Assembly: GCA_038124565.1 (NCBI GenBank)
Contig: JAYPCE010000003.1
Location: forward strand, 5,910-69,909
DNA from: Poseidonia sp.
GTDB taxonomy: Archaea; Thermoplasmatota; Poseidoniia; Poseidoniales; Poseidoniaceae
DNA: 64,000 nucleotides
Direction: 5' to 3'
Under the pieces are notes generated by a model. The model searched no databases. It was given only the letters and a program-made list of their open reading frames with translations, and had not been told where the DNA came from. Both the position numbers and the translations under genes were made by a program. Below are positions 1-64,000 of this stretch, piece by piece. Within the stretch, counting starts at the first letter, position 1; each line of letters starts with the position of its first letter.

Positions 1-246
1 ATAATCTTGAAAACAATCTTCTGCATTTTCAATCATCAGGTGTGCGTCAAAAATGGCGTCTGGCCCCAAGGCCTTGCGAAGGCTGCGAATCACGGGGGGG
101 CCAAAGGTGAGGTTGGGCACGAAGTTCCCGTCCATCACATCGAGGTGCAACCAGTCCAATCCGGCGTCAAGGGCTTCTTGACAGTCGGAGGAAAGGTCAG
201 CAAGGTTGGCTGTGAGGACGCTGGGTGCGATGATCATGGTACCCAT
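1..246 (-). CDS. rpe: Ribulose-phosphate 3-epimerase, N-terminal part (gene continues beyond window start)
   Basis: Reverse-complement translation from ATG at 246 gives MGTMIIAPSVLTANLADLSS...DWLHLDVMDGNFVPNLTFGPPVIRSLRKALGPDAIFDAHLMIENAED, the canonical Rpe N-terminus (IAPSIL / HxDVMDG / NxTFGP motifs). The + strand ORF 7..291 is its antisense artefact. Confidence 0.7.
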   Translation of the reverse strand, partial: MGTMIIAPSVLTANLADLSSDCQEALDAGLDWLHLDVMDGNFVPNLTFGPPVIRSLRKALGPDAIFDAHLMIENAEDCFQDY

Positions 247-319
247 TGTCACGGCGAAGCGACGCCATTTGAAGAGGCTTGTTATGGGTGAAAGCGCCCA
301 TCACACCACGCACAAATCC

Positions 320-326
320 CTATAAT
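320..326 (+). promoter_or_regulatory. Putative archaeal TATA box (ctataat) ~32 nt upstream of thioredoxin ATG at 358
   Basis: TATAAT-like element at 320-326 overlaps the first in-frame ATG (325). This argues that the real start is ATG 358 and the transcript is leaderless or short-leadered. Confidence 0.35.
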
Positions 327-357
327 GCGTCATGAGGAGCGCAAGAATGGTGACCTC

Positions 358-687
358 ATGGGTGAAGTACGACATGTAACGGATGACGAATTTAGCGCTA
401 CCATCAACGATTCTGAATGGGTGATTGTGGATTTCTGGGCTCCTTGGTGTTCACCTTGCAAAGCCATCGGCCCCGTTCTCGATGCGGTAGCTGAAGAACG
501 GGAGATTTTGGTAGCAAAAATCGACACTGACAAGAATGCAGCCACGGCCGGGCAACTCGGCGTCAAAAGCATTCCTGCCTTGTTCATGTACCGAAACGGT
601 ACGATGGTTTCCAGCAAAACGGGCGGTATGCCCAAACCCAAATTATTGGCGTGGATTGACGAAGTCATGAACGCCGATGATTTCTGA
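358..687 (+). CDS. Thioredoxin (ORF track start 325; ATG 358 preferred)
   Basis: WAPWCSPCK active site (WCxPC), thioredoxin fold length ~110 aa, VAKIDTDKN...IPALFMYRNG typical. Confidence 0.85.
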   Translation: MGEVRHVTDDEFSATINDSEWVIVDFWAPWCSPCKAIGPVLDAVAEEREILVAKIDTDKNAATAGQLGVKSIPALFMYRNGTMVSSKTGGMPKPKLLAWIDEVMNADDF

Positions 688-688
688 G

Positions 689-2242
689 TTACTTGATGCG
701 TTCCATACGCTCTTGCTTTTGCTCGCCCACGTCGCGTAGCAAACGCTCTCGCAGTGCTTCGTGCAACCACATACCCTCGTCCAACTCCAGTAGCAAACCG
801 TGTTGGAGGAGGTTCGAGGGCGGTGGCCCATTCCATCCGATACTACCCGCCAACTTCTCCCATGGAATTGGTGCATGGGCCACGGCGAGCGTGGCCAACA
901 ACTCTTTTTCTTGCTCGGGCAATCGCGTTAGAATTTCTTCGTCCAAAAATCTCAGCCAGTCTTTGTGGGTGGGCTGACCGTACAGTTCAAGCAATTCCAA
1001 GGCCAAAGGATGGCCTCCAGTAGCCTGATGGATCTCTTCGGCAGCAGGAGATTCAGCGTTATCGAGAGAGAGCAACCACGCTTTAATGGCGTCCAAACTC
1101 AATCCCTTGAGCGGCATTTCACGCACCGTGTTACGAATGTGCACATCGCGTCGGTCGTAAACACTCAACTCCGTTCTCGAAACGAGCACCAACCGCAACG
1201 GTGCTTTTTGGGCGAGTTGCAACAGCGAACCGAGCAGGTGACGCGCATTTTCTGCGATATGGTGCACATCGTCAAGTACGATGAGCCAATAAGGCGGTGG
1301 CCCGCCAGCGCTGTCTTTGAACCGTTCACGAATGGTGTTTGCGTCCGTCATGTATGCCAGCAGACGCCGTCGCCATGCGTCAACGTCCATTTCACCTCCC
1401 GGCGTGAGCGGGAGCGTTTCGATGATGTTGTAGGGGTCATGGGATTCATCGATGCCAAAGCGGTGCAAGAGGCTGGTTGCCAACCCAAGGGCGCGGTCCC
1501 ATGGTTGACAGGTATACCAGCAAATGGAGAGGTAGGGGTCGTCTTCCATGTGTTGTTTCAACCAGTGTGCAACCAAGGTTGATTTTCCAATGCCTGCAAT
1601 ACCGTGGACGACCATGCAGGGGTGACGGTCACGAAACCATCCGTGCAAGGCGTCCAATTCAGCATCACGGCCGTACACAGGTCGGGTAACGGGAGGCTGG
1701 TTGGCGTAGGTTGCGTGAACACCGACCAGCGGTGTCAATCGTCCAGGTTGGGGCACTCCGTCGGCTTGCTCTGCTTTTTTGATGCTTCCAAATCGGATGT
1801 CGCCGTAGGTGAGCACGCCTTCGTGTTGGGCGTGTAAGAGAATTTGCAACAGGCTCAATTCTGTGGCCAACAACTCCGAGACTTCAGCGGCCTTCACTTC
1901 CAACAAGTCTCCGTCAAGATTTCGCACCAAGACCTTGGTTGAGTCCAACGCGGCTCGCCGCTGTTGGGCTTGAAGCCTGCCTTCATCGGTGAGTTGCCAT
2001 GTTTTTTGGCGGCGCTCATCACCTTGAACTGCTCGTGTGTGCTCTTCAACCAACGCCTCTCTCAACAAATCTCGCATCGTTCGGCTGACATTTGGGGGGT
2101 GTTGGGCACATGCTTCGGCGATGCCTGGGCGCGTCAAGGCGGGCGGGACCATGTAGCGGTCGGCCCATTGGTCGTTGGCTAAGAGGTGAAGCAGCACCCT
2201 GTCTTTGGCGGCGACGTTCACCTTCGGAATGTCACCGGCCAT
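689..2242 (-). CDS. STAND/AAA-type (Arch_ATPase-like) P-loop NTPase with N-terminal winged-HTH; ORF track extends to 2452 but ATG at 2242 (MAGDIPKVNV...) preferred
   Basis: Walker A GIAGIGKST, Walker B WLIVLDDVH. N-terminal region DRVLLHLLANDQWADRYMVPPALTRPGIAEACAQHPPNVSRTMRDLLREALVEE is wHTH-like. The 2452 extension would overlap the divergent gene at 2370 and its TATA. Confidence 0.6.
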   Translation of the reverse strand: MAGDIPKVNVAAKDRVLLHLLANDQWADRYMVPPALTRPGIAEACAQHPPNVSRTMRDLLREALVEEHTRAVQGDERRQKTWQLTDEGRLQAQQRRAALDSTKVLVRNLDGDLLEVKAAEVSELLATELSLLQILLHAQHEGVLTYGDIRFGSIKKAEQADGVPQPGRLTPLVGVHATYANQPPVTRPVYGRDAELDALHGWFRDRHPCMVVHGIAGIGKSTLVAHWLKQHMEDDPYLSICWYTCQPWDRALGLATSLLHRFGIDESHDPYNIIETLPLTPGGEMDVDAWRRRLLAYMTDANTIRERFKDSAGGPPPYWLIVLDDVHHIAENARHLLGSLLQLAQKAPLRLVLVSRTELSVYDRRDVHIRNTVREMPLKGLSLDAIKAWLLSLDNAESPAAEEIHQATGGHPLALELLELYGQPTHKDWLRFLDEEILTRLPEQEKELLATLAVAHAPIPWEKLAGSIGWNGPPPSNLLQHGLLLELDEGMWLHEALRERLLRDVGEQKQERMERIK

Positions 2243-2343
2243 GATGCTTGGTGAGGGTTTTGCTTGTTCAACGCTTGCCTGTTTGGTATGCGAAGTTTTC
2301 GTCGCGGTCGTTGATGCAAAAGTGCGCGTATAGACAACAACCC

Positions 2344-2350
2344 TTTTATG
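2344..2350 (+). promoter_or_regulatory. Putative TATA box (ttttatg) ~26 nt upstream of ATG 2370, consistent with a leaderless transcript
   Basis: Spacing typical for archaeal TATA/TSS in leaderless mRNAs. Confidence 0.35.
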
Positions 2351-2369
2351 CACATGAGGATGGGAAATC

Positions 2370-5300
2370 ATGGCGAAAAACTCGGATTTGACATCACTTA
2401 ACCTCCGGACCTTTTCTTTGGTGTTGTGCGGCCTGATGTTGCTCTCAGCCATGCCCTTGGTGAGCGGCGCAGATTCCGATGGAGACGGGTTTGAAGACAG
2501 CGTTGATGACTGTCCATGGGCTTATGGAACATCGACCGTGGACAAGGATGGCTGTCCTGATCGTGACGGGGATGGCACGTCAGATGGAGCGGATGGTTGG
2601 ACCTCCAACAACCCAAATTTCAGCGAAGAATTTCACATCTCCAATCTCAATGCATACAGTATTGATCACAACGCTGACGGAACGCTTGCTGTCGCAGCCG
2701 TTGACGACCGTGTACGTATTTACAACGCTTCCACCTACACCACCGTTGTTTCCTCAGCCGACCTTGTTGATGGCAACAACGCCTACGTGACCAGCGTTGA
2801 CTGGAGCCCCGATGACATGTACGTCGCTGCGACCCTAACCGACGACACGGCCGTTGTCATGTGGGCGAGCAACCTCACGGTGATTCACGACGGCATCACG
2901 CATTCGGGCGATACCCGAACCTTCTCTGATGTCGCCTTCATGACCAACAGCACGTCGTTTGCTGTGGTGGACGAGAACGGTGGCGGCTGGGGCGGTGGAA
3001 ACTGCAACGGTTGTGCCGTGATGCTGGTGAGCGTGGAAGACGGCCAAATCTGGCGAGAGGTCAAGCCTGCAGGCAACAGCGGTTCGTATTCATCGGTCAC
3101 CTTTTCTCCAGACGGCAGCGTTATGGCCGTTGGTGGTGACGGCAATGCCTACCTCATTGAGACCAACAACTGGACCACGCTTCGAGCCCTCAATCCAGGA
3201 ACCGGGGAAAACGTCAACGGCATTGAGTTCTCACCGGATGGCACGATGGTGGGCTTGTGCACCCAAGCCAACATGAACGGCGCTCGCCTCCGAGCGTTCA
3301 ACACGGCGACGGGCGCTTCCATGCTCGACAAAACCTCCACGAGCTCATGCTATGGCGTTGATGTCTCTCCAGACAACACCCAAGTCGCCTACGCCATCGG
3401 CTACTACAGCACCGACGGGGGCTCGGTGCTGGTGTATGAACATACCACGGGCTTGTTGGTTGACCGCATCCAACTCGCACGCGGCAACAATGCGTGTTCG
3501 CAATTTGGTGGTCAGAATCCCTGCGGCGATGTGAACGGCGTTTCGTGGCATCCAGATGGGTACCACATCGTTGCTGCGGTTGACAGAAATTACGAGGGTG
3601 TGTACTTCCTGTTTGCTGATATCGACCCCGATAATGACGGTTACAACTCCACCGACCAGGGCGATGGTATCGTTGATGACTTCCCCGACGATGGCACCCA
3701 ATGGACCGATACGGACGGCGACGGCTACGGCGACAACCCAGCTCCAGCCAACCAACCCGATGCGTGCATCTCCGTCGCTGGTACGTCAACCGAAGACCGA
3801 TACGGATGCCCTGACGCTGACGGCGACGGATGGTCGGATGCCGGAGATTGGGCACCGTACAACCCCGACCAGTGGGTTGATGCTGATGGTGACGGCTACG
3901 GTGACAATTACCTGTACGAGGTAAATGAATACCAGTTCCATGTGAACCAGTCCGGTGATGCGTTCCCCAACGATGCAACCCAATGGAACGACACGGATGG
4001 CGACGGCTACGGTGACAATTACGAGAACGCCTCATGGACCTCCTATCGCCCAAGTGAATGGCCTGGCGTCTTGTTGACCTCAGCCAACGAACCAGACGCC
4101 TTCCCTCTTGACCGAACGCAGTACATGGACACAGATGGAGATTGGGTCGGCGACAACCCGAACAGCGATCGTGCTGATTTGTGCCCCAACCAATGGGGTG
4201 ATTCCCAGTACGACCGTCTCGGTTGTCCAGATGCTGACGGCGATGGGTACTCCGACCCCGATGCGGGGTGGCCAGCAACCACCGATTGCTTCGGAGCCGA
4301 TGCGTTCCCCGACGATCCTACGCAATGGTGCGATGAAGACAACGATGGATACGGGAGCAACGCCAACGGGAACAACCCCGATGATTGCCCTTCATCGGCC
4401 GGCACATCGTACATTGACCGAGCTGGTTGTGCCGACCGAGACGGCGATGGGTATTCCAACGCAGGCGACCCCTTCCCGGATGACCCAACGCAGTGGTCGG
4501 ACCGAGACGGCGATAACCGCGGCGACAACGCCAGCGGCAACAATCCCGACGCGTTCCCAGACGACACCTCGCAATGGAAGGACACCGACGGTGACGGTTA
4601 CGGCGACAATCCAGGAGGCAACAACGGGGACGCGTTCCCGACCGATTCGACGCAGTGGAGTGATGAGGACGGCGATGGCTACGGTGACAACGCTGAAGGA
4701 ACCGATGGAGACGTCTGCCCGATGGATTACGGTGAATCTCAGGAGCCCCTCAGCCGAGGATGTCCTGACAGCGATTTGGACGGCGTCACCGACCCGCTCG
4801 ATGCCTTCCCGAACGATCCTTTCCAGTGGGCCGATACCGATGGTGACGGCTATGGTGACAACACCAATGTCCCAAGCGGGGACGACTGTGTTGAAGAGTT
4901 TGGAAAATCGTTTGAAGAAGGTCGACAGGGTTGCCCCGACGCAGACTTGGACGGCTATGCTGATGTTGACGATGCCTTCCCAACCGACCACGAACAATGG
5001 GTGGACACCGATGGCGATGGCTATGGTGACAACTACTTCTGGGAGAACATCACGGTAGAAGATTCCGAAAACCCAGGCATGTTCATCACGTTGCGTGAAC
5101 AACGGGGCGACGCATTCCCCGATATTGCTTCGCAGTGGTCGGATATCGATGGTGATGGCTGGGGCGATAACACCAACAGTTCAAATCGCGTGGACAGTTT
5201 CCCGTTGCGCAACAGTCAATGGCTTGACTTTGACGGTGATGGCTTCGGCGATAATGTCACGGGTTACCAACCCGACATGTGTCAAAAAGTTCCCGGGACA

Positions 5301-5816
5301 TCAACTTCTGGCTTGGAGGAAGAATGGTATGGCTGTCCCGATGCTGATAGCGACGGTGTTGCCGATGATGCCGATGCCTGTCCATGGGACCCAGCATACT
5401 CGCTTGCGGCTGACAAGACCAAATGCACCATTACCAAAGATCCCAGTGCAAGCGGTAGCGAGGAGAACTCGGGCACCTTCTTGAGCGGAGAAACGAACAC
5501 CTTGGTCTGGATGGGCGGCGTGATTATCTTCATGCTCGCCCTCATCATCGTCGCTCAAGTTTCACGGGCTGCTGGAAAGCGCAAGGCGGTGGCGGCCAAG
5601 CGAGAGGAGATGATGGTCCAAGCCTCATTTGCCGAGGAAGAGGAACGCCGTCAAGCATGGATTCAGCATTACATTGCTGAAGGGAATTACGCCGAAGCCC
5701 GAGCCTTAGGGTGGGAAGGTACGGAAGGCTTGCCTGAGTGGAAACAATACGAGATGCAGCAGCAAGCCGCGCAAGAAGCAGCCATTCCCTCCATGTTGGA
5801 TTTGGACAGCCCCTAG
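2370..5816 (+). CDS. Large Ca-binding surface protein A: signal peptide, short N-terminal TSP3-like repeats, PD40/TolB-like beta-propeller, ~20 thrombospondin-type-3-like repeats, C-terminal TM anchor, conserved Trp-rich cytoplasmic tail
   Basis: N-terminus MAKNSDLTSLNLRTFSLVLCGLMLLSAMPLVSGA is signal-like. Blade motifs VDWSPDDMYVAAT, VTFSPDGSVMAVGG, IEFSPDGTMVGLC, VDVSPDNTQVAYA, VSWHPDGYHIVAA (SPDG signature). Repeats of form FPxDxTQWxDTDGDGYGDN / CPDADGDGWSD. TM LVWMGGVIIFMLALIIVAQV then tail ...RRQAWIQHYIAEGNYAEARALGWEGTEGLPEWKQYEMQQQ. Many N-x-S/T sequons. Confidence 0.9.
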   Translation: MAKNSDLTSLNLRTFSLVLCGLMLLSAMPLVSGADSDGDGFEDSVDDCPWAYGTSTVDKDGCPDRDGDGTSDGADGWTSNNPNFSEEFHISNLNAYSIDHNADGTLAVAAVDDRVRIYNASTYTTVVSSADLVDGNNAYVTSVDWSPDDMYVAATLTDDTAVVMWASNLTVIHDGITHSGDTRTFSDVAFMTNSTSFAVVDENGGGWGGGNCNGCAVMLVSVEDGQIWREVKPAGNSGSYSSVTFSPDGSVMAVGGDGNAYLIETNNWTTLRALNPGTGENVNGIEFSPDGTMVGLCTQANMNGARLRAFNTATGASMLDKTSTSSCYGVDVSPDNTQVAYAIGYYSTDGGSVLVYEHTTGLLVDRIQLARGNNACSQFGGQNPCGDVNGVSWHPDGYHIVAAVDRNYEGVYFLFADIDPDNDGYNSTDQGDGIVDDFPDDGTQWTDTDGDGYGDNPAPANQPDACISVAGTSTEDRYGCPDADGDGWSDAGDWAPYNPDQWVDADGDGYGDNYLYEVNEYQFHVNQSGDAFPNDATQWNDTDGDGYGDNYENASWTSYRPSEWPGVLLTSANEPDAFPLDRTQYMDTDGDWVGDNPNSDRADLCPNQWGDSQYDRLGCPDADGDGYSDPDAGWPATTDCFGADAFPDDPTQWCDEDNDGYGSNANGNNPDDCPSSAGTSYIDRAGCADRDGDGYSNAGDPFPDDPTQWSDRDGDNRGDNASGNNPDAFPDDTSQWKDTDGDGYGDNPGGNNGDAFPTDSTQWSDEDGDGYGDNAEGTDGDVCPMDYGESQEPLSRGCPDSDLDGVTDPLDAFPNDPFQWADTDGDGYGDNTNVPSGDDCVEEFGKSFEEGRQGCPDADLDGYADVDDAFPTDHEQWVDTDGDGYGDNYFWENITVEDSENPGMFITLREQRGDAFPDIASQWSDIDGDGWGDNTNSSNRVDSFPLRNSQWLDFDGDGFGDNVTGYQPDMCQKVPGTSTSGLEEEWYGCPDADSDGVADDADACPWDPAYSLAADKTKCTITKDPSASGSEENSGTFLSGETNTLVWMGGVIIFMLALIIVAQVSRAAGKRKAVAAKREEMMVQASFAEEEERRQAWIQHYIAEGNYAEARALGWEGTEGLPEWKQYEMQQQAAQEAAIPSMLDLDSP
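3597..5400 (+). repeat. Coding tandem array of thrombospondin-type-3-like calcium-binding repeats (D-x-D-x-D-G-x-x-D / QW-D-TDGDGYGDN) in protein A
   Basis: Repeated DTDGDGYGDN, DADGDGWSD, DRDGDGYSN, DEDNDGYGSN units visible in translation. Causes long antisense ORF artefacts (3298..4278, 4392..5102 etc). Confidence 0.85.
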
Positions 5817-5839
5817 CCTTCCAAATTCCAACAATTTTG

Positions 5840-5850
5840 ATATATTATAC
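5840..5850 (+). promoter_or_regulatory. Putative TATA box (atatattata) ~20-26 nt upstream of ATG 5867 of protein B
   Basis: AT-rich box in the short gap between paralogs A and B; implies B has its own promoter and a leaderless mRNA. Confidence 0.4.
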
Positions 5851-5866
5851 GTTATTGTCGCTGTGC

Positions 5867-8800
5867 ATGGTTCGCCTTCAAGCGGTCAGCATCATCTGCT
5901 TTCTGCTCCTGCAAACGGCGGTTCTACCCACGGCTGGAGCAGTGGATGCAGACGGCGATGGCATTGACGATGCATTGGATGACTGCCCCCACGCATCGGG
6001 CGATTCCACGGTGGATCGTCAAGGCTGCCCCGACAAAGACGGTGATGGGCGTTCGGACCTCAACGATGCATGGACTTCACGGTACCCAAGTTTCTCTCTT
6101 GATGCAACACTCACCGCGACGACCGATGTGTTTGATGCAGCCTATTCTCCTACGGGCGAGTTCGTTGCCATTCGTGAAAATCAATATGTGAAAATCTACA
6201 ACGTTTCTACCCAAACGTTGCTCCAGACCAGCGCTCAAATTTCGAGTTCGTGGTGGGGCAACCGCTTATCTTGGAGTCCCGATGGCACCATGCTCGCGGC
6301 CTCCATTTCCTCAGGCGTCAACATTTACTGGACCTCAAACCTCACCGAAATCCAAACGGCCATTGCCCCCACTGACCCAGGAACCGTGCGCGATGTGGCG
6401 TTTTTTCCCAATGGCAGCGGCTTCATTGCAGTAGGAGAAGGGTGGGGGTCCAACAGTGGGAAGGTCTACGCAGCCAATGCGGTGAACGGTACGATCTGGC
6501 ATTCCTTCCAACCCAACAACGAGTCGTCCTTCTCCTCCGTCGCCCTCTCTCCCGATGGAAGCCGTGCTGCAGTTGGCGGAGATGGCGTCGTTTATGTCAT
6601 CAACACCTCTTCGTGGCAGGTGACCCGAACCATCAACCATGGCTCACAAAATGTAAGGGGCGTGGATATTTCTCCCGACGGGAATTGGATCAGTGCCTGC
6701 GATGATACGGGGCTTGCCTACCAAAGCACAGTTCTTCGGGTCTGGGGCTTGGACAACGGGACCCAAGTCATGGCCAAAACCGGGACTTCCCGATGCAGCG
6801 AGACCCGGTTCTCACCTGATGGAAGTCAAGTAGGGTATTCCTTCCACTTTTACACCGATGACGCTGCATCGGTGACCATCTATCACATCAACTCGAATTC
6901 ATTGGTGACCCGCCTGAGTGCTCGGCCCACAGGCGACCCATGCACCGACACAACTGCGCCCCCGAATGTATGTGGGAGAATGTACGGGTTTGACTGGCAC
7001 CCCAACGGGTTGGACATTATCTCGGTGATGGGGCAAGACAACGAAGGCGTGTATTTCTGGTCGTCCAATTTGGACCCCGACAACGACGGGTGGAACACCT
7101 CCGACCAAGGGGACGGCAGAGTGGATGCCTTCCCCGATGAATCAACCCAATGGAACGACACAGATAGCGACGGGTACGGTGATAACCCTTCGCCAGCCTT
7201 CCAACCCGATGCTTGTCCGTCTGTTCAAGGAAATTCAACCGAGGACAGGTTTGGTTGTCCAGATGGCGATGGTGACGGTTGGTCGGATGCAGGCGACTGG
7301 GCGCCCAACGATGCTTTGCAGTGGCTTGACACTGATGGGGACGGTCATGGAGACAACTACCACTTTGAATTGGACGCCTATCAATTCCATCTCAACCAGA
7401 CCGGCGATGCCTTCCCCAACGATCCAACCCAGTGGAACGATACTGATGGTGACGGCTACGGGGATAACTTTGCGAATGCATCATGGACAACATACAGACC
7501 CGTAACATGGCCAGGAGAGTGGCTGAGCGTCGCTGTCATGCCAGATACTTTCCCCCTTGACCGTACGCAATGGAACGATACTGACGGAGATTGGTACGGT
7601 GACAACCAATTTGGCTCTCGTGTGGATGCGTGCCCTACCGAATGGGGCGATTCAGAAGTGGACCGCTTGGGTTGCAAGGATAGCGATGGGGACGGCTATT
7701 CTGACCCGACGATGGATTGGCCGGCTACCACAGATTGCTACGGGGCCGATGCTTTCCAAAACGATGCCACGCAGTGGTGTGATGAGGACAACGATGGGTT
7801 TGGTAGCAACCCCAACGGCAACACGCCCGATGATTGCCCGTCAACGGCAGGAACATCAACGATTGACCGATATGGTTGCGCAGACCGTGACGGCGATGGA
7901 TATTCCAACGCAGGTGACCCATTTCCCGATGACCCCACTCAATGGTCGGACCGAGACGGTGACAACCGCGGGGATAATGCCAGCGGAAACAACCCCGACG
8001 CTTTCCCTGACGACACCTCGCAATGGAAGGACAGCGACGATGATGGCTACGGAGACAACCCAGGAGGGACCAACGGAGACACATACCCAAATGACCCGAC
8101 CCAATGGAGCGATACAGACGGTGATGGATACGGCGACAATCCAAACGGAACTGAGGGCGATGTGTGTCCACTCGAATACGGCGAATCCTTTGATGAAGAC
8201 ACCCGGGGTTGTCCCGACAGCGATCTTGACGGTGTGACCGACCCGTTGGACGTGTTTCCCGATGACCCGTTCCAATGGGCCGATGCTGACGGTGATGGGT
8301 ACGGTGACAACACGAACGTACCGAGTGGTGATGCATGTGTTGAGGTCTTTGGGACCTCGACTGAAGCCGGTCGTTTAGGGTGTCCCGATAGCGATGTTGA
8401 CGGATATGCTGACCTTGATGATGCGTTCCCTAACGATCCTGAACAGTGGACGGACACCGATGGCGATGGTTACGGTGACAATTACTTCTGGGAAAACACC
8501 ACTGTAGAAGACAGCGAAAACCCTGGAATGTACATCACCCTGCGTGACCAGCGCGGTGACGCCTTCCCAGAGATCGCTACCCAATGGTCCGACATGGATG
8601 GTGACGGTTGGGGCGATAACGACAACAGCTCCAACCGAGTAGATAACTTCCCGCTCCGCGCTTCGCAATGGCTTGATTTTGACGGAGATGGGTACGGTGA
8701 CAATGCCGTGATGGGCGCCTATCAACCGGACGCTTGTCCGCTCGTTCCTGGGACATCGGTCACTGGTCTTGATGCGGTTTACTTCGGGTGTCCCGATGCT

Positions 8801-9268
8801 GATAACGACGGCGTTTCCGATGATGCAGACCAGTGCCCTTGGGACCCTATGTACGCCACCTTGGCTGACAAAGCGAAGTGCACCATTCTCTCCGACCCGA
8901 CCTTGATGTCAAACGAAGAATATGCAGATGACTTGGCCGGTGGCGGTAACTTGCTCCTGTACGTTGGCGGCATCATTGCGTTCTTGCTGGCCCTGAACAT
9001 CGTCGCCCAAGTCTCGCGGGCGGCTGGGGCGCGAAAAGCGGTCGCCACACGCGAAGAAGAAGAACGACTGAAAGCAGAAGCAAACGATGAGGAAGAGCGA
9101 CGCCAAGCATGGATTCAACATTATATCAGCCAAGGGAACTTTGCTGAAGCCAGAGCGCTAGGTTGGGAAGGTACCGAGGGGTTGCCTGAGTGGAAACACT
9201 ATGAAATGCAGCAACAAGAAGCCCAAGAAGCATCCATTCCTCAGATGTTTGACCTCGATAATCTGTGA
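5867..9268 (+). CDS. Large Ca-binding surface protein B (tandem paralog of A; ORF track start 5738 overlaps A, ATG 5867 MVRLQAVSIICFLLL... preferred)
   Basis: Same architecture as A. Propeller region is divergent (~30-35% identity by eye). Repeat stalk ~75% identical with a 50-aa block identical to A. TM LLLYVGGIIAFLLALNIVAQV and tail ...RRQAWIQHYISQGNFAEARALGWEGTEGLPEWKHYEMQQQ. Confidence 0.9.
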   Translation: MVRLQAVSIICFLLLQTAVLPTAGAVDADGDGIDDALDDCPHASGDSTVDRQGCPDKDGDGRSDLNDAWTSRYPSFSLDATLTATTDVFDAAYSPTGEFVAIRENQYVKIYNVSTQTLLQTSAQISSSWWGNRLSWSPDGTMLAASISSGVNIYWTSNLTEIQTAIAPTDPGTVRDVAFFPNGSGFIAVGEGWGSNSGKVYAANAVNGTIWHSFQPNNESSFSSVALSPDGSRAAVGGDGVVYVINTSSWQVTRTINHGSQNVRGVDISPDGNWISACDDTGLAYQSTVLRVWGLDNGTQVMAKTGTSRCSETRFSPDGSQVGYSFHFYTDDAASVTIYHINSNSLVTRLSARPTGDPCTDTTAPPNVCGRMYGFDWHPNGLDIISVMGQDNEGVYFWSSNLDPDNDGWNTSDQGDGRVDAFPDESTQWNDTDSDGYGDNPSPAFQPDACPSVQGNSTEDRFGCPDGDGDGWSDAGDWAPNDALQWLDTDGDGHGDNYHFELDAYQFHLNQTGDAFPNDPTQWNDTDGDGYGDNFANASWTTYRPVTWPGEWLSVAVMPDTFPLDRTQWNDTDGDWYGDNQFGSRVDACPTEWGDSEVDRLGCKDSDGDGYSDPTMDWPATTDCYGADAFQNDATQWCDEDNDGFGSNPNGNTPDDCPSTAGTSTIDRYGCADRDGDGYSNAGDPFPDDPTQWSDRDGDNRGDNASGNNPDAFPDDTSQWKDSDDDGYGDNPGGTNGDTYPNDPTQWSDTDGDGYGDNPNGTEGDVCPLEYGESFDEDTRGCPDSDLDGVTDPLDVFPDDPFQWADADGDGYGDNTNVPSGDACVEVFGTSTEAGRLGCPDSDVDGYADLDDAFPNDPEQWTDTDGDGYGDNYFWENTTVEDSENPGMYITLRDQRGDAFPEIATQWSDMDGDGWGDNDNSSNRVDNFPLRASQWLDFDGDGYGDNAVMGAYQPDACPLVPGTSVTGLDAVYFGCPDADNDGVSDDADQCPWDPMYATLADKAKCTILSDPTLMSNEEYADDLAGGGNLLLYVGGIIAFLLALNIVAQVSRAAGARKAVATREEEERLKAEANDEEERRQAWIQHYISQGNFAEARALGWEGTEGLPEWKHYEMQQQEAQEASIPQMFDLDNL
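7066..8850 (+). repeat. Coding tandem array of TSP3-like Ca-binding repeats in protein B
   Basis: As for protein A; antisense ORF artefacts 7725..8336, 7856..8275, 8047..8457, 8375..8725. Confidence 0.85.
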
Positions 9269-9325
9269 TTTTTACGCATGGTTTGCACCGCTGTCCTTTC
9301 AAAGGGGAAGCGACCATGTTTTCAC

Positions 9326-11899
9326 ATGGGCGAGAAGCCGACAGGCCGACTTTTGTTGGTGGCGGGGTTGCTTATGGCTTCCCTCTTGGTCGGTTTCGCT
9401 TCAGCTACGTTGAGCGATGTGCGCCTTGAAACCGAAGTGAGTGAGGCCCTCGGGCAGCCTTGGTACGATGCTGACCAACCCCTCGTCTTCACACCGACCA
9501 TGTACAATGATGGTGACACCGCCGTGACCGTTCCTATGAACCCGGATTGCCGTTTCGTGTTGAATGTTTACAACGAAAGCGGCGTCATGGTGGTCGACGG
9601 TGATGCGTTGTGCCCAGATAAAGAGCAAGGCCAAGACTTCTTTGCCGGAGAAAACCACACATTTGACGCCGTGGAATGGGGGATGAAAGATGCTGAGGGT
9701 GAATGGCTGCAAAGCGGCACCTACACGGTTGAATTGATGCATACCAAGACCGGCCTTACTCAACACGTTGTTGCCACGGTCCAAACACCGGTCACGCTTC
9801 CCGACGGGTTGACTTACTCAGTGGAATGGATGCAGCGAACGGCGGAGGCCGACGGTGCTTGGGTGGGCTTGGTCAGCCTGCACAACCCCACCGCCCAAGC
9901 GGTTGACCTTGACCTTCTTCCTGCGTGTTCGATGGAAGTCCGAATCGGTACAGAGTCTCGCCTTGGCGCCCCCTGCTTTGGAGAAGTTGAGACACTGATG
10001 CCCGGCGAAGTGATGCTCGTTGACCAACTGGTGGTTGCCTCACCCGAAACGCTGGATGTCCGCATTTCAACGCCCGGCAAGTCCTTTGTCCATGCACAAA
10101 CCTTGCAGGGCCTCACCGGGCCGATGGCGCTCCAAGCCACACCATCGCTTGCCCTCAACACCAACGAAGCACGGGCCTTCGGCCAGGGCGATGTTCTCGT
10201 CAGTGAACTTCTGTTGACCAGCACCAGCCTCGAAGACCAAACGATGGCCTTCACATCCACATGCAAGGCAGAACTTTGGGTGCTCGACGATTTGGGTCAT
10301 GTGGTGTTCGACTCACGCGCTGACAAAACGTGTCAGACCATTGAGCTCGAAGATTCACTCAAAGCCGACTCTCCCATGACCTTTACATTGCCACAATGGG
10401 GCTTCTTTGACAACGATGGCTGCCGTGTTCAGCCGGGAACCTACACCGTTGTCGCTGAACTCCCTGAATTCAACCTCGCCACCCTGCAGACGGTGGAGTA
10501 CAGAGATGCCGAGGCCAATCCTTGCACCTCGTCCTCTTCGCTGACATTGGAGGCGACTTCGTCGTGGTTGGATGAAGACACCTTGCAGGTCAGCACGGTG
10601 ATGTCCAACGAAGGCGATGCTCACTATCTTCGGATGGTACAACCGTGCACTTACGCGTTGGACTTTGTTGACACCTCGGGCGTCTCGGTTCACCGGTTCC
10701 AAGCCCTGTGCGGCGAATACGATGGACGCAAGGTGTTTGTTCCCAGCGGTGCAGCGGCCTTGATGTTTGATGTGCTTGAGGTGGAGATGGTGCAAAACGG
10801 TCAGCCATTGCTACCCGATGGCTTCTACACCCTTGAGGTCACCATGTTCGCCTCGTCCGATGTGGTCGCCACCATCGACCTTGCTTGGCCTGAAACCTTC
10901 ACGGAGGACGTGAATACCGAACCCGAAGAAGAACAACCCGTCCTCAATTCATACGAACTTACTGGCACTTGGATGGGACTCTTGACCGAGACCGGCACAT
11001 GCTATGTGATGGAAGTCGGCGACTCCACAGTTTTGCTCTCCCACGCACGAACCCTGCCTTCCTGGACGCCAAACGGTGCTGTGCAAGGTATCTACGAAGT
11101 CGTAGACACGACCCCTTCGCCTGCGTGTGCCACCTTTTCCGCACCTTCCGTTGAAGTGGTGGAGGTCTTGATGGAACAACCTCTTGCTCAAGAACAACAG
11201 GAATCGGTTGCAGAGACGGTGCTGGTGGAAGAAGACCCTGAGGTGGCGATTGACCCCGTGGTTCCGGTTGTGACGGTGATTGTGACGGCTTCAGTGCTCT
11301 CCATCTTGGGTATCGTGGTGGCCACGAACGAAGGGTTGAGGCTACCGGCCACCATGGCTGGCTTGTGGTTCATCGGCCTGTTGGGCAAAACGCATGAGAC
11401 CACCGACGGGCGGTATCAGCGAGGCCGATTGATGGGGTACCTCACGGCCAATCCGGGCTGTCACTTCCGTGCCTTGATGAGTGCCCTTGACATGAGCAAT
11501 GGACAAATTACGCATCATTTGCGAGTACTGGAAGCCGAAGAAAACGTGTGGCGAAAGAACGATGGACGCTTGGTTCGCTATTACCCGCTGACCAACCAGT
11601 TGCATCCAAACACCGCTGACGATGACCTTCCTGTACCGCCGCTTTCACCAGACCCGAACAGTCTGCAGGGCAAGATCTTGAATCTGCTCGACCACGACGG
11701 GGAATTGGGTCAATTCCCGACCCAAGCAGAATTGGCCAAGCGTCTTGAGAAGAGCCAGCAATTGATTTCTCACCACCTGCGAACATTGCAGAAGTATGGT
11801 TTGGTTGAACGGCGAAAGATGGGCGTGATGAATCGCTACAAGTTGACTCGCGAAGCCATCTTCCTGCTCGAGACAAGCGATGATTTCGGCCAAAACTGA
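9326..11899 (+). CDS. Single-pass membrane protein: signal peptide, four Cys-paired extracellular beta-sandwich-like repeats, TM, two cytoplasmic winged-HTH (ArsR/MarR-like) domains; putative membrane-tethered transcription regulator (ORF track start 9278)
   Basis: MGEKPTGRLLLVAGLLMASLLVGFASA signal. Four repeats each with a Cys pair (NPDCRF...ALCPD; LPACSMEV...APCFGEV; TSTCKAEL...DKTCQTIEL; VQPCTYAL...QALCGEY). TM VVPVVTVIVTASVLSILGIVVA. Two wHTH units: RGRLMGYLTANPGCHFRALMSALDMSNGQITHHLRVLEAEENVWRKNDGRLVRYYPLT and QGKILNLLDHDGELGQFPTQAELAKRLEKSQQLISHHLRTLQKYGLVERRKMGVMNRYKLT. Confidence 0.85.
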   Translation: MGEKPTGRLLLVAGLLMASLLVGFASATLSDVRLETEVSEALGQPWYDADQPLVFTPTMYNDGDTAVTVPMNPDCRFVLNVYNESGVMVVDGDALCPDKEQGQDFFAGENHTFDAVEWGMKDAEGEWLQSGTYTVELMHTKTGLTQHVVATVQTPVTLPDGLTYSVEWMQRTAEADGAWVGLVSLHNPTAQAVDLDLLPACSMEVRIGTESRLGAPCFGEVETLMPGEVMLVDQLVVASPETLDVRISTPGKSFVHAQTLQGLTGPMALQATPSLALNTNEARAFGQGDVLVSELLLTSTSLEDQTMAFTSTCKAELWVLDDLGHVVFDSRADKTCQTIELEDSLKADSPMTFTLPQWGFFDNDGCRVQPGTYTVVAELPEFNLATLQTVEYRDAEANPCTSSSSLTLEATSSWLDEDTLQVSTVMSNEGDAHYLRMVQPCTYALDFVDTSGVSVHRFQALCGEYDGRKVFVPSGAAALMFDVLEVEMVQNGQPLLPDGFYTLEVTMFASSDVVATIDLAWPETFTEDVNTEPEEEQPVLNSYELTGTWMGLLTETGTCYVMEVGDSTVLLSHARTLPSWTPNGAVQGIYEVVDTTPSPACATFSAPSVEVVEVLMEQPLAQEQQESVAETVLVEEDPEVAIDPVVPVVTVIVTASVLSILGIVVATNEGLRLPATMAGLWFIGLLGKTHETTDGRYQRGRLMGYLTANPGCHFRALMSALDMSNGQITHHLRVLEAEENVWRKNDGRLVRYYPLTNQLHPNTADDDLPVPPLSPDPNSLQGKILNLLDHDGELGQFPTQAELAKRLEKSQQLISHHLRTLQKYGLVERRKMGVMNRYKLTREAIFLLETSDDFGQN

Positions 11900-11996
11900 A
11901 GGGCGTCGTTCTTTGACCCATTGGTGCGAATGTCAAGCGTGGCTTTCATAGCGTGTTGTTGAGTGGGAGGCCTTGTCCAGTGGACGGTGAACGCCC

Positions 11997-14822
11997 ATGT
12001 CAACCGAACTCAAGGCCGTTGACGAGGTGGGCTGGCAGCAAAAATGGGCAGATGCGAAACTGTTTGACGCTGAGATTCGCGAAGGCCGCCCTTCCTTTTA
12101 CTGCCTTGAGATGTACCCTTACCCATCTGGAAAAATGCACATGGGGCATGTTCGTAATTATTCCATCGGGGACGCGGTAGCCCGGTTTAAGCGCATGATG
12201 GGCTTTGATGTGCTCTACCCGATGGGCTACGACTCCTTTGGTATGCCAGCCGAAAACGCAGCCATCTCCGAGGGAGGCCATCCCCACGACATCACAGAGC
12301 GAAACATGGCCTCCATCACCGCCCAAATCAAGCGTATGGGGTTCTCGTACGACTGGCGCCGAACCCTCAAGAGTCACGACCCACGCTATTACAAGTGGAA
12401 CCAGTGGTTTTTCACCAAATTCATGGAAAAAGGGTTGGCGCGCAGAGAGAGTGCACCAGTGAACTGGTGCGAGGATTGTGTCACCGTTTTGGCCAATGAG
12501 CAAGTAAAGGCAGGTCGCTGCTGGCGCTGCAATGGACCTGTGTTGCAGAAAACCATGAGTCAATGGTTCCTCGATCTACCCGCATACGGCCAAGAACTGT
12601 ACGATGGGCTTGACACGATTGCGTTTCCCGAGAACGTCAAGTCGCTCCAGCAAGATTGGCTTGGCCGTTCGGAAGGTGCGAACATTCGCTTTGCTATCGC
12701 TGGACAAGACGCCAGCATCGAGGTTTACACCACACGGCCAGATACATTGTTTGGCGCCACCTTTGTCACCCTTGCTCCCGAACACCCCATGGCGGCTGAA
12801 TTGGTCGCAGGCAGCGAACACGAAGAGGCATGGCGTGAGTTGCACGACGAAGTCGTCAGCATGTCGGAATTTGACCGTATCAAGAACATGAACAAGAAGA
12901 AAGGTGTCTTTTCAGGCCGGTACGCCATTCACCCCTTGACCGGTGATGAAGTGCCGATTTGGTTTGGTAATTTCGTCATCGCCACCTACGGAACGGGGGC
13001 AGTGATGGCCGTTCCTGCACACGATGAGCGTGACTTTGAGTTTGCGAGTGCCTACGGTATCCCCATCCCCAGAGTCTTGGTGATGGCCGAACATGGTGAT
13101 GCTGATGCGCCCATGGAGCGGGCGGAAACCGAACTCGGATGGATGGTGAACAGCCCGCTCGAGGGCTTTGACGGTCTGTACGGCCAAGAGGCCAAGGATG
13201 CTGTTTGCGCAGCGCTGGAAAAGGCCGGCTGTGGTGAGCAAACCGTGAATTGGAAAATACGCCCTTGGTTGCTCTCTCGGCAACGCTACTGGGGCACACC
13301 CATCCCGGTCATCCACTGCAAAGATTGCGGTGCCGTTCCCGTACCTGAGAAGGATTTGCCTGTAGAACTTCCCCGCGATGTGGTGTTCGGTCAAGGAAAC
13401 CCTCTGGAAACTTCGTTGTCTTTTGTCCACGCACCTTGCCCCTCTTGTGGTGCAGATGCACGCCGTGAAACCGATACCATGGACACCTTCATGGATTCTT
13501 CATGGTACTTCCTGCGCTACACCGACGCCCTCAACGATGACCGGCCGTTTGACCAAGCCATTGCCGACCATTGGATGCAAGTGGACTTCTATTGCGGGGG
13601 TATTGAACACGCTCAGATGCACTTGATTTACGCCCGCTTCATGACCAAAGCTCTGCGAGATTTGGGCTTGGTCAACGTGGATGAACCGTTTCATGAATTG
13701 CTCTGCCAAGGCATGGTCAACAAATCGGCGCCGTTTTGTGCCGCTTGCGGTGTGACGCTGTCGGTCGCTCATGCAGGCGCTCCCTGCCCCCATTGTGACG
13801 GCGAATTGGGCACCCGCTCTGCCAAAATGAGCAAATCCCTAGGCAACACCGTTTCGCCTGAAGACATGATTGAGCGGTTCGGAGCGGACACCGTGCGCTT
13901 GTTCATTCTCTTTGCAGCCAACCCCACGGCAGGCATGGATTGGTCCGACACGGCCTTGGAGGCCAATCATCGCGTGATGCTTCAACTCCAAACCATGCCC
14001 GCACAGATTTTGGCTTGGCCAGAAGCCTCCACGCCAATGGATGCATGGATGGAAACCCGTTTTACACAACGCGTCCATGAATTCGTTGCAGCCATGGAGG
14101 CGTACGACTTACGTCGGGCTGTTGAAATCAGCCATTACGACATCATCAAGGACATCAACTGGTATGTCCGTAGAGGCGGTGGCTGTCGAAGCATCGCTGA
14201 CTGGATGCTACCATTGTGGTCTCAACTTCTTTCTGTCTCCACTCCGCATCTGGCCGAAGAGTGGTGGGATGGACTGAACGCCACCTCTGGCTTTGTCTCT
14301 GCGAGTTCACTCGCCCTACCATCTCCTCTTGACGACGATGCGCTGGTGCGCCTCGCCTCTGAACAGTACATTCGAGATGTCCTGGAACAGGCTCGTAAAG
14401 TCCATGTCGTGGCCGAGCGGCATTTGGGTGCGCCGGCCACTGAGGCCACGTTCGTCGTTGCCCCTGCTTGGAAACGCGACATGGCACAGGCTGCTTTGGC
14501 GTTCATCGCAGAGGGAGGGCATCCGAAGCAATTCATGCCGGTCCTGCAGGCGATGCCGATGGCTCAAGGCGAACGAAAAGAGGAAATCATCGGTCATTGG
14601 GCCAAGAAGATGTTGCCTCAGGTCTTCAAGTGGGACGACGCCTCCAGAGAAGTGGTTTCCTCATCGATGAACGAGGCCGATGTGCTGTCGCAGGCATCGG
14701 CATTTATCGCAGCCGAATTAAATCTCCAAGCCGTTCATGTTGTGGTTGGCGAGAGTGATGAAGACACAACCGAACGTGCATCTTCAGCCATGCCGCTGGC
14801 ACCCAGCATCATCTATGGCTGA
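11997..14822 (+). CDS. leuS: Leucyl-tRNA synthetase (archaeal/eukaryal type)
   Basis: HIGH motif HMGHVRNYSIGD, KMSKS motif KMSKSLGN, CP1 editing region and zinc-binding CxxC pairs; 941 aa. Confidence 0.97.
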   Translation: MSTELKAVDEVGWQQKWADAKLFDAEIREGRPSFYCLEMYPYPSGKMHMGHVRNYSIGDAVARFKRMMGFDVLYPMGYDSFGMPAENAAISEGGHPHDITERNMASITAQIKRMGFSYDWRRTLKSHDPRYYKWNQWFFTKFMEKGLARRESAPVNWCEDCVTVLANEQVKAGRCWRCNGPVLQKTMSQWFLDLPAYGQELYDGLDTIAFPENVKSLQQDWLGRSEGANIRFAIAGQDASIEVYTTRPDTLFGATFVTLAPEHPMAAELVAGSEHEEAWRELHDEVVSMSEFDRIKNMNKKKGVFSGRYAIHPLTGDEVPIWFGNFVIATYGTGAVMAVPAHDERDFEFASAYGIPIPRVLVMAEHGDADAPMERAETELGWMVNSPLEGFDGLYGQEAKDAVCAALEKAGCGEQTVNWKIRPWLLSRQRYWGTPIPVIHCKDCGAVPVPEKDLPVELPRDVVFGQGNPLETSLSFVHAPCPSCGADARRETDTMDTFMDSSWYFLRYTDALNDDRPFDQAIADHWMQVDFYCGGIEHAQMHLIYARFMTKALRDLGLVNVDEPFHELLCQGMVNKSAPFCAACGVTLSVAHAGAPCPHCDGELGTRSAKMSKSLGNTVSPEDMIERFGADTVRLFILFAANPTAGMDWSDTALEANHRVMLQLQTMPAQILAWPEASTPMDAWMETRFTQRVHEFVAAMEAYDLRRAVEISHYDIIKDINWYVRRGGGCRSIADWMLPLWSQLLSVSTPHLAEEWWDGLNATSGFVSASSLALPSPLDDDALVRLASEQYIRDVLEQARKVHVVAERHLGAPATEATFVVAPAWKRDMAQAALAFIAEGGHPKQFMPVLQAMPMAQGERKEEIIGHWAKKMLPQVFKWDDASREVVSSSMNEADVLSQASAFIAAELNLQAVHVVVGESDEDTTERASSAMPLAPSIIYG

Positions 14823-17489
14823 TCATTCGGCTTCATCAATGGATGCCGGGCGTGGCGGAGGGATCTTTGTGACCGTATCAAGCGGTGGACCTGGCCGTTG
14901 GTTATTGGTGTAGATGGCCAGCCCAACAACCACCAAGGCAAGCAAGAACAGCCATCCAGCAAGCCCCCAACCCTCGTCCTCTGTGTTGGATGAAGGGGAA
15001 AGACCGCTGGCGTCACACCCTTGTTGGTCCACAACGGCATTGGCTGCTGAATTCAGACAGAAGTCATAGGCATTGACCACACCGTCACCATCGTCATCCA
15101 GTTGGAATTGACTGCATCCATTCGATGAAATTTGGTCTGCTGGGTCCGAGCGCGGACATTCATCCAACGGGTCAAGCACCCCGTCTTGGTCGTCATCATC
15201 GTCCTCCACGGCATCAATGCAGCCGTCACCGTCCATGTCCTGACCGGCTTGCGCAACGCCAAGCATTCCTTTCGGACATCGGTCAACGCCGTCCAGTACC
15301 CCATCGTTGTCGTCGTCGCCGTCTTCGGTAGCGTCAGCACATCCGTCGTTATCGTGGTCCATGGAGGCAGCATCAGCGATCCAATTTTTCGCACCAAGCG
15401 GGCACGCATCATCAACATCCAACACGCCATCGTCATCGTCGTCTTCATCCATTGTCTCGTCCATACAACCGTCCCGGTCGTAATCGTTCAAGTTGATTGA
15501 AATCCACGGCGTGAGGTCGTTGGGGCAATTGTCATCGGGAATGGTAATCCCGTCCCCGTCTTTATCGGCATCACAGAGGTCACCGATGCCATCGTTGTCC
15601 AAATCGGCTTGGGTGGGGTTGGCTACAGCAGGACAATTGTCTGCCTGGTCCACGAACCCGTCGCCGTCAGCGTCAATATCCGCACAACCATCGGCCTCAA
15701 TGTCGTTCTCTTCATCGGAAATCCAACCAACGGGGCCTTTGGGACACAGGTCGTTGGTGTCAAAGATACCATCTTCATCATCATCCAAATCTTCGGTCGC
15801 GTCTCGGCATCCATCGCCGTCGTGGTCTGAGTTACTGTTGGCCAGCCAACCGACTTCGCCGCTCGGGCAATCGTCGTTCAGGTCGGCAACCCCGTCGCCA
15901 TCATCGTCGTCGTCGCACTCGTCACCAAAGGCATCTCCATCCAAGTTGGCTTGGTCAGGGTTGGCCAGTTTCGGACAATTGTCAACACCGTCCAGCACCC
16001 CATCCAAATCAAGGTCGGTTTCGTACAACCAAACGCCCATGTCAAGTTGATTGCGTTGGTCAAAGGTGTGTCCGCCATACGTACCGTCAGCGTTCGCATT
16101 GAAGGCGACCACAGGTGAACCCGTGGCGCTGAAGATCAAGTCCGTAGCGAGGTCGTTACCTGGACCCCCACCAGAGATGGCCCAGTCCCACGCTCCGCTG
16201 GCTTGGCGTTGGGCAAGGAACACATCGAAGTGGTTTCCATCGTTGATGCCATCGATATCGGTCAATGTGTATTCACCCAAGATGATGCTCCCCGTGGTTT
16301 CTCCGACCACGACGGTATCGCCTTGGTCCGAGACGTGAACGTCTTTCACGCGGTCGGCTCCGTTCCCACCGAATCCAGCGGCATGCAACCATTCGCCCGA
16401 AGGAGAGAGATGCGCTTCGTAGAAATCAATCCAAACGGCATCATCAACGGCATGTACACCAAATGTGAGGTTCTGCAAATAATCCCCGACCACACTGATG
16501 CCGCCTCCGGGCCGTCCGGCGCAGGCGACCGCCGTGGTGTCATCAGACCCGCCTGCTTGGGCTACCCACTGCCAACTTGCCGTTGAATAACTGCCCACAG
16601 CTACGTTGAGCCCGCCGGTGCTGTTGACCTCATGTTCACCAAAAATCACCATGTCCATGAAACTTGTAGCAAAGTAAGTTTGGCCAGTGGTGTCTTTGCA
16701 CAAGGAACCGGTGTCGTCCAGCGCTTGGGTGGAAAAGACGGTGTGGAGGCCAATCAAACTCCCTTGGTCGTCCATCATCAACAAAGCCACCGCCTCTTGA
16801 GTAACGCTGGCGGGAGAGGTGAGGTTGTTAACGACGAGTTCACCACGGTGCAAGACGGCCAGATGGATCTCATCGTTTTGCGTGACCATAAGGTCAACCA
16901 CCATCATTTGGTAGGGGTTGGAAAAGGATGTGGCCCAAACCCACTCACCGTTGGGTGTCATGGTCGCCAAAAACACGGCGTTTTCGTCGTCGTTAGCGCT
17001 TTTGTTGATGGGGTCAAGGTCGCCAAGTGTCAGGTTGCACGGGTCGCCTAGCGTCATGTCACAATAGGTTCCAGCGACAACGATGGTGCCGTCGCTCAGC
17101 GCTGCCATGGCGGCAATGTTGTCCAAGCCGGAACTGCTGCCGTTGGCGCTGTAGCTCCAATTCCCTTCTTCATCAATCCAACCGATGAAGAAATCAACGC
17201 CAAATGATGAATCCTCGCTTGAGAATCCGATAACATCGCCATCGAAGGCTATGTTTTGTTCAAACGAACCGGCCACGATGATGGAGCCGTTTGAAAGCGG
17301 GACCATGGAGGACACTTGTTCGCTACTTGACCCACTTGCACTGGCCAGCCAACCTGAGGTGTTTTCTTCCCCGGTCAACAGAGGGCCGTCGTTATTGAGG
17401 GTCACTGCATCGCCGTACTGAACCAGCGGCATAGTGGAAAATCCAAGCAGGGCTGCCGCCAAGAGGACATGGAGCACCGTAAAGCGCAT
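14823..17489 (-). CDS. Large Ca-binding surface protein C: signal peptide, beta-propeller-like N-terminal region, TSP3-like repeat array, C-terminal TM anchor (ORF track start 17537; ATG 17489 MRFTVLHVLLAAALLG preferred)
   Basis: Repeats DLDLDGVLDGVDNCPKLANPDQANLDGDAFGDECDDDDDGDGVADLNDDCP... in canonical TSP3 form (D-x-D-x-D-G-x-x-D-x-x-D-N-C-P). TM GWLFLLALVVVGLAIY. Short P-rich tail. Stop codon abuts leuS stop (convergent). Confidence 0.9.
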   Translation of the reverse strand: MRFTVLHVLLAAALLGFSTMPLVQYGDAVTLNNDGPLLTGEENTSGWLASASGSSSEQVSSMVPLSNGSIIVAGSFEQNIAFDGDVIGFSSEDSSFGVDFFIGWIDEEGNWSYSANGSSSGLDNIAAMAALSDGTIVVAGTYCDMTLGDPCNLTLGDLDPINKSANDDENAVFLATMTPNGEWVWATSFSNPYQMMVVDLMVTQNDEIHLAVLHRGELVVNNLTSPASVTQEAVALLMMDDQGSLIGLHTVFSTQALDDTGSLCKDTTGQTYFATSFMDMVIFGEHEVNSTGGLNVAVGSYSTASWQWVAQAGGSDDTTAVACAGRPGGGISVVGDYLQNLTFGVHAVDDAVWIDFYEAHLSPSGEWLHAAGFGGNGADRVKDVHVSDQGDTVVVGETTGSIILGEYTLTDIDGINDGNHFDVFLAQRQASGAWDWAISGGGPGNDLATDLIFSATGSPVVAFNANADGTYGGHTFDQRNQLDMGVWLYETDLDLDGVLDGVDNCPKLANPDQANLDGDAFGDECDDDDDGDGVADLNDDCPSGEVGWLANSNSDHDGDGCRDATEDLDDDEDGIFDTNDLCPKGPVGWISDEENDIEADGCADIDADGDGFVDQADNCPAVANPTQADLDNDGIGDLCDADKDGDGITIPDDNCPNDLTPWISINLNDYDRDGCMDETMDEDDDDDGVLDVDDACPLGAKNWIADAASMDHDNDGCADATEDGDDDNDGVLDGVDRCPKGMLGVAQAGQDMDGDGCIDAVEDDDDDQDGVLDPLDECPRSDPADQISSNGCSQFQLDDDGDGVVNAYDFCLNSAANAVVDQQGCDASGLSPSSNTEDEGWGLAGWLFLLALVVVGLAIYTNNQRPGPPLDTVTKIPPPRPASIDEAE
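15140..16130 (-). repeat. Coding TSP3-like Ca-binding repeat array in protein C
   Basis: Consecutive D-x-D-x-D-G-x-x-D...C-P units; produces antisense ORFs 15132..15500, 15493..16050. Confidence 0.8.
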
Positions 17490-17584
17490 GCCTTTGGATA
17501 GAAGTCCTGCATAAGAACCTCGCGTGCTGGCGTGCATCCACCTACGGGGGAGGCTTCATTGAGTGTCGCCGATGCAATCCTCTC

Positions 17585-18619
17585 ATGAGTGATTCATCCC
17601 GCCGGAACCGAGGCTCCCATAATGGGCGTCGGTCAGGGCGAAGGTACGGGGGGCCGAAGCGCTCGACGCTGGAGGAGCGCTCGGCATCAGAAGTACGCCG
17701 TATGGAGGGAAAGGCTGAGCGGCGGTTTGATGCTCGCCCGCGGCCGATGGCCATTCCACATGACCATGAAGATCCGCAGACATTCCATCTTGAATGGGCG
17801 GTCAGCCCGGTACCGTTGAAAACCGAAGAGAACGTGGCCGAGTGGGTTGTTAAACGCGGTGAATACGGTTGGTTGACCGATGAACGGGTGGACGACATCG
17901 CCGACCGCGTGCGTGGCGAATCCATGACCCTCGAACAAGCCTTGTCCCTTCGTTCAGCCTTGCTACAACAAAAAACGGTGTACTCGCACCACCGTTTGAA
18001 GTCCCTCGGCAAAGAACTTGCTCGCAAATACCGAGCGGGGACCTCCGTTCTGGAACTTTCCAACGAATACGACTTTTCGCCGATGAACCTGTTCCGTGTC
18101 ATCTTGGAATCCATGGGTTGGTCAAAGACCAAAATCAAGGAAAGCCTTCGAAACCCGACGTCGATGAAAGAACGCGAACTTCGTGAGTTTGAAGCCGCTG
18201 AAGCAGCCGACCGCGTGGCCAGTGTGGACCAGTCAGAAACGCAAGTTAAAGCGGATTTATTTGAAGACATACTCGCTGATTGGTTCCTTGACCAAGGCAT
18301 TCGTCTACGCCGGCAACCCGAGATGGTCAAGGAGCAATCCGAAGCCTTGGGAAGACCCGTCCGTACGCCCGACCTCCTGTTTTTGGACCATGTGTACATC
18401 AATGGCCATCCGGTTGCTTGGATTGATGCCAAGCATTTCTATGGTGCAGATGTTGACTTTCAACGCAAGAAAATGAAGAAACAAATGAATCGTTACATCG
18501 AGGAATGGGGCAGCGGTGCCATTATGTTCCGACATGGTTTTTGCGAGAATTTGTTTTTACCAGGTGTTCAAATGCTTGACTCGGGCCCCATTGACCTTTC
18601 AAAACTCAACGAGGACTGA
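17585..18619 (+). CDS. CDIN1/C15orf41-like protein (TPD-motif family): N-terminal HTH-like region and C-terminal PD-(D/E)xK nuclease-like domain; start uncertain
   Basis: Signature VRTPDLLFLDHVYINGHPVAWIDAKHFYG, i.e. TPD motif providing the PD followed by I-D-A-K as (D/E)xK, at the position expected for the C15orf41 family. Basic N-terminus. The opposite-strand ORF 17542..18432 is low-complexity R/S-rich and rejected. Confidence 0.55.
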   Translation: MSDSSRRNRGSHNGRRSGRRYGGPKRSTLEERSASEVRRMEGKAERRFDARPRPMAIPHDHEDPQTFHLEWAVSPVPLKTEENVAEWVVKRGEYGWLTDERVDDIADRVRGESMTLEQALSLRSALLQQKTVYSHHRLKSLGKELARKYRAGTSVLELSNEYDFSPMNLFRVILESMGWSKTKIKESLRNPTSMKERELREFEAAEAADRVASVDQSETQVKADLFEDILADWFLDQGIRLRRQPEMVKEQSEALGRPVRTPDLLFLDHVYINGHPVAWIDAKHFYGADVDFQRKKMKKQMNRYIEEWGSGAIMFRHGFCENLFLPGVQMLDSGPIDLSKLNED

Positions 18620-19640
18620 TGTCAGCAATCGCCGTGAGCAAGGTGCTCAACCCGCGTTCCTGGATGTGTTCGGCTAAGCGCAACAAGTCTTGTTCATCGG
18701 CAGGTTGGTGAAGACGGCGGGGAAGAATGGCCACTGAACTCCCTAGCATACACAGCCGGACGGCCACCAAGGCTTGCAACCCAGCATCTTGCACCGCTTC
18801 CAACGCGGCATGGTACACCCGTGCGCGAACCGATTCAGATAGCATACCCGAGACATCTGCAAAGGCCCTTGATTGTTCGAGCAACTCAGGCCAACGGGAT
18901 GCATCCCACGCGCCCTTGGCTAGCACCTTGACACCTTGCTCGCCAGCAGCCGTGATCGCTGTCTGCCAGGTGGGGTCATCGATGTAGGTGGAGGTGTGAC
19001 GCTCCTCGTGCGCATCCCATACCAACAACACCGGCGCTTCAACAGCGAAACTCACCGCTTCTCCAGGCCACCCAGGGGCCCCGGGTTGACGTCGTAATTC
19101 CACGCCACCAACCGAAATCCCGAGCACATCGCCTAAACCGGACCCGTGTTCACGTTCAATCCGATGGGCTATTTTCAGATATTGCAATGGGTGGCCTCGC
19201 CCCGTTAACGAATGAATCAAGCGACCGAGCGCCACCAATCCGGCAGCCGACATACCAAATCCTTGGCTTGTCGGGCATTGGAGGGTCACATGGACTTTCA
19301 AGCGTTCGTGATCGCGCAGCAAGGTTGCGTCGTGGCAGGCCTCGATGTAATCAAGGTACAAAGTTGGGTCTTCCATCGCCTGGCCGTGCATGTCCGTGAT
19401 GGTGACGCTTGAGGCCTCATGACCAAGCGCCTCGTTTCTCATGTCGGGTTCTACACCGGCCATGGTATTCAGCGGCATTTTCTCAACGAGGGTGTGCAAG
19501 GTGCCCGAAACATGAACCCCGTGTTGAACGGTAAACCCCACGCCACGGCTCCCTTGACCGCGCTTGAGCCTCGCTGATTTGTCAATGGAAAAGAGGAGGG
19601 TGATGTGACCACCGCAAAGCGCCTCGTCGGTGGATGGCAT
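18606..19640 (-). CDS. GHMP-kinase superfamily protein (COG1829-like; pantoate kinase or beta-RFAP synthase-like)
   Basis: GHMP motif 2 PTSQGFGMSAAGLVALG and N-terminal GHITLLFSI. 344 aa. Specific substrate cannot be assigned from sequence alone. Confidence 0.65.
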   Translation of the reverse strand: MPSTDEALCGGHITLLFSIDKSARLKRGQGSRGVGFTVQHGVHVSGTLHTLVEKMPLNTMAGVEPDMRNEALGHEASSVTITDMHGQAMEDPTLYLDYIEACHDATLLRDHERLKVHVTLQCPTSQGFGMSAAGLVALGRLIHSLTGRGHPLQYLKIAHRIEREHGSGLGDVLGISVGGVELRRQPGAPGWPGEAVSFAVEAPVLLVWDAHEERHTSTYIDDPTWQTAITAAGEQGVKVLAKGAWDASRWPELLEQSRAFADVSGMLSESVRARVYHAALEAVQDAGLQALVAVRLCMLGSSVAILPRRLHQPADEQDLLRLAEHIQERGLSTLLTAIADISPR

Positions 19641-19687
19641 CGTCCCTACCCAGAGCGGTTAGGCTGATGAAGTGTGCTCTAAAGCAT

Positions 19688-20638
19688 TCAAGCAAGCGCT
19701 GATGCGAGGTCTTCGCTTAGGTTGTTGAAGCGCTTGCTCAATTCGTTCAGGGCCATGTTGAAGGCGGTTACGGGGTCGAGGCTGCCATCGGTCTCATAGG
19801 AGAAGACGAAGGCACCGTCAACGGGTTCCATCGTGATGGCATCATCAAAGTCAGCATCACGTCCCGTACCTGGCCCGACTTGGTGAAGGGCTTTCTCAAG
19901 GTCCATGACGTGGTTGATGTTGGTGACTTTCTTGTCCTTGCCGAACAACTTGGCGTCAATAGCAACACCGTCGGTGGTGGTCAACCCGAGGTTGAACAAC
20001 ACCTCTGCCTTCTTTGGCTTGTTCAACACCGCAACGCAGTGAGGTCGGAAGCCGACTGCAGCAACAGGGGACCACTTGGCGTGGTCACGTCCTCGGCCCA
20101 AGACGGCGAAGGCGTAGAATTCAAGGAACTGGCCTTTCGAGAGAACGGTGAGTGGAATCTGCTTGTGCTCGTCACGGATGTCAAAGACCGGGTCGGAAAT
20201 GGTGGTAATGTCACCGGCATAGACGGTTTTGAAGTCTTCATCGGCATCGGCAGAAGGACCACGTGCAGAAAGCGTGTAGAGCACTTGACACATCGGGCAA
20301 CCCTTGTCTTTCTCCACGACATCTCGGCAGTTTTCGCATTCATCAGGGAAGACCAAGCCTTCCTCAAGGTTGGTTGGAATGGGGATCATGGCCAATCGGT
20401 GGGCCAAGACTTCGTCGGGCAGCACATTGACGGATTCAACGACTTCACCCTTGTTGTCTTGCGTCACGCCTTGCGAAAAGTCAACACGGGTGATGGCGAG
20501 TTTTGGGACATCAGCGATGAGTGCACGGCGAATGGCGTTCACTTGCGAAGCATCTGTTTCGCTGATCAGGATTCGGATTTCGTGACCCTGAGGCCAACCT
20601 TCTACAACTTCCGTCTTCATTTTGTTCACCTTCATCAA
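19688..20638 (-). CDS. rpoD: DNA-directed RNA polymerase subunit D (Rpo3)
   Basis: Archaeal RpoD dimerisation region plus 4Fe-4S ferredoxin-like insert CENCRDVVEKDKGCPMCQ. Located after S13-S4-S11 as in all archaea. Confidence 0.95.
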   Translation of the reverse strand: MMKVNKMKTEVVEGWPQGHEIRILISETDASQVNAIRRALIADVPKLAITRVDFSQGVTQDNKGEVVESVNVLPDEVLAHRLAMIPIPTNLEEGLVFPDECENCRDVVEKDKGCPMCQVLYTLSARGPSADADEDFKTVYAGDITTISDPVFDIRDEHKQIPLTVLSKGQFLEFYAFAVLGRGRDHAKWSPVAAVGFRPHCVAVLNKPKKAEVLFNLGLTTTDGVAIDAKLFGKDKKVTNINHVMDLEKALHQVGPGTGRDADFDDAITMEPVDGAFVFSYETDGSLDPVTAFNMALNELSKRFNNLSEDLASALA

Positions 20639-21021
20639 ACGCGGCGTCCACGTCGGCCACCCTTTTTCTTGGTACCGTCGTGAGCGATGGGCGTGACATC
20701 CTCAATTCGAGTGATGGTCATCCCGGCACGGGTCAAGGCTCGGATCGCTGCTTGAGCACCAGGGCCCGTGTTGTTGGAGAGGTTACCGCCTGGGGCGCGA
20801 TATTTTACGACAAGTTGAGTGAATTCCTTGTCCTTCAAAGCGTCTGCCATGCGTTCAGCTGCTCGGGTTGCAGCGAATTGACCGCCTTTGTCCTTACCAG
20901 CCTTCACGACCTCACCGCCGTTGCAGGTGGTGATGGTTTCGGCCCCGGTGAGGTCGGTGGCCGTCATCAGAATGTTGTTGTAGGAGCTGAAGATGTTGAC
21001 AATGGCTTTCCTGGTCATCAC
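20635..21021 (-). CDS. rps11: 30S ribosomal protein S11
   Basis: Full-length match to uS11 (…GGEVVKAGKDKGGQFAATRAAERMA…YRAPGGNLSNNTGPGAQAAIRALTRAGMTI…); overlaps rpoD start by 4 nt. Confidence 0.97.
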   Translation of the reverse strand: MMTRKAIVNIFSSYNNILMTATDLTGAETITTCNGGEVVKAGKDKGGQFAATRAAERMADALKDKEFTQLVVKYRAPGGNLSNNTGPGAQAAIRALTRAGMTITRIEDVTPIAHDGTKKKGGRRGRRV

Positions 21022-21674
21022 TCATCGCCCCCTTCAATTGCTGCCGTTGAGGCTTCTCCTGCTTCGCGAACTTCTTCGGCGAATTCAGGTGTCGCTTCAG
21101 GGTCCACGTTCTCATCGCCGTATTCGGCTTTCTCACGAACGCCTTCAATGGCTTTGCGGATGGCGTGATTCGGGTCGTTCAAGGCTGAGCTTGGATGGTA
21201 GCGCAATTCGGCCTCCTCGTCTTTGCTGACGGCGTAGGACGGAATGGTCACTTTCTGGTCGCCGATGCAGATTTGGCCGTGCGTCACGAGTTGACGGGCC
21301 TGCTTCATCGAGCAAGCCAGACCCTTGTAGTAGACTTGGGCTTGCAGGCGGCGGTTCAGCATGTCTTCGGTGGTCAAAGAAAGGATGTCACCCAACTCAG
21401 CATCGGATGTGATCAATCCTTTGTGGTGAAGAGAGCGTAGCAGGTCTTCCATTTCTCGCTTGCCGTGCCCTTCGGTCGTGTCGACCATACCGATGAGGCG
21501 CATGGCTTGTCGTCGGTGTCGTCGGAGTTGCGACTTGGCCTTCCAAATCTCCTTCATGTTCTTGAGGCCGTGATTTTGCTTAATGGCGTGCTCTTCCTCA
21601 ATTCGGTCAGCCTTCCATGGGTGTGAAGGGGTGTCGTACTTGGGTCGTGAAAACTTTGGTTCTCCCATCTTCAT
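21018..21674 (-). CDS. rps4: 30S ribosomal protein S4 (with acidic C-terminal extension)
   Basis: uS4 N-terminus PKFSRPKYDTPSHPW, S4 RNA-binding domain; overlaps rps11 start by 4 nt. Confidence 0.95.
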   Translation of the reverse strand: MKMGEPKFSRPKYDTPSHPWKADRIEEEHAIKQNHGLKNMKEIWKAKSQLRRHRRQAMRLIGMVDTTEGHGKREMEDLLRSLHHKGLITSDAELGDILSLTTEDMLNRRLQAQVYYKGLACSMKQARQLVTHGQICIGDQKVTIPSYAVSKDEEAELRYHPSSALNDPNHAIRKAIEGVREKAEYGDENVDPEATPEFAEEVREAGEASTAAIEGGDE

Positions 21675-21683
21675 CCCTCCTCA

Positions 21684-22151
21684 TCACTTCTTTCGGCTGA
21701 CACCCAAGGTCAAGCCACCACGGCCGTTGGAGCGACCGCGCTGACCGCGGACTTTGTTGCCTGAAGCGTGTCGGATACCTCGGTAACACTTCATCGTTCG
21801 AAGGCGGTCAATATCGTCCTTGAGGGTGAATTTGACTTGCTGGCCGGTGAGGTGAATCTCAGCGCCCGTTTCCAAATCTCGCTGTCGGTTCAGCATCCAA
21901 AGCGGGGCGTTTTCGGCATAGGACTCAATGGCCTCGCGGAGTTGTTCTTGCTCTTCGGTGGTGAGGAATCCAGCGAGGCGAGCGGGGTCAAATCCTGTGT
22001 TCTTGCAAATTTGGATAGCGGTGCGAGCACCGACGCCTTTGACTGAGGTCAGGGCCGTTGCCAAGGGCTTCAACCCGTCCATGTCCGTATCGGCCATGCG
22101 CAAAATGTATGAAAAATCGTCACCAAGGTCCTCATCCTTCGGTCGTGCCAT
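21684..22151 (-). CDS. rps13: 30S ribosomal protein S13 (ORF track start 22217; ATG 22151 MARPKDED preferred)
   Basis: uS13 sequence …ALTSVKGVGARTAIQICKNTGFDP…GQRGRSNGRGG…; SD-like GGTGA 6-10 nt upstream of 22151. Confidence 0.95.
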   Translation of the reverse strand: MARPKDEDLGDDFSYILRMADTDMDGLKPLATALTSVKGVGARTAIQICKNTGFDPARLAGFLTTEEQEQLREAIESYAENAPLWMLNRQRDLETGAEIHLTGQQVKFTLKDDIDRLRTMKCYRGIRHASGNKVRGQRGRSNGRGGLTLGVSRKK

Positions 22152-22208
22152 CGTCTTCACCTTTACGTTAACACACGCAGTGTCAAGCATCCCTCCGACC
22201 AACCTCCC

Positions 22209-22214
22209 ATATAT
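22209..22214 (-). promoter_or_regulatory. Possible TATA element (atatat) ~60 nt upstream of rps13 ATG; candidate promoter of the rps13-rps4-rps11-rpoD operon
   Basis: Only AT-rich hexamer in the 122-bp gap after the upstream methyltransferase gene. Weak, position-based. Confidence 0.25.
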
Positions 22215-22273
22215 CAAGACCGCGATAAGGACATTCGCGCCACTGAGCCTTGAAACACGGTAAAAATCGCACC

Positions 22274-23542
22274 CTATTGTGGCTCTTCAGATTGAACGAT
22301 GCAGAGCAGGAGAACATTGCCGTTCGGATGTTGGGTGAGAAATCCGTCTCTGTGGCCGTGTCGACGTTGAAGTTGACGGTCAAGTGAGCCTTGCAAGACG
22401 GGTTGCATGGCTGGGTCTAATTCAAGGCGCAGTTTGACGGAGCGAAGGTTGTGTTCAAGGGCATGTTCAACAACGGCGTCGATGGTGTCTTCAGAGAGGT
22501 TCATGGGCAAAAGTTCCACCACCCTTCCGGTGGCTTGGACCAGTCGGTTGTCCTCTTCGTTCAACCGTAGTGCATGGTCGTGGTGCACCTGCGGGCGGCG
22601 TCCCTCAACAAAGGCCCAACGAAATGAACGGTCTTTGGAAACACGCTCCAGCCATGTGGAAACCAACCCGCTTTCGACCAAGGCTGCATCGAGCAGGCTC
22701 ACGAATTCCCCTCGTTGTGGCGGGTGGACGGTGGGCTCAAGGGGGAGGGGCTCGTTGTTTGATGTGATGATGTGTGCAGGCGCACCAAGCGATGGTGGAA
22801 CCCGTACGAAACGGCGCAACTGGTCTTGATCGGCGATGCGACCCAACCACAAGGCCAGGCGGTCAACCCGACCTTGGCCGCGCGAGGTCCACTCCCAAGT
22901 TCGGCCAATGTTCGGCCAAATCTCGTCCACCAAACCCTCCACTTCTTCTCGTTGTTCGGGGGTCAGTCTTGGTGAGAGGTCCAGCAATACGGCTGGTTCA
23001 CCTTCAAAGTAGGGCGACCACGCAGAAAGCACCTCATGCAAGGCCGGTTGCATTTCATCCAGTGCATGGGTCCGACTGTTTCGTGGCCGAGCGGGGTCAA
23101 GGTGGAGCAACGCAACGCGTTGGTCTTCTCCCGCTGCTTCAAGCGCAGCTTTTGCCTGTGTACCGTCGCCTGCAACCAGCGTGCTCTGGATAAACCACGC
23201 CTCCTGTTCACCCCGTTGGTGTTGAGCAACCGTTCTGAGATTCACGGCACTGGCCATCGCCCTCGGCGCGCCCAGTTCGATGCCGAGCACCGGTCGGTGA
23301 AGCACAGAGGCGTACGCAGAGAGTTGAATGCCACTTCCGCATGCACAATCCAAAATCCATCCCCGAGGTAGGGCATGATTCGCCACCATCATCGCTCGCA
23401 GCACGGCAATCTGCCACGGTGTCGCCAAGGGTTTTCCTTCCTCTGCATGATAGAAGCACAGCCCTTCTGGAGCGGTGAGGTCTTGAGTTGGGCTGCCCAT
23501 CCCTTCCATGTCGCTGGCTGTTGGATTGACCACACGGTGCAT
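22274..23542 (-). CDS. Class I SAM-dependent methyltransferase (RNA/tRNA methyltransferase-like)
   Basis: Motif I ILDCACGSGIQ followed by acidic motif-II-like VALLHLDPA; remainder not assignable. Confidence 0.65.
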   Translation of the reverse strand: MHRVVNPTASDMEGMGSPTQDLTAPEGLCFYHAEEGKPLATPWQIAVLRAMMVANHALPRGWILDCACGSGIQLSAYASVLHRPVLGIELGAPRAMASAVNLRTVAQHQRGEQEAWFIQSTLVAGDGTQAKAALEAAGEDQRVALLHLDPARPRNSRTHALDEMQPALHEVLSAWSPYFEGEPAVLLDLSPRLTPEQREEVEGLVDEIWPNIGRTWEWTSRGQGRVDRLALWLGRIADQDQLRRFVRVPPSLGAPAHIITSNNEPLPLEPTVHPPQRGEFVSLLDAALVESGLVSTWLERVSKDRSFRWAFVEGRRPQVHHDHALRLNEEDNRLVQATGRVVELLPMNLSEDTIDAVVEHALEHNLRSVKLRLELDPAMQPVLQGSLDRQLQRRHGHRDGFLTQHPNGNVLLLCIVQSEEPQ

Positions 23543-23551
23543 GCTGAGGCC

Positions 23552-24145
23552 TCACAACGACGTGATATCCGATCGAGTCAGCAAGGATTCAAAGTGGATT
23601 CCTGCCTCAGCAAAGGCTTCCGAAGCCCCTTCTTCTCTGTCGAGTATACTGATAACGCCCACCACGCGACACGAGGTTGTGGCGTGAATTCGCTCAACGG
23701 CAACGATGGATGACCCACCGGTGGTGGTCACGTCTTCCACGATGACCACATCGCCACCACCTTCCAAAGACGAGCCTTCAATGCCTGGAGGGTTGTTGGT
23801 CTTGCGACCTCCCCTGCCTTTCGGCTCCTTGCGAACCATGAACCCTCGCAAGTGGTCAGGGGCTGTGGCCACAACAATGGCGGTCAGTGGCACAGCACCC
23901 AATTCCAAACCGCCCACAAAGCGAGCATCCATGGCTGTGATGCGGAGGTTGAGCAGTTCCCCAAGAATGCGGGCTGCCTCGGGGTGCATCATGACGGGCT
24001 TCGTATCAAAGAACCAGCGAGAGGTGCGGCCGCTTGCGAGCGTAAAGGCTGCATCGTTGCCACCATCAAGGAACGCCAACTCTCGCACGAGTTGGGCCAA
24101 ACGCAACCACTGCGGGTGCGAGCGAACCGAAGCATCAACGCCCAT
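23552..24145 (-). CDS. pyrE: Orotate phosphoribosyltransferase
   Basis: PRPP-binding motif VVIVEDVTTTGGS, OPRTase length and N-terminal region. Confidence 0.9.
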   Translation of the reverse strand: MGVDASVRSHPQWLRLAQLVRELAFLDGGNDAAFTLASGRTSRWFFDTKPVMMHPEAARILGELLNLRITAMDARFVGGLELGAVPLTAIVVATAPDHLRGFMVRKEPKGRGGRKTNNPPGIEGSSLEGGGDVVIVEDVTTTGGSSIVAVERIHATTSCRVVGVISILDREEGASEAFAEAGIHFESLLTRSDITSL

Positions 24146-24251
24146 GGAGTGTTCTCAAGTGCGCATGACATGAACTTTCCTTTAGAAGACCACCATTTCA
24201 TCTCAACAAATCTCACCGTGGTGATGATAAAGGGTCGGCGTCAAGAAAACG

Positions 24252-27200
24252 ATGACTGGCATGCGTGAGGCACCAACATCCAAGCATGCGGTCCAATCAA
24301 ATCCCTTGCTGGGGTTGGATGTAGAGCGTTTGGAACATGAAATGGTACGGTATCATCAATGGCTCGACGAACGTACCGATGAAGCCTACCGCCTTGCAGA
24401 GGAGGCACGTGGCCTCGGTCTTGACCACAAAATGAGGGTTGAAATTCCTCGGGCATCCGATTTAGCGGGGCGTACCGAGAAGTTGTTGATTGAACATCTT
24501 GACGGCTATGAGGTCGCCGACGACATCCGCGAATTGCTCAAGGAAAACGACCGTGAAACCACCTCCATCATCATCGCCCAGTCGGTTGCACGAGGGTTCC
24601 GAGCGAAGGGGTACGACCTTGAGAAATCGATTGACGTTGGTCTACGAGTTGGCTTGGCCGTCTTGACCGAAGCGGTGTTGGTGGCCCCGCTGGAAGGTAT
24701 CAGTGAAGTTCGTTTGCTCAACAATATTGACGGTTCGCAATTTGTCTCCGTCCATTTTGCTGGCCCCATTCGTGCGGCGGGTGGAACGGCACAAGCCCTC
24801 GCCGTGTTAATTGCGGACATGATTCGCAGGGAATTGAACGTCGGACACTATCAGCCCACCGACCCCGAAGTAGAACGGGTGAAGGAAGAGTTTGGATTGT
24901 ACCGCGGCAACCTGCAATATCGACCCAGCCCTCCCGAAATCGATGAAATCGTTCGAGCCTGTCCGGTGATGATCAACGGCGAGTCCACCGAACGCATCGA
25001 ATGTGCAGGCTATGGGAACGTGCGCAATATCGACGAAGCACGTATTCGGGGCGGAGTTCTACTCGTGATTGGAGAAGGAATGTGTTTGAAAGCCCCAAAA
25101 ATCCAAAAGCACACGGAGCGATTGAACCTCCCGGGATGGGAATTTATCACCAAATTTGCTTCCAGAGGGAAGGAGAAAGAGAACAAGGCAGGGGGTGTGT
25201 TCACGAGCCGACAAATCCAGCCGATTACAAAATTCATGGACGACATCATCGCTGGCAGGCCGATGTTTGGCGGTCCACTCCAGCCAGGCGGTTTTCGGCT
25301 ACGTTATGGAAGGGCCCGTCCATCAGGATTGGCCGCAGCCTCGACCAACACGACCTCCATGTTGGCCCTTGATGATTTCATTACCATCGGTACTCAAATG
25401 AAAATTGAACGCCCTGGAAAAGCCTGCGCCATCACTCCATGCGACGAAGCCGAAGGGCCCTGGGTCATTCTTGACGACGGCGCCTTCCTCCGCATTGACC
25501 ACCCACGCCACTATGTGCCGTTGCGTTCGCGCGTGAAGCAGGTGTGGGACAACGGTGAATTGGTGATCGGTTATGGCGAATTTTTAGAGAATAACAAGCG
25601 TCTCGTGCCCTCAGGCTATTGTGTTGATTGGTGGGCCAGCGATGTGCTTGATAGCCTCACATCCCAAGCAGACCTCAATGATTTTCTCGCGATTCTTGGT
25701 GATATGCACGGGCCGGTCCCTGAGGGCACACCCGGTATGGAGCCCGACGAATGCGAAGACCCGAACCAGCAATTTTGGGTTCGTCAAGCATGGCATGCAT
25801 GGTTGCGGGGTTTGCAATTGAATTGGGCCCAGGCCCAACGTACTGCAGAGCGATTTGGCACATCGCTGCCACCACCCAACAACCCTTGGTTCAAAGACCT
25901 CCCAATCGAATGGCTTCCAAGTGTGCTTGACCTTCTGGAACAGGCCACCATTGAAGCCCAAGGCACCACGCTTCATGGCGAGAACAAAGGAATTGAGGGC
26001 GCGCAACCCGCCAACGCCTCCCGGCAACTTCGTTTGACTGGGGCGGTGAAAGGATGGGAGGCTCGGCGCATGGAAGAATTGGAACCTGAGGTTTTGCAGC
26101 CTCATCAGGACGTCAAGATACCAGGGACACCTCATCGTCCTGAACCCTCGGTCTTTCAGGTCACTCCTGTTGAAGGCTGGGCTCTGCAGTTGCACGGCGT
26201 GGCCAAGGCAGCCATGATGCTGCTTGGTCTGCCCCACGTGCATGATGGTGATGATTTGGTTGTCCTCGCCGGTTGGGAGGCCATGCTGGAAGGCTTTGGT
26301 TTTGCATTTGAGGGTGAGAAGCCACTGCGCATCAAAGATGCCGGCAAACTCACGTCTCAACGCTTGAAAGCCTTGCGCGACGCAAAAACCCTCCTGGATG
26401 AAGAGCGAAGTCGAAAAGCGGAGTTGGAACGAGAACGAGCCACCATTCGGATTGCCGCCGAGACGGGGGCACGTCAGCGTGGTTTGGGCATTGCTGAAAC
26501 CGATAAAGTGGGTCGCGAAGCCGCAGCCTCCGTCATCGATGAGGGGCCGAGTGCCCCCGAAGCGTATTTGGCGGCTCAGCGCCTTGAAGATGAGCACGCG
26601 GTTGACGGAATCATGGTGCTCGTGCGCCAGCTGTCCGATTTGAGATGGGAGCACAGTGCCCCGGTACGTGTGGGGTGTCGTATGGGCCGACCGGAGAAAG
26701 CGGCTCCACGAATCATGAATCCAATGGCCCACTCGCTCTTCCCCATTGAGTTGAATGGTGGCAATCAACGCTTGTTGAATAACGCCGCAGAGAAGCACAC
26801 GATTCGGGTGCAATTGGGGAAACGAACGTGCACCGTTTGTGAGCGTTCCAGCCCGTTTTTGCGCTGCCACCACCGAGAACAAGACGCCTTTGGTGAGGGA
26901 AAACAAGGCGAAGTCTGTGGAGGTCGCACGGAAGCAACGGCGAGCGATTCAACCGCTCGCCGACGAGGTGAAATTCAGACGGTTCGCCTTGATGAAATGG
27001 TGGAAGACGCTCGCATACGACTCGGTTTGGACCGCTTGCCTGCGCAAGTCAAGTGCATGAAGAAGTTGACCAGCCGTGACCAAACGCCGGAAGCCATCGA
27101 GAAAGGAATTCTTCGTGCCCGGCATGAATTGCCAGTGTTTCGGGACGGTACGGTGCGCTACGACATGAGCGATGTGCCTGTGACGCATTTCAAACCCAGA

Positions 27201-28373
27201 GAAATCGGTGTTCCTTGGAAGACGCTTCTCGCCCTTGGCTATACCCACGACCACCGTGGCGAGGCTTTGAACGACGATGAGCAAGTTTTGGAATTGTTCC
27301 CTCAAGATTTTATCGTCGCCAAAGGGGCCGCTGATTTCCTGTTGCGAACATCCCAGTTTGTGGATGATTTGTTGGTTCGTTTTTACGGCATGAAACCATA
27401 TTACAACGCTGCAACAGCCGATGATTTGGTCGGCCATCTCATCTGCGCGCTTGCACCGCACACCAGCGGGGGGGTGCTGTCCAGAATTGTCGGTTGGGCC
27501 GACTGTTCGGGAGGCTATGCGCACCCGCTGTTCCATGCTGCCAAACGGCGGAATTGCGACGGAGATGAAGACGCCATCATGCTCCTGATGGACGGCCTGC
27601 TTAACTTCAGCCGTGACATTCTTCCAGCAAACCGAGGAGGTTTGATGGATGCTCCGTTGGTGTTGACCACCCGCCTCAACCCAACCGAGGTGGACAAAGA
27701 AGCGCTCAATGTCGATTCTGGGTGGTTTTATGGACGCGATTTCTACGAGGCTACGCTGGACCAACCCCATCCAAAAGAGATTCAGCATCGCATGGACTAT
27801 GTTGAACGCCGATTGGGAACCGTTGCGGCCGTTCGTGGATACGGATTCACACATGACTGCGAAGCCTTTGACCAAGGTCCGGCCTTATCTGCCTACAAAA
27901 CACTTGAAACGATGATTGACAAGATGAACGGCCAGTTGGCCGTGGGACAACGCCTTCGCGGCGTGAATGTTCGAGAAGTGGCCTCAAGTGTGGTACGCTC
28001 CCATTTCTTGCCCGACCTTCGTGGCAATCTCAATGCCTACGGACGGCAAAAAGTGAGGTGTCTCAAGTGCGGTCATTCCTACCGGAGAATGCCCGTTTCA
28101 GGGGTCTGTATTCAGGAGAAGAAAGAGATTGGCCGTGGCTCTCTCAAATCGATGGGCGTGGCGGCTTCCGAAGGTGGGTTGTGCGGCGGCAATTTGGCCC
28201 TGACCGTTTCGGAAGGGGCGGTTCGAAAATACATCGAAGTGATGCGTTATGTGATGGACCACTATGGTGTGGACCTGTACACGCGCCAAAACGCAGAATG
28301 GCTCGCCAACAGCGCAGATTCATTGTTCAATAACGACCGAGCGAAACAACTTTCCCTGACAGATTTCCTCTGA
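24252..28373 (+). CDS. polC: DNA polymerase II (PolD) large subunit DP2
   Basis: 1373 aa. Conserved DP2 blocks: N-terminal RxxGG region, catalytic double-psi beta-barrel region, C-terminal Zn fingers CTVCERSS…CHH and KCLKCGHSYRRMPVSGVC. No intein blocks noticed. Confidence 0.95.
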   Translation: MTGMREAPTSKHAVQSNPLLGLDVERLEHEMVRYHQWLDERTDEAYRLAEEARGLGLDHKMRVEIPRASDLAGRTEKLLIEHLDGYEVADDIRELLKENDRETTSIIIAQSVARGFRAKGYDLEKSIDVGLRVGLAVLTEAVLVAPLEGISEVRLLNNIDGSQFVSVHFAGPIRAAGGTAQALAVLIADMIRRELNVGHYQPTDPEVERVKEEFGLYRGNLQYRPSPPEIDEIVRACPVMINGESTERIECAGYGNVRNIDEARIRGGVLLVIGEGMCLKAPKIQKHTERLNLPGWEFITKFASRGKEKENKAGGVFTSRQIQPITKFMDDIIAGRPMFGGPLQPGGFRLRYGRARPSGLAAASTNTTSMLALDDFITIGTQMKIERPGKACAITPCDEAEGPWVILDDGAFLRIDHPRHYVPLRSRVKQVWDNGELVIGYGEFLENNKRLVPSGYCVDWWASDVLDSLTSQADLNDFLAILGDMHGPVPEGTPGMEPDECEDPNQQFWVRQAWHAWLRGLQLNWAQAQRTAERFGTSLPPPNNPWFKDLPIEWLPSVLDLLEQATIEAQGTTLHGENKGIEGAQPANASRQLRLTGAVKGWEARRMEELEPEVLQPHQDVKIPGTPHRPEPSVFQVTPVEGWALQLHGVAKAAMMLLGLPHVHDGDDLVVLAGWEAMLEGFGFAFEGEKPLRIKDAGKLTSQRLKALRDAKTLLDEERSRKAELERERATIRIAAETGARQRGLGIAETDKVGREAAASVIDEGPSAPEAYLAAQRLEDEHAVDGIMVLVRQLSDLRWEHSAPVRVGCRMGRPEKAAPRIMNPMAHSLFPIELNGGNQRLLNNAAEKHTIRVQLGKRTCTVCERSSPFLRCHHREQDAFGEGKQGEVCGGRTEATASDSTARRRGEIQTVRLDEMVEDARIRLGLDRLPAQVKCMKKLTSRDQTPEAIEKGILRARHELPVFRDGTVRYDMSDVPVTHFKPREIGVPWKTLLALGYTHDHRGEALNDDEQVLELFPQDFIVAKGAADFLLRTSQFVDDLLVRFYGMKPYYNAATADDLVGHLICALAPHTSGGVLSRIVGWADCSGGYAHPLFHAAKRRNCDGDEDAIMLLMDGLLNFSRDILPANRGGLMDAPLVLTTRLNPTEVDKEALNVDSGWFYGRDFYEATLDQPHPKEIQHRMDYVERRLGTVAAVRGYGFTHDCEAFDQGPALSAYKTLETMIDKMNGQLAVGQRLRGVNVREVASSVVRSHFLPDLRGNLNAYGRQKVRCLKCGHSYRRMPVSGVCIQEKKEIGRGSLKSMGVAASEGGLCGGNLALTVSEGAVRKYIEVMRYVMDHYGVDLYTRQNAEWLANSADSLFNNDRAKQLSLTDFL

Positions 28374-28991
28374 TCATCGCAGTGGGTCACGCCAAGGAGA
28401 ATCGCTTTCAGACCATGTCATGTCGTTCTCAGAGCCAAGCGTGGTGGCCTTGAACGGGACATGCGGTTTGACATCTGTGGCTTCTGCAGGTCGGCGTGAG
28501 GCGAGCCATCCACGAGCGATGTTTTCAGCGACAGCCACAACAACCAGCATTGTACTCAACACAAGGTGACCATGCATCCGAATGGTAGCAAATGGCTGGA
28601 GAGTTAGGGTTTGTTTCACCTCAACCCCGTCTTCAAGTTCGGTTACGATGGTGTAGGTGCCCGGTGTCAACTCATCCGACCACACGGGCACCTCATCGGT
28701 CAACAAGCCCGACCAAGAATGCACCACGGTGGCGTTGTTGTGCCAAACAGAATAGCTCACGTTGGCTTGGTCAACAACATTGCTCGTAAACTCGGTACTG
28801 ATGGTTGCAGGGATGGCATCCGTTGAACCGAACACCGAGGCGACCTCAAGTTCACGCACCGGCTCAAACCGTTCAACATCGTTGATTTCATTCGGTGCTC
28901 CTTGTTGAGAAACGTTGGCCCAAAGTACATTGATGAGCACCAAGGCCAACACCCAAAGGACGGGATTGAGCCATGAACGAACGCCGCTCAT
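28374..28991 (-). CDS. Small secreted/membrane-anchored protein of unknown function
   Basis: N-terminal hydrophobic signal/anchor MSGVRSWLNPVLWVLALVLINVLWA; good codon usage; no recognisable family. Confidence 0.5.
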   Translation of the reverse strand: MSGVRSWLNPVLWVLALVLINVLWANVSQQGAPNEINDVERFEPVRELEVASVFGSTDAIPATISTEFTSNVVDQANVSYSVWHNNATVVHSWSGLLTDEVPVWSDELTPGTYTIVTELEDGVEVKQTLTLQPFATIRMHGHLVLSTMLVVVAVAENIARGWLASRRPAEATDVKPHVPFKATTLGSENDMTWSESDSPWRDPLR

Positions 28992-29066
28992 AATCTGGAA
29001 GGACAGGTGTTTCTTCTTATGTCTGTGTTTTCACACGGTGCGCTACCGTGAGTTTTCTTGGGTACT

Positions 29067-29798
29067 CTACAAGTCTGAGCGTTTCTGCCAGAGCGGATGG
29101 ACGCCATCCAAAATGTTCGCCATCCAACGCAATTTTTCCAACTTCCGTGACGGATTGGTGGTACCAGACCATTGTCCAACTTCATCAACACGATAACCAA
29201 TCAGCGTTGTTTTTTCAAGTGGAACGCCCAACCAATGCAAGAAACACACGGCTCGGTCTCCGTCGGTAAATCCTCCCGGGTTAAACATCCCGTCGAAGTC
29301 TTCGTGGGTTTGATGGGTCAAGACAACAGGTGGTGCTTGATTCGTCCATTGAATCAACCATGAAGTCCACACCTGTTGGTTATCACCGTGCGCATGAAGC
29401 ACAAGTGGAACGCCACTCTTCGCTGCTGTGGCCAGATGCTCTCCTCCGTCCAAATCCGTCACCACGCACAAGGGTTCAACCAGGCCAAGGCAGGCTCCCA
29501 CGGCCCCATCGGCTGCAACAAATACCGTGTTTTTAGGCCACACCCCATCCACTTCATCGCGTGTGGCTGCAGCACCGACCAGCACCACCAGCGTGGCGTT
29601 CTCAAGACCATGTTTGATGTGAGTGAGGGTCGCTTCGCGCTGCTGCTTTGTCCATCGAAACGCCTGGCTCTTTGGATGCTCCTCGCATGCGGCAAGCAGG
29701 CCACGTGCACTTTGAACATCGGCATCGTAGGACCATCCAAAGTGCTCGCGAACACGGTCTTGAATGGCGATGGTTGCATCTACACGACCATCGCCCAT
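29067..29798 (-). CDS. DUF115/MptE-like protein (archaeal 6-hydroxymethyl-7,8-dihydropterin pyrophosphokinase-like)
   Basis: Motifs ATLVVLVGAAATRDE, VFVAADGAVGA, VVTDLDG, LHAHGDN match the MptE/DUF115 pattern; assignment by memory of the family signature. Confidence 0.5.
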   Translation of the reverse strand: MGDGRVDATIAIQDRVREHFGWSYDADVQSARGLLAACEEHPKSQAFRWTKQQREATLTHIKHGLENATLVVLVGAAATRDEVDGVWPKNTVFVAADGAVGACLGLVEPLCVVTDLDGGEHLATAAKSGVPLVLHAHGDNQQVWTSWLIQWTNQAPPVVLTHQTHEDFDGMFNPGGFTDGDRAVCFLHWLGVPLEKTTLIGYRVDEVGQWSGTTNPSRKLEKLRWMANILDGVHPLWQKRSDL

Positions 29799-29875
29799 GG
29801 TCGGGACGAAGCGGGAAGGGGTGATGAACCCAACCGAGGTTGAACTTCATAATCCGTGGCGGCCATCGCTCAGTC

Positions 29876-31093
29876 ATGCCCGTCCCAACGACTCCACCAG
29901 AGGTGAGGGACGAAGTGGTGTTGGCGCGCTACCCGTTCCTACCTCAGGCGTCGGTGTGGATTCGTGAGATGGCATCTCGACATGCGATTGACTTGAGCGA
30001 ATTGTTGGACGGGTCGTTGATGGAAAGAGCGAGGCAACGTGCCCGAATACGCTTAATCGATTCTATCCAATCCAAAGAAGGTGTACAAGTCATCGGCGGA
30101 GACGTTCACACAGAAGAGGGTCGGTTGATTGAGGCTTTTTCGTTTTATTATGCACGCCTGGTAATGTGTGCCAGCGAAGACGAGCGTCTCATCGCACGGT
30201 GGGCACAAGCAGAGGCGGCTCGTGCCGAACAACTCCTCATTCAGGACGCCGGCAATCTCCACACCATCGCTCAAACCTACATCGGCCGTGTTGAACTTCT
30301 TGGTCCATCAACCATGCCCGCCCAGCGTGTTGCCTCAGCCGGCCTGCGGGAATTGCGGCAACAAACATCCTCGCAATGGCGTGTTGGTTTGGCTGATTTT
30401 ATCGAGATTTGTCCTCGGATCACGGGTTCCAGATGGCGGCTACCCAATGTCGATGTGGAAGCAGGATGGGTCAAACTTCACGATGAACGGCAATACGCTT
30501 CCTCGGCAAAACTGGCTCGTTTGCTACGCGAACGCATCAAATCAAGCATCGAAGCGGAGGCCTTGGAAAAGATGGCCGAAGTCACCACAGATTTGGCCGT
30601 TCGTTTAGCCGAACCCGTGGGCATGGTGCGGAATCTCATGGCCAACAAAGCCAGTGAAGCCATCGCCTTGGTCGGCGCCGAGGAAAGCGATTGGCCTCCT
30701 TGCATGCAGAAGATCATCGCCGACTTGGCAGGAGGCGTCAACGTCAACCATTTCGGCCGTTTGTTCTTGGCGTCCATGGCGGCGACCCTTGCCCTACCGC
30801 AAGAATCCTGTGTCAGTTTCTTCCGAGGCGCACCAGACTTCAGTGAGGCCACAACAACCTATCAGGTTCAGCATGTCTACCAGCACGAATACACGCCGGC
30901 CGGTTGTGCGAAGCTGAAGGTCAATCACAACTGTCCTGTTCTTCCAGGTGATAACCGTACTTGCGATCAGTCTTGGATGGACCACCCGCTCAAGTACATC
31001 CGAGCAACCCAACGATGGCGGCGACTCACCGACACCCCCTCAACCTCGGAAGGCGACGCCCCACCTTCAGAATCCCCACCTTCAGATTCATGA
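29876..31093 (+). CDS. priL: DNA primase large subunit PriL (ORF track uses TTG at 29840; ATG 29876 preferred)
   Basis: N-terminal ARYPFL motif and helical domain. C-terminal Fe-S domain with 4 Cys (…CMQKIIADLAGG…CVSF…CAKLKVNHNCP…). Confidence 0.75.
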   Translation: MPVPTTPPEVRDEVVLARYPFLPQASVWIREMASRHAIDLSELLDGSLMERARQRARIRLIDSIQSKEGVQVIGGDVHTEEGRLIEAFSFYYARLVMCASEDERLIARWAQAEAARAEQLLIQDAGNLHTIAQTYIGRVELLGPSTMPAQRVASAGLRELRQQTSSQWRVGLADFIEICPRITGSRWRLPNVDVEAGWVKLHDERQYASSAKLARLLRERIKSSIEAEALEKMAEVTTDLAVRLAEPVGMVRNLMANKASEAIALVGAEESDWPPCMQKIIADLAGGVNVNHFGRLFLASMAATLALPQESCVSFFRGAPDFSEATTTYQVQHVYQHEYTPAGCAKLKVNHNCPVLPGDNRTCDQSWMDHPLKYIRATQRWRRLTDTPSTSEGDAPPSESPPSDS

Positions 31094-31177
31094 CGGGGAT
31101 GCGAATAAAAACAACAGCGGGCTCTTTTACGCATGGGCAATGGTGACCTCCCGCCTCAAGGTCAACCTCTCCCCGTG

Positions 31178-32731
31178 ATGTATCGGTTGATTCGTGCCTT
31201 CTTCAGGTTCCTGACCGGTGTATGGTTTCGAGAAGTTCACCTCGTGGATGATGAGTACTTGGACAATGAGGGCGGTATCCTGTTTGTCTCATGGCATCCC
31301 AACGGGCTCATTGACCCCATGTTGATGACAGCACGCCTCCCAGGGAAAATATCAACGTTGGTGAAGCATCAAGTGTTCAGCCTACCTTTGCTTGGTTGGA
31401 TGTTTCGGATGGCGGGCGTCATTCCAATCGGTAGTGTGCCGAAACAGGCGGTACGTTTGGGATTGGCCAAATCGGACGCCACCATCTTGAATTCCATGGC
31501 TGATTCGTTGGCCAAAGGAGGCAAGGTGCTGGTCTTTCCCGAAGAATCAACGCACGGTGAGGCGACGGTGCAGAAGGTCCGCTCTGGCCCGGCACGCATG
31601 CTTCTCGAGGCTTTCCGATTGGCTGAAGTGAACGGTTGGCCTCGCCCACGCGTTGTTCCAGTTGGGCTGCATTATTCAGCAACGAGTCGGTTTCGCGAGC
31701 GCGCCGCCATCGTGTTAGAACGGCCCATGGCTCTCCCTGCGGCCCCCAAAGCGAGTTCAGACCCTTCGTCACCCAGCGATGCTGAAATGGCTTGGATTGC
31801 AGAGGTCACGGCAGCGATTGAAGGTGAGTTGAAGCGGGCGAACTTGGCCAAAGCTTCGTGGCGAGAACGCACGTTGATTTGGAAAGGGCGTGGCTTGGTG
31901 CAAGCCGAGAAGCAACGACAATCCGGTCAAGCCCTGACTCGGTCCACCTATGCTGAATCGATTCTCGCCGCTCGTCGTTTGCGAGCAGGTTGGGAGTTTA
32001 TGTTGCAGGAGGAGAAAGAGGTTGCAGATGCGCTGGCAGGTGCGTGTGAAGACCACTTTGAGCGGCTAGAATCGCTGAATATCAGCCCACATGATGTGGA
32101 TGCACGACCGCCTGAGTTGACCATCCTAGGCTTCGCTCGTGTGTTTGCCTCATGGTGTTGGGCCGTGGTGTGGATGTTTGGCTTGGTCACCTGGGGAGCC
32201 ATGATTGGTAATTATCTCCCCTACAAATTCCAAGGGTTGCTAGAGAGAATCACCCGGCGCTTGAAGACCAACGATTCCTTTCAAGGAAGCATCAAGGTCC
32301 TGTCATCCGTGGTGGTCTTTCCCCTGTGGTGGGCGTTCTTATCCACCCTGTTGGTGTGGTTTCTCCTCGACAACACCAGCCCGGTGTATTCGGCGATGGC
32401 ATCGCACACTATACTGACGCACGTCACACAGCTTCCTGCAGTTGGAATCTTCGTGTTCTTTATGCTTTTTTGGCCATTGACGGCAAGGGCACACCTCAAC
32501 CTCTACGCACGTTTGGTTCGCAGCACTCGGCGCTTTGTTCAATGGAGGGCGTGGAATGACACCACCAAGAATTGGGATGAACTCATCTCCAACCAGCAGA
32601 CGCTTGCCACCCAATTGGTGAAATTGGGTGCAGGATTGGTTTTGCCTGGAGATCCAGACTGGGTTGACCCACCGTCGGGTAGCGATGATGTCGTGATGGT
32701 GCGTCGTCGTGAACCTTCTTTGGCTCAATGA
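31178..32731 (+). CDS. Lysophospholipid/glycerol-phosphate acyltransferase (PlsC family) with C-terminal polytopic membrane domain
   Basis: HX4D catalytic motif VSWHPNGLIDPML, second acyltransferase block FPEEST(H)G, ~4 C-terminal TM helices. Confidence 0.75.
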   Translation: MYRLIRAFFRFLTGVWFREVHLVDDEYLDNEGGILFVSWHPNGLIDPMLMTARLPGKISTLVKHQVFSLPLLGWMFRMAGVIPIGSVPKQAVRLGLAKSDATILNSMADSLAKGGKVLVFPEESTHGEATVQKVRSGPARMLLEAFRLAEVNGWPRPRVVPVGLHYSATSRFRERAAIVLERPMALPAAPKASSDPSSPSDAEMAWIAEVTAAIEGELKRANLAKASWRERTLIWKGRGLVQAEKQRQSGQALTRSTYAESILAARRLRAGWEFMLQEEKEVADALAGACEDHFERLESLNISPHDVDARPPELTILGFARVFASWCWAVVWMFGLVTWGAMIGNYLPYKFQGLLERITRRLKTNDSFQGSIKVLSSVVVFPLWWAFLSTLLVWFLLDNTSPVYSAMASHTILTHVTQLPAVGIFVFFMLFWPLTARAHLNLYARLVRSTRRFVQWRAWNDTTKNWDELISNQQTLATQLVKLGAGLVLPGDPDWVDPPSGSDDVVMVRRREPSLAQ

Positions 32732-32807
32732 GGTGAGCGAGGGGGCATTCTTCACAAGGGTTTGAATGAAAGGAGGTCGGTGGCCCTTCCAAGGAGGGGG
32801 ATTGCAG

Positions 32808-33929
32808 ATGACGCGAACGTTGGTACTCACGGTGGACCGAGACAATGACCTCGGCATCAAAACCTCCATTCGTGGACCCGTTGTTGGGAGACGAAATGTC
32901 TTGACGGCGGCACTCAAACTCGGCATTGCCGACCCAGAGGAGAGCGATACCAATGCGATTCTCGGCGCGCTGGCTCAAAACGACCACTTGGTTGAGGCGA
33001 AGGCTGAGGAAGACGAGGTAGAGATTGCCATTTTGACGGGCGATGAAAAAGTCGGCGTACGTTCAGACCGAGCGATTGCAGCCCAACTCGAGGAAGTTGT
33101 CTCCGCCTTCCAACCCGACCAAGCCATCTTGGTCACCGATGGTGCAGAAGACGAAAGTGTGCTCCCCATCATCACCTCTCAAGTTCGCATTGACCACATT
33201 GAAAAGGTCATTGTACGTCAATCAAAAGGCATTGAGGGAACGTACTATTACATCGTCAAAGCCCTTGAAGACCCGAAGTGGCGAGCAAAATTCATGATTC
33301 CACTCGGGGCTGTGATGGCTATTTTGGGATTGGGAATCATGCTGCCCAACGAAATTGGCGGTGTTGTCATCGGCGCCCTGCCGCTGGTGTTGGGACTGTA
33401 CATTTTCAGCAAGGGGGCGGGCATTGAATCAACGGTCAATCGCGTGATTCAGGAGATGCGTGAAAACGCCGATGCGGCCATGTTCTCTTCTTTGCTTTGG
33501 ACGGCAACGTTGTTCAGCGCCATCTTTGCAGTCGCAGAGGGTTGGCGGGCGTTCGGCGTTCTAGACGGCACGGCGAACACGCAGTCGGTGTTGTGGTTGA
33601 GCGTCATTCATTCTTCACTTGCATGGACCGTGATTGCCTTCCTCACATCGACCGCCGGCTTCATGCTCCTTCGTTTGAAGCGGGGGTCATTTTCGGGCAG
33701 CCTTATCGTCTTGAGCGTGTTCGGCATGGTGGTCTATTCCTTCCTCAATGCGGCGCTTGATATTGCCATCCGTGTACTCAATGGGACCTCATACGAATTC
33801 AGTGTTGAGATGATTCTGAACGATTTGACCACCCCGTTGATTTGGGTTGTTGTCCTGTGGATGGTGACCACCGTCGTTCGAACCTTGCAAGCCAAGCAAG
33901 CTCAGGCTGACCGGTATTGGGGCATCTGA
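32808..33929 (+). CDS. DUF373-family archaeal membrane protein (ORF track start 32766; ATG 32808 with SD GGAGG 8 nt upstream preferred)
   Basis: N-terminal soluble region MTRTLVLTVDRDNDLG…AILGA…ILTGD typical of COG2237/DUF373, followed by 6-7 TM helices. Confidence 0.6.
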   Translation: MTRTLVLTVDRDNDLGIKTSIRGPVVGRRNVLTAALKLGIADPEESDTNAILGALAQNDHLVEAKAEEDEVEIAILTGDEKVGVRSDRAIAAQLEEVVSAFQPDQAILVTDGAEDESVLPIITSQVRIDHIEKVIVRQSKGIEGTYYYIVKALEDPKWRAKFMIPLGAVMAILGLGIMLPNEIGGVVIGALPLVLGLYIFSKGAGIESTVNRVIQEMRENADAAMFSSLLWTATLFSAIFAVAEGWRAFGVLDGTANTQSVLWLSVIHSSLAWTVIAFLTSTAGFMLLRLKRGSFSGSLIVLSVFGMVVYSFLNAALDIAIRVLNGTSYEFSVEMILNDLTTPLIWVVVLWMVTTVVRTLQAKQAQADRYWGI

Positions 33930-34463
33930 TCACAGAATGAACCGGGGCAGAACTCTGGCGAGGGTGTTGTGCCCCACCACCCCAACCAAGACACCTTCAT
34001 CGTCAACAACGCCGAGTTGATTCAAGTCATGCGTGAGCATCAACGCACCGGCTTTCAGGAGGGGCGTGGTGGTCCGAACCGTGAGGGGAGGATTGGTGAG
34101 CACCTGTTGAGCGGGAATGGAATGCATCCATGCAACGTCTCGGTTGACGGCCTTTCGGCTCACCATCTTCAACAAGTCAACGGCGTGGATGCGTCCCAAC
34201 GGGACCCCTTCATCATCAACGATGAACAGATGGTCCCAGTTGTTTTTGGTCAAGACCTCAAGCACATGGAACATAGAATCACTCGCCAGCAGCGCATGCG
34301 CATGCTGCATGACTTGACCACACGCGACTTGGCGTGCGGCTCGCGAACCTTCGTTTGTTTTCGCTGCTTTTCGTTGAAACGGACGGGTTGCCATGGTATC
34401 TTCAAAGGCTGGCCGTCCGGCGACCTCTTTTGAACCCTTCCGCATCCCGAACATCAGTTTCAC
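33930..34463 (-). CDS. CBS-domain pair protein (start uncertain, possibly ~34310)
   Basis: Two CBS motifs (…HLFIVDDEGVPLGRIHAVDLLK… and …LNQLGVVDDEGVLVGVVGHNTLARVL). Confidence 0.75.
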   Translation of the reverse strand: MKLMFGMRKGSKEVAGRPAFEDTMATRPFQRKAAKTNEGSRAARQVACGQVMQHAHALLASDSMFHVLEVLTKNNWDHLFIVDDEGVPLGRIHAVDLLKMVSRKAVNRDVAWMHSIPAQQVLTNPPLTVRTTTPLLKAGALMLTHDLNQLGVVDDEGVLVGVVGHNTLARVLPRFIL

Positions 34464-34540
34464 AAATCCGGAAAATCTGAGGCTACGCCACTGATGCGCT
34501 GTTCCTCAACAAATATAGCGAGACGCCGCATGGTCAAGCC

Positions 34541-34963
34541 ATGAGCCCCGTTCCGGAGAACGAGCTTCTGGCCTTGCGCTCGCTGGATGGGTACGACCAA
34601 ATGCTGGAAATCGACCGTTTATGTCGAGTGTACAACACCGATGAGCCGACCATACGAGCAGCGTTGGCTCAACTCACGACGTCAACAACGGCCCCGGCAG
34701 CATCGACGTCCATGGATTGGGACACATCTTACAAGGACACGCCCGACCTGCAACAAGCAACGGGTCCGTCAGCACCAACGGTCGTTGACAAAGGGCAATT
34801 CCGGTTTGAATACGACCCAACACGAGAAGCCGCAGCCCGGCGCGAGCAGGTGAATCAAGCCATCCTCTGCTCGGCCTGCGGTGTCGCCCTTGGCATTCCC
34901 GATGTTCGCCCTATCAAGGTCACCTGCCCTTCGTGCCTGTTTGAAGCGACCTATACCCATTGA
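34541..34963 (+). CDS. Hypothetical protein with C-terminal zinc-ribbon
   Basis: CSACG…(16)…CPSC four-Cys ribbon at C-terminus; N-terminal region unique. Confidence 0.5.
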   Translation: MSPVPENELLALRSLDGYDQMLEIDRLCRVYNTDEPTIRAALAQLTTSTTAPAASTSMDWDTSYKDTPDLQQATGPSAPTVVDKGQFRFEYDPTREAAARREQVNQAILCSACGVALGIPDVRPIKVTCPSCLFEATYTH

Positions 34964-35001
34964 TGGGGAGGTTGATGAACGGGAGACGATAGGGGGCATG
35001 C

Positions 35002-35817
35002 ATGGACGGCACCTCACCGAGGCTTTGGCCGTATTCGGCGAACAATTCACCGCTCCCTATTCCAAGTCAACCCGTACTTTACACCCCACGGGCTGTCATC
35101 GACCTCCATTTTGATGGCGATGCCGCAGCAGCGGATCTGGACATGGGCAAGGACGCTGTGTTGGCCTATGCTGAGCATTACCGCACAAACGAAAGCACGC
35201 TTGCGAGCCTGCTAAAATCGGAAGGAGCACCTCCGCTGAGCGAACGTCGTCCCATTTTGCTTCAGGGTGAACTTGCCAATCCATACCGCTTGCAGGAGAT
35301 GGGCATGGATGCACTGCCGCTGTTACCGGTCCGACTTGAGGGGATTTGTCGCACATGGGCGGACAGTTTGGACCCAAGGGACGCCTACCCAGGTGTCCAT
35401 CATGTGACGCTCGCACGCACGCCTGGATGGTGGGAAATGTCGGTGCTTGGCTTGGCGAGCAAAGAACAACTCAAGCACATTCGTGACTGGCTGGACAACG
35501 GAGTGCCCCATGCTTGGAAACCGGTCAAACTCGCCGAAGGCTGTGTACGCTTTGAGCATGAAACGGTCATGCCACCCGACCAAAACGAAGTGGAATGGGA
35601 TGGAACCCATGAACGCGTGTCCCGTCCGATGCCAGCGCCAACGGGACCAAACCTTCTCTTGGACGACCTCTTGGTGGTGGTCCATACCCGTCATGGTTGT
35701 TACAACCACCGTGGAAGAATCGCCCGATGCGTTCACATGCAGCAGCGGGCTTTCCATGAACAATTATTTCGCAAAGGCTCTTCACATCGATGGAACGATG
35801 TTCTCACGGTGAACTAG
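35002..35817 (+). CDS. Hypothetical protein
   Basis: Coding-like codon usage over 271 codons; no recognisable motifs; start uncertain. Confidence 0.4.
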   Translation: MDGTSPRLWPYSANNSPLPIPSQPVLYTPRAVIDLHFDGDAAAADLDMGKDAVLAYAEHYRTNESTLASLLKSEGAPPLSERRPILLQGELANPYRLQEMGMDALPLLPVRLEGICRTWADSLDPRDAYPGVHHVTLARTPGWWEMSVLGLASKEQLKHIRDWLDNGVPHAWKPVKLAEGCVRFEHETVMPPDQNEVEWDGTHERVSRPMPAPTGPNLLLDDLLVVVHTRHGCYNHRGRIARCVHMQQRAFHEQLFRKGSSHRWNDVLTVN

Positions 35818-36803
35818 CGTTGTTTGAGGTAGTGCTCCACTCGCTCTTCGCCCCAAACGAATTCTTCCACGATGGATAAACCGGCCGTTGCAAGTGTCTC
35901 CCTACCGATGTTGGCGTGAACGGGTAGTGCGTGCTCAACATCAGCGTGAACCAAGTACGCCTCATCGACCAGACCTGCTTCAAGAAAGTGGTGAATGGTG
36001 GTTGGTCCACCCTCAACGAGGAGGCGTTGAATGTCCTGGTCACCCAACTGGTTGAGCAGAGAGGTGAGGCCAGCGAAGTCTTTCTGCACCAAGCGAGTTG
36101 CGCCGCCATCGTTGAAGAGTTGAGCGTTGGTATTCACACGCCCAGCCGGGTCGAGCACGATGCGCAATGGTTGTCGGTCGTTGGGGACCAAACGTACCGT
36201 CAATTGAGGGTCGTCCCGGTTGACGGTTTCAACGCCAACCAAGACAGCGTCGCAGTCGCGTCGTAATTCGTGGACTTTTTCTAAACAACCAGCCGATGTA
36301 AAGCGTTGAGCGCCAAGGGAACGATCATCCACCGAACCTTGTCGGTCAAGAGCCAGCTTGACGGTGACCAATGGCCTTCGATGTTCGCACCAGTGCATGA
36401 ATCCGAGCATTTGTTGGCGCGCTTCTTCTCGCATCAGGCCTATTCGTGTCGGGATACCTGCGTCGTTCAGCACCCGACATCCATTTCCCCGGACGGTCGG
36501 ATTGGGGTCGTCATGGGCGACAACCACCTCCTTGACGCCCGCCCACATCAGCGCTTCCGTGCAGGGAGGTGTTCGGCCAAAGTGATTGCACGGTTCAAGC
36601 GTGACATAGGCCGTGGCGCCGTTGGGGGAATGCCCCTTTTCTTCCGCATCATGAATCGCCATTTGTTCTGCGTGTAGCCCGCCAAGGTGGTCATGCCAGC
36701 CCTCGGCGATGATTTCGCCGTCTTTGACCAACACACAACCGACCAAAGGGTTTGGACTGACCCTGCCCCGTCCTCGTTCTGCGACAAGCAGGGCTCGTTC
36801 CAT
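35814..36803 (-). CDS. ribD: Bifunctional riboflavin biosynthesis protein RibD (deaminase + reductase); ORF track start 37070 reads through an AT-rich promoter region, ATG 36803 MERALLVAERG preferred
   Basis: CMP/dCMP deaminase Zn motif GLHAEQMAIHDAE…TLEPCNHFGRTPPC, followed by RibD C-terminal reductase domain. Confidence 0.85.
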   Translation of the reverse strand: MERALLVAERGRGRVSPNPLVGCVLVKDGEIIAEGWHDHLGGLHAEQMAIHDAEEKGHSPNGATAYVTLEPCNHFGRTPPCTEALMWAGVKEVVVAHDDPNPTVRGNGCRVLNDAGIPTRIGLMREEARQQMLGFMHWCEHRRPLVTVKLALDRQGSVDDRSLGAQRFTSAGCLEKVHELRRDCDAVLVGVETVNRDDPQLTVRLVPNDRQPLRIVLDPAGRVNTNAQLFNDGGATRLVQKDFAGLTSLLNQLGDQDIQRLLVEGGPTTIHHFLEAGLVDEAYLVHADVEHALPVHANIGRETLATAGLSIVEEFVWGEERVEHYLKQR

Positions 36804-36879
36804 GAAGGCCCTATCATCGTCGCTCCACGCCTCGTTCACGGTTTGCCCAATCTGCTGGAGTTCATGACTTCTTGCATTC

Positions 36880-36990
36880 AATAGAACCACAAACACGGCT
36901 AAAATTGCATTTTTATGCAAGATGAATAGTTTATTATTCATATTCAATAATTGCAAAAACCGTAGGAAAGAGAAGCATTCAAGCACCAAT
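36880..36990. promoter_or_regulatory. AT-rich divergent promoter region between ribD (-) and the lipid-kinase gene (+)
   Basis: Only strongly AT-rich stretch in the window (aaaattgcatttttatgcaagatgaatagtttattattcatattcaataattgcaaaaac) with several TATA-like boxes. Confidence 0.5.
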
Positions 36991-37006
36991 TCGCTTTGAC
37001 AGAGGC

Positions 37007-38101
37007 ATGTCAACCGAGCCTGCACAAGGCTTCCCCTCTCGTTTGACCTTCGTGGAAGACTCAGATACACGCCGGAAGAAAGGGGTTCGACGCCCTATCT
37101 ACGCAGATGTGTTCACGCAACCAACTGTTGTGCAGGGCCCACCTTCCAAGGTGTATCTTTTGGTCAACCCATACTCGGGAAAGCGAAAAGGCCAACGCAT
37201 TGCTCAGCGTGTACAGGAACGCTTGGAAGCAGCGGGCGTTACGGTTGAAGTATCCGTTTCAGCTTATAGCGGCCATTTGGTTACCTTAGCTTCAGCGCTC
37301 ATGGTCGAGGAAGGTGAACTCATTGCAGCCGTTGGTGGTGACGGCACGTTGTGCGAAGTCCTTTCTGGCCGAATGTTATTGAATCTCAGTAGACGAGAGA
37401 ATGTTGCGATTGTACCGGCTGGAACCGGCAACTCGCAAGCGAACGATTTGGGTCTTCGTTCACCGGATGATGCGGTCGATGCTATTCTTGGTGGCCAATT
37501 CCAAGCCCTGGACTTGGCCAAAGTTGAGTTGACCGAAGGTCTGCCCGGTCAGGAAAAGGAACGCATCGTTCGGTACAGTCACAATCTGGTGACATGGGGG
37601 CTCGGTGTTGATTCTAACATTCAAGCAGAAAAGATGCGTTGGATGGGGCCGATACGTTACGATGTGGGCATTATCTTGGCCATCCTAGCCAACCGTAAGC
37701 GGCGAGCCACCTTAACCATCAACGACACAACACTCACCGATGATTACACGCTTTTTTTGGTCCAAAACAGCCAAACCGGGGGCTCGTTATTACCGCTTGC
37801 ACCAGGTGCTTCGTTGGACGACGGTGAGATGGACATAGGTATTCTCAAACGCATGAAGCGAGGTGCTGTGCTCAACGCCTTTGGCATGCTCAAAAGCGAA
37901 GGCCGTCATGTATTCCATCCAAAGGTGGACTACCATCGTTTCACGAGCCTTCGCATTGAGACTGAAACCCCGACCGCAATCAACGTTGACGGAGAAAATC
38001 TTGGTTCAACTCCGTTGTCGATGGAGGTCATTCGGCACGCCGTGAACATTGTCGTGCCGGCTCAGAACGAGAAATCGGAGAAGTCGTCTTCCTCTTCGTA
38101 G
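37007..38101 (+). CDS. Lipid kinase of the DAGK_cat / YegS / BmrU family
   Basis: LLVNPYSGKRKG…AAVGGDGTLCEV (GGDGT motif); ~300 aa kinase fold plus C-terminal beta domain. Confidence 0.8.
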   Translation: MSTEPAQGFPSRLTFVEDSDTRRKKGVRRPIYADVFTQPTVVQGPPSKVYLLVNPYSGKRKGQRIAQRVQERLEAAGVTVEVSVSAYSGHLVTLASALMVEEGELIAAVGGDGTLCEVLSGRMLLNLSRRENVAIVPAGTGNSQANDLGLRSPDDAVDAILGGQFQALDLAKVELTEGLPGQEKERIVRYSHNLVTWGLGVDSNIQAEKMRWMGPIRYDVGIILAILANRKRRATLTINDTTLTDDYTLFLVQNSQTGGSLLPLAPGASLDDGEMDIGILKRMKRGAVLNAFGMLKSEGRHVFHPKVDYHRFTSLRIETETPTAINVDGENLGSTPLSMEVIRHAVNIVVPAQNEKSEKSSSSS

Positions 38102-39513
38102 TGCTGAGGTGCTGGTGCAACCGGCTCCTCTTGCGCAGGTTTTGCGGTCTTCACAGCCTTCTTTCGGCGGACAGGTGGTTGACTTTTCACCGGTTCTGAT
38201 GGCGGAGCGGTCTGTTTTGTAGGAGAGCCTGAGATTGGAGGTGATGAGCGTCGTTGGGTCATGGAAGGGGGAAGAGACGATGTCGCTTCAGGGGCGTTCA
38301 TGCGGTCCATTTCTTGCGCAGCCTCGGTCACGACCACCGAACTTTTTCGTTCAGTAGGAGCAGCGCTACCCGGTCGTGTTGATGAAGAGGATGATGCCAA
38401 AACGCTGTCAAGGTCAAAGCCGCCCATGGGATTGTCGTTTTTGGTCGGCAAGGACGTCTCTTGCGGTTTCTCACGTTTTTCTTCCTTGGTACGCTCTTTG
38501 TCCATGCGGGCCTTCCGTTCTGTAGGGGATTCCATACCCGCCTTCTTCGCTGCTTTCGCATCGGTTTTCACGCTGGCTGCTTTCTTCATGCCTTCGTTGC
38601 CGATCAAGGTCTGCATGGCGTTGCTGGCCGACTTCATGACCATGCCTTTGGAAACCACGAACAGACCGACTGCGCCGCCAAGTCCTCCGACGAGGAAGAA
38701 GGTGATGAAACCACCACGGCCAAGGAAGGGTACGTTCCCCTGCACCCACTCATCATCAGCGTTGCCGTTTACAGAGACGGAAGCACCCTCCAGCGAGATA
38801 CCGGTCACGAACACATAGGCATCCTCTCGGTTGTTGTTACCCACCGTCATCATGCACTCGTTGTTGACTTCATGCCAACTTTTGAGGTAGCCTGTTGGGT
38901 TTTTACCATCTGCGGAAGAGACCAGATAGCCGTGGATGACGACAGGTTGATGCCATTCGTTGAGCGCTTGCATACCGTAGAGAATCTCTTCAGAAGTCGG
39001 TACGAGTCCCAGAATAAACCACTGGGTATCAGCGTCCATGTCAAGTTCGTCCAAATCAACGGTACCGGCTCCCGTATCGGGCGTGAACGGGGTTGACCAT
39101 GCCTTGACATCAATTCGGGCACCGTCGCCGTCAACAACGGACGCCGCTTGGTCAAACGGCATGGATTGAATGGCCACGGCAGTGGTTACACCAAAGTCAA
39201 GCCCACGTGCGCCCATCTGTGTATCGTGTTTGTCGTAAAAGTGGCTGGCAGCAAGGTAGCCCGAAATGTGCACCGGCTCCCCGGTCCCGTTTTTGAGGTC
39301 CATTCCATCGTCCCCGGTGGTGCACCCAACGGGTTCAAGGCCGTCAAGCGAGGTTGAACTCCCGGACAACCCGCTTTTCACGGTGGTGTTCTCCATTGAA
39401 AAATCGACTTCAACGGACGAAGCGCCGCTTCCCCAATCGGCTGAGGAAGGCCCTAGACAACCGGCAAGGGCCATGCAGGCCACCAAACACAAGGCAAGCG
39501 AACTGCGCCGCAT
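38062..39513 (-). CDS. Lipoprotein-like single-pass membrane protein with extracellular domain and long disordered K/A/E/P-rich cytoplasmic tail ending …EEEDDFSDFSF (ORF track start 39624 runs into the tRNA; ATG 39513 preferred)
   Basis: MRRSSLALCLVACMALAGCLGPSS (lipobox-like LAGC), TM FITFFLVGGLGGAVGLFVV, low-complexity tail. Confidence 0.65.
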   Translation of the reverse strand: MRRSSLALCLVACMALAGCLGPSSADWGSGASSVEVDFSMENTTVKSGLSGSSTSLDGLEPVGCTTGDDGMDLKNGTGEPVHISGYLAASHFYDKHDTQMGARGLDFGVTTAVAIQSMPFDQAASVVDGDGARIDVKAWSTPFTPDTGAGTVDLDELDMDADTQWFILGLVPTSEEILYGMQALNEWHQPVVIHGYLVSSADGKNPTGYLKSWHEVNNECMMTVGNNNREDAYVFVTGISLEGASVSVNGNADDEWVQGNVPFLGRGGFITFFLVGGLGGAVGLFVVSKGMVMKSASNAMQTLIGNEGMKKAASVKTDAKAAKKAGMESPTERKARMDKERTKEEKREKPQETSLPTKNDNPMGGFDLDSVLASSSSSTRPGSAAPTERKSSVVVTEAAQEMDRMNAPEATSSLPPSMTQRRSSPPISGSPTKQTAPPSEPVKSQPPVRRKKAVKTAKPAQEEPVAPAPQHYEEEDDFSDFSF

Positions 39514-39571
39514 GAATTGATGAGGGAGGGTTGAGTTTGAGAAGTCTTCCCTGAGAATAAACGACCGAAGT

Positions 39572-39657
39572 TGGCGCAGTCGGAGAGATTCGAACTCCCG
39601 AGTCACGGGGACACCGGATTTCAAATCCGGCGCAATACCAGGCTATGCGACGACTGC
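39572..39657 (-). tRNA. tRNA-Ser (anticodon UGA), class II with long variable arm, 3' CCA genomically encoded
   Basis: Manual fold: acceptor GCAGTCG/CGACTGC, 3-bp D stem, anticodon stem CCGGA/TCCGG with loop TTTGAAA (U33, anticodon TGA, A37), variable arm ~14 nt, T-arm GGGAG-TTCGAAT-CTCTC, discriminator G, CCA. Confidence 0.9.
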
Positions 39658-39706
39658 TTTGGTCCAACGGAAGGGCTCCCGTTTTTTCTCCTTTCGCTAA
39701 CAAACA

Positions 39707-41218
39707 TTACCGGTTCAAGCCCCTTCGTTGATGAAGAATGGATGACAGCAAAACGACCGAGGCGAGCATCACCATGGAGATGGAGGGGGTTGTTTCTGCT
39801 TTGTAGCCACCTAACTGCTCCTTTTCCAACAGTTCCCTGATGTCCGAAGCGACATCTTCGGGTTTCCAGTCGTCTCCGGCCCAAGCAACAACTGGTTCAC
39901 GAGCAGGGTTGAGAATGTATGTGATGGTCGAATGCCCAACCGTGTAGTCCTCGGTTGTTTCGTTGACACAGGTCAACTGGTCCCCATCGTCCCAACCATA
40001 GCCAGCATCGCACATGCAGTGTTTGGCGTCGCCCGTGCCCATGTACCATCCGTGGCCGTTGCAAACGAAGTCATCAGATTCTGTGTGGAGAGGACGGGGA
40101 AGATCGCTAACATTCGTGGATGATGGAGCCCACAACAGATGATGCGGTTCGATGAAGTCATCCATACCAACGGCCGAACTTTCCCAACCAGCAGACGTTT
40201 CATTCCAAGCATAGAGGTTCCACCACCAAGCGTAGTCTTCGGGGGCGCTTTGGTTGTTGATGGAAGACAGGTAGTGGCCATAGGTTGAATCCTCCACACT
40301 CACATTCATGCCAGCAGCCTTGGCCACCCCCTCTGTGAGGTGGTAGGCAGAAAACACCTCAATACCCGTCGTTTCGACCGTCTGGTTTGGCCACATCACC
40401 ATCATCGACAGCGCCATGTCAGTGTTGGGTGCGGGCAGGATGGAACGGTTCCCATCCGATGCCATCCATGCAAGATGTCGTTGCTCAAGTGAATCGATGT
40501 CGTCCATGCCCACATCGGAAGGCGACCATGTTTGAGAACTCGCGTTCCAAAGGTTGAGTTCCCAGTACCACGACCAGTCTGAAGGTGAGTCCACACCTTG
40601 AATTCCGTGCAGCATCGTTCCGTATTCGCTGGTTGATGTGTTGAGTGACCACCCTGCATGTTCCGCTAACATCTCGGTTGCTGTGGTGCCGTCCAACGCA
40701 AACATGTGTTGACTGCTCGTGTTGTCAAGGTTGACCACCGTTAACGAGGCTTCAGCCGGTTGGTAGGCCATGGTATGGGCGTCAATGACGGCTTTTTGAA
40801 CGACAAGGCCAAAGGTGGCCCACACCGGCTCAAGTTCTTCGAGGCTACCCGTAAGGTGAGGCCATGAGGCTCCGTGTCGCTCGGCGTACTCCAACAGCAC
40901 CTCGGGTGTATCGTATTCAGGGTCCACGCTGATGGACAGGAAGGTGACATCTGCAAGCTCACGTTCAGACAGCGCGCTCTCAACACTGAGGAGTGATTGT
41001 GTGATGACGGGGCAGACATCGGGGCAGCGGGTAAACATGAACGAAACGACGACCACACCTTCGCTCTCATCGTCAAAGTCGTATGGGTTCCCAGAGTGGT
41101 CAGTCAATGAGAAATCATCGATAGGCCCTCGCGCAAGTTTGCTGCCTGTGAAGGCGGAGACGGGTGCAATCAGCACCAACGAAACCACGATGAGCAGGAC
41201 AAATCGGTCCCATCGCAT
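39707..41218 (-). CDS. SCO1/SenC-family copper chaperone with tandem duplicated Trp-rich domains, an EGF-like Cys module and C-terminal TM anchor
   Basis: Thioredoxin-fold Cu site FMFTRCPDVCP. Internal duplication (…DWSWYWELNLWNASSQTWSPSDVGMDDIDSLEQRHLAWMASDGN… vs …DYAWWWNLYAWNETSAGWESSAVGMDDFIEPHHLLWAPSSTN…). HCMCDAGYGWDDGDQLTC matches the EGF C-x-C-x2-G-Y-x-C signature. Confidence 0.8.
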   Translation of the reverse strand: MRWDRFVLLIVVSLVLIAPVSAFTGSKLARGPIDDFSLTDHSGNPYDFDDESEGVVVVSFMFTRCPDVCPVITQSLLSVESALSERELADVTFLSISVDPEYDTPEVLLEYAERHGASWPHLTGSLEELEPVWATFGLVVQKAVIDAHTMAYQPAEASLTVVNLDNTSSQHMFALDGTTATEMLAEHAGWSLNTSTSEYGTMLHGIQGVDSPSDWSWYWELNLWNASSQTWSPSDVGMDDIDSLEQRHLAWMASDGNRSILPAPNTDMALSMMVMWPNQTVETTGIEVFSAYHLTEGVAKAAGMNVSVEDSTYGHYLSSINNQSAPEDYAWWWNLYAWNETSAGWESSAVGMDDFIEPHHLLWAPSSTNVSDLPRPLHTESDDFVCNGHGWYMGTGDAKHCMCDAGYGWDDGDQLTCVNETTEDYTVGHSTITYILNPAREPVVAWAGDDWKPEDVASDIRELLEKEQLGGYKAETTPSISMVMLASVVLLSSILHQRRGLNR

Positions 41219-41230
41219 GGCTGACCGTCC

Positions 41231-41602
41231 TCAGCGAGTGGTGGCGTAGTCCCAGTTTGGCATGCACCATGAAGGCAAATCCGTGACCGCACCAGGGTTG
41301 GACAGGCCGATACCCCAGAGCATCAACAGCACGAAGACAACGGGGAAGAGGGCCGTCCATGTGAACACACGCGGGTCGCCTTTCAAGTGCATGAAATAGG
41401 CTGCGATGCCGTAGCCTTTGACGATACCCACGCCAATGAGGATGGCCCAGACCACGGTCAGTTCTATACCTTGAACGAAGACGGCACCGACCTCAAACAG
41501 CGTGAAAATCATCAAAATGACGAAGTTCCAAAAGTAGATGTCTTTGCCGAACCGGCCGTCAAAAATGCTCTCAAAAATACCGGATGTTTCGTGTTCTCCC
41601 AT
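41231..41602 (-). CDS. Small 3-TM membrane protein in the cox operon (possible oxidase accessory/subunit IV-like)
   Basis: 123 aa, three hydrophobic helices; positioned between coxC and SCO1 with 9-12 nt gaps. Confidence 0.5.
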   Translation of the reverse strand: MGEHETSGIFESIFDGRFGKDIYFWNFVILMIFTLFEVGAVFVQGIELTVVWAILIGVGIVKGYGIAAYFMHLKGDPRVFTWTALFPVVFVLLMLWGIGLSNPGAVTDLPSWCMPNWDYATTR

Positions 41603-41611
41603 GTTCTCACC

Positions 41612-42955
41612 TCAATACAGATAGAAGGCTGGGAAGATGACCACCCAAGCCAAGTCAACAAAGTGCCAGTACAAGCCAAAGTACTCAATGCCTTGTCCAT
41701 TCTTGTCGTCAAAGCCAACCGTGTCGGCCTTGAAGATCAGATAGAGCATAACCAGAAGCCCGATGAACACGTGCAAGCCGTGAGCCCCGGTAGCGATGTA
41801 GAAGATGGAACCGGATTGTGTACCGATGGTGAAACCTTCTGCGACCAAATGACTCCACTCAATCAATTTCAAAACGATAAACGTGGAACCCAGCAAGAAG
41901 GTTGCAATCAGGTAGTTTCGCACGGCCGCTTTTTGCGTTGGCAGGAGTTTTCCGAGCAGACCTTGCGGAGCCACCCAGTCTTTGCTGTGAGCGGTCTTCA
42001 GTGCTAGCACAATGGTGTAGGACGAAATGATGAGCGCAAAGGTGTTGATGGCGCCTGGAAGCAAGGTCATGAAGTCGCCTTGTCCACCAAGACCATCGAG
42101 AGTTGCCCCGCCTGGTCGCAGGAAATCCGAGGCCGTTAGCATCGTGACTTCCTCGCAATTTCCAGCCTCAACCTGCCATCCTGTACACCATTCGGTACGC
42201 ATTCGCAGGTAGGATGAGAAGAAGGTGGCGAAGACCATCACCTCAGACATGATGAACACCCAGAGACCGGCTTTCCGGATGTGTTGGCCTGTGAAGGGCT
42301 CCGAGGTAGCAATCTGTTCATGGTTGCCAATGAATGGGAGGTCTTCGCGCCACCAGTTGGCCACACCGGCCACGATGACAAACAAGCCCAGCATGCTCAA
42401 TCCAAGGTCACCCAAATCAGCGTCAACGCCAGAGAGCATGTTGCCCAAGGTGGCTTGGAAAGAGGGGAAGCCCATCAGGAACAGCATAATCCCGAGTGCG
42501 AAAATAATCGGAGAACCCGAACCATGATGTTCGTGGTCGTCGCCTCCGTATCCGTGACTGTCGTGCCCGCTTTCCTCCGGGAAAATCGAGTTGAGGAAAC
42601 CACCCAAGCCAATGAACGATGCATAGGTGATGCACATGAGCAGGATGGTGATGCCCGCTGTACGGTAGGTGAGGTACGACAGGTGTGCCTCTACCTCATG
42701 GTAGTGCGCTTCTTCCTTCGCCTCTTTGAGTTTCTTAACCGTGTCATTAGAGGCGCCAGCGGCTTTGGCTTCCTCATATTCCAGTTTGGCGTCTTCGTAG
42801 TCATGGACGGCTTCCTCGTAATCGTGGTGCTTCATGTTGGCCACACCAACGCCCATGGTTGCAAAAGCAAGCAGGCCGATGGTAAGGAACAGACCGCCCA
42901 TCAAGACGGCGCGCATCCAAATGCTGTTCTCGACGTGTGCTTCTCCGCCACTCAT
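41612..42955 (-). CDS. coxC: Cytochrome c oxidase subunit III (with N-terminal extension containing a His/acidic loop)
   Basis: C-terminal 7-TM Cox3 fold (…FYIATGAHGLHVFIGLLVML…YWHFVDLAWVVIFPAFYLY); stop/start overlap with coxA. Confidence 0.9.
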   Translation of the reverse strand: MSGGEAHVENSIWMRAVLMGGLFLTIGLLAFATMGVGVANMKHHDYEEAVHDYEDAKLEYEEAKAAGASNDTVKKLKEAKEEAHYHEVEAHLSYLTYRTAGITILLMCITYASFIGLGGFLNSIFPEESGHDSHGYGGDDHEHHGSGSPIIFALGIMLFLMGFPSFQATLGNMLSGVDADLGDLGLSMLGLFVIVAGVANWWREDLPFIGNHEQIATSEPFTGQHIRKAGLWVFIMSEVMVFATFFSSYLRMRTEWCTGWQVEAGNCEEVTMLTASDFLRPGGATLDGLGGQGDFMTLLPGAINTFALIISSYTIVLALKTAHSKDWVAPQGLLGKLLPTQKAAVRNYLIATFLLGSTFIVLKLIEWSHLVAEGFTIGTQSGSIFYIATGAHGLHVFIGLLVMLYLIFKADTVGFDDKNGQGIEYFGLYWHFVDLAWVVIFPAFYLY

Positions 42956-45285
42956 TCTTCTCCCTCCATTGAACCAACCATCACGGCCTTCGGCTCGGCT
43001 TTGACCAGTTTATCGATGAGTGAGGGTTTGTCTTTGTGGTGGCCGAAGGCCTCGTTCTTATCGTGTTGGGTGGGGATATCGTGGAACGACGGCGTTGGTG
43101 GTGGTGAAGTGGTGGACCACTCCAATGACCATCCGCCCCAGGGGTCTTTGCCTACAGGGTCGCCACGTCGTGCGGAGTAGATGATGTTCCAGACCAACAA
43201 CAACTGACTGATGCCGAAGATGAAGGCAAAGGTGGACACCGCCATGTTGTACTCAGCAAAGCCAGACTCGATGGTGTAGGTGTGGGTTCGTCGTGGCATG
43301 CCCATGATGCCGAGGGCGTGCATCGGCCAGAAGGCAGCGTTGTAGGAAGCGAACCCGATGAGGAAGTGCCACAAGCCGAGTGTTTCGTTCAGCTTTCGAC
43401 CGGTAGCCTTGGGGTACCAGTAATAGATGGCGGAGAACAGAGCGAAGACGGTACCGCCAATGAACACATAGTGGAAGTGAGCGACGACGAAGTAGGAATC
43501 GTGGAAGTGGATGTCAAGCCCTGCAACGGGGAAGAACATCCCCGAAATTCCGCCGAGCGTGAAGGTCACGAGGAAGCCAAGCGACCAAAGCGTGTGGGTC
43601 TTCATGACCAACGAGCCACCCCAGAGCGTGGCCAGCCAGTTGAAGATTTTCGCACCGGTGGGGATGGCCACCAGCATCGTGGTGATCATGAAGGCAGCAC
43701 GCCAGAACGGGTCCATACCAGAGGTCAACATGTGGTGGCCCCAGACGATGAAGCCAACGATACCGATTCCCGCCATGGCGATGACCATTGATTTGTAACC
43801 AAAGATGGAGCGACGAGCCGAGGTGGCCAGCACTTCAGAGACGATACCAAAGGCTGGTACGATGACCACATACACTTCAGGATGGCCGAAGAACCAGAAC
43901 AGGTGCTGGAACAGCAACGGGTCACCTCCAGCGACGAAGAATTGGGTGCCAATCGTGTGGTCAAAGAGCAGGAAGGCCACACCGATGATGAGGGCGGGCA
44001 AGGACATGAAGAGCATGAACACGCTGATGAAGACCGACCACGAGAACAAGGGCATCTTCATCCAGGTCACGCCGGGTGCACGCATGGTGAACACCGTGGT
44101 GATGAAGTTCACACCACCCAAGGTCGACGAGGCACCGAGCATCACCATGCCTGAAATGAAGGCCGTGGTTCCGGCGTTTGAACCGTAATCGGCCAAGGTC
44201 GAACCCAAGTTGGCTTCAGTCAAGGAGGAATACGGCGGGTACATGACCCACGTGATGTCAGCACCTTGACCGGACCAGATGCCAGTAAAGATGAGCGGTG
44301 CGGAGAACACCAGCAACCAAAGACCCATGGCGTTGATTCGGGGGAAAGCCAAGTCCTTGGCTCCGATTTGCAACGGCAAGACGTAATTCATGAAGCCAGC
44401 AATCATCGGCATGGCGGCCAAGAAAATCATCGTGGTGCCGTGCAGGGTGAAGAAGGAGTTGTACTCGTCGTAGGTGAGGAAGTCGTTCTCTGGAAGCGCC
44501 AGTTGGATACGGAACAGAAGAGCCAAGAGACCACCGACAAGGAAAAAGAAGAATCCGAAGAGGAAGTACATGATACCGACTTCCTTGTGGTCGGTGGTGG
44601 TCAACCAAGGTTTCAAGAAACTCCAGAAGCGTTCCATGGTGAAGGTCTCGGGTGAGCGTCGATAAAACACCCAGAGGACGCCAACGAAGATGAGACCGGC
44701 GGCCAGACCGATGGAGGTAAGGAAGATGATGAGGGCACTTGCACTTGGTGCAACGGCGCCTGCATTGATGCCAGCGATGCTAGCTGTTGCCACGTTCCAG
44801 TGGTCGCCACCGGCTCCGTTGCCACCGTTCACAGCGTTGCCGTATACGGTCATCTCAACGTTGAGGTCGTCAGCGGCTGGAGCGGTCCATTCAAAGGTCC
44901 ACGAACGAACCGTGTTGGCATCGACGGTGTGGGTGAGCCCTCCATCCATCGTTTGGCTGAGTGTCTCGGGGACTGCCGTCACTTCGCCGTGGGAAACCAA
45001 AATTCGGAATCCACCAGCACGACCGTTCCAATCTGCGCCACCGTCGTCCCAAAGGGCCATGTCATCGTTGACAACGGTGACGGTGAAGGTGTAGGTTTCG
45101 CTGGCGTTGTAGGTTGAGGGCAATCCGTCGATCAACACGGTGGTGTCGGGCGAGGCTCCGCCGTGACAGGTACAACCTTGGTCACCAGCAGAACCGATAC
45201 CGCCAGGTGCCGCTGTGAATTGTGGAGCAGCCATCAATGAGAGCATCAGGAGGCCGAGCAACAGGGTGAATCGCCCTCGCATCAA
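42952..45285 (-). CDS. coxA: Cytochrome c oxidase subunit I with ~190-aa N-terminal secreted domain plus extra TM helix
   Basis: Canonical CoxI begins at WLTTTDHKEVGIMYF and runs to the C-terminus with the His ligands. Preceded by signal peptide MMRGRFTLLLGLLMLSLMAAPQFTAA, a beta-rich domain and one TM. Confidence 0.95.
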   Translation of the reverse strand: MMRGRFTLLLGLLMLSLMAAPQFTAAPGGIGSAGDQGCTCHGGASPDTTVLIDGLPSTYNASETYTFTVTVVNDDMALWDDGGADWNGRAGGFRILVSHGEVTAVPETLSQTMDGGLTHTVDANTVRSWTFEWTAPAADDLNVEMTVYGNAVNGGNGAGGDHWNVATASIAGINAGAVAPSASALIIFLTSIGLAAGLIFVGVLWVFYRRSPETFTMERFWSFLKPWLTTTDHKEVGIMYFLFGFFFFLVGGLLALLFRIQLALPENDFLTYDEYNSFFTLHGTTMIFLAAMPMIAGFMNYVLPLQIGAKDLAFPRINAMGLWLLVFSAPLIFTGIWSGQGADITWVMYPPYSSLTEANLGSTLADYGSNAGTTAFISGMVMLGASSTLGGVNFITTVFTMRAPGVTWMKMPLFSWSVFISVFMLFMSLPALIIGVAFLLFDHTIGTQFFVAGGDPLLFQHLFWFFGHPEVYVVIVPAFGIVSEVLATSARRSIFGYKSMVIAMAGIGIVGFIVWGHHMLTSGMDPFWRAAFMITTMLVAIPTGAKIFNWLATLWGGSLVMKTHTLWSLGFLVTFTLGGISGMFFPVAGLDIHFHDSYFVVAHFHYVFIGGTVFALFSAIYYWYPKATGRKLNETLGLWHFLIGFASYNAAFWPMHALGIMGMPRRTHTYTIESGFAEYNMAVSTFAFIFGISQLLLVWNIIYSARRGDPVGKDPWGGWSLEWSTTSPPPTPSFHDIPTQHDKNEAFGHHKDKPSLIDKLVKAEPKAVMVGSMEGEE

Positions 45286-46277
45286 TAATCACCTCCATGG
45301 CTATCGTCGCTGGATTTCTTGACACCGGTGTCAACCGAGCAATCCAAGCCTTCGGAAGCGACAATCTTCACCTGGCCGTACATCATGGAATGTTGATTTC
45401 CGCAATATTCAGCGCAGCGAATAGGGAATGTGCCGGGCTCATCAGCCATGATCGTCATGTATGTGCCGGATTCCAAACCAGGCACAAGGTCCTCTTTCAC
45501 ACCCCATTCTGGCAGCCAAAAAGAGTGTTGAACACCGATGTAGTTGGGGTTAGAATCGTCAGAAGGTCTGGAATGCATCTCGAAGATGACCTCTTCGTCA
45601 CAGGGCAAAATCATGTCTTCGCCAAGCGCAGAAGAGAACACATGGTTGACAGGGATGTGCATCCAAGTGTGGAGAACATTACCGTCACCATCGGTGACTT
45701 CAACGGTTGAGAGCAAATAGGGATTGAAGGTCAAGGGCTCCATGCCCTCTCCGAAATTCAAAGGTGATGGGTCATAACTGTCAACACCTTGTGTGATGGA
45801 ATAATTCACTGCGTCTGGGTTGGTGCTGGCGATGGTCATGGTTGTGCCGCTCCAGTTCACATCGATGTTGGTGAGGGCCGGGTCGTCTTCCCAGGTCAGG
45901 CTGTCGGTGTATTTGAATTCCCAAAACCACTGTTTGCCGATGATTTCCATGTGGTGAGCCTCCTCGTCGTTGGGGTCGATTTGCCAGACCGCTGTGTTGG
46001 AGGCTAAGGCCAGAACAACCAGCCAAGCCACGATGAGGGTGGGCAAAATGTAGAACATCACTTCAACAGGCGTGTTGTGCCGGTCAACTGGAAACGACCC
46101 AACTTCAATGTGGTCAAGATGAGTGGTGTCGGGTTCAACACCGTCACGGTAGCGCAAAATGGCCAAAAACATCCAGCCAAAGGTGAAAATTCCAACCAGA
46201 ATGGACCAAAACATGAACTTGTCATAGAGGACAGAGAATACCGTGTCTTCTGCTACCACACAACCACCCTGTTTCAC
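45282..46277 (-). CDS. coxB: Cytochrome c oxidase subunit II (CuA), with ~120-aa insertion; GTG start in ORF track, alternative ATG at MFWSILVG
   Basis: CuA ligands …GVQHSFWLPEWG… and CAEYCGNQHSMMYG; two N-terminal TM helices. Confidence 0.9.
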   Translation of the reverse strand: MKQGGCVVAEDTVFSVLYDKFMFWSILVGIFTFGWMFLAILRYRDGVEPDTTHLDHIEVGSFPVDRHNTPVEVMFYILPTLIVAWLVVLALASNTAVWQIDPNDEEAHHMEIIGKQWFWEFKYTDSLTWEDDPALTNIDVNWSGTTMTIASTNPDAVNYSITQGVDSYDPSPLNFGEGMEPLTFNPYLLSTVEVTDGDGNVLHTWMHIPVNHVFSSALGEDMILPCDEEVIFEMHSRPSDDSNPNYIGVQHSFWLPEWGVKEDLVPGLESGTYMTIMADEPGTFPIRCAEYCGNQHSMMYGQVKIVASEGLDCSVDTGVKKSSDDSHGGDY

Positions 46278-46290
46278 CGGCCGTGTAGCC

Positions 46291-46318
46291 CCCCCTTAAG
46301 CGTTTGTTGGGGGGGGTT
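46291..46318. promoter_or_regulatory. GC hairpin (C7 - 13 nt loop - G8) in the cox operon upstream region
   Basis: cccccccttaagcgtttgttgggggggg directly 5' of coxB start in the 198-bp divergent intergenic region; function unknown. Confidence 0.3.
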
Positions 46319-46475
46319 AGAACCGTGGTCTGTTTCCCTTTTGAGGCCGGGTTGCAGGCAGGTCTCCGTTTTGCAATTGAATTGATATGAAAAGCCGCGA
46401 AGACCGTACAATTCAGGGCAAATTTTCAATCATTGAGGCGATGAATCATCAACCCCCCCAGCGCTCAAAGCCATC

Positions 46476-46799
46476 ATGGGATTCAGCGGTTGCCTGTCGC
46501 CCACCTTGGACGGTGCGGTTGTGATGGCCATTGAAGTCCAACCGGGTGCAAGCCGTCAAGGCATCGTCGGTTTCAACACATGGCGGGACCGTCTCAGTGT
46601 GGCGGTCAAGGCCGAAGCCAAAGGTGGACAGGCGAACCTCGCCGTTCTCCATGTGCTGGCACATCAATTGAATCACGATGTTGCCTTTCTCTCCATTGTC
46701 GCCGGGCAGACGTCTCGGCGAAAATCAGTCAGAATTGAACAGGCGGCTCTGCACGAATTGATGGAATTGCTGGAACGCTTGCTGGAGGGCTCCACATGA
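46476..46799 (+). CDS. DUF167 (YggU/UPF0235) family protein
   Basis: …LSVAVKAEAKGGQANLAVLHVLAHQL… matches the DUF167 core (V-x-V-x-A-x-P-x-x-G-x-AN). Confidence 0.65.
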   Translation: MGFSGCLSPTLDGAVVMAIEVQPGASRQGIVGFNTWRDRLSVAVKAEAKGGQANLAVLHVLAHQLNHDVAFLSIVAGQTSRRKSVRIEQAALHELMELLERLLEGST

Positions 46800-47317
46800 G
46801 TGCATCGTTTCATGGGCCTGGCCGAGGTTCATCAAATGCAGAGGAACGCTGGCATAAAGCAGCACAGGCCTTGTCTCAAGCAAGGCAGCGAAATCGAGAT
46901 GCCGATGCCGCGGTGTTGGTAGAGGGTCGCAAGGACCGAACGGCTCTGGAACGGCTGGGGTTCACCGGTCCAATAGAAGTGCTCAACCGAGGATGGCCCG
47001 TGGACGATGTGTTGGTGCATCTTGTGGAGCACTACGGCCGAACCAGTGAGGTGGACAACGGCCCAAGTCTTGTGTTGTTGATGGATTGGGACCGAACGGG
47101 TGGAAGGCTGCAAGCGCAATGTCGTCGAAATCTTGAGTCCCTTGATGTTCGTTTTGATGAATCCTTACGGTCAACCTTGGTCGTTTGCCTGAAGCCAGAA
47201 ACTCGGGTGGTGGAGGGCTTGTCTGGCTTGGCAGAAGTGTTACGTCCGCTCGTTGACCTTTACGATCCGATGCCACCCAGCGAAGTCAACCCAGCGAGGG
47301 AAACGCGTCTTCCTTGA
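46796..47317 (+). CDS. Toprim-domain protein (COG1658 small primase-like / RNase M5-like)
   Basis: AVLVEGRKDRTALERLGF (Toprim E-x-x-x-D…) and later LLMDWDRTGG (DxD); 4-nt ATGA overlap with DUF167 gene. Confidence 0.6.
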   Translation: MSASFHGPGRGSSNAEERWHKAAQALSQARQRNRDADAAVLVEGRKDRTALERLGFTGPIEVLNRGWPVDDVLVHLVEHYGRTSEVDNGPSLVLLMDWDRTGGRLQAQCRRNLESLDVRFDESLRSTLVVCLKPETRVVEGLSGLAEVLRPLVDLYDPMPPSEVNPARETRLP

Positions 47318-47735
47318 CCGTGTTGAGCACCACATGGGTATAGGAGCGTGCGACTCCATCAAGGGTGAACACGGTTTTGGTGAGGTTGTCGAGGTCGTCT
47401 CGGTCCTTGACCCGGGCGAGAACGATGGAATCCCAATCCCCCGTGACATCGTAAACGGCAAACACACGGGGGTCGGCGGCGATTTTTTGCTGAACATCGA
47501 TCATCCGCCCTTTGACAATTCTCAATCCCGCCATAATGGTCATGTTCCAGCCAAGGTGTTCGGGATTGAGGTCCACGCGATACCCTTCAATCACGCCCTC
47601 TTCTTCCAGTCTTCGCAGGCGATTGGTCACCGTTCCTTGAGCAAGGCCGAGCGTTCGGGCCAGTTGTCGATGACTGGCTCTGGCGTCTTCCTTCAACAAC
47701 TTCAACAAGGCGACATCGGTGTCGTCTAAGTCCAT
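47286..47735 (-). CDS. lrp: Lrp/AsnC family transcriptional regulator
   Basis: N-terminal HTH LDDTDVALLKLLKEDARASHRQLARTLGLAQGTVTNRLRRLEEEGVI + C-terminal RAM domain. Confidence 0.9.
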   Translation of the reverse strand: MDLDDTDVALLKLLKEDARASHRQLARTLGLAQGTVTNRLRRLEEEGVIEGYRVDLNPEHLGWNMTIMAGLRIVKGRMIDVQQKIAADPRVFAVYDVTGDWDSIVLARVKDRDDLDNLTKTVFTLDGVARSYTHVVLNTVKEDAFPSLG

Positions 47736-47770
47736 GAATGTCCCACGGGGGGCTCAATGCTTTCAAGCCT

Positions 47771-48922
47771 TCATTCCTCTTCTTTGGCCGCTGACCGCGG
47801 AGGAAGTGATTGAGGTGCAGAGAGCCAAACATGTTGTCGCCAACCCCCCATCCCCTCCACTTCAATCGCCATTTCAAGGTGACATTCGTGGTCGCATGGT
47901 TGCTTGAAATTCACCGTAAGTTCAGCCTCTTGATGGGCCGACATCACACGTTTGGGCGGGCGGCCTTTGAACTGCCAAGGCTCTCGAACCTCCCAACCGA
48001 CGATTGAAAAACCGACATTTCCAGCCGTTGCCATCAACAAGACCTGGTCACCAACCTCGTTGTTCCAACGTGCGTGCAGTGAAGGAATGGTCCGTTCTCG
48101 CGACCGCATAGCAGCGACGCTTGCGCCCAAGAGAACAGCGGCCAAAGCCGTCAACACCACCGGTGCCCAGGCTTCGCCGGGGGCCAATTCCATGAGCGGA
48201 GAAGGCAAGCGGTCGTGCTTGAGAACCAACAATTCAGACGATGTCGTCTGTTCTTTACCACCGAAAACGGCGACGGTGTAGGACCACCCCGTCGGTTGCT
48301 TCGTGAGGTCAACACCTGCGGCTGAAAGATGGTCGGCCGAAAGCAGAGCCGTCAACGAGGTGGTGTTGTTGGCCTTCAAAGAGAAGCCAACCTCTGGCCG
48401 TAATTCTCGCACCAGATGCGTTGTATGGCGTGCGTGCTGGTCAACTGCCCTATCTTCGGTGAGGACCACCTGAATGATGGTTTGGTTGGACAAATTCACG
48501 AGAGGTGTGACTTCAAGTTCAAACACGATGAAACGGAGGTTGTTATCGGCGGCAACGATGTTGACCTCCCCTTCAACCCGTAGCAGGTTGTCTTCGTTTC
48601 GTTGATGGTGCCGAACCACGCCATGGTCGCCACCATCGCTTGAAGAGAGGTTGAACCGCGGTCGGCGATAGAGCGCATCATCATCGGGCCAAGTGGAACC
48701 GGTTTCATCGCTCCATGACCACCATGTCCAAACGACATCGTTCTCACCGATGTCAAACGAAGTGTGACTGAGGTTTCGGGACACAAAGACCTCATGCAGG
48801 GATGGGGCTTGTTGCGTGGGCAGGTCGGACCGAGCGTGAATCTTCCATGTTTCCTCCGCTTTAACGAGGTTGGGCAACGTGAGCACCAGCACCACCAACC
48901 CGAAGCAAACCACCCGCTTCAT
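47771..48922 (-). CDS. Secreted protein with C-terminal TM anchor, unknown function (ORF track start 49039; ATG 48922 MKRVVCFGLVVLVLTL preferred, overlapping upstream stop as ATGA)
   Basis: Signal peptide, ~300-aa beta-rich ectodomain, TM WAPVVLTALAAVLLGASVAAM, short tail. Confidence 0.55.
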   Translation of the reverse strand: MKRVVCFGLVVLVLTLPNLVKAEETWKIHARSDLPTQQAPSLHEVFVSRNLSHTSFDIGENDVVWTWWSWSDETGSTWPDDDALYRRPRFNLSSSDGGDHGVVRHHQRNEDNLLRVEGEVNIVAADNNLRFIVFELEVTPLVNLSNQTIIQVVLTEDRAVDQHARHTTHLVRELRPEVGFSLKANNTTSLTALLSADHLSAAGVDLTKQPTGWSYTVAVFGGKEQTTSSELLVLKHDRLPSPLMELAPGEAWAPVVLTALAAVLLGASVAAMRSRERTIPSLHARWNNEVGDQVLLMATAGNVGFSIVGWEVREPWQFKGRPPKRVMSAHQEAELTVNFKQPCDHECHLEMAIEVEGMGGWRQHVWLSAPQSLPPRSAAKEEE

Positions 48923-50607
48923 GCCTCTTCCTCCCGCCATGGCAACCCCAATTTTCGCCGAAGGATGTTTTGCTCGTTGACATCGATCATCAGCGTGATT
49001 CTTGCACCAACCCACACCGAGAGTAATTCTCGACCCCAAGGCATGGCTGCTTGCAAAAGGTAAGCTCCGGTGGGGGGGGTCATGCTGGTTCGCTGTGTGA
49101 ATTCTTCAAGCATTGGGGCCCAACCGCACAGGAGTTCTGTGAACAGGTCTGGGGAGATGGTTGCGATGTTGGCGCTGAAAGCATGACCGAGTACGTAGGT
49201 GGCCTCTTGTCGCGAGCGCCATGAGTCTTTTTTCAAGGTAAAGGCTGGTAATCCAGCATGGACGACCCTCAATGGATGAAACGTGCCACCTGGCCACACA
49301 TCGCCCTTGTTTGTGGGCGCCTCAGGGTCATACAACCGCTGTTTGACAAGAGGTGGTGCGAGGTTGAGCCGCTTGCCACGCTGCCATACGGAATACGGCT
49401 TCAAGTCCATACCGTACAGCGTTTCGACCAGGTCCACCACCTCAGGGTCAGCAGGCACCACGGAATTGTCGGTGACCTTTGGCGGTTTCTTGTAGGTCGG
49501 CGTCCATGTGGGCGAAGACCTTGTTGCTCTGCCAGTACGGAAGGTTGGAGCAAACCCCTCGCTTGTCGGGTCGGCCCGATGTCGGAATTTGGCGACGAAA
49601 AACCCGCCAGTGTCGTGGTCGCTGTGCCAGAGTCGTCCGCAGCGGTGAAGTTGTTCTCCAATCCGCTGCTCTTCGGTATCATCGCCCATACCAAGGGCCC
49701 TTCGGTCGTTGGGGCTGAGGTGGTGCGATTGCACATGAGGCAAGGCAAGCACCTCAGCCAACGCCACTTTCTCGCCTGCTTCGTTCAGCGTGGGCCATGT
49801 GGTCAAACCGGGATGGAGGGTGAGGCCCTCCACATGAAACGGCTCCAACTCAAGGTAGGGGCAACGGCGAAGCAGTTCAGCCACCACCGCTTCGTTTTCC
49901 ACAGGGTCAACGCTGCAGGTTGAGTACACCAGCACTCCTTCAGGGACCAGCAGGGACGCGCCTCGTTGCGCAATGTCAACTTGTAAATTGAACATCTTGC
50001 GTCCTTCTTTTGGTGTCCAGTCCCACCACACATCTGGATTTTTTCGCGTGGTGGCGCTTCCGGTGCACGGGACATCGGCCAGAACGGCATCAAAGCCCGG
50101 AGGAGGAAGTCGAGCAAAATGGCGACCGTCGTGTTGGGTGACCACCAGATTCGCTAAGCCCAACCGACTTCGATTGCTGACCAACATGTTCAACCGTCCC
50201 GAAACGGGCTCGTTGGCGACCACCACGCCATGCGGGTGCAAGCGTTCTCCGAGTTGAGTGGATTTGGAACCCGGTGCTGCACAAAGGTCCAAGGCTAACA
50301 TCGCCGTCTCATGTTCTAACATGCGAACAGGGAGCATGCTGGCCGCTTCTTGACGTGTGATGCGTCCAGTTTCATGAAGCAGGGCCATCATTCGTTGCGC
50401 ATCGCCCTCGCCCTTGCCTCGGGCAAAAGGCATCACAAACGCGCCTTCATCGGCCATCCATGGTATGGTTTGAGCACCCAAGGCTTTGACTTGCTCTATC
50501 GTCCATTCCCGATCGTTTCGATGAAGGCTGATGCGGAAGGTTTCTGGCAGCGGCTTTAGAGCTACTTCCAACCAAACCGCAGGGTCTTGACCCAAATGGC
50601 CTACCAT
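48919..50607 (-). CDS. NOL1/NOP2/Sun (RsmB/RsmF-type) RNA cytosine-C5 methyltransferase with long C-terminal extension (ORF track start 50766; ATG 50607 MVGHLGQDP plausible)
   Basis: SAM motif LDLCAAPGSKSTQL, catalytic DVPCTGSATTRKNPD and STCS motifs; C-terminal ~250 aa beyond the MTase core resembles RsmF-like extension. Confidence 0.8.
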   Translation of the reverse strand: MVGHLGQDPAVWLEVALKPLPETFRISLHRNDREWTIEQVKALGAQTIPWMADEGAFVMPFARGKGEGDAQRMMALLHETGRITRQEAASMLPVRMLEHETAMLALDLCAAPGSKSTQLGERLHPHGVVVANEPVSGRLNMLVSNRSRLGLANLVVTQHDGRHFARLPPPGFDAVLADVPCTGSATTRKNPDVWWDWTPKEGRKMFNLQVDIAQRGASLLVPEGVLVYSTCSVDPVENEAVVAELLRRCPYLELEPFHVEGLTLHPGLTTWPTLNEAGEKVALAEVLALPHVQSHHLSPNDRRALGMGDDTEEQRIGEQLHRCGRLWHSDHDTGGFFVAKFRHRADPTSEGFAPTFRTGRATRSSPTWTPTYKKPPKVTDNSVVPADPEVVDLVETLYGMDLKPYSVWQRGKRLNLAPPLVKQRLYDPEAPTNKGDVWPGGTFHPLRVVHAGLPAFTLKKDSWRSRQEATYVLGHAFSANIATISPDLFTELLCGWAPMLEEFTQRTSMTPPTGAYLLQAAMPWGRELLSVWVGARITLMIDVNEQNILRRKLGLPWREEEA

Positions 50608-50711
50608 GGCCGTGAGTGGCGATTGTTCGGCGAAGGCACGCCGCTCATCGGTCCGGTCCTCAGGCCCCCTCACGCCTTGGCCTTGTGAACGGCCTCTTTT
50701 GGTCTTCCGCC

Positions 50712-52073
50712 ATGATGAAAAGATGCTTTGTGCTGTTCGCACCCATGCTGGCGGATACAGCCCCATGGTACTTGCCCGCGCTGGTGCTTTCCCTCATGGG
50801 GTGGATGGCGGCCCCGTCGCTTTCACCACGTCTTCAAGCACGCCCTGTCCTTTACCGAGTCTATCTTGCCCTTCCTCCCTTGCTCGTTGCGGGCTTGCTC
50901 CTCTTCCGGAGCATCGCCGTGATGAGCTTGGAGAGTGGGCACAACGAGGTTGCGCTGGCTTTGGATAGCAATTCTTCATTCTCCGAGCGGGTCCAACTGT
51001 TGTTTACCGGTTACGGTGCCTTGGAGGGAGCGCTGCTGAGCTTGCTGCTGTTTGCGTTATTTGCTCCATCCCTACCCAGTCTGCGAGATGTCGGTGTGGA
51101 AACGCAAGCCTTTGTTCGAAGCAGAATGATGGTGCACAATGGAGCATGGGCCCTTCTTTCCTTGCTTCTCTTGTTTCCGAGTGAAGCCCATTCGGTTCTT
51201 GGGCAACTGCCGTCATCACCCACCGTTTCGTTGGAGGCGTGGACACGGTTGATGGCCGTGGTGCTGTTCACGTTTCTCATCCTGATGTCGGGCGAACTCC
51301 TGACGGCCAGTTCACACATGGCGCTGAACAACGAGGCATCGGTGTTGTTCCGTCGGGCGGTTATGAAAACCAGCTTGGCCCTCATCCTCGCGTGGTGGCT
51401 TATGGTGCAAAGCGATGTCTTCAGTCAAGTTTGGTGGACACGCCCTCAACAAGAATCTCTTCCGCATGTTGGCTTGTTGGTGGCCGTTTACGCAACCATC
51501 GTGCTCATGTACCATGCGCCAGCGACGACAACGGAAGGACGCTTTCATCATCATTCACACCAAAGTCGAACCTTGACTGTCTCCTTGGTTGTGCAATTCG
51601 TTGTGGTGCTGATGACCACATGGAAGGTGACCTCCTTGGTCGATGTATACGGCGACGGCATGGTCGCGTTTTCAACAGCCTGGCGCATGACGGCCTCGGT
51701 TCTGTTGTTTGCAGGAGCGCTGATGTTTCTGCCCAGCCTTGGCTACGATGCCGCTCATCGGCCTGAATCGTGGTGGGCAAGGGTGGCGTTCTTGCTTGTG
51801 TTGACGGGAGGCTCGATTCTCAGCGAATCCGTTTGGTTGCTTGCCCCTGGGCTCCTGCTGGCAGCGAGCCTGCAACTTCATCTCCCTTGGTTGGTGGAAC
51901 GCTCAACCGAACCACTATGGCCGCGTTGTGCAGGTTTGGCGTGGTGGGCGGTGGCCGCGGTGACGATGGTGTTGGTCACCGATGTGAAACACATGCTGTG
52001 GTTCTCGGTGTTGATCATGGCCGTTGCAGCGCTGCTTGAGCGCTGGTTGAGCCGAACATTGGACCATGGGTGA
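50712..52073 (+). CDS. Polytopic membrane protein (>=10 TM), unknown function (ORF track start 50616)
   Basis: Continuous hydrophobic helices throughout 450 aa; no motif recognised. Confidence 0.55.
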   Translation: MMKRCFVLFAPMLADTAPWYLPALVLSLMGWMAAPSLSPRLQARPVLYRVYLALPPLLVAGLLLFRSIAVMSLESGHNEVALALDSNSSFSERVQLLFTGYGALEGALLSLLLFALFAPSLPSLRDVGVETQAFVRSRMMVHNGAWALLSLLLLFPSEAHSVLGQLPSSPTVSLEAWTRLMAVVLFTFLILMSGELLTASSHMALNNEASVLFRRAVMKTSLALILAWWLMVQSDVFSQVWWTRPQQESLPHVGLLVAVYATIVLMYHAPATTTEGRFHHHSHQSRTLTVSLVVQFVVVLMTTWKVTSLVDVYGDGMVAFSTAWRMTASVLLFAGALMFLPSLGYDAAHRPESWWARVAFLLVLTGGSILSESVWLLAPGLLLAASLQLHLPWLVERSTEPLWPRCAGLAWWAVAAVTMVLVTDVKHMLWFSVLIMAVAALLERWLSRTLDHG

Positions 52074-52533
52074 TGGCCTCAAAAATGATGTCTGCAACGG
52101 CAAACGCATCGCGTTCTTTAAGAGGCCAAGAAGTGAGCGGGAGACGGAATCTTCGGATTTCAGGGATGGGACCCTTATGGCACGAGCCTTTCGCGCAGGA
52201 GTAGAAACGCATCGAAAAGTCAGCATGCCACTTCGTCGTCGTTTGTGGCAACCAGTGAGGGATTTAGCCTCATTGACCACTCGAGCGGAGCGGACAGGAC
52301 GACAGATGGGTCCATTGGTGGATGTGCCTGCTCTGGTTAGAATTGAAAATGAACACTGGATTTTTGAGCGCATTGAAGAGGTCACATTGTACAATCTCAC
52401 GCACCGTTTGGTCCTTCAATCGGAGGATGGGGAGCAGGTCGTTGGTGTGACGGAAGGCTTTGAAACGGCTCTTGAAGTCGCTCGTTGCATGGCTGAGCAT
52501 GACCAACAGGTTGTGCTTATTCAAGCGATTTGA
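52066..52533 (+). CDS. Hypothetical protein
   Basis: 155-codon ORF with coding-like composition, overlapping preceding gene by 8 nt; no motifs. Confidence 0.35.
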   Translation: MGDGLKNDVCNGKRIAFFKRPRSERETESSDFRDGTLMARAFRAGVETHRKVSMPLRRRLWQPVRDLASLTTRAERTGRQMGPLVDVPALVRIENEHWIFERIEEVTLYNLTHRLVLQSEDGEQVVGVTEGFETALEVARCMAEHDQQVVLIQAI

Positions 52534-52536
52534 TGC

Positions 52537-52728
52537 TCAGAACAAGTTCCAAATGGCTTGAACGACGCCTTGGTTGACCAAGTAGAAGAAGCCGCCAAGA
52601 AGGATACAGGCGAAGTAAACTTGGGCCGGCGTAATCTTCCAAGAATCTTCAGATTCTTCGTCAAAATAGCGAATCAAACCGGCTGCTTGTTGGATACCGC
52701 TGCCGTCGCTCTTCTTCTTTGCTGCCAT
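52537..52728 (-). CDS. secG: Preprotein translocase subunit Sec61beta (archaeal SecG)
   Basis: 63 aa, …GLIRYFDEE… followed by a single C-terminal TM ILLGGFFYLV, the archaeal Sec61beta pattern. Confidence 0.8.
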   Translation of the reverse strand: MAAKKKSDGSGIQQAAGLIRYFDEESEDSWKITPAQVYFACILLGGFFYLVNQGVVQAIWNLF

Positions 52729-52778
52729 GTGGACCGTTCATGGCGAGAGACCTCCCCCTTATCAACGCGACGCGAGAT

Positions 52779-53672
52779 TCATTCTTCTTCCAAGACCTCA
52801 TCCTGTGCCGTCAAATCAACGAATGGAATGTCTTCTTCATCGAGCAACACCGAGAGTTCCTTCGTAGATTGTCCGGTTGGGCCTTGCGGCCACTCGGCGA
52901 GGCTCGTACCAGAGGAAAACCGTTCACTCGGCGCTTCGATGGTTGGCGAATCCAGGGCGGGGTCAAGATGAATCAACGCAGCTTCTATACGAGCAAGGGC
53001 TCGTTCAACGCCTGGGGCATTGTCTTCAGCCTGTGCCTTCCATGCCATGTCGGTATCCTCTGCAATGGCGTCAAGCCAAGGCTTGTGATGCTCAGCGTCC
53101 TCCAACCGTGCTTCAATTTCTTGCTTGCGCAGAAGGATACGCTGAATGGTTTCGCTAAGATGGTCTCTGGCTACCGCTCGTAAATCGTTCCACAACTGCT
53201 CGTTTTCTTTCAATGAGAGGCCAGGGTGATGTCTGTCAAGGTATCGCTGTGCACGGCGGACATGAGCCAATTCCCACGGTGATTGGCCCAACGAACTCGC
53301 CACATCCAACACCAAGCGTGCTCTGCTTTGAAGGGGTCCGGTCAACGTGATGACGTTCAAGTACCCCGAAGTCAGCAATCCAGCGCCCCAGTACGGATAG
53401 GATTCAATGCGAACCTCGAGTTCACTGCTCGTCGTTTCCAACACCCATCGCTGCTCGTTGTATCCGGGCGGCGCTGAAAAAAAAGGCGTTTCAGGGTGCG
53501 CTAAATGGGCCAGCACGGCTTGCGCGACATCTCCAAGGTACACCGTTGTGGACGGTCCCTGAAAGTGACGGCTTCTTAACAATCGATTGGTGGTGTCCAT
53601 TTTGTGTGATGCTTTGGCTTTGCGAACCTGTGCTACCAACACAGAAACGCGGGCATCGAGCACCTCGTCCAT
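52779..53672 (-). CDS. Hypothetical protein (ORF track start 53720; ATG 53672 MDEVLDARV preferred, TGATG overlap with upstream gene)
   Basis: Soluble, helical C-terminal half; no motifs recognised; operonic with the ATP-grasp gene. Confidence 0.5.
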   Translation of the reverse strand: MDEVLDARVSVLVAQVRKAKASHKMDTTNRLLRSRHFQGPSTTVYLGDVAQAVLAHLAHPETPFFSAPPGYNEQRWVLETTSSELEVRIESYPYWGAGLLTSGYLNVITLTGPLQSRARLVLDVASSLGQSPWELAHVRRAQRYLDRHHPGLSLKENEQLWNDLRAVARDHLSETIQRILLRKQEIEARLEDAEHHKPWLDAIAEDTDMAWKAQAEDNAPGVERALARIEAALIHLDPALDSPTIEAPSERFSSGTSLAEWPQGPTGQSTKELSVLLDEEDIPFVDLTAQDEVLEEE

Positions 53673-54658
53673 CACAACCCCTCTTCGCCAGCCCACAAAC
53701 GTCCACCCAATTCCTCCCATTCAAGCGATTGCGGATGGCATGAATTGTGGTAATTGGTAAATTCTCCAAACACCCATTCCCCATTGACCAAAAACATGTC
53801 AACACGGGTGTAGTCAATGTCTTCCGCCCACTGCTCTGCCGTAGCGATCAGCGATGACCGTTGTTCGGGCGTCAGCAAGCCGTCCAGCGTGGCGGGAAGG
53901 GGACCTTGATTCCATCGTGGATTGGTTTGTTCTATCCGCACACCATCGAGGTCGTAAATGGCTTGGCAGTGGTCACCCAATCGACCGATGTCGTATTGGA
54001 TGAATCCAGCTTTTCCATGAAACACATGTACCTTCCAATCGTGGGGAAGCGTGTTGTTGTCCAGCAACAACTCCTCGACCATGATGCCCCGAGGTTGGAT
54101 GTTGGCAGCACCCCATTCAAGGGGAACGGGAAACACGTTTTTGAGGCACTTCTTCAAGGTGCGTTCAATTCGCCATTTCGGCCAAGGTATGCCGTACTGG
54201 TCCAAACCATTTCGTACGACTCGGTAACCGTTCTTATGCCTCGCCCAGGGGCGAAAAACCCGGTTTGAATCAGCCAACGGCTCTGGACCGTTGTCCATAA
54301 TGAACAGGGCTTCGCCAGACCAATGATTGGTTTTGATGACGCAACGGGCGGGCAGGTTCTTCCATGGCAGTTTTGTGCTCGTCGTTGACCAATGAAACAA
54401 AGTTGTGAGCCGACCTCCACCTTTTTCCTCTACAAGACGACGAGAACGGTATTTGTCTTCCATTTCAATCAACAATGGATTGCGGTCGTTGATGCATCGG
54501 TGGAGTTGTCGTTGACTAAAATGGTGAGAAATTGAATCGTCGAGCCGATGCCATGGTTGGGTGCCACCAGGCAACAGGTCCTCCATGAACGGTGCAGGGC
54601 GCCTCTGCTCAAGAAGAAACCGCCTGTTGAGGTCTAGCGGCAGAAGAGGAAGGTTCAA
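53672..54658 (-). CDS. TupA-like ATP-grasp family protein (glycan/polysaccharide modification-associated)
   Basis: …RCVIKTNHWSGEALF…WKVHVFHGKAGFIQYDIGR…IYDLDG…EFTNYH matches the ATPgrasp_TupA pattern. Confidence 0.5.
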   Translation of the reverse strand: MNLPLLPLDLNRRFLLEQRRPAPFMEDLLPGGTQPWHRLDDSISHHFSQRQLHRCINDRNPLLIEMEDKYRSRRLVEEKGGGRLTTLFHWSTTSTKLPWKNLPARCVIKTNHWSGEALFIMDNGPEPLADSNRVFRPWARHKNGYRVVRNGLDQYGIPWPKWRIERTLKKCLKNVFPVPLEWGAANIQPRGIMVEELLLDNNTLPHDWKVHVFHGKAGFIQYDIGRLGDHCQAIYDLDGVRIEQTNPRWNQGPLPATLDGLLTPEQRSSLIATAEQWAEDIDYTRVDMFLVNGEWVFGEFTNYHNSCHPQSLEWEELGGRLWAGEEGL

Positions 54659-54692
54659 GTTAGGGCAGATTCAACAGCCATTTGGCGATACC

Positions 54693-55229
54693 ATGGCAGG
54701 AAAAGACAAACCCTCCGACCTAACCTCTTTGCCCGGCGTTGGTGCGGCAACCGCCAAAAAATTGGCGGCAGCGAAGTACTCTACGGCGGCAGCGATTGCA
54801 AAAGCAAGCGTGAAAGATCTCCAAAACGCAGGCCTTACCGCAGCCGTTGCGAAGAAGGTTCACGCTGCTGCTAAAGCAGCTTCAACCACCAAGGCCGCCG
54901 TGAAGAACACCGCTTCAAAGGGCGCCACGGCCGCTAAGAAGACAGCCTCAAAGGGCGCCTCGGCCGCCAAGGAGGCGGCAACCAAAAGCACGGCAGCCGC
55001 CAAGAAAGCAAGTACCAAGGCAAAGGCAGGGGCGTCAAAGGCCGCCGCCGCATCCAAGAGTACAGCGGCCAAGGCGGTTGCGAAAGGCCAAGATGTTGCC
55101 GAAGAAGTGGTTGAGAAAACCAAAGCGGCAGCCAAACCACTCTCCACCAAAAAGGAAGACGACCGGAAAGGTTCAACCATTAAGGTTCCAAGGTCGGTCA
55201 AAGACATGCCTTGGTTCAAGAAAGGGTGA
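54693..55229 (+). CDS. Basic Ala/Lys-rich DNA-binding protein with N-terminal helix-hairpin-helix (bacterial histone-H1/HU-tail-like)
   Basis: HhH LTSLPGVGAATAKKLAAAKYST then ~120 aa of AKKA/AAKA low-complexity repeats; ends KDMPWFKKG. ORF track start 54561; ATG 54693 preferred. Confidence 0.6.
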   Translation: MAGKDKPSDLTSLPGVGAATAKKLAAAKYSTAAAIAKASVKDLQNAGLTAAVAKKVHAAAKAASTTKAAVKNTASKGATAAKKTASKGASAAKEAATKSTAAAKKASTKAKAGASKAAAASKSTAAKAVAKGQDVAEEVVEKTKAAAKPLSTKKEDDRKGSTIKVPRSVKDMPWFKKG

Positions 55230-55449
55230 ATTGACCGTTAGGATTGAAGGCTGCCTAGGTTACATGGCAGGCATGCCAAGGCGAAAGTATGGTCGCCTCC
55301 GAAAAACAGTGGAGGAGCCTCCTAAGGGAAATTGCTCACGCTGCAGGTCTGGTAAGCACTGCCCGATTGAAGGCCATCAAGGACGAGGCGTTCATCCCCA
55401 TCGGCAATGGACAGGCCCCGAGCAGGTGGAGAAGCGGAAAAAATCAATC

Positions 55450-56544
55450 TCATAATTCCACGATGCCGTGGGTGCTGGACGACGGAGTGGTCTCCTCGAC
55501 AGGTACTACTTCATGCGGCATTTCGTCCATATCGTCGCGCAACGATTGTGCTCGATGGTACACTTCACGCAGCGTTTGGTCGGAAATTTCGAGGTACACG
55601 CGTGTGGTTGCAATGGTAGCATGCCCCATCAACCGTTGAATGGTAACCAAATCAGCACCACGCTCAAGCAGACCTGTTGCAAAGTTATGCCGAAGGACGT
55701 GCGGTGTTAGTTTTCCTTTAGGAAGACCGGCTTGTTCCTCCAACGCATCCATCATCCGCTGAATGCCCCTTGGTTGCAAACGCCGCCCACGTCGGTTGAC
55801 AAAACACGGCCCGCCTTCACTGGCACCGATGGATTCACGGATAGGCAACCAAGCCTCAAGTCCTGCAATCGTGCGTTTCGTGAACAGCACCAATCGGTCT
55901 TTGTCACCCTTTCCACCAAGAATGCGAGCCGAACCGTCATCAAAATCAATGTCTTCGAGGTTCAGGTCACAAATTTCACTGACTCGCATCCCGGTGTCGA
56001 GCATCATCGTTACCACCAACGCCACAGCCGGGTCTTCACTCAGGCTCGCCGCTTCAAGAACCGTGGTGAGTTCCCGTTTGGTTAGCGTTCTTGGAAGGCG
56101 TTTTCCCGTTCGGGCTCGTTGCAAGTGGTCAGGCCATATCCACCCCAGCCATTTGATGAAATGCCGGGCTGCTGCGATGCGAGCGTTGTAGGTGGTTGGC
56201 CGCAATCCAGCGATGCTGTGGGCCCACAGGTCCACTCTTCCGTTCATGGGCTCCATGCGTTTTGCAAGTTCTTCAATCGTCATTGATTCGTATGCGTCGT
56301 CATCCAAGACTGTTTCACCTGGCAGGATGGTTTCCACGAACGGTTTGAGACCGTAGAAGTATGACTTCTGTGTGTTTTCAGATTTGTTTTCTGATTGAAG
56401 TTGGCGGCGATAACACGCTATCCAAGGGAGATGGCGCAGATGAACAAGCCGAGCCGGCAGGTGCAATTCATCGTCCTCAACCAAGCGGCGTTGGCTTGGC
56501 CGCCTCGCCTGTGGTTGTGGCGTTCGCATCTCTCGTTTTTCCAT
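55450..56544 (-). CDS. xerA: Tyrosine recombinase XerA/XerCD family (start uncertain)
   Basis: Catalytic R…HxxR…Y: …ARILGGKGDKDRLV…TPHVLRHNFATGLLERGADLVTIQRLMGHATIATTRVYLEI; N-terminal core-binding domain. Confidence 0.9.
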   Translation of the reverse strand: MEKREMRTPQPQARRPSQRRLVEDDELHLPARLVHLRHLPWIACYRRQLQSENKSENTQKSYFYGLKPFVETILPGETVLDDDAYESMTIEELAKRMEPMNGRVDLWAHSIAGLRPTTYNARIAAARHFIKWLGWIWPDHLQRARTGKRLPRTLTKRELTTVLEAASLSEDPAVALVVTMMLDTGMRVSEICDLNLEDIDFDDGSARILGGKGDKDRLVLFTKRTIAGLEAWLPIRESIGASEGGPCFVNRRGRRLQPRGIQRMMDALEEQAGLPKGKLTPHVLRHNFATGLLERGADLVTIQRLMGHATIATTRVYLEISDQTLREVYHRAQSLRDDMDEMPHEVVPVEETTPSSSTHGIVEL

Positions 56545-56737
56545 TTGGCGTCACCGCCTCCCGCCGAAGCGGGCGTGCATCCCATGTCCCTGAGGACAGG
56601 TGGACAAGCGTGACCGTGTTTATCAAGCCATCGTCAAAGAGGATGAAAGGAAGGTGGGGGACTCCGACTGCGCCTTGGCGCCGAAGGAATCGTTGTACAA
56701 CTCAGAGAGCTGGAAGAAGATCAGGAAGTGGCAGCAC

Positions 56738-57004
56738 TCAGAGGTGCTCGATGCCGGTCTTCTTGACGTTGGCCTTCTTAATCTGGTCTGGGAGCCAAGC
56801 AGGGCCGCCAGCAGGCTTAGGGACCATCGAAATGCTGCCTGTGAAGCAGTGGACACGCTTGGTGCCACGCTCTCGTAGGCGGATGTTCGTGTGTCCGCGC
56901 GTTGCGGCCTTCAAGGCTGCACCGCGGGGTTGCTTGCTCGCAAATACCTGGCTCGTGTCTTTTCCGTTCTCCATGAGAACGAAGTATTTCTTTCCGTCTG
57001 ACAT
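56738..57004 (-). CDS. Archaeal non-histone chromosomal protein MC1
   Basis: 88 aa; …FASKQPRGAALKAATRGHTNIRLRERGTKRVHCFTG…PKPAGGPAWLPDQIKKANVKKTGIEHL matches the MC1 family end-to-end. SD GGAGGT 8 nt upstream and TATA-like element further upstream. Confidence 0.85.
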   Translation of the reverse strand: MSDGKKYFVLMENGKDTSQVFASKQPRGAALKAATRGHTNIRLRERGTKRVHCFTGSISMVPKPAGGPAWLPDQIKKANVKKTGIEHL

Positions 57005-57038
57005 TTGGATTACCTCCGAGGTGGCCTTAAGCCATTGA

Positions 57039-57046
57039 GCATATAA
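57039..57046 (-). promoter_or_regulatory. Putative TATA box (cattatatgc on coding strand) ~40 nt upstream of MC1 ATG
   Basis: TTATAT-type box in the 146-bp intergenic region; SD-like ggaggt at 57011-57016. Confidence 0.35.
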
Positions 57047-57150
57047 TGTTTTTCCCGAAAAAAGGCAATACTGCGCCCCATATGGCGCTCAGTCACCCTT
57101 TCCGAAGGCCAAAAATCCGACCATTCTGCCGCAGTATCACGGTTTCAAAC

Positions 57151-57387
57151 TCAGTCCAAATCCGCTCCAGCGAGGGTCTTGGTATTGACCACACCTTCAA
57201 CCGAACGAATGTGTTCAACAACGGCTTTGGCGATGGTCGCCAAATCATCGGCTTCTAATTTGACAATCAAATCATGGTCGCCAAACAACACTGTGGCATC
57301 ACACACATAAGGAAGGGATTTCACATCGTTGTAGACTTGCTGTTCGGTGCCGGGCTGAACATTGATGAGGACGTATCCGATGGCCAT
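57151..57387 (-). CDS. Stand-alone RAM (Lrp/AsnC C-terminal ligand-binding) domain protein (ORF track start 57486)
   Basis: MAIGYVLINVQPGTEQQVYNDVKSLPYVCDATVLFGDHDLIVKLEADDL…VEGVVNTKTL is a typical AsnC_trans_reg domain without HTH. Confidence 0.7.
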   Translation of the reverse strand: MAIGYVLINVQPGTEQQVYNDVKSLPYVCDATVLFGDHDLIVKLEADDLATIAKAVVEHIRSVEGVVNTKTLAGADLD

Positions 57388-57419
57388 GGGACTCAACCTT
57401 CCCAGCGTGTCTGACCACA

Positions 57420-60400
57420 TCACCCTTGCGCTTCTTGGTGATGCTTCGCCAAGGCTTCGCGGTGTTCGGCGACATAGGTTGCCCATTGGTCTTCAGTCCA
57501 GCCTTCGGGCACAGGTCCACCCAACCATTCCTCATAGGCAACCAAGGTCCATCCTTCTGGTACAAATGAGGGGAGATCGGCGGGAAGTGGCGAATCAAAC
57601 GATGTGCCAGCGCTGTCTTGTTCAAACAGGTCTTCAAGCGAAGCGAGTTCCAATGCATCGCTCGCACCCCACGCCGTCTCTTCTGAGGCTGTCTTTCTCA
57701 AACGCAGCACGACGGCACTCAAGGTGACGATTAGGAAGGCTGCTACAGCACTCACTTTCAGAATGGCAGATTGGGTGTTTGTGTTCTGTACCGGCGTTTG
57801 GTCGTTCAGAGTGTTGTCGACACAGGTCGTGCAAGCGAGGGCAGGGCCCACCATCATCTCGTCTTCGTATGCGAAGCTTTGCTGGAGGTCATCCACGCAG
57901 TTGATGGTGTAATTCAGCGTGGTGTTCGCTAGTGACCGCGGAATTGGATACTGCCAGGAGAGTTCATTGACAAACACACCTTCGGGGCCAGCCATCATCG
58001 TCGATTGGCTGAGCATGTCACCATCTTCGTTGTAAAGCGCGTAGGCACAAATCACTCGGTCCAATCCATCAAGGTCTGATAGGGTCACGTTGGTGAACAG
58101 GTCTTCTTCGGGGAGGGGCGTTGATACTTCGATGGAAACAAACTCGGTGGGTGCGTGCTGGAACATGAGGTCCAGCGAGGCAGATTTCACAAGTCCATCA
58201 ATGTCCGATACAGAAAAAACTGCCTTTCCCGGGCCGTCAAGCATTGAATTGTCCAGTTTCAGCCGATAGGTTCTCCACACCACATCATCGGATGTGCCTG
58301 CACTCCAATTGCAGGCTTCAGGAGGTTGTCCCTCCGGCCACAACAACATGTCGGTTGAAGGAGCATTGATCGCCCAGCCCTGCTGTGTCAGTTGAGAACT
58401 CTCACCCTCCAACGGTCGGTCGCTGGCCACTCCAACCATGAGGATGGCTATTTGGCCGAAGGTCATGGTGTCAACCGCCCCTTCGGCATCGCAGGCTTCT
58501 ATGAAGAGAATTTCTGGGGGGGTTAACAAAAACGGGACGTTGAGTTGAGCGATGGTTGCCCCACCATGCTTACCGATACCCGACGCTTCAATGAACAACT
58601 CTCCGGCTTCCAACGGCACATTCAGTTGGTCGAGCCTGACCAATGTGCTGTTTTGACCTGCTTGAATGTCGAGCGGGACTTGAAGTGTTTCACCGCCCGG
58701 CCACTGCACCATGACATCTCCAACGAACGATGTGCCTGGGTCATCCACATCCACCACATCAATTCGCAACACTTCCTCGCCATTTCCGACCACCCTATCC
58801 AAAACGGTTCCTAAAGACGATTCCACTTGTATGTGCAATTGTGGCGGCATGTCGGCCACTCGGATGGTCCTCTGAAGAAGCAAGGAGCCCGTGGAGGAGC
58901 GCAATTCGAACACCGCATCTTGCAGTGAACCCCCAACCTCTAAGGAAAACGGAGCGGTGTAACAGTAGAGGTGCGTTGCAGATTGGGAAACATAGGTTAC
59001 ATTCCCGACAGTTCCACGTGAGGCGAGGAAAAAGGGCGTTTCTTCTTCGACGCGATAGTCAACATCCAAGACGCAAGCCGTGAGTTGAGATTCTTGGTGC
59101 CGGTACAATCCGGTGGCGGGGCGGTTCGGGAGGTTGGAGGCGTTGTTCCATCCAGCATCGTCCACGCCTTTGACATGCGGTCCAAACCACGTCGGTGGGG
59201 AATCCACCACCCTCGTCACGTTGGGGTACATGATGCGTTGACTCATGTTGCTGGCGTCGCGAACGGTGGCACGTAGCGTAATCCAGCCCAAGGAGGCGTT
59301 TGAAGGAACAACGAGACTCGCTTCCCAAGTTTCGGTGTTGATTTGACCGAGGGTGATGAGCGACCAGTTGTCGGGGGACAAACTTTGGTTTTCGGAAACA
59401 ATCTGCCATTCCAGCGAGGCGCTCGTGACATTGACATCATCGGTGGCCTTCACTGAGCAGATGGTGTAGGCACCTCTGGTGATGGCAGAAGCGCTGCAGT
59501 AGACTTCGTCAATGCTTGGGGGAGCGTTGACAACAACGCTGAACGGGAACAAGTTGTTGGCAAAGTTCCGTTCAGGCGTGCTGTTGTCGTAGCGGATGCG
59601 CAAATCCAGATACCCGTCCGAAGTTGGAACGACGGACATATTCACCAAGGTTCGGCTGCCGGCCTGGTCACCTGCAGGAAGAACGAGGTTGGTTTGGTTA
59701 AGGACGGAGTTGCCAAGTACAGTCTGCACCAACAAGGTGCCGTTGGATTGTGACATCCCGGTGTTTTCAACGAGGATTTGGATGGTCGCAGGTTCTCCAA
59801 GGTTCATGTTGCCGAGAACCCGCACATCAACGATGTTGATGTCATGGAACATGTCGGCGTAGGGGGCCATCTTTGGGTCACCGACCACCACACCCATCCA
59901 CCCCGAGATTCGGTTGGCCGCAGCGTGACTTTCTGCCAAATTGTATCCAGATGCATAGATTGGAAGATACATGCTGGGCAGCCCCACAGCTGTGAGGTAG
60001 GGTTCGTACACGTAGCCCTTCACGCCTGAAACGCCGTCTTCAAGCAGGTCGGCCACCAAGGATTGGCCGTAACTGGTCCCCCAATTGAACGAACGCCCTC
60101 CTGTTGAGACGGCGGTATCGGCAATGGAGCCGTTGACCCAATCCATGTGAGGGCGAATGGCCCGAATCAACACCGTGTCGATGTAGAATGCACCGGATGT
60201 TGATGTTGAAGCGATATCCAAAGGCACCCGGACCTTGAATTGTGTGGCCTGAGCGTCGGGGCGGAAGCGAAGGAATTGAGACGCCCAAGTGGTGGTGAAC
60301 GTTCGGTCGTTTGAGGTATTGGTCGATAGCACCGTACCGTTGCTGTCCAAGGCCGTAACCTCCAGGGCAAACGCACCATCCACTTCGCCCACACGCTTGC

Positions 60401-62714
60401 CGTACACATAGGCCATCCATGCATGGCCGGTCAAGTCAGCAGGAAGGGTGAAGGTCGTCTCAAGATGGGCGACATCAAGGCCTGAGCCAGAGTATGACGT
60501 GCAATTGTCGATGATGGTGCGTCGCAGCGAAGTAATATCTTGGTCGTCAAGGGCTGCATTCCATACCAAGACTTCATCGATCATGCCTTCAAAATACGCA
60601 CTACCCGCCCGGTTTACGCCCAATTTGTAGAGGTCGATGTTGTTGAATGAACCGTTGGGATAGGTGTTGGTGCCCACCAAAACACCGTCCATGTATTGGC
60701 GAATGTCTCCGTCGTCAAAAACCGACACCAGGTGCGTCCATCGTTGAGGAATCACATTGCCAAAGGGTTGGGTTTGGTTATTGTGCAGGCGCCATTGTCC
60801 GCTGGACACCATGTGTTGGAACGAGAGGTTTGAGCCCGCTTGGTCATCAATGGCGAAGGTCGCGGCGTAGGTGGTTTGGTTGGAGGTATTGGCCCATACC
60901 CATTGACTCACGGTGAGGTTTCCTGCCCAGTCGTTGACGTCGACCTTGGCTTGGTCGTTCACTCCGTCAAACCACAAACACGAACCGTCAACGCAGTTGT
61001 ACCAATTGCTGGCGTTCATGCCGTAGAGGGTGAGGTTGGCACTTCCGTTGACACTGTCGTTAGCTTTGCTTCCAGCACCGTCTTCAAAGGCCCAGTGATG
61101 AATCAAACGGCTTGATTGTGGTACAAGGTCGCTTGATACATAGAAGGCCGAAGCAGGGACCGCTGCTTTGCTGGTGTTCGGGCCCTGCCACGAGAAGATA
61201 AGACCGTGCGGGCCACCACCTTGGAAAAACTCAATCCGGAAATCATGAAGCCCCGAACTCAAATTGACGAAACCTGAACGCTCAGTCATACCATGGGAGC
61301 CGTGATTTTGAACCAAACTTGCTCCATCAAGCCACAGTTCAGAACCGTCATCTGAATTGATGAAAAATGTCCAATTGCCCGAGTAAGGGATGTCGATTAA
61401 TCCACTGAATCTAGCGCCCCAATCTTGCTTGAAGCGGTTGTCCAAGCCTGTGTAAGCGTTGTTGGATGCACCGTGATTGAGGTTTGGCTCAATCTGGACA
61501 CGGTCAGGAATGCGGTCAATGAGCGTGGGCATAGGCGACGTGGTGATGCTGAGGCCTGCGTTGTCAAAATACTCACCATAGATGCCTTGCATCATATCGC
61601 CGGCGTCTTGCTCACAAGCAGTCAAAACACTCGCTTCAAACGCCCCGTTTCCACCTTGTTTTTCTGTCGTCTGATAGGTCCACGCAAAGTCGTCCTCCGG
61701 CGCAACAATTGGGCCGCTGTGCGTCCAATATCTCGACCCACTCTGCCATGTTGCATCCAAGGTGTCAAACCCGCTATTGGGCAGGGAATTGGCATACCAA
61801 TTTCCGTCGTTGCTGCCCCATGAAGCGTACCCCATCACATTGGAGACATTGGTGAGGAACGGCGTATCTTCGTCAAACAACACGGGCAACCCCATGCTGC
61901 CGTTGAGGGTGGTGTTAGCGGTGTACAAGTTATCATTCCAGAACTTGTAGCCCGAGCCGTTTCGATTGGTGGCGAGGTCGAGTACAAAGGTCCCACGTTG
62001 ACCGAGACTTTGGTTGGCGCGTTCAATCAATTCAAGGGCTGTGTCAACGGTGTAACCTGTCAATCGGGTGACCAAAAAGAATCCGTATTTGTTGCGCGTA
62101 AAGGATTCCATCGGCTTGCCAGCCAAGGGACCGTAGTCATGATTAAACCAGTAATTGGCGCCGATTGAACTGTTGTAAGAGCCACCCAGCAACGCCAATT
62201 CTTGGTCAAAACTAGCTTTGTCGTTTCCTCCAGAGACCCGAAGTGGAATGCCTTTGGTTGTGACGAGGTAGTTCAACTGGTTGGAGGATGACCTGTTTTG
62301 CAACATTTCAAGGAAGGGGAGAGCGAAGTAGGTGTTGAATTGATTCCTGTTGATGGTTTCTGCGGTTGGTGTTCCGCTTTCGTTGAACAGGAATACCCTG
62401 TCCAGCGAGATGTTCCGAGCGGCTACAAAGGCCCATCCAATGGTTCGGCTCTCAGCAGAGAGGTTGTTGATCAAGACCCCTACATCTGAATAATCGATGA
62501 GGCTATCGTAGGAGAAACCGTCCGGAACGGCCACGGTTGGCCAAGGTGTTTGGTTCCAAACATCTTCAGAACCACCAACCAGAAAACCCTCAAACATTCG
62601 GTGTTCAAGGAGTTCAACCCACTCTTCTTGGCTTGGTTGGTCCGAGAAGGTCATGGGGACGATTGAAAGCAACAGGAGGACCACGAAAGCGACACTGCTC
62701 CGCTTCGTGGACAT
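57420..62714 (-). CDS. Giant (1764 aa) glycosylation-site-rich surface protein with PA14 domain, LamG/concanavalin-like domain, further beta-rich domains, C-terminal TM anchor and Trp-rich acidic cytoplasmic tail
   Basis: Signal MSTKRSSVAFVVLLLLSIVPMTFS. PA14 region …GIYGEYFDNAGL…SGNWTFFINSDDGSELWLDG…HDFRIEFFQGGGPHGLIFSWQGP…. LamG region …LWFDGVNDQAKV…RWTHLVSVFDDGDIRQYMDGVLVG…FEGMIDEVLVWNAAL…. TM AVAAFLIVTLSAVVL; tail …PEGWTLVAYEEWLGGPVPEGWTEDQWATYVAEHREALAKHHQEAQG. Very many N-x-S/T sequons. Confidence 0.9.
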   Translation of the reverse strand: MSTKRSSVAFVVLLLLSIVPMTFSDQPSQEEWVELLEHRMFEGFLVGGSEDVWNQTPWPTVAVPDGFSYDSLIDYSDVGVLINNLSAESRTIGWAFVAARNISLDRVFLFNESGTPTAETINRNQFNTYFALPFLEMLQNRSSSNQLNYLVTTKGIPLRVSGGNDKASFDQELALLGGSYNSSIGANYWFNHDYGPLAGKPMESFTRNKYGFFLVTRLTGYTVDTALELIERANQSLGQRGTFVLDLATNRNGSGYKFWNDNLYTANTTLNGSMGLPVLFDEDTPFLTNVSNVMGYASWGSNDGNWYANSLPNSGFDTLDATWQSGSRYWTHSGPIVAPEDDFAWTYQTTEKQGGNGAFEASVLTACEQDAGDMMQGIYGEYFDNAGLSITTSPMPTLIDRIPDRVQIEPNLNHGASNNAYTGLDNRFKQDWGARFSGLIDIPYSGNWTFFINSDDGSELWLDGASLVQNHGSHGMTERSGFVNLSSGLHDFRIEFFQGGGPHGLIFSWQGPNTSKAAVPASAFYVSSDLVPQSSRLIHHWAFEDGAGSKANDSVNGSANLTLYGMNASNWYNCVDGSCLWFDGVNDQAKVDVNDWAGNLTVSQWVWANTSNQTTYAATFAIDDQAGSNLSFQHMVSSGQWRLHNNQTQPFGNVIPQRWTHLVSVFDDGDIRQYMDGVLVGTNTYPNGSFNNIDLYKLGVNRAGSAYFEGMIDEVLVWNAALDDQDITSLRRTIIDNCTSYSGSGLDVAHLETTFTLPADLTGHAWMAYVYGKRVGEVDGAFALEVTALDSNGTVLSTNTSNDRTFTTTWASQFLRFRPDAQATQFKVRVPLDIASTSTSGAFYIDTVLIRAIRPHMDWVNGSIADTAVSTGGRSFNWGTSYGQSLVADLLEDGVSGVKGYVYEPYLTAVGLPSMYLPIYASGYNLAESHAAANRISGWMGVVVGDPKMAPYADMFHDINIVDVRVLGNMNLGEPATIQILVENTGMSQSNGTLLVQTVLGNSVLNQTNLVLPAGDQAGSRTLVNMSVVPTSDGYLDLRIRYDNSTPERNFANNLFPFSVVVNAPPSIDEVYCSASAITRGAYTICSVKATDDVNVTSASLEWQIVSENQSLSPDNWSLITLGQINTETWEASLVVPSNASLGWITLRATVRDASNMSQRIMYPNVTRVVDSPPTWFGPHVKGVDDAGWNNASNLPNRPATGLYRHQESQLTACVLDVDYRVEEETPFFLASRGTVGNVTYVSQSATHLYCYTAPFSLEVGGSLQDAVFELRSSTGSLLLQRTIRVADMPPQLHIQVESSLGTVLDRVVGNGEEVLRIDVVDVDDPGTSFVGDVMVQWPGGETLQVPLDIQAGQNSTLVRLDQLNVPLEAGELFIEASGIGKHGGATIAQLNVPFLLTPPEILFIEACDAEGAVDTMTFGQIAILMVGVASDRPLEGESSQLTQQGWAINAPSTDMLLWPEGQPPEACNWSAGTSDDVVWRTYRLKLDNSMLDGPGKAVFSVSDIDGLVKSASLDLMFQHAPTEFVSIEVSTPLPEEDLFTNVTLSDLDGLDRVICAYALYNEDGDMLSQSTMMAGPEGVFVNELSWQYPIPRSLANTTLNYTINCVDDLQQSFAYEDEMMVGPALACTTCVDNTLNDQTPVQNTNTQSAILKVSAVAAFLIVTLSAVVLRLRKTASEETAWGASDALELASLEDLFEQDSAGTSFDSPLPADLPSFVPEGWTLVAYEEWLGGPVPEGWTEDQWATYVAEHREALAKHHQEAQG

Positions 62715-62840
62715 GGTTCTTGCAAAGCTGGGGCCTCTTTAGCCGTATCGCTCTCAGGCCCGAATGAAAAATCCGATTGTTCCAAAAAAACATCCGAAAA
62801 TCGCTCGTTTCATCAAATCAGGGCGCAGATTACATGTAGG

Positions 62841-63500
62841 GTGGGCTCTCTTGGAGAAATGATGGCCGAACTCTACATGGCGAGGACATGCAGGCATGGC
62901 GTGCTTCGTGTCATGGGCGGAGAAGTCTGGGACCATTCTGGTGATGTGTTGGTGACACCGGCTAATAACCGCCTGTCTGGTCGAGAGGGCTTGGACGCCA
63001 TGATTCATCAAAAAGCGGGTAAGGAACTGACACAAGTCACCCGCAACATCTGTCTCGAGATGAGAAAAATCAACGCGCCACCTTGTGCGGTGACGCAAAA
63101 TGTCATCACTGAACCTTATGCGCTCGCTGACAAATTCACCCACATCATCCACGCTGTCGGACCTGATTGCAGGCGACCAAATCAAGATGAAGCACGTCGA
63201 GAATTGCTTGCCGAGACCTATCAAAACCTCTTTGCAACCATCGAAGAAATGGGTAACATCACCACCGTGGTTGCCCCGCCACTCTCCATGGGTGTGTTTG
63301 CTTACCCTCACCGTGAAGGTGCGCGACTCACCTTACAAGTTCTGCTTGAAATGTTGGACGGTGAGAAGGATTACGGCATTCGCAATTACACCATCGTCGT
63401 CAAAGAACGGAATTTCATTAGCAACATGCGAACCGTGTATCGAGAAGGCGAAGATCAGTTCCCGGGTGTTGATACCACCATGGAAGACTCAGTTCGCTAA
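62841..63500 (+). CDS. Macro-domain protein (ADP-ribose/O-acetyl-ADP-ribose processing)
   Basis: …VLVTPANNRLSGREGLDAMIHQKAG…HIIHAVGP…VVAPPLSMGVFAYP… macro-domain motifs. Confidence 0.9.
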   Translation: MGSLGEMMAELYMARTCRHGVLRVMGGEVWDHSGDVLVTPANNRLSGREGLDAMIHQKAGKELTQVTRNICLEMRKINAPPCAVTQNVITEPYALADKFTHIIHAVGPDCRRPNQDEARRELLAETYQNLFATIEEMGNITTVVAPPLSMGVFAYPHREGARLTLQVLLEMLDGEKDYGIRNYTIVVKERNFISNMRTVYREGEDQFPGVDTTMEDSVR

Positions 63501-63911
63501 TTTATCATCGATGGCGTCCACCCGGAGGCCCAAGCTGGTCACTTCTTCTGCGACTGAGCCAAGCCCGGCGCTTTCCAAATTGCGCTCAACGGACAACTTC
63601 ATTCGTCTAACTTCGTTCAATCGTTGCGTGCGGTCTTTTGGTCGATTCGCTTCACTTCGCATGCTCATAAGCCATTCTTCCAATAACGCAGCCCCCCATT
63701 CAGGCACACGCAACTCACTGGACAACAAAATGGACTGGCGGCGATGCTGAAAACGGGTCTTGCCTTCCGTTGTCCGCAAGCCTTGAATGGAACCAGGATT
63801 CCAATTTTCCAGAGGAATGTGGAGATGCTTTTGGATGTCAAGACGACCGCTCTGCGCAATGAGGAAATCGGCGATGAGCACGCTTGCAGAAAGCCGAAGA
63901 AAAACCTGCAC
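63489..63911 (-). CDS. Hypothetical protein (may be incompletely resolved near window end)
   Basis: 140-codon ORF convergent with the macro-domain gene, competing overlapping ORFs in other frames; no motifs. Confidence 0.3.
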   Translation of the reverse strand: MQVFLRLSASVLIADFLIAQSGRLDIQKHLHIPLENWNPGSIQGLRTTEGKTRFQHRRQSILLSSELRVPEWGAALLEEWLMSMRSEANRPKDRTQRLNEVRRMKLSVERNLESAGLGSVAEEVTSLGLRVDAIDDKLAN

Positions 63912-64000
63912 AACATCGTCATGCGTGGCCCAGTCTGAGATACGTGCTGGGCGTTCACCCCACGTTTCTTCACACCACGCTTCAATGGCGGCGTGCTGAG

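Follow-up and report, generated by a model that had tools for sequence, protein, structure and literature searches.

Among archaea, surface proteins that combine a YVTN propeller with PKD domains have been described in Methanosarcina mazei, and these propeller proteins were already likened to metazoan adhesion receptors (Jing et al. 2002, Structure 10:1453, pmid 12377130). In Poseidoniales, 'thrombospondin genes' have been mentioned, without analysis, as widespread putative adhesion genes (PMC6461757). The Poseidoniales are the marine Group II archaea and are uncultured. The window, that is, the whole 64,000-nucleotide stretch of Poseidonia sp. DNA analysed here, carries two adjacent genes, A and B, whose family is uncharacterised so far.

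Similar to the M. mazei proteins, A and B would present a seven-bladed propeller on a repeat region at the archaeal cell surface. They differ from those proteins in that the propeller is WD40 and not YVTN, the stalk is built of Ca-type DxDxDG repeats and not of PKD or beta-helix, and a transmembrane (TM) anchor and a conserved cytoplasmic tail are predicted; the taxon, Poseidoniales, also differs.

The original prediction drew an analogy with integrin alpha and thrombospondin, which holds for the topology only. Integrin alpha shares the type-I topology, a seven-bladed propeller at the distal end, a long leg, one TM, a short conserved tail and DxDxDG-like Ca sites (predicted in A and B). None of the defining integrin features is present: the propeller is WD40 instead of FG-GAP, the predicted Ca sites lie in the leg and not in the blades, the leg lacks Ig-like thigh and calf domains, and there is neither a GFFKR motif nor an identifiable beta subunit. 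The resemblance to integrins is thus by analogy only. Thrombospondin and COMP have in common with A and B an Asp-rich wire of Ca2+ sites (again predicted), with loops of the DxDxDG type and stapling by disulfides. In A and B, the unit D-x-[CF]-P-x-[DN]-x2-Q-x-D-x-D-x-D-G-x-G-D reads like a TSP3 repeat in which Cys is replaced by Phe or Trp. Unlike thrombospondin and COMP, A and B have no TSP_C, EGF or coiled-coil domains, and their repeats form a stalk from propeller to TM helix rather than being wrapped on a lectin domain. No thrombospondin or COMP structure was retrieved at E <= 10 by sequence search or Foldseek.

The tandem pair and its architecture

The two genes are the following:

2370..5816, + strand: gene A, ATG start, 1148 aa, predicted type-I membrane surface protein with A-type head (ORF and translation)
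5867..9268, + strand: gene B, ATG start at 5867, 1133 aa, paralogue with B-type head

Both lie on the same strand as intact ORFs. A GTG start for gene B at 5738, from a mechanical ORF call, overlaps the 3′ end of gene A and was rejected. Tandem paralogues of 1130-1150 aa with one layout (signal segment, short N-terminal Ca-type unit, beta head, DxDxDG stalk, one TM, tail) had been predicted and are confirmed, with 61% identity over the full length (BLASTP, E = 0). Identity is 35-36% overall in the head (aa ~85-405; 29-51% per 50-aa window), 78% in the stalk (aa ~420-1000; 64-96% per window), 55-70% in the TM and juxtamembrane region and 78% in the final 63 aa of the tail. The earlier figure of 75-100% identity for stalk and tail stands for the protein; it fails for the DNA, which is 71% identical in stalk plus tail and lower in the head. 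Synonymous sites of stalk and tail are saturated (pS 0.74-0.77). The longest identical run between A and B is 25 nt against a permutation expectation of 28 at 95%, a comparison that gives no sign of recent exchange between them in the window. As the stalk DNA is just 71% identical, the conservation lies at the protein level and is not due to recent gene conversion.

Mis-assembly classically arises at tandem repeats and databases hold few B-type heads, both of which would suit an assembly artefact or a decaying duplicate. Such an origin is extremely improbable and already effectively refuted. Neither A nor B has a frameshift or stop, so that the pseudogenisation raised as a possible objection is seen in neither, and all columns invariant across 84 family members are kept in both. 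The orthologues of B (P0037/L085b and P0061/L3b, each with a head 94% identical) are under strong purifying selection. The same tandem pair, also with a 50-nt spacer, occurs at ~83% nt identity in an independent assembly, L085. With 71% DNA identity in stalk plus tail and less in the head, A and B are too different for an assembler to collapse or duplicate. A 99%-identical protein to gene A is found in a public JGI contig.

The domains are arranged as follows:

2370..2468, + strand: signal peptide of gene A, aa 1-33, with its hydrophobic core at 15-33, predicted cleavage between PLVSG and ADSDGDG
2472..2594, + strand: N-terminal unit of gene A, aa 35-75, Cys-clamped and of Ca type, DSDGDG...C48...C62PDRDGDG
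2619..3617, + strand: gene A head, seven-bladed WD40 beta-propeller, aa 84-416 (Pfam, AF2, Foldseek)
3624..5429, + strand: gene A stalk, about 600 aa, acidic, about 18 DxDxDG loops, two beta-hairpin inserts
5499..5567, + strand: gene A TM helix, aa 1044-1066, hydropathy 2.62
5568..5813, + strand: gene A predicted cytoplasmic tail, aa 1067-1148
6092..7066, + strand: gene B head, aa ~76-400, WD40 beta-propeller with 35% identity to the A head
7073..8884, + strand: gene B stalk, aa ~403-1006, units and inserts ordered as in A, 78% identical, without a Pfam match at E <= 10
8951..9265, + strand: gene B TM helix (aa 1029-1051, hydropathy 2.49) and tail (aa 1052-1133)

The beta-propeller fold predicted for the head is borne out by its structure model; its assignment to the PD40/TolB class is not. 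Pfam WD40 (PF00400) scores 49.6 bits on the A head and 44.0 on the B head (gathering score 27), and Beta-prop_THOC3 matches the B head at E 2e-19 in the Pfam scan. The PD40/TolB models remain under their cut-offs, as does the YVTN model TIGR02276 (14 bits, cut-off 27.85), and no FG-GAP (integrin) family appears in the Pfam scan. The AF2 model of gene A (mean pLDDT 79.4) gives an all-beta head of 28 strands, seven blades of four, at pLDDT about 85-95. Foldseek places it with 5yzv, WDR5 and G-beta at E 1e-21 to 1e-18, with TM scores of 0.85-0.88 to seven-bladed WD40 domains, and the B head aligns with the A propeller end to end. The head therefore belongs to the seven-bladed WD40 class, neither to PD40/TolB nor to FG-GAP. 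The A propeller contains four Cys (C297, C327, C376, C385) that are invariant in 84 sequences.

The N-terminal unit of A gives a weak Pfam TSP_3 match (16.4 bits against a gathering score of 25), and its D35, D37, D39, C48, C62, D64 and D68 are invariant in the 84 sequences. In the stalk, the dominant unit is Cys-free (D-A-F-P-x-D-x2-Q-W-x-D-x-D-G-D-G-Y-G-D-N) and alternates with a Cys-pair unit (C-P-x3-G-x-S-x2-D-R-x-G-C-P-D-x-D-G-D-G). A motif parse counts 19-20 DxDxDG-type loops per protein. The A stalk is 21% Asp with a net charge of -131, and seven further Cys pairs are invariant in the stalk region, along with D, G, C, W and Q columns. Modelled alone by AF2, the stalk reaches pLDDT 90.1 and is nearly devoid of secondary structure.

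The sole significant PDB match to the stalk is 5wtl, the periplasmic repeat region of Capnocytophaga gingivalis OmpA and its sole solved relative (profile search E 1.4e-5; Foldseek E 8e-7, 38% identity over ~140 columns). Similar to this and other bacterial TSP3-type regions (TSP_3 PF02412, TSP3_bac PF18884), DxDxDG loops alternate with C-P...G-C-P-D-x-D-G-D-G units, and as in 5wtl the chain lacks regular secondary structure. In A and B, however, the dominant unit is Cys-free and undetected by the Pfam models, and the array extends over about 600 aa of fixed, position-specific units with two hairpin inserts, each unit being conserved throughout the order. The region in OmpA is a periplasmic linker to the OmpA domain, whereas that of A and B would be the extracellular stalk in a type-I membrane protein of an archaeon. 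Pfam TSP_3 and TSP3_bac do not match the A and B stalks even at E <= 10; on another protein, at a distance of 5 kb, they reach 86.5 bits. Against the TSP_3 protein at 14823-17537, which Pfam validates, hhalign gives a probability of 92% (E 6.6e-7). Of the predicted 'thrombospondin-type-3-like' stalk, the DxDxDG repeats and a remote likeness (hhalign, 5wtl) thus stand and the TSP_3 match does not, so the term is valid only as remote or structural similarity. By its motifs, the stalk, with its roughly 20 DxDxDG loops and conserved Cys pairs, is a divergent TSP3-like array that would bind Ca2+.

The predicted signal peptide and single C-terminal TM agree with both hydropathy and AF2. The signal peptide of A has a hydropathy peak of 1.96 and an AF2 helix at 11-27; its cleavage site was placed by eye. 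The TM helix is modelled from residue 1045 and is preceded by a low-confidence linker (aa ~1021-1043; pLDDT <50 for 1027-1050). The K/R-rich sequence SRAAGKRKAVAAKR follows the TM of A, which by the positive-inside rule suggests that the tail is cytoplasmic. Instead of the ~55 aa first proposed, about 82 aa follow the TM. The tail carries the motif EEEERR-x2-W-I-x-H-Y-I-x2-G-x4-A-R-x-L-G-W, then P-x-W-K and a C-terminal I-P-x-M-x-D-L-D; 29 tails share the residues R, R, W, Y, G, A, L, G, W and P without exception. It is helical in the AF2 model and has no Pfam match. The motif also occurs, as a repeat, in unrelated proteins, eukaryotic ones included. The four invariant propeller Cys, together with 13-18 N-x-S/T sequons, are consistent with an extracellular location, the orientation that topology rules, motifs and models point to.

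Distribution and mosaic evolution of the family

A total of 2458 homologues were found, every named one from Poseidoniales, and >538 relatives occur in GTDB species genomes. The order STAND ATPase (- strand), surface-protein gene, HTH membrane protein and LeuRS is conserved in about 40 loci, and at syntenic loci the surface-protein gene is nearly always single-copy.

Variable heads on constant stalks are the rule throughout the family. In some pairs the heads are 27-31% identical and the stalks 85-89%; in others the heads are 94-98% identical and the stalks 71-72%. Stalk and tail identity follow LeuRS identity (Spearman 0.82 and 0.89), whereas head identity does not do so significantly (Spearman 0.39, n.s.). 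At 50% identity the heads form 7 clusters, and by sequence there are at least 7 old, discrete types sharing <50% identity. Purifying selection is strong on both head types that were tested, with dN/dS of 0.03-0.07 between orthologues (0.027 for the B head versus L3b). The suggestion of heads evolving on a conserved scaffold is therefore too simple, since the heads, instead of drifting fast, are old discrete types reassorted by recombination.

The breakpoints of one such event are visible in one other genome, L003. Its tandem copies share a stretch of 1,822 nt without a difference, which ends 27 nt short of the stop, but L003 is a short-read MAG contig and this 100% repeat identity could be inflated by assembly collapse; the junctions require a tandem arrangement despite possible collapse. 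The last 9 codons of the upstream copy, the spacer and, as far as about codon 540, the 5′ half of B type match the end of A, the spacer and B in the window; counted in blocks of 50 columns, nt identity reaches up to 98%. The remainder of the L003 genes is just 50-74% identical to A. This arrangement indicates that a B-type head cassette entered by recombination via stalk/tail homology.

Conserved anchors with exchangeable distal domains are also found in streptococcal M and M-like proteins and in trimeric autotransporter heads. Similar to these modular adhesin and antigen families, A and B have a conserved proximal stalk and anchor with discrete heads, and the conserved part offers homology for recombination, tandem duplication and lateral exchange. 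They differ in domain of life, folds and anchoring, in that their locus is core and syntenic and not an accessory island, and in that the tested heads are under purifying and not diversifying selection.

Phage-receptor and surface-antigen loci of marine microbes are typically varied among close relatives and laterally exchanged. The head could likewise be mainly a target rather than a tool, either a receptor for Poseidoniales viruses or a recognition site for grazers or epibionts, whose types and exchange are kept by negative frequency-dependent selection, a constant-diversity type of defence. Among genomes with LeuRS 77-81% identical, stalks 81-89% identical bear heads with either 72% or 34% identity to A, gene B varies within one genus (present in L085, absent from L086 and L037), and a head cassette has passed between lineages, all of which fits. 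The purifying selection within a head type gives no arms-race sign in the residues, however, and a search of viral contigs found no homologues or decoys. This reading is held to be unlikely; it is also compatible with a role in recognition or adhesion and does not exclude one.

Flanking genes and proposed role

The elements and genes around the pair are the following:

2341..2349, + strand: archaeal TATA-like box CCCTTTTAT, promoter-like, 21-29 nt before the ATG of gene A
5837..5849, + strand: promoter-like AT-rich box TTGATATATTATA within the 50-nt A-B spacer, 18-30 nt before the ATG of gene B
9326..11899, + strand: downstream neighbour, ~620-aa ectodomain (BsuPI-like), one TM, two cytoplasmic winged-helix DNA-binding domains
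689..2242, - strand: divergent neighbour, AAA_16/STAND-type ATPase with N-terminal wHTH (Pfam AAA_16 58.7 bits)

A candidate TATA-like element precedes each gene, as had been predicted. An element CCTTTTAT, CCTTTATA or CCTAATAA lies at a like distance, about 20-27 nt before the ATG, in >25 orthologous loci, and the B box is partly conserved in the equivalent L003 spacer (TTGAAATATCATA). The mRNA of gene A is probably leaderless or has a short leader, and both boxes may function as promoters.

The downstream neighbour (Pfam HTH_HVO_0163_N 52 bits, HTH_5 and BsuPI; TM segments at aa 25-43 and 664-682) likely starts at M17, at 9326. It is syntenic in about 40 Poseidoniales loci, with a conserved CCTTTCAAA upstream. 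The STAND ATPase likely starts at M71; its orthologues are 516-518 aa and syntenic. Either could be the partner of an 'integrin-like' transmembrane receptor, in which a ligand of the head would act through TM and tail on a cytoplasmic partner and change transcription. The tail motif, invariant across the order and repeated in unrelated proteins as fits a protein-interaction module, agrees with such outside-in signalling, as does the synteny of both neighbours. Synteny by itself is no proof of interaction, however, and in L004 an opposite-strand gene separates the surface-protein gene from the HTH neighbour. The latter is 56-60% identical to the window copy beside A-type and other heads alike and so does not change along with the head. 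Every gene has a promoter-like box to itself, the defining integrin features are absent, and a 600-aa flexible stalk on a single-pass protein offers no evident route for a conformational change. Signalling of this kind is accordingly regarded as quite improbable.

In the Sulfolobales, SlaA and SlaB combine a variable outer part with a conserved anchor. The family may similarly form a main building block of the Poseidoniales envelope, as an S-layer-like canopy or spacer in which Ca2+-loaded stalks are pillars and propellers the outer surface, with head variation reflecting surface-antigen turnover instead of ligand specificity. The core, nearly always single-copy gene and its synteny across the order favour this, and the QWxDxDGDGxGDN stalk type with TM anchor recurs in other Poseidoniales proteins (about 800, 1015 and 1870-1900 aa), which suggests that envelope proteins share one design. 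In related loci, genes for polysaccharide synthesis and glycosyltransferases are found a few kb upstream; the N-glycosylation sequons also fit. Beta-propeller domains are already known in archaeal S-layer proteins (Jing et al. 2002, pmid 12377130). One regular lattice would nevertheless hardly accommodate heads that are just 30% identical, or two heads per cell, and S-layer anchors do not typically have a long, conserved tail in the cytoplasm that carries a specific motif. An envelope-structural role is possible, with a rather low probability.

It is fairly probable that A and B are separately promoted tandem paralogues of a Poseidoniales stalked surface-protein family that serves surface recognition or adhesion through a modular specificity head. 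The signal peptide would export the protein and the single C-terminal TM helix would anchor it, placing the WD40 propeller at the distal end of a ~600-aa acidic array without secondary structure. The stalk loops would be stapled by Cys pairs and presumably stiffened by seawater Ca2+. The ~82-aa helical tail, with its invariant W..YY..G....A..LGW motif, presumably binds an intracellular partner, and the head, as the specificity module, would bind a ligand. Stalk and tail follow the species tree, and their DNA may also serve as homology arms for duplication, exchange and transfer of head cassettes between lineages; the scaffolds of A and B would have evolved separately for a long time. The core, single-copy and syntenic status is somewhat unusual for a niche-specific adhesin and suits an envelope-structural role equally. 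Cell-surface recognition or adhesion would be the most likely role of the family, and two head types in one cell would then confer two specificities.

Genes A and B and their predicted architecture

Genes A and B lie in tandem. Their products share a type-I architecture: a WD40 propeller at the far end, then a long acidic array of DxDxDG and Cys-pair repeats, and a conserved tail.

The gene pair (positions in the window)
2370–5816, + strand, gene A, ATG start, 1148 aa
5867–9268, + strand, gene B, ATG start, 1133 aa

The ORF listing begins gene B at a GTG at 5738, within gene A. Starting at the first ATG (5867) yields a protein of 1133 aa with a typical hydrophobic N-terminus and leaves a spacer of 50 nt between the genes. 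Neither gene contains a stop or frameshift, and both keep all columns that are invariant in an 84-sequence family alignment. A pseudogene or an assembly artefact behind the pair is excluded.

The two proteins are 61% identical over their full length (BLASTP). In a 50-aa sliding window, identity is 29–51% at aa ~75–400, 64–96% at aa ~420–1000 and 55–84% across the transmembrane (TM) segment and tail; the family alignment gives 36% for the head and 78% each for the stalk and the final 63 residues. The intact reading frames, the regional identities and the invariant columns together confirm the tandem paralogues, with divergent heads on a conserved stalk and tail, that were put forward in the original prediction. 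The near-identity it gave for stalk and tail holds for protein but not for DNA, which is 71% identical; third-codon positions are 34–62% identical and the Nei-Gojobori pS is saturated at 0.74–0.77. This saturation rules out recent gene conversion of A and B within the window, as does the longest shared nucleotide run, 25 nt, which lies inside the permutation expectation (95th percentile 28).

In each protein, hydropathy picks out a single signal-like segment at the N-terminus and a single TM segment towards the C-terminus, after which comes a stretch rich in K and R. By the positive-inside rule, this indicates a probable type-I topology with a cytoplasmic tail. The full-length AlphaFold2 model of gene A, built on 84 family sequences (mean pLDDT 79.4), has a low-confidence linker, a TM helix at aa 1044–1066 and a helical tail (aa 1067–1148). 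The tail after the TM helix is ~82 aa, longer than the ~55 aa first proposed.

The A/B family belongs to the WD40 propeller class. The Pfam WD40 model PF00400 scores 49.6 bits on A and 44.0 bits on B (gathering score 27), and many WD40-propeller family models match at E ~1e-9 to 1e-19 (best 2e-19), under their own family cut-offs. In the gene A model, aa 84–416 form 28 strands arranged as seven four-stranded blades (pLDDT ~85–95). Foldseek searches of the PDB with this head place prokaryotic 5yzv, WDR5, G-beta and RACK1 on top (E 1e-21 to 1e-18); the matches are seven-bladed WD40 domains with target TM-scores of 0.8–0.88. The head is thus predicted to be a seven-bladed WD40 propeller of antiparallel four-stranded blades, as expected from the earlier call of a beta-propeller fold. 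The PD40/TolB-like type first assigned to it is not borne out: PD40 (PF07676) has no match in gene A and 16.4 bits in gene B, under its gathering score of 20.9, and TolB (TIGR02800) gives 26.8 bits on gene B against a cut-off of 343. The YVTN model also scores under its cut-off, and FG-GAP is absent among Pfam matches at E <= 0.01 in both proteins. The PD40/TolB, YVTN and FG-GAP assignments were therefore dropped for WD40 on the Pfam scores and Foldseek matches. The family alignment shows four invariant Cys in the propeller, which fits an extracellular domain.

The stalk (aa ~419–1020 of gene A) is 21% Asp with a net charge of -131. It holds ~18 of gene A's 20 DxDxDG-type loops, which lie outside the propeller. 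A Cys-free unit, D-A-F-P-x-D-x2-Q-W-x-D-x-D-G-D-G-Y-G-D-N, alternates with a Cys-pair unit, C-P-x3-G-x-S-x2-D-R-x-G-C-P-D-x-D-G-D-G. Apart from the propeller, the ectodomain has eight conserved Cys pairs, of which seven belong to the stalk region and one to the N-terminal unit.

Conserved Cys pairs of gene A
First four: C48/C62, C466/C480, C605/C619, C673/C687
Last four: C783/C798, C840/C855, C971/C989, C1004/C1019

When modelled alone, the stalk has a mean pLDDT of 90.1 and is almost without secondary structure except for two hairpin inserts, as would be expected of a metal-organised 'wire'. Its repeats suggest that it binds many Ca2+ ions and serves as a stiff spacer. Seawater contains ~10 mM Ca2+.

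The stalk had been described as TSP3, a name that would apply at most in a remote sense. No TSP_3 (PF02412) or TSP3_bac (PF18884) family was found on the A stalk (612 aa) or B stalk (600 aa) at E <= 10, which rules out Pfam TSP_3 membership, and the N-terminal unit (aa 34–49) reaches 16.4 bits with TSP_3, under the gathering score of 25. This negative is meaningful because the same model, as an internal control, scores 86.5 bits on a neighbouring protein of the window (14823–17537). A profile of 34 stalks against the PDB has the repeat region of Capnocytophaga gingivalis OmpA (5wtl) as its sole match (E 1.4e-5), Foldseek with the stalk model returns 5wtl alone (E 8e-7, 38% identity, rmsd 8 A), and hhalign links the stalk profile to the TSP_3-positive neighbour family (92% probability, E 6.6e-7), all scores that the extreme Asp/Gly composition may inflate. 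Eukaryotic thrombospondin and COMP gave no match in the remote stalk searches. In the absence of a direct TSP_3 match, and given these remote links, the stalk is called a divergent TSP3-like array outside the Pfam family. The bacterial TSP3-type repeat region of 5wtl is its nearest described likeness.

The proposed likeness to integrin or thrombospondin fails as membership. Unlike integrin alpha, the A/B head is WD40 rather than FG-GAP, the DxDxDG loops lie outside the propeller and not in its blades, the leg is almost without beta structure and has no Ig-like thigh or calf, and the tail has no GFFKR. There is no integrin beta-subunit-like gene in the conserved neighbourhood. The proteins differ from thrombospondin and COMP in having no TSP_C, EGF or coiled-coil Pfam families.

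Distribution, conserved locus and upstream boxes

The closest homologue of gene A is a JGI contig protein, 99% identical. Homologues at E < 1e-3 number 2458 among the scored candidates, with tight lengths of 1115–1196 aa. Those with names are all from Poseidoniales (Poseidonia, Poseidoniaceae) and are annotated as 'hypothetical protein' or 'WD40 repeat protein'. When each GTDB species was scanned through a single genome, > 538 relatives came up, essentially all in Poseidoniales MAGs, a few of them Thalassarchaeaceae; no relatives were found in viral contigs. Two contigs with bacterial labels, L005 (NZEQ01000060.1, Verrucomicrobiales) and L012 (CALDQY010000039.1, Rhodobiaceae), carry the complete Poseidoniales gene order. 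A bacterial origin is rejected on this archaeal synteny and on the LeuRS of L005, 79% identical to the window LeuRS, and the contigs are likely mis-binned contaminants.

The locus order runs from thioredoxin through an AAA_16/STAND ATPase with a winged helix (wHTH) on the - strand to the family gene, and continues with a wHTH membrane protein, LeuRS and a TSP_3 surface protein on the - strand. This order is kept in ~40 species representatives with the family gene in single copy; among the loci examined, two copies occur only in the window, L003 and L085.

Neighbouring features (positions in the window)
689–2242, - strand, AAA_16/STAND-type ATPase with N-terminal wHTH, likely start M71, divergent from gene A
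9326–11899, + strand, membrane-tethered putative transcription factor: signal/TM segment, ~620-aa ectodomain, TM, two cytoplasmic winged-helix domains
14823–17537, - strand, third stalked surface protein, 904 aa, Cys-rich TSP_3 repeats (86.5 bits)
57420–62714, - strand, ORF of 1764 aa with PA14 and Laminin_G_3 (concanavalin-like lectin) domains
2341–2349 and 9295–9303, CCTTT[TC]A[TA] boxes, also upstream of orthologues

The longest ORF of the ATPase reaches 2452 and would overlap gene A; its start is most likely M71, which removes the overlap. The ATPase is syntenic order-wide and fast-evolving (~40% identity where LeuRS is ~80%). Downstream, the putative transcription factor adjoins the family gene in ~40 Poseidoniales loci. 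It has a BsuPI-like fold match in its ectodomain, and its winged helices are of the HTH_HVO_0163_N and ArsR types. Its longest ORF starts at 9278, and a conserved upstream box and orthologue lengths favour M17 at 9326. Outside-in signalling from the A/B protein to these syntenic HTH or STAND neighbours is improbable, as the HTH membrane neighbour does not co-vary with head type.

In the protein at 14823–17537, a signal peptide precedes an N-terminal domain of ~490 aa that has no Pfam match; the TSP_3 repeats, a TM segment and a short Pro-rich tail come next. Its gene and LeuRS are convergent, and the synteny extends to three other Poseidoniales loci (L001, L002, L004). 'Thrombospondin genes', identified by KO annotation, have been reported as widespread in Poseidoniales, where they may serve adhesion (PMC6461757; echoed in PMC8821943), and this protein is probably among them. 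No description of the A/B family was found in the literature searched on MGII/Poseidoniales thrombospondin, WD40, S-layer or metaproteomics.

The QWxDxDGDGxGDN stalk is reused in other Poseidoniales families with different heads and tails (loci L043–L083). Example loci are L052 3685-, L043 6001- and L072 5443-. The proteins include some of ~800 aa and ~1870–1900 aa with Pro-rich tails; a WD40-headed protein of ~1015 aa also carries this stalk, and its tail ends in GGGWDEIEMRK. Such reuse suggests that a 'stalked' cell-surface design is common in Poseidoniales. From its domains, the ORF at 57420–62714 is another very large, putatively carbohydrate-binding surface protein.

A conserved CCTTTTAT / CCTTTATA / CCTAATAA box, preceded by an A-rich stretch, lies ~20–27 nt upstream of the ATG of the first family gene in > 25 loci. 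Box and stretch are consistent with a putative archaeal BRE/TATA element and with an mRNA that has a short leader or none. A separate AT-rich box, partly common to L003, serves as the candidate element of gene B in the spacer, and the HTH membrane gene (M17, 9326) has its own conserved upstream box, CCTTTCAAA. With these separate boxes, independent putative promoters are plausible, as was suggested earlier for A and B. Three different genes have the CCTTT[TC]A[TA] box ~20–30 nt before their start codons; this recurrent box may be a typical Poseidoniales BRE/TATA signature, pointing to mostly leaderless transcripts.

Head types and recombination at the locus

Throughout the order, the family occurs in conserved synteny as discrete heads on a vertically inherited scaffold, with recombination through that scaffold. 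Among 119 full-length homologues, the heads form seven clusters at 50% identity. In 57 pairs the heads are <= 40% identical (27–31% in the pairs printed) and the stalks >= 85%; opposite pairs also exist, with heads 94–98% and stalks only 71–72% identical. Head identity and stalk identity are uncoupled.

The LeuRS of the same locus was used as a yardstick for divergence (19 loci). Identity to gene A follows LeuRS identity in the stalk (Spearman 0.82) and in the tail (0.89). Head identity is flat at 30–36% unless the head is of the gene A class (rho 0.39, not significant). At LeuRS identities of 77–81%, stalks are 81–89% identical and heads either 72% or 34%. The dN/dS of the head is 0.07 for A against its L037 relative and 0.03 for B against L3b, its orthologue in L003. 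This strong purifying selection indicates that the heads are old, discrete, functional types which are reassorted. The pattern of variable head and constant stalk in the original prediction thus extends across the family, but not as rapidly drifting heads. A search with the B head alone gave 16 weak WD40 matches, with the known B orthologues P0037 and P0061 not among them, probably an effect of the word prefilter in that search; it is concluded only that B-type heads are rare. The heads could be targets of viruses or predators maintained by frequency-dependent selection, a rather unlikely explanation that is compatible with a role in recognition or adhesion.

The mechanism is seen in the three genomes that have tandem pairs. 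L085, an independent assembly of ~83% nucleotide identity to the window, has an upstream copy (L85a) and a downstream copy (L85b) that are clean orthologues of A and B, 90–97% identical in every region. Stalk identity is 78% for A–B and 77% for L85a–L85b. As the two pairs are equally diverged, separate evolution of both genes predates the split between the window and L085. Gene B is absent from the close relatives L086 and L037, whose A-type genes are 82–83% identical to A; it has therefore been gained or lost within a genus.

In the more distant L003 (GCA_038106355.1), the upstream copy, L3a, matches A at 50% identity over the head, 66–74% over the stalk and 54% over the tail. Both L003 copies share an exact repeat of 1,822 nt that starts near codon 540 and breaks off 27 nt short of the stop codon, though L003 is a MAG contig and the exactness of this 1.8-kb repeat may be overstated by assembly. 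L3a ends in SMLDLDNP*, and window-lineage A-type genes end in SMLDLDSP* and SMLDLDNP*; L3b keeps its own ending, TMLNLDDL*. The L003 spacer and B-type 5' half match the window at up to 98% nucleotide identity per 50-column window, and the B-type N-terminal half is 90–97% identical in protein among B, L85b and L3b. Despite the assembly caveat, the four distinct junctions require a tandem arrangement. In the simplest reading, a donor fragment would have recombined into the resident single-copy gene via the conserved stalk and tail. It would have carried the 3' end of an A-type gene and the spacer, together with a B head and the first third of a stalk. The distal stalk, TM and tail of the resident gene would thereby have become duplicated, yielding a new tandem pair.

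The tail motif and the likely role of the family

The tail carries a motif kept across 29 species, EEEERR-x2-W-I-x-[HY]-Y-V-x2-G-x4-A-x2-L-G-W, which is followed in these species by P-x-W-[KQ] and a C-terminal I-P-x-M-x-D-L-D.

Tail motif (position in the window)
5631–5690, + strand, tail motif core (gene A aa 1088–1107, with its equivalent in gene B), preceded by an acidic-RR stretch

No Pfam model covers the motif. A phmmer search with the 81-aa tail against 1.84 billion representatives returned 73 proteins only, ~50 of which are not fragments of the A/B family. These ~50 unrelated proteins hold 1–8 tandem copies of W-[IV]-x-[YH]-Y-[VIL]-x2-G-x4-A-[RK]-x-L-G-W. Tail-motif proteins include P0138, P0141, P0154, P0161 and P0187/P0196; calmodulin-binding IQ motifs or PH domains occur in several, and a haptophyte protein (Scyphosphaera apsteinii, MMETSP1333) belongs to one cluster. 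Given such copies in unrelated proteins, including the haptophyte cluster, the motif looks like an undescribed small interaction module and may be common to Poseidoniales and marine eukaryotes. The tail would bind a cytoplasmic partner.

The A/B family is fairly probably a surface recognition or adhesion protein with a modular specificity head that would bind a ligand. It would work like adhesion receptors, with the head exchangeable. Confidence in the whole is somewhat better than even, higher for architecture and evolution and lower for function. An envelope-structural, S-layer-like role is rather unlikely; it would agree with the core-gene status of the family and with the same stalk in several other Poseidoniales proteins, and indirect hints of an S-layer or envelope glycoprotein come from N-glycosylation sequons and glycosylation genes nearby. 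For the recognition or adhesion protein, the nearest described likeness in concept is to archaeal propeller-bearing surface proteins, reportedly described by Jing et al. 2002. The family is uncharacterised and order-wide; its stalk repeat is unusual, its head-cassette dynamics are well documented, and it reveals no new kind of molecular machine.

A broader reading, tentative but possible, joins these elements. The stalk-TM-tail coding region would act as a recombination scaffold for head cassettes, and whole WD40 head cassettes would be gained, lost and laterally exchanged at one core locus. The L003 junctions would capture one cassette integration through stalk/tail homology. The tail motif W-I-x-H/Y-Y-V-x2-G-x4-A-R-x-L-G-W, common to archaea and haptophyte IQ/PH-domain proteins, would represent an interaction module so far undescribed.

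Among archaea, Poseidoniales (Marine Group II) dominate the sunlit ocean and are the most abundant in its surface waters; to our knowledge they have never been cultured. The A/B family is probably among the main things that their cells display outward. Its head types are markers for ecotype differences beyond the resolution of 16S or ANI, and its defined ectodomains are available to express for ligand, Ca2+ or virus-binding assays. The family is also a clean natural case of archaeal domain-level recombination. If the cassette reading is true, the locus would be an archaeal cassette system to switch or stack surface specificities.

Follow-up and report, generated by a model that had tools for sequence, protein, structure and literature searches.

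Why do two neighbouring genes whose silent sites have diverged to saturation encode a stretch of more than fifty amino acids without a single difference? The question is raised by two tandem surface-protein genes, A and B, both on the + strand, of the marine archaeon Poseidonia (Marine Group II), which lie in the 64,000-nucleotide stretch of DNA that was analysed as a whole and is called the window here. The initial annotation of the locus had taken the identical stretch as a sign of strong purifying selection on that specific segment, for example a protein-protein or Ca-dependent interaction site, and had argued against recent gene conversion. Here, we place the block within the two proteins, measure selection on it across the family and ask what has kept it identical.

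Results

Architecture of the two proteins

The layout of the two genes is as follows.

2370..5816, + strand: gene A, 1148 aa (open reading frame and translation)
2619..3617, + strand: A-type WD40 seven-bladed propeller (the 'head'), residues ~84-416, predicted from AF2 strands and Foldseek
3624..5459, + strand: stalk of A, residues ~419-1030 (repeat parsing, DNA repeat families and AF2)
5634..5813, + strand: conserved part of the cytoplasmic tail of A, residues ~1089-1148; the B counterpart lies at about nt 9086-9265
5817..5866, + strand: A-B spacer, 50 nt, of equal length and alignable sequence in the other two tandem loci (L003 and L084)
5867..9268, + strand: gene B, 1133 aa from the ATG at 5867 (translation)
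6092..7066, + strand: B-type WD40 propeller, residues ~76-400, predicted
7073..8914, + strand: stalk of B, residues ~403-1016, collinear with the stalk of A

The mechanical reading frame of gene B opens at a GTG at 5738. Its true start is the ATG at 5867, because the ortholog P0037/B3 begins at the same MVRLQAV. Gene A encodes, in order, a signal/TM helix, two N-terminal TSP3-like units, the WD40 propeller, the TSP3-like stalk, a TM helix and a cytoplasmic tail, and gene B has the same order of parts with a different type of propeller. In each protein the stalk takes up ~600 aa and the tail that follows the TM helix ~90 aa. More than 2000 homologs of A/B were found at E < 1e-20, and the best of those with source names are labelled as Poseidonia or Candidatus Poseidoniales (Marine Group II archaea); gene A is 99% identical to P0001 and 82% identical to its Poseidonia orthologs.

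The heads are recognised by profile and by predicted fold alike. Pfam WD40 scores 49.6 bits in A and 43.7 bits in B against a cut-off of 27, and the AF2 model of A (mean pLDDT 80.5) has 28 strands in residues 84-416, a predicted seven-bladed propeller that Foldseek matches to 5yzv (E 1e-22, TM 0.87).

How far have the two proteins diverged? Overall identity between A and B is 61.5%; by part it amounts to 34% in the propeller, ~75% in the stalk (range 73-86%; 75% outside the block) and ~74% in the TM helix plus tail. Synonymous sites between them are saturated gene-wide (pS 0.77), which makes the paralogs old and rules out recent conversion.

The stalk resembles thrombospondin type 3 repeats

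In both proteins the stalk can be read directly as ~20 units carrying D-x-[DN]-x-[DN]-G, of the form (D)AFPxDxTQWxDxDGDGYGDN or FPxDxxQWxDxDGDG(Y/W)GDN, set among seven Cys loops (C-x12-20-G-C-P-D, continuing as xDxDG), and the positions of acidic motifs and Cys loops are invariant across 95 homologs. AF2 models the stalk at pLDDT 80-90 almost without regular secondary structure, which is how confidently predicted Ca-wire repeats should look. The TSP3 repeats of thrombospondins and COMP, and of the bacterial OmpA-family, MtsC and TraB proteins, share with this stalk the tandem acidic D-x-D-x-D-G-x-x-D motifs, an extracellular location, the Cys-bracketed loops C-P-...-G-C-P-D-x-D-x-D-G and a predicted fold lacking regular secondary structure. 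They differ from it in that the dominant Poseidonia unit, FPxDxxQWxDxDGDG(Y/W)GDN, has no cysteines and in that profile matches fall far under the family cut-offs. Neither A nor B matches Pfam TSP_3 (PF02412) at E ≤ 0.01, and the stalk alone finds no Pfam family at E ≤ 10, while a neighbouring gene at 14826-17537 matches TSP_3 at 9e-25. A PDB sequence search with the stalk returned one weak match, to the TSP3-like repeats of the OmpA-family structure 5wtl (E 0.0037), and NCBIfam gave only sub-threshold matches, among them throspo3_MtsC from Myxococcus MtsC (E 0.0017). Since Pfam TSP_3 is silent on the stalk, the case for Ca2+ binding is one of motif resemblance.

A 53-residue block is identical in A and B

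The longest run of identical residues between the two proteins measures 53 aa, the runners-up being 18, 16 and 15 aa.

4425..4583, + strand: block in A, residues G686-D738, GCADRDGDGYSNAGDPFPDDPTQWSDRDGDNRGDNASGNNPDAFPDDTSQWKD (GCADRDG...SQWKD)
7874..8032, + strand: block in B, residues G670-D722, identical in protein to the block in A

The block consists of the second Cys of the fourth Cys loop followed by two consecutive Ca-type repeats with short linkers, DRDGDGYSNAGDPFPDDPTQW and SDRDGDNRGDNASGNNPDAFPDDTSQWKD. Its AF2 confidence (pLDDT 73-86) is slightly below that of the neighbouring stalk. At the DNA level the A and B copies differ at 20 positions, all of them third codon positions and all synonymous, so that 38% of the block codons carry a silent difference; of its 51 synonymous codons, 20 still differ.

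These figures correct the initial annotation in its details while leaving its main observation in place. The identity it described is real, but the block, given there as 50 aa, is 52 aa long in the string that was quoted and 53 aa with the preceding G. The start assigned in A, 4429, is one base off and out of frame, and both ends overshoot: the quoted string spans 4428-4583 in A (from 4425 with the G) and 7877-8032 in B (from 7874 with the G). The differences reported as about 17 and all synonymous are indeed all synonymous, but number 20. Together with the gene-wide saturation (pS 0.77), they bear out the argument against recent gene conversion. The claim that the C-terminal tails show the same pattern holds as well: the last ~60 aa are ~86% identical, with pN 0.07 and a saturated pS of 0.82, and include identical runs of 13 and 18 aa. 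The nucleotide identity of the tails is 78% (DNA repeat family D6). In the quartet of Aw and Bw, the genes of the window, and A3 and B3, their orthologous tandem pair at L003, the synonymous codons of the tail follow the ortholog pattern at 21 of 70 and the conversion pattern at none.

Could such a run arise by chance? At a uniform identity of 75%, a 53-residue run has a probability of 0.75^53, about 2e-7 per start, which is negligible. The run is thus beyond chance, but it is accounted for by heterogeneity among sites. Among family pairs with 70-80% stalk identity, an identical block occurs in 5 of 496 (1%), and the median is ~6-7 differences. The closeness of the B block is not specific to the A gene beside it: the B block is 0-2 residues away from the blocks of many A-clade proteins (P0002, P0003, P0004, P0006 and P0013). 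B and its own ortholog B3 differ in the block by 33 nt and 3 aa.

The block is the peak of a conservation continuum

Nei-Gojobori dS between A and B is undefined, with pS > 0.75 in most windows. It was replaced by an amino-acid-stratified test of codon differences and by 37 phylogenetically independent ortholog pairs of moderate divergence, drawn from 89 genes (metagenome loci, L001-L003, L084, L085 and the window). In these pairs the block has pN 0.032, pS 0.563 and pN/pS 0.056, whereas pN/pS averages 0.096 over the stalk and ~0.20 over the propeller. By pN the block comes 9th among 1100 windows, and the lowest of these, residues 695-747, overlaps it. Low nonsynonymous change beside normal silent change in independent lineages means that the region is under purifying selection. 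pS is flat along the gene (~0.55 outside the block); therefore there is no constraint at the DNA level.

The 95-sequence alignment gives the same picture, with 34 of the 53 block columns conserved at ≥90% (rank 1 of 1096 windows) and a mean column identity of 0.865, followed by independent windows at 0.84, 0.84 and 0.81. Other stalk windows reach pN/pS values of 0.058-0.08. The invariant positions of the block are generic motif residues, namely the D and G of DxDxDG, FP, QW and GDN, whereas ~8 linker positions vary freely, and the block is not invariant in orthologs, with 54 variants among the 89 genes. The strong purifying selection proposed for this specific segment is therefore confirmed as selection (pN/pS 0.056 at normal pS) but not as something specific to the segment: the block is the peak of a continuum, under ordinary purifying selection, and no special new element. 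The main reason for this position is its composition, nearly all motif with hardly any linker.

Heads and stalks have separate histories in the family

Tandem pairs occur only in the window, in L003 and in L084/L114 among 165 loci that include 80 metagenome loci and 80 GTDB species representatives. B is found in only some of the close relatives. The closest A orthologs on long contigs stand without a B gene, namely P0002 and P0003 (81-82% identical) and the gene of the GTDB representative Poseidonia sp. BS301-5m-G57 (90%), and the gene order in B-less genomes is AAA_16 - A - BsuPI/HTH - LeuRS.

In L084 (GCA_038106355.1, contig JAYODQ010000027.1), the two genes A84 and B84 are identical at every one of 1,822 nt in stalk and tail, up to 25 nt before the stop, on a short-read MAG contig in which near-identical copies may have been collapsed in assembly. 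The propellers of the same two genes are 24-58% identical in amino acids, and similarity to the window is seen in the 50-nt spacer as well as in the final ~25 nt of A84. As judged from the comparison of sequences, a B head seems to have been joined to the resident stalk in a recent event of duplicative recombination or conversion. Gene conversion or duplicative recombination thus occurs in the A/B family at large.

The B-type propeller of the window shares 93-94% of its residues with the heads of P0061 and P0121, both from divergent genomes. Across the window, L084 and L085, B-type propellers are 90-94% identical in amino acids, with 14-19% nucleotide divergence and a silent-codon difference fraction of 0.34-0.49. 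In contrast, the flanking LeuRS and AAA_16 of the same genomes are 63-70% identical in amino acids at 36-40% nucleotide divergence, and the silent-codon difference fraction of LeuRS between the window and L085 is 0.62. The B-type head therefore looks horizontally transferred. In L085 it sits on the sole gene at the locus, joined to a different stalk. Throughout the family, propeller identity is bimodal (~0.3 or ~0.6-0.7) at any stalk identity between 0.6 and 0.85. Since head type is decoupled from the stalk and the B heads behave as described, heads and stalks differ in history. B and its ortholog B3 are themselves a mosaic, with 0-2% nucleotide divergence at both ends and 20-27% in between.

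Discussion

What has kept the block identical in two old paralogs? The block is probably the most slowly evolving part of the stalk of a Poseidoniales surface protein, a structurally constrained pair of Ca2+-type repeats in which both paralogs keep the clade consensus under purifying selection. The stalk, built of acidic repeats like those of thrombospondin type 3, would form a rigid extracellular chain on which a variable propeller head is presented. Judging from motif resemblance, the invariant D-x-D-x-D-G and G-D-N residues would bind Ca2+, and the F-P and Q-W residues would pack the chain. Where two repeats follow each other with unusually short linkers, as in the block, nearly all residues would fall on motif positions. 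In A and B, as old paralogs, selection on the protein would then have removed replacements while silent sites drifted, leaving the consensus in both. The role that we infer is structural, in giving rigidity and packing, and not that of a site dedicated to a ligand. Several observations count against this explanation. Perfect identity lies in the low tail of the family, at 1% of the pairs with 70-80% stalk identity. The block of A and B has fewer synonymous differences than expected, and B is further from its own ortholog B3 there (33 nt and 3 aa), so that an older local conversion could have contributed. The stalk gets no score from Pfam TSP_3, and the pLDDT of the block lies slightly under that of the stalk around it.

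Such a conversion, of intermediate age, would have reset the block and its flanks (A residues ~640-760) between the tandem copies, and the identity would reflect less elapsed time in addition to selection. The L084 pair attests that the family undergoes conversion or duplicative recombination, and several signals in the window point the same way. The block has 20 synonymous codon differences where 27-28 are expected (z about -2, amino-acid-stratified and uncorrected), alignment columns 640-760 have 39 where 56 are expected (z -3.7 against the stalk background, also uncorrected), no such deficit appears in the other A/B pairings (A3-B3, Aw-B3 and Bw-A3), and the best nucleotide match between A and B is the block region itself, at 85% over 148 nt. 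However, the dip around the block is lost as a conversion signal in a permutation scan that corrects for the choice of window (p = 0.39; best window z -2.65). The synonymous sites of the block in the quartet Aw, A3, Bw and B3 divide into 3 with the conversion pattern, 2 with the ortholog pattern and 1 cross, counts too small to be informative; region 641-760 of B is equally near in protein (0.86-0.88) to Aw, P0002, P0004 and P0013 and so has no particular affinity for the gene next to it; and the 20 synonymous codons that still differ speak against a reset. An older local conversion at the block is possible but unsupported, and we consider it unlikely. The overall similarity of the A and B stalks may descend from an old conversion or recombination event. 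Conversion belongs to the biology of the A/B family, yet it probably does not account for the block in the window.

Does the block instead serve specifically for docking, be it to a protein partner, in an oligomerisation contact, to the S-layer or to a host or particle ligand, so that its constraint exceeds the needs of the repeat structure? The block tops the conservation ranking, although only marginally over several other stalk windows, and its pLDDT slightly under that of the flanking stalk would be compatible with such a role. It holds the conserved arginines R690, R712 and R717 (69-77 of 89 genes) within an otherwise acidic stalk, and Poseidoniales thrombospondin-like genes have been proposed as adhesion factors (PMC6461757). 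However, its invariant residues are mostly generic motif residues. The block also contains an RGD tripeptide, but the R is replaced by Y in 18 of 89 genes; the type 3 repeats of thrombospondin-1 contain an RGD as well. No evidence points to a dedicated interaction site of the kind offered in the initial annotation, and we regard a docking site as improbable. An even fainter prospect is a constraint on the DNA or RNA (an embedded regulatory element, an antisense gene or a recombination signal) and not on the protein. Long antisense and out-of-frame reading frames overlap the block region mechanically, but silent differences occupy more than a third of its codons in A and B, its pS in the ortholog pairs equals the gene average and only the protein reading frame is conserved. 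A DNA-level element is effectively refuted by silent sites that vary freely.

How do these proteins relate to what has been described? Rinke et al. 2018 (PMC6461757) report 'thrombospondin genes' as widespread in the order Poseidoniales and propose them as adhesion factors. Their account covers these very organisms and, broadly, the class of secreted or anchored TSP-repeat proteins to which A and B belong; in the passages retrieved it treats the genes as a presence/absence trait, and the term 'WD40' is absent from its text. In the literature searched we found no description of the architecture of WD40 head, stalk and TM helix with tail, of the tandem paralogs, of the conserved block or of head/stalk mosaicism, and nothing specific on conversion in archaeal TSP3 proteins. 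A and B are new, uncharacterised TSP3-like repeat proteins, and the finding at the block is real but ordinary.

The more interesting lead is the modularity of head and stalk. As in the receptor-binding proteins of phages and the adhesin cassettes of bacteria, which combine variable heads with conserved stalks, discrete heads are here decoupled from the stalks that carry them. The likeness extends to a head module common to divergent genomes and to a tandem pair with a freshly homogenised stalk and tail. The difference is that the Poseidonia proteins are archaeal and chromosomal and occupy one conserved locus (AAA_16 - gene - BsuPI/HTH - LeuRS), that no dedicated recombinase or cassette array was seen there and that the mechanism is deduced from comparative sequence. 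We put forward tentatively, as a possibility that we would not yet favour, that A and B are part of a receptor system in Marine Group II whose stalk is constant and whose head can be exchanged. Discrete WD40 types might be swapped within and between species through homologous recombination in the conserved repeat stalk, tandem pairs might sometimes be made and their stalks then homogenised or deleted, and the block might serve as a hinge or docking element compatible with every head.

What, then, does the block mean for the biology of these archaea? Taken alone, it exemplifies in textbook fashion how purifying selection acts on the protein in a repeat stalk. Beyond that it does little more than show which part is best conserved in a surface protein that is abundant but uncharacterised and belongs to the dominant planktonic archaea of the ocean. 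In practice it can be used as a target for primers, antibodies or probes, or as a construct boundary for tests of Ca2+ binding. The family context is more useful than the block, with its modular evolution, its discrete propeller heads, the apparent transfer of heads across species and the freshly homogenised tandem pair. The modularity of head and stalk bears on surface variation in the uncultured Marine Group II and is relevant to the ecology of virus-host interactions and of particle attachment. If the exchangeable-head reading were true, the diversity of heads would reflect diversifying selection from viruses or from particle or prey ligands.

The surface-protein locus and its neighbours

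Gene A and its tandem paralogue B lie among the following features of the window:

689-2452, minus strand: AAA_16/STAND-like ORF, 587 aa
3624-5459 and 7073-8914: stalks of A and B, with the dominant repeat FPxDxxQWxDxDGDG(Y/W)GDN
4515-4523 and 7964-7972: RGD tripeptide (DNRGDN) in the stalk block identical in A and B
9278-11899, plus strand: 873-aa protein with a BsuPI-like domain and C-terminal HVO_0163-type and ArsR/MarR-type winged-helix domains
14823-17537, minus strand: 904-aa putative large surface protein, Pfam TSP_3 match (9e-25)
57420-62714, minus strand: 1764-aa putative large surface protein with PA14 and Laminin_G_3 domains

At its 5′ end, the AAA_16/STAND-like ORF shares 83 nt with the start of gene A. 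Its orthologs are 517-518 aa long, compared with 587 aa in the window, and the real start is probably around 70 codons downstream of that of the 587-aa ORF. The 873-aa BsuPI-like gene and the surface-protein gene are syntenic in every longer locus with a gene table that was examined (L001, L002 and L085, from other Poseidoniales genomes).

Even with matches up to E ≤ 10 included, no Pfam model recognises the stalk repeat of A and B, which apparently represents an unmodelled family akin to thrombospondin type 3 repeats. The RGD of the block is a feature in common with the type 3 repeats of thrombospondin-1, which also carry RGD. Since tyrosine replaces its arginine in 18 of 89 family genes, the tripeptide is probably incidental.

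Occurrence and probable recombination of gene B

Gene B (5817-9268 with the preceding spacer) is missing from the genomes carrying the closest orthologs of A (L001, L002 and L086; A 81-90% identical at the amino acid level), where the BsuPI/HTH gene directly follows A and is itself followed by LeuRS. At its 3′ end and in its downstream flank, B shows homology to the 3′ end and flank of these single-copy genes. B itself (5867-9268) is 94% identical to its ortholog B3 (L003:3908-7309), though unevenly so: nucleotide divergence is 0-2% at both gene ends and 20-27% around the block and in part of the propeller. This alternation of low and high divergence along the sequence indicates allelic recombination within the population.

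In another Poseidoniales genome (GCA_038106355.1, contig JAYODQ010000027.1, from which both L084 and L114 derive), the A/B tandem pair shares an exactly identical stalk-plus-tail tract of 1,822 nt (L084:4101-5922 and 7562-9383), both stop codons lying 25 nt past its end, whereas the propellers are only 24-58% identical in amino acids. Either recent conversion or duplicative recombination produced this identity, or it is a collapsed assembly of the metagenome-assembled genome.

Head types and stalks

Across three genomes, the B-type propellers (window 6092-7066, L084:6001-7500 and L085:6001-7400) are 90-94% identical in amino acids and diverge by 14-19% in nucleotides. LeuRS and AAA_16, the genes on either side in the same genomes, are far more distant, with 36-40% nucleotide divergence and saturated silent sites (silent-codon fraction measured for LeuRS only), which suggests that the head module has been transferred horizontally between genomes. 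The L085 locus has just one such gene, and it pairs a B head with a different stalk. When heads and stalks were compared across 122 aligned family members (A, B and P0001-P0120, their homologues), propeller identity was bimodal, either ~0.3 or ~0.6-0.7, whatever the stalk identity within the range 0.6-0.85. Such a distribution indicates that, in the aligned sequences, head types are discrete and decoupled from stalk relatedness.

Follow-up and report, generated by a model that had tools for sequence, protein, structure and literature searches.

The gene at 9326-11899 (+) of the window, the whole 64,000-nucleotide stretch of Poseidonia sp. DNA analysed here, probably encodes a type-I, single-pass transmembrane one-component transcription regulator that is predicted to bind DNA from the membrane. 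It is a single-copy core gene of the Poseidoniales (Marine Group II), with an ortholog in the same syntenic position in 80/80 best species-level Poseidoniales genome matches. Poseidoniales, of which no culture has yet been obtained, rank among the most abundant surface-ocean archaea, and to our knowledge almost nothing is known of how they sense their surroundings. The product consists of several parts in the following order: a signal peptide, an acidic ectodomain, a transmembrane (TM) helix, a hydrophobic juxtamembrane helix, a PF24266 winged-HTH (wHTH) domain and an ArsR/SmtB-type wHTH domain. Existing automatic annotation names it 'ArsR family transcriptional regulator'.

The longest open reading frame at the locus, 9278-11899 (+), spans 873 aa, the length originally assigned to the protein. 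The gene proper starts at the ATG at 9326 and its product has 857 aa, since 77/77 homologs begin with MGEKP at this second ATG and the 16-codon extension falls within a conserved non-coding element, a putative promoter; the 873-aa frame was therefore dropped. The features of the gene, all on the + strand, are as follows.

9272..9305 (+): conserved non-coding element TTACGCATGGTTTGCACCGCTGTCCTTTCAAAGG, just 5' of the ATG at 9326, alignable across 65 orthologous loci.
9326..9406 (+): signal peptide, aa 1-27, MGEKPTGR-LLLVAGLLMASLLVGF-ASA, hydropathy peak at aa 5-32.
9413..9793 (+): D1, Ig-like beta sandwich, aa 30-156, Cys75-Cys96; AF2 pLDDT 86-94, all beta.
9794..10123 (+): D2, shorter beta sandwich, aa 157-266, Cys201-Cys217; AF2 pLDDT ~73-91.
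10124..10513 (+): D3, BsuPI-like Ig fold (Pfam and AF2), aa 267-396, Cys313-Cys336 and Cys366-Cys400.
10523..10894 (+): D4, Ig-like (AF2; HHalign to D1, 96%), aa 400-523, Cys441-Cys462.
10895..10945 (+): acidic linker, aa 524-540; pLDDT <50 for aa 529-539, mean pairwise identity 22%.
10946..11185 (+): D5, membrane-proximal beta domain, aa 541-620, Cys559-Cys601; AF2 pLDDT ~67-84.
11186..11260 (+): acidic stalk, aa 621-645, mean pairwise identity 21%.
11261..11326 (+): TM helix, aa 646-667, Kyte-Doolittle peak 2.67, helical in the C-terminal AF2 model.
11327..11395 (+): juxtamembrane segment, aa 668-690, made up of N-E-x-L-R-x-P, an apolar helix of 14-15 residues (LPATMAGLWFIGLL) and K-T-H-E-T, in this order.
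11396..11596 (+): wHTH 1, HVO_0163-N type (PF24266), aa 691-757, recognition helix SNGQITHHLRVL.
11597..11662 (+): Pro-rich acidic inter-domain linker, aa 758-779, ending in DDDLPVPPLSPDPNSL; low pLDDT, mean pairwise identity 81%.
11663..11899 (+): wHTH 2 of ArsR/SmtB type with the C-terminal helix and stop, aa 780-857, recognition helix SQQLISHHLRTL.

The upstream element aligns even in orthologous loci with a different upstream gene, and its columns are 90-99% conserved across the 65 loci. Its core, GNACCGCTKNNCTTTCAA, occurs exactly once and at the same position in 74/91 loci, and its single occurrence in the whole window is at this gene. Within the element, TTTCAAA at 9297-9303 (-29..-23 relative to the ATG) is suitably placed for the archaeal TATA box of a leaderless mRNA, suggesting a putative promoter role. 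The 20 nt 5' of TTTCAAA may serve as a BRE, as an operator or as both, and the gene may regulate itself through 9272-9305, or the element may perhaps simply be a promoter. An RNA element was considered and dropped, as the sequence matches no Rfam family. A direct-repeat operator, TTRCAC-N5-TTGCAC, shows no enrichment, with 10 matches in the window where 13 are expected, and its half-sites vary at different positions; it is kept as a faint lead to a candidate operator.

At the C-terminal end, two wHTH domains had been proposed, and both profiles and predicted folds bear them out. The first matches PF24266 (HTH_HVO_0163_N) over aa 698-755 with 52.3 bits (cut-off 31, E 6e-14), a family also present in the precomputed annotation of every full-length homolog. 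Its predicted fold is H-H-H-beta-beta and matches PDB 5duk at E 3e-6. The second matches HTH_5, HTH_24 and MarR_2 in Pfam, with 41.1 bits for PF01022 HTH_5 (cut-off 22) and 56.9 for NF033788 (cut-off 55). It aligns to the recognition helix and wing of S. aureus CadC, residue for residue in the helix, and superposes on SmtB (1r23) with an rmsd of 1.6 A over 75 columns and on CzrA with 1.9-2.9 A (Foldseek). The recognition-helix signature S-x-x-x-S/T-H-H/Q-L is present in both domains, as SNGQITHHL and SQQLISHHL, and both are invariant in 33 homologs. The full-length AF2 model gives pLDDT 30-50 for this near-invariant cytoplasmic part, and the C-terminal 222 aa were remodelled with a divergent alignment. 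In the resulting model both domains adopt a winged-helix fold at pLDDT >90; its pTM of 0.42 fixes no relative orientation of the two. The top fold matches of the two-domain module are TFIIIC, RPC62, ESCRT-II, ScpB and SelB, and tandem winged-helix modules elsewhere, including ScpB, ESCRT-II, RPC62 and TFIIIC, also serve as protein-binding adaptors. The cytoplasmic part contains a single Cys, C712, replaced by A/V/I/M/T in relatives, and the C-terminal helix TREAIFLLETSDDF lacks His. Consequently, the canonical ArsR metal sites cannot form, and neither the alpha3 CXC nor the alpha5 D/H-x-H-x10-H-x2-E metal or metalloid site is found in this part.

The N-terminal region is of an entirely different composition. 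The signal-peptide n-h-c layout and its A/S-S-A motif are kept in 33 homologs, and cleavage would occur after A-S-A. The ectodomain that follows, aa 28-645, comprises ~618 aa, in agreement with the ~620 aa first estimated, and has a pI of 4.05 and 12 Cys. These fall into six pairs (75/96, 201/217, 313/336, 366/400, 441/462 and 559/601), all 12 invariant in 33 homologs; they are proposed to form disulfides that stabilise five predicted Ig-like domains. The original prediction had counted four ~120-aa repeats, each with a Cys pair. This count stands for D1, D3 and D4, with D1 homologous to D3 (HHalign 95%) and to D4, and in part for D2, whose match to D1 and D3 is weak though in register; it missed the second Cys pair of D3 and the fifth domain, D5, which gives no HHalign match to D1-D4. 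D3 matches Pfam PF12690 (BsuPI) at aa 288-379 (E 2.5e-7, 31.0 bits, cut-off 22.9), and Foldseek matches of the ectodomain are macroglobulin, Ig and FnIII domain chains. D2 is the most divergent globular region, with a mean pairwise identity of 39%, and D5 the best conserved ectodomain unit, with 55%.

Conservation thus divides the protein: across orthologs, identity is 39-55% in the ectodomain domains and 92-93% in the wHTH domains (93% in wHTH 1, 92% in wHTH 2). The same division extends beyond the orthologs. A first profile search returned mostly fragments of the protein's own ortholog group, and a second profile was built from divergent members. At E<1e-10 the module family comprises 318 representative clusters, whose members, 200-1463 aa long, end in the TM and tandem-wHTH module behind N-terminal regions that are unrelated; in a short subfamily of ~270-300 aa the outside part is only an acidic loop. 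All named carriers are Poseidoniales or marine Thermoplasmatota. Because one module is joined to many unrelated ectodomains, the family is read as one of receptors with variable input and fixed output, and by sequence comparison the protein belongs to such a lineage-expanded family, with a common cytoplasmic output module and differing ectodomains. No paper on this family or on its particular architecture was found in the literature.

Directly upstream of the gene lie two paralogs.

2370-5816 (+): WD40 paralog, type-I membrane protein.
5867-9268 (+, likely start): WD40 paralog in tandem, type-I membrane protein.

Both consist of a signal peptide, a WD40 beta-propeller, thrombospondin-type-3 Ca-binding repeats, one C-terminal TM and a ~85-aa cytoplasmic tail (Pfam). 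Their description as surface-protein paralogs is correct, at 61% identity; the gene at 14823-17537, taken for a third, was dropped, sharing only the thrombospondin-type-3 repeats (E~1e-4); LeuRS is located between that gene and the regulator. In the loci of relatives that have gene calls, a single-copy WD40 ortholog lies upstream. The expected conservation of the neighbourhood is thus found, and the conserved block also holds LeuRS, RNA polymerase and ribosomal genes, so that it reflects general synteny of a housekeeping region.

This arrangement bears on whether the regulator and the adjacent WD40/thrombospondin-repeat protein form a co-component system, like ToxR/ToxS or TcpP/TcpH, that controls nearby surface-protein genes. 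Such a system is compatible with a membrane-bound regulator and would add a partner and targets. Among Poseidoniales species loci whose contig extends far enough, nearly all have a WD40 gene upstream, an unrelated GC-rich genome carries two tandem regulator paralogs beside large thrombospondin-repeat and unknown surface proteins, and several membrane regulators have such partners (PMC10269533). However, LeuRS is as constant a neighbour as the WD40 gene, and the adjacency is therefore one of synteny and not of an operon. In 18/80 species a metallo-beta-lactamase-fold gene on the opposite strand lies between the WD40 gene and the regulator, the putative promoter element of the regulator is not found at the neighbouring genes, and the regulator's paralogs P0120 and P0133 lie in unrelated gene contexts. 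The WD40 cytoplasmic tail had been considered as an exceptionally conserved docking peptide; this idea was dropped, as the tail is 74% identical against 70-85% in the repeat region. The functional link originally drawn to the neighbouring surface proteins is not upheld by these observations, and a co-component system is unlikely.

There is likewise a small chance that the protein regulates no gene and is an adhesin or envelope protein, whose winged-helix adaptor tethers the nucleoid non-specifically or docks a cytoplasmic protein, possibly the WD40 tail. The setting of a single-copy core gene within a housekeeping block would suit this role, as would an Ig-like ectodomain resembling adhesin and macroglobulin domain chains. 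The best fold matches of the module are tandem winged helices that bind protein or RNA, and the whole cytoplasmic part, including the linker, is near-invariant, which is unusual in a simple regulator. Against it, both domains carry the ArsR DNA-reading helix S/T-H-H-L-R with a basic wing, wHTH 2 aligns with CadC, each wHTH has a pI of ~9 (9.05 in wHTH 1), and the combination of a constant module with a variable ectodomain is typical of signal transduction families and not of structural tethers.

A far broader proposal takes the TM, juxtamembrane and tandem-wHTH superfamily as the main surface-to-transcription route of Poseidoniales and marine Thermoplasmatota, with single-chain ArsR pseudo-dimers and hundreds of interchangeable ectodomains, in its extreme version with Notch-like proteolytic release. 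This is quite unlikely.

Regulated intramembrane proteolysis, part of the original prediction, would resemble that of Notch, SREBP or RseA: an ectodomain signal would lead to juxtamembrane and intramembrane cleavage and free a soluble tandem-wHTH transcription factor. The type-I layout with a C-terminal effector is that of Notch, the poorly conserved acidic stalks at aa 524-540 and 621-645 are possible shedding sites, and the near-invariant N/S-E-x-L-R-x-P places helix-breaking residues at the cytoplasmic end of the TM. Yet neither the conserved block nor a Pfam scan of 16 ORFs of the window shows a site-2, rhomboid or other protease gene, and no cleavage signature was found. The hydrophobic juxtamembrane helix would hold a freed fragment on the membrane, and the strong conservation of the juxtamembrane segment and the linker suits mechanical coupling at least as well. 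Prokaryotes have no nuclear envelope, and characterised membrane regulators work in place (PMC10269533). Proteolytic release is accordingly improbable.

TM-grade hydropathy peaks are two only, at aa 5-32 and aa 639-671, the latter containing the TM helix that had been claimed and that also appears in the AF2 model; the protein is not simply secreted. The flanks of this helix are acidic on the outer side and basic on the inner side. The net charge of aa 626-645 averages -4.4 in 33 homologs, and aa 667-705 contain 5 K+R against an average of 0.85 in aa 606-645, in agreement with the positive-inside rule. The composition splits in the same way, with a pI of ~9.1 and one Cys in the two wHTH domains together. 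The juxtamembrane segment has a mean pairwise identity of 83% and is a helix in the AF2 model. Its apolar helix is not amphipathic (muH 0.04-0.10), and in orthologs the apolar run is at the lower limit of membrane-spanning length; in other family members the segment has 9-16 residues and is absent in 6/62. A two-pass hairpin, in which this helix, immediately following the TM helix in AF2 and apolar over 14-15 residues without amphipathicity, would form a second TM and leave the wHTH domains extracellular with no binding of chromosomal DNA, is highly improbable, given basic residues on both sides of the apolar segment, a net charge of +2 in the next 19 residues, the Cys and pI split, and other members with a homologous wHTH module in which the segment is of 9-13 residues or missing altogether, the last of which makes a membrane crossing most unlikely. 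The helix probably lies half-inserted in the inner leaflet without crossing the membrane, and the N-terminus is predicted to lie outside and the C-terminus in the cytoplasm.

The one-component design first suggested, an outer sensor, a single TM helix and cytoplasmic DNA-binding domains, is thus supported by the wHTH profiles and folds together with the TM helix. In the preferred reading, a regulator acting from the membrane, the signal peptide would be removed and five disulfide-stabilised Ig-like domains would protrude from the cell. The TM helix and the short hydrophobic juxtamembrane helix would keep the two basic wHTH domains at the inner membrane face. With recognition helices of the canonical ArsR type, S/T-H-H-L-R, wHTH 1 and wHTH 2 of one chain would probably form a pseudo-dimer on two adjacent DNA half-sites while the protein is still in the membrane. 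When the ectodomain meets a ligand or a surface, oligomerisation or the position of the TM/juxtamembrane helices may shift, and DNA binding with it.

The double-wHTH receptor reveals no new principle. A core, single-copy receptor-regulator and relatives with the same output module nevertheless provide a tangible, clonable starting point: expression of the 169-aa cytoplasmic fragment would allow its DNA targets to be mapped on metagenomic DNA, and ligand screens can be run on the ectodomains. To the membrane-bound regulators, a sparsely characterised class, the double-wHTH receptor adds a well-defined archaeal case of predicted type-I topology with two ArsR-type domains in tandem.

Among known systems, ToxR, CadC and TcpP are likewise one-component and single-pass, combining a sensor outside with a winged-helix DNA-binding domain in the cytoplasm, and cysteines of the outer domain matter in ToxR and CadC. 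The domain order is inverted, as originally stated: ToxR and CadC begin with the DNA-binding domain and end with the sensor, and here the wHTH domains are C-terminal and the sensor N-terminal. The bacterial proteins have one OmpR-type domain (Trans_reg_C) in place of two ArsR-type ones, and small periplasmic domains against an Ig-like ectodomain of ~618 aa, with no homology; no Trans_reg_C match is found in the Pfam scan of the protein. Notch shares the type-I layout, the multi-domain disulfide-rich ectodomain and the C-terminal transcriptional effector. In Notch, SREBP and ATF6, however, proteolytic release is needed to reach the nucleus, and the protein described here shows no homology to them and no cleavage signature.

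The soluble ArsR/SmtB proteins (SmtB, CzrA, CadC of pI258, HlyU) share their family with wHTH 2 by profile and fold, with SHHLRTL.K.G.V..RK.G as the match to CadC. They act as homodimers of ~100-120 aa and detect metals at Cys/His sites, unlike the two domains joined here in a membrane protein. For wHTH 1, which matches PF24266 well over its cut-off, the name-giving protein is HVO_0163, an 'ArsR-type' protein of Haloferax volcanii that rises under hypochlorite stress (PMC10294847); no report linking PF24266 to membrane receptors was found in the literature.

That no archaeal regulator of this kind had been described, as first supposed, does not hold for the class. The census by Demey et al. 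2023 (PMC10269533) counts 1,384 archaeal transmembrane transcription regulators (TTRs); TTRs are single-pass in 56% of cases, and ArsR-type (HTH_5) ones make up 0.33% of the entries; the searchable part of its files yielded no Poseidoniales entries. With a predicted TM and two predicted DNA-binding wHTH domains in one polypeptide, the protein would count among the TTRs, which it resembles in being single-pass, in having no phosphorelay domain and in its presumed action on DNA from the membrane. It differs in the N-terminal multi-Ig ectodomain, the tandem C-terminal wHTH and the conserved hydrophobic juxtamembrane helix of its family. ArnR and ArnR1 of Sulfolobus acidocaldarius, experimentally studied, membrane-bound archaellum activators (as cited in PMC13286277), are also archaeal, membrane-anchored HTH regulators; ArnR is crenarchaeal, carries an N-terminal HTH but no large ectodomain, and is unrelated to this family. 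Membrane-located regulation without release is established in bacteria and archaea (PMC10269533; ArnR/ArnR1, in PMC13286277). In conclusion, since archaeal membrane-bound regulators are already catalogued (Demey 2023; ArnR), the protein is best seen as a variant, as yet uncharacterised, within the familiar class of membrane-bound one-component regulators and not as a new kind of system.

The window is archaeal chromosome, with genes for the DNA polymerase D large subunit, the primase large subunit and cytochrome oxidase. The regulator lies among the following features.

689-2452 (-): STAND/AAA_16 NTPase, divergent from the WD40 gene, weak N-terminal Crp-like HTH; real start probably near 2242
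2370-5816 (+) and 5867-9268 (+): WD40/thrombospondin-repeat type-I membrane proteins, 61% identity, tandem duplicates
9272-9305: conserved non-coding element, ~35 nt, 5′ of the regulator start codon
9326-11899 (+): regulator
11997-14822 (+): LeuRS; bacterial-type model TIGR00396 849 bits vs archaeal TIGR00395 276 bits
14823-17537 (-): TSP3 protein
57420-62714 (-): 1764-aa protein with PA14 and Laminin_G_3 (concanavalin-like lectin) domains; putatively another very large surface or adhesion protein

The longest reading frame at the regulator site, 9278-11899 (+), encodes 873 aa. Since 77/77 database homologs begin with MGEKP or MGER, and the 16 codons upstream of 9326 overlap the conserved non-coding element, the start is almost certainly the ATG at 9326, with a predicted product of 857 aa. 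The original prediction thus had the coordinates right, while its 873 aa was the length of the maximal frame. The database annotation reads "ArsR family transcriptional regulator [Poseidonia sp.]".

Hydropathy gives only two peaks of transmembrane grade, at aa 5-32 and at aa 639-671. In the N-terminal one the n-h-c arrangement is that of a Sec signal peptide, with A-S-A at its end. Between them lies the ectodomain (aa 28-645), whose 12 Cys are all invariant among 33 homologs with overall identity down to 41%. AlphaFold2, run on the 33-homolog alignment, resolves it into five all-β domains, D1 to D5 (pLDDT 80-94), and Foldseek finds similar folds in macroglobulin, Ig and FnIII domain chains such as those of complement C5, alpha-2-macroglobulin and RbmA. 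D3 is assigned by Pfam to the BsuPI Ig-like family. In profile-profile comparison D1, D3 and D4 are homologous (95-96%), D2 gives a weak match that is nevertheless in register, and no relation of D5 to D1-D4 is found. The four Cys-paired repeats and acidic linker originally described are essentially correct; the membrane-proximal D5 and a second Cys pair in D3 had been overlooked.

The topology is predicted from charge, pI and comparison across subfamilies. Mean net charge is -4.4 over the 20 residues N-terminal to the TM helix, and aa 667-705 contains five K+R. The pI is 4.05 for the ectodomain and ~9.1 for each of the two C-terminal winged-HTH domains, wHTH1 and wHTH2. The TM helix is followed directly by a near-invariant N-E-x-L-R-x-P motif and then by an apolar, non-amphipathic helix of 14-15 residues, which taken alone might pass for another transmembrane segment. 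Because the equivalent segment in homologs of other subfamilies spans 9-13 residues, or is missing (6/62), while the wHTH module is kept, this helix is most likely a half-inserted anchor at the cytoplasmic face of a single-pass protein. A broader acidic-basic form of the motif, N/S/T-E-x-L/I-R/K, often then x-P (aa 668-674, nt 11327-11347), is nearly invariant superfamily-wide and sits at the predicted cytoplasmic boundary of the TM helix in the regulator and its relatives.

Within the predicted cytoplasmic part, Pfam matches PF24266 (HVO_0163 N-terminal HTH) at aa 698-755 and HTH_5, HTH_24 and MarR_2 at ~aa 780-830, and the ArsR/SmtB model of NCBIfam scores above its cut-off. The initial structure model is poor here because the orthologs are nearly invariant in this region. 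A second model, built on an alignment of 14 divergent relatives, contains two winged-helix domains (pLDDT >90), preceded by the TM helix and one further helix. In Foldseek, SmtB, CzrA and CadC superpose on the wHTH at rmsd 1.6-2.9 Å. The recognition helix and wing of wHTH2 align nearly residue for residue with those of S. aureus CadC, wHTH1 is alignable with PDB 5duk, and both recognition helices contain S/T-H-H-L-R. Profiles and predicted fold together bear out the two wHTH domains of the original prediction. Unlike in ArsR sensors, the canonical ArsR metal sites cannot form, since the single cytoplasmic Cys is replaced in relatives and the last helix has no His.

Mean pairwise identity by region among 33 orthologs
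D1-D5 ectodomain domains: 39-55%
Acidic linkers: 21-22%
TM helix: 52%
Juxtamembrane helix: 83%
wHTH1: 93%
Inter-domain linker: 81%
wHTH2: 92%

With each GTDB species represented by one genome, scanning yields 256 relatives, the best 80 of which are all Poseidoniales MAGs; the five-domain ectodomain is traceable end to end in ~25 clusters at 50% identity. With aa 641-857 as query, an exhaustive HMMER search finds 318 representative clusters (E<1e-10). The matching proteins, 200-1463 aa long, carry the module C-terminally and share the TM, E-x-x-R/K, a short apolar helix and tandem wHTH domains, and their N-terminal regions (among them thrombospondin repeats, β-helix-like repeats and acidic low-complexity segments) are unrelated to that of the regulator. 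A fixed output module combined with varying inputs is the characteristic pattern of signal-transduction families. A second search, with a profile of divergent members, finds 814 clusters. Matches with an informative organism name are all Poseidoniales, Thalassarchaeaceae, "Euryarchaeota" MAGs or Thermoplasmatota. An abundant subfamily of ~270-300 aa among the 814 clusters (P0357, P0371, P0425, P0431, P0473) keeps the TM, juxtamembrane helix and tandem wHTH; its N-terminal part comprises only a hydrophobic segment plus an acidic, low-complexity outer loop of 60-80 aa, and its members appear to be receptors without a sensor domain.

The gene order is STAND-ATPase(-), WD40 membrane protein(+), regulator(+), LeuRS(+), TSP3 protein(-), TPD(+), then a GHMP kinase and RNA polymerase/ribosomal genes. 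It is kept in loci at 43-60% identity and across 80 species loci, so the neighbourhood is conserved, as the original prediction had proposed to check. A functional module with the neighbouring surface proteins, also proposed there, is favoured by one GC-rich genome in which two tandem regulator paralogs sit beside large surface proteins. It is nevertheless not supported: the same conserved block includes housekeeping genes, a metallo-β-lactamase-fold gene on the opposite strand separates the WD40 gene from the regulator in 18/80 species, paralogs of the regulator occupy unrelated contexts, and the regulator has its own cis element.

The GC-rich locus, L088 (3.0-Mb contig), carries its TM and tandem-wHTH paralogs at 10001-12559 and 12582-15179, just 3′ of the genes for a thrombospondin-repeat protein (987 aa) and for a protein of 1263 aa without Pfam match. 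The metallo-β-lactamase-fold insertion occurs in one Poseidoniales sub-lineage (L087 9080-9934 (-), L091 2746-3543 (-) and the 18/80 of loci L007-L086). Related loci with gene calls have one copy of the WD40 gene, whose product has a conserved C-terminal cytoplasmic tail (...EERRQAWIQHYI..GN.AEARALGWEGTEGLPEWK...IP.M.DL.NL). The TSP3 protein has only repeats in common with the two WD40 proteins and was rejected as their paralog. The STAND/AAA_16 NTPase holds the same position in orthologous loci (516-615 aa there) and is a separate candidate regulator of the WD40 gene.

The cis element, GNACCGCTKNNCTTTCAA (consensus TTACRCAY-N4-TGYACCGCTKNNCTTTCAAR), is 90-99% conserved per column in 65 orthologous Poseidoniales species loci, regardless of which gene adjoins it upstream. 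Its 18-nt core occurs exactly once, at the same position, in 74/91 loci; the window likewise contains a single copy, and the adjacent surface-protein genes lack the element. More distant orthologs have a loose version, and none is found at paralogs. TTTCAAA at -29..-23 from the start codon suggests the TATA box of a leaderless transcript, and a conserved ATTCAAAG resembling it is present at the LeuRS promoter. The element is a predicted promoter, possibly including an autoregulatory operator.

Proteolytic release of the wHTH domains, the remaining proposal, is not supported, as a cell without a nucleus does not need it and neither the conserved block nor the 16 ORFs scanned in the window include a protease gene.

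In conclusion, a membrane-tethered protein with Cys-paired outer domains and tandem wHTH is present as first observed, and domain evidence supports well its prediction as a transcription factor with outer sensor domains. The original view that no such archaeal regulator had been described holds for the family, on which our literature search found no paper; the membrane-bound class itself is known. ArnR and ArnR1 are characterised archaeal members, as cited in PMC13286277. The regulator is chiefly valuable because it opens a way into how an abundant uncultured lineage senses its surroundings. ToxR/CadC are defined by an N-terminal OmpR-type domain, and the regulator falls outside that definition. 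It falls within the established class of membrane-bound one-component regulators as defined by Demey et al., who counted 50,302 (1,384 archaeal), 56% of them single-pass, with an HTH_5 share of 0.33% (PMC10269533).
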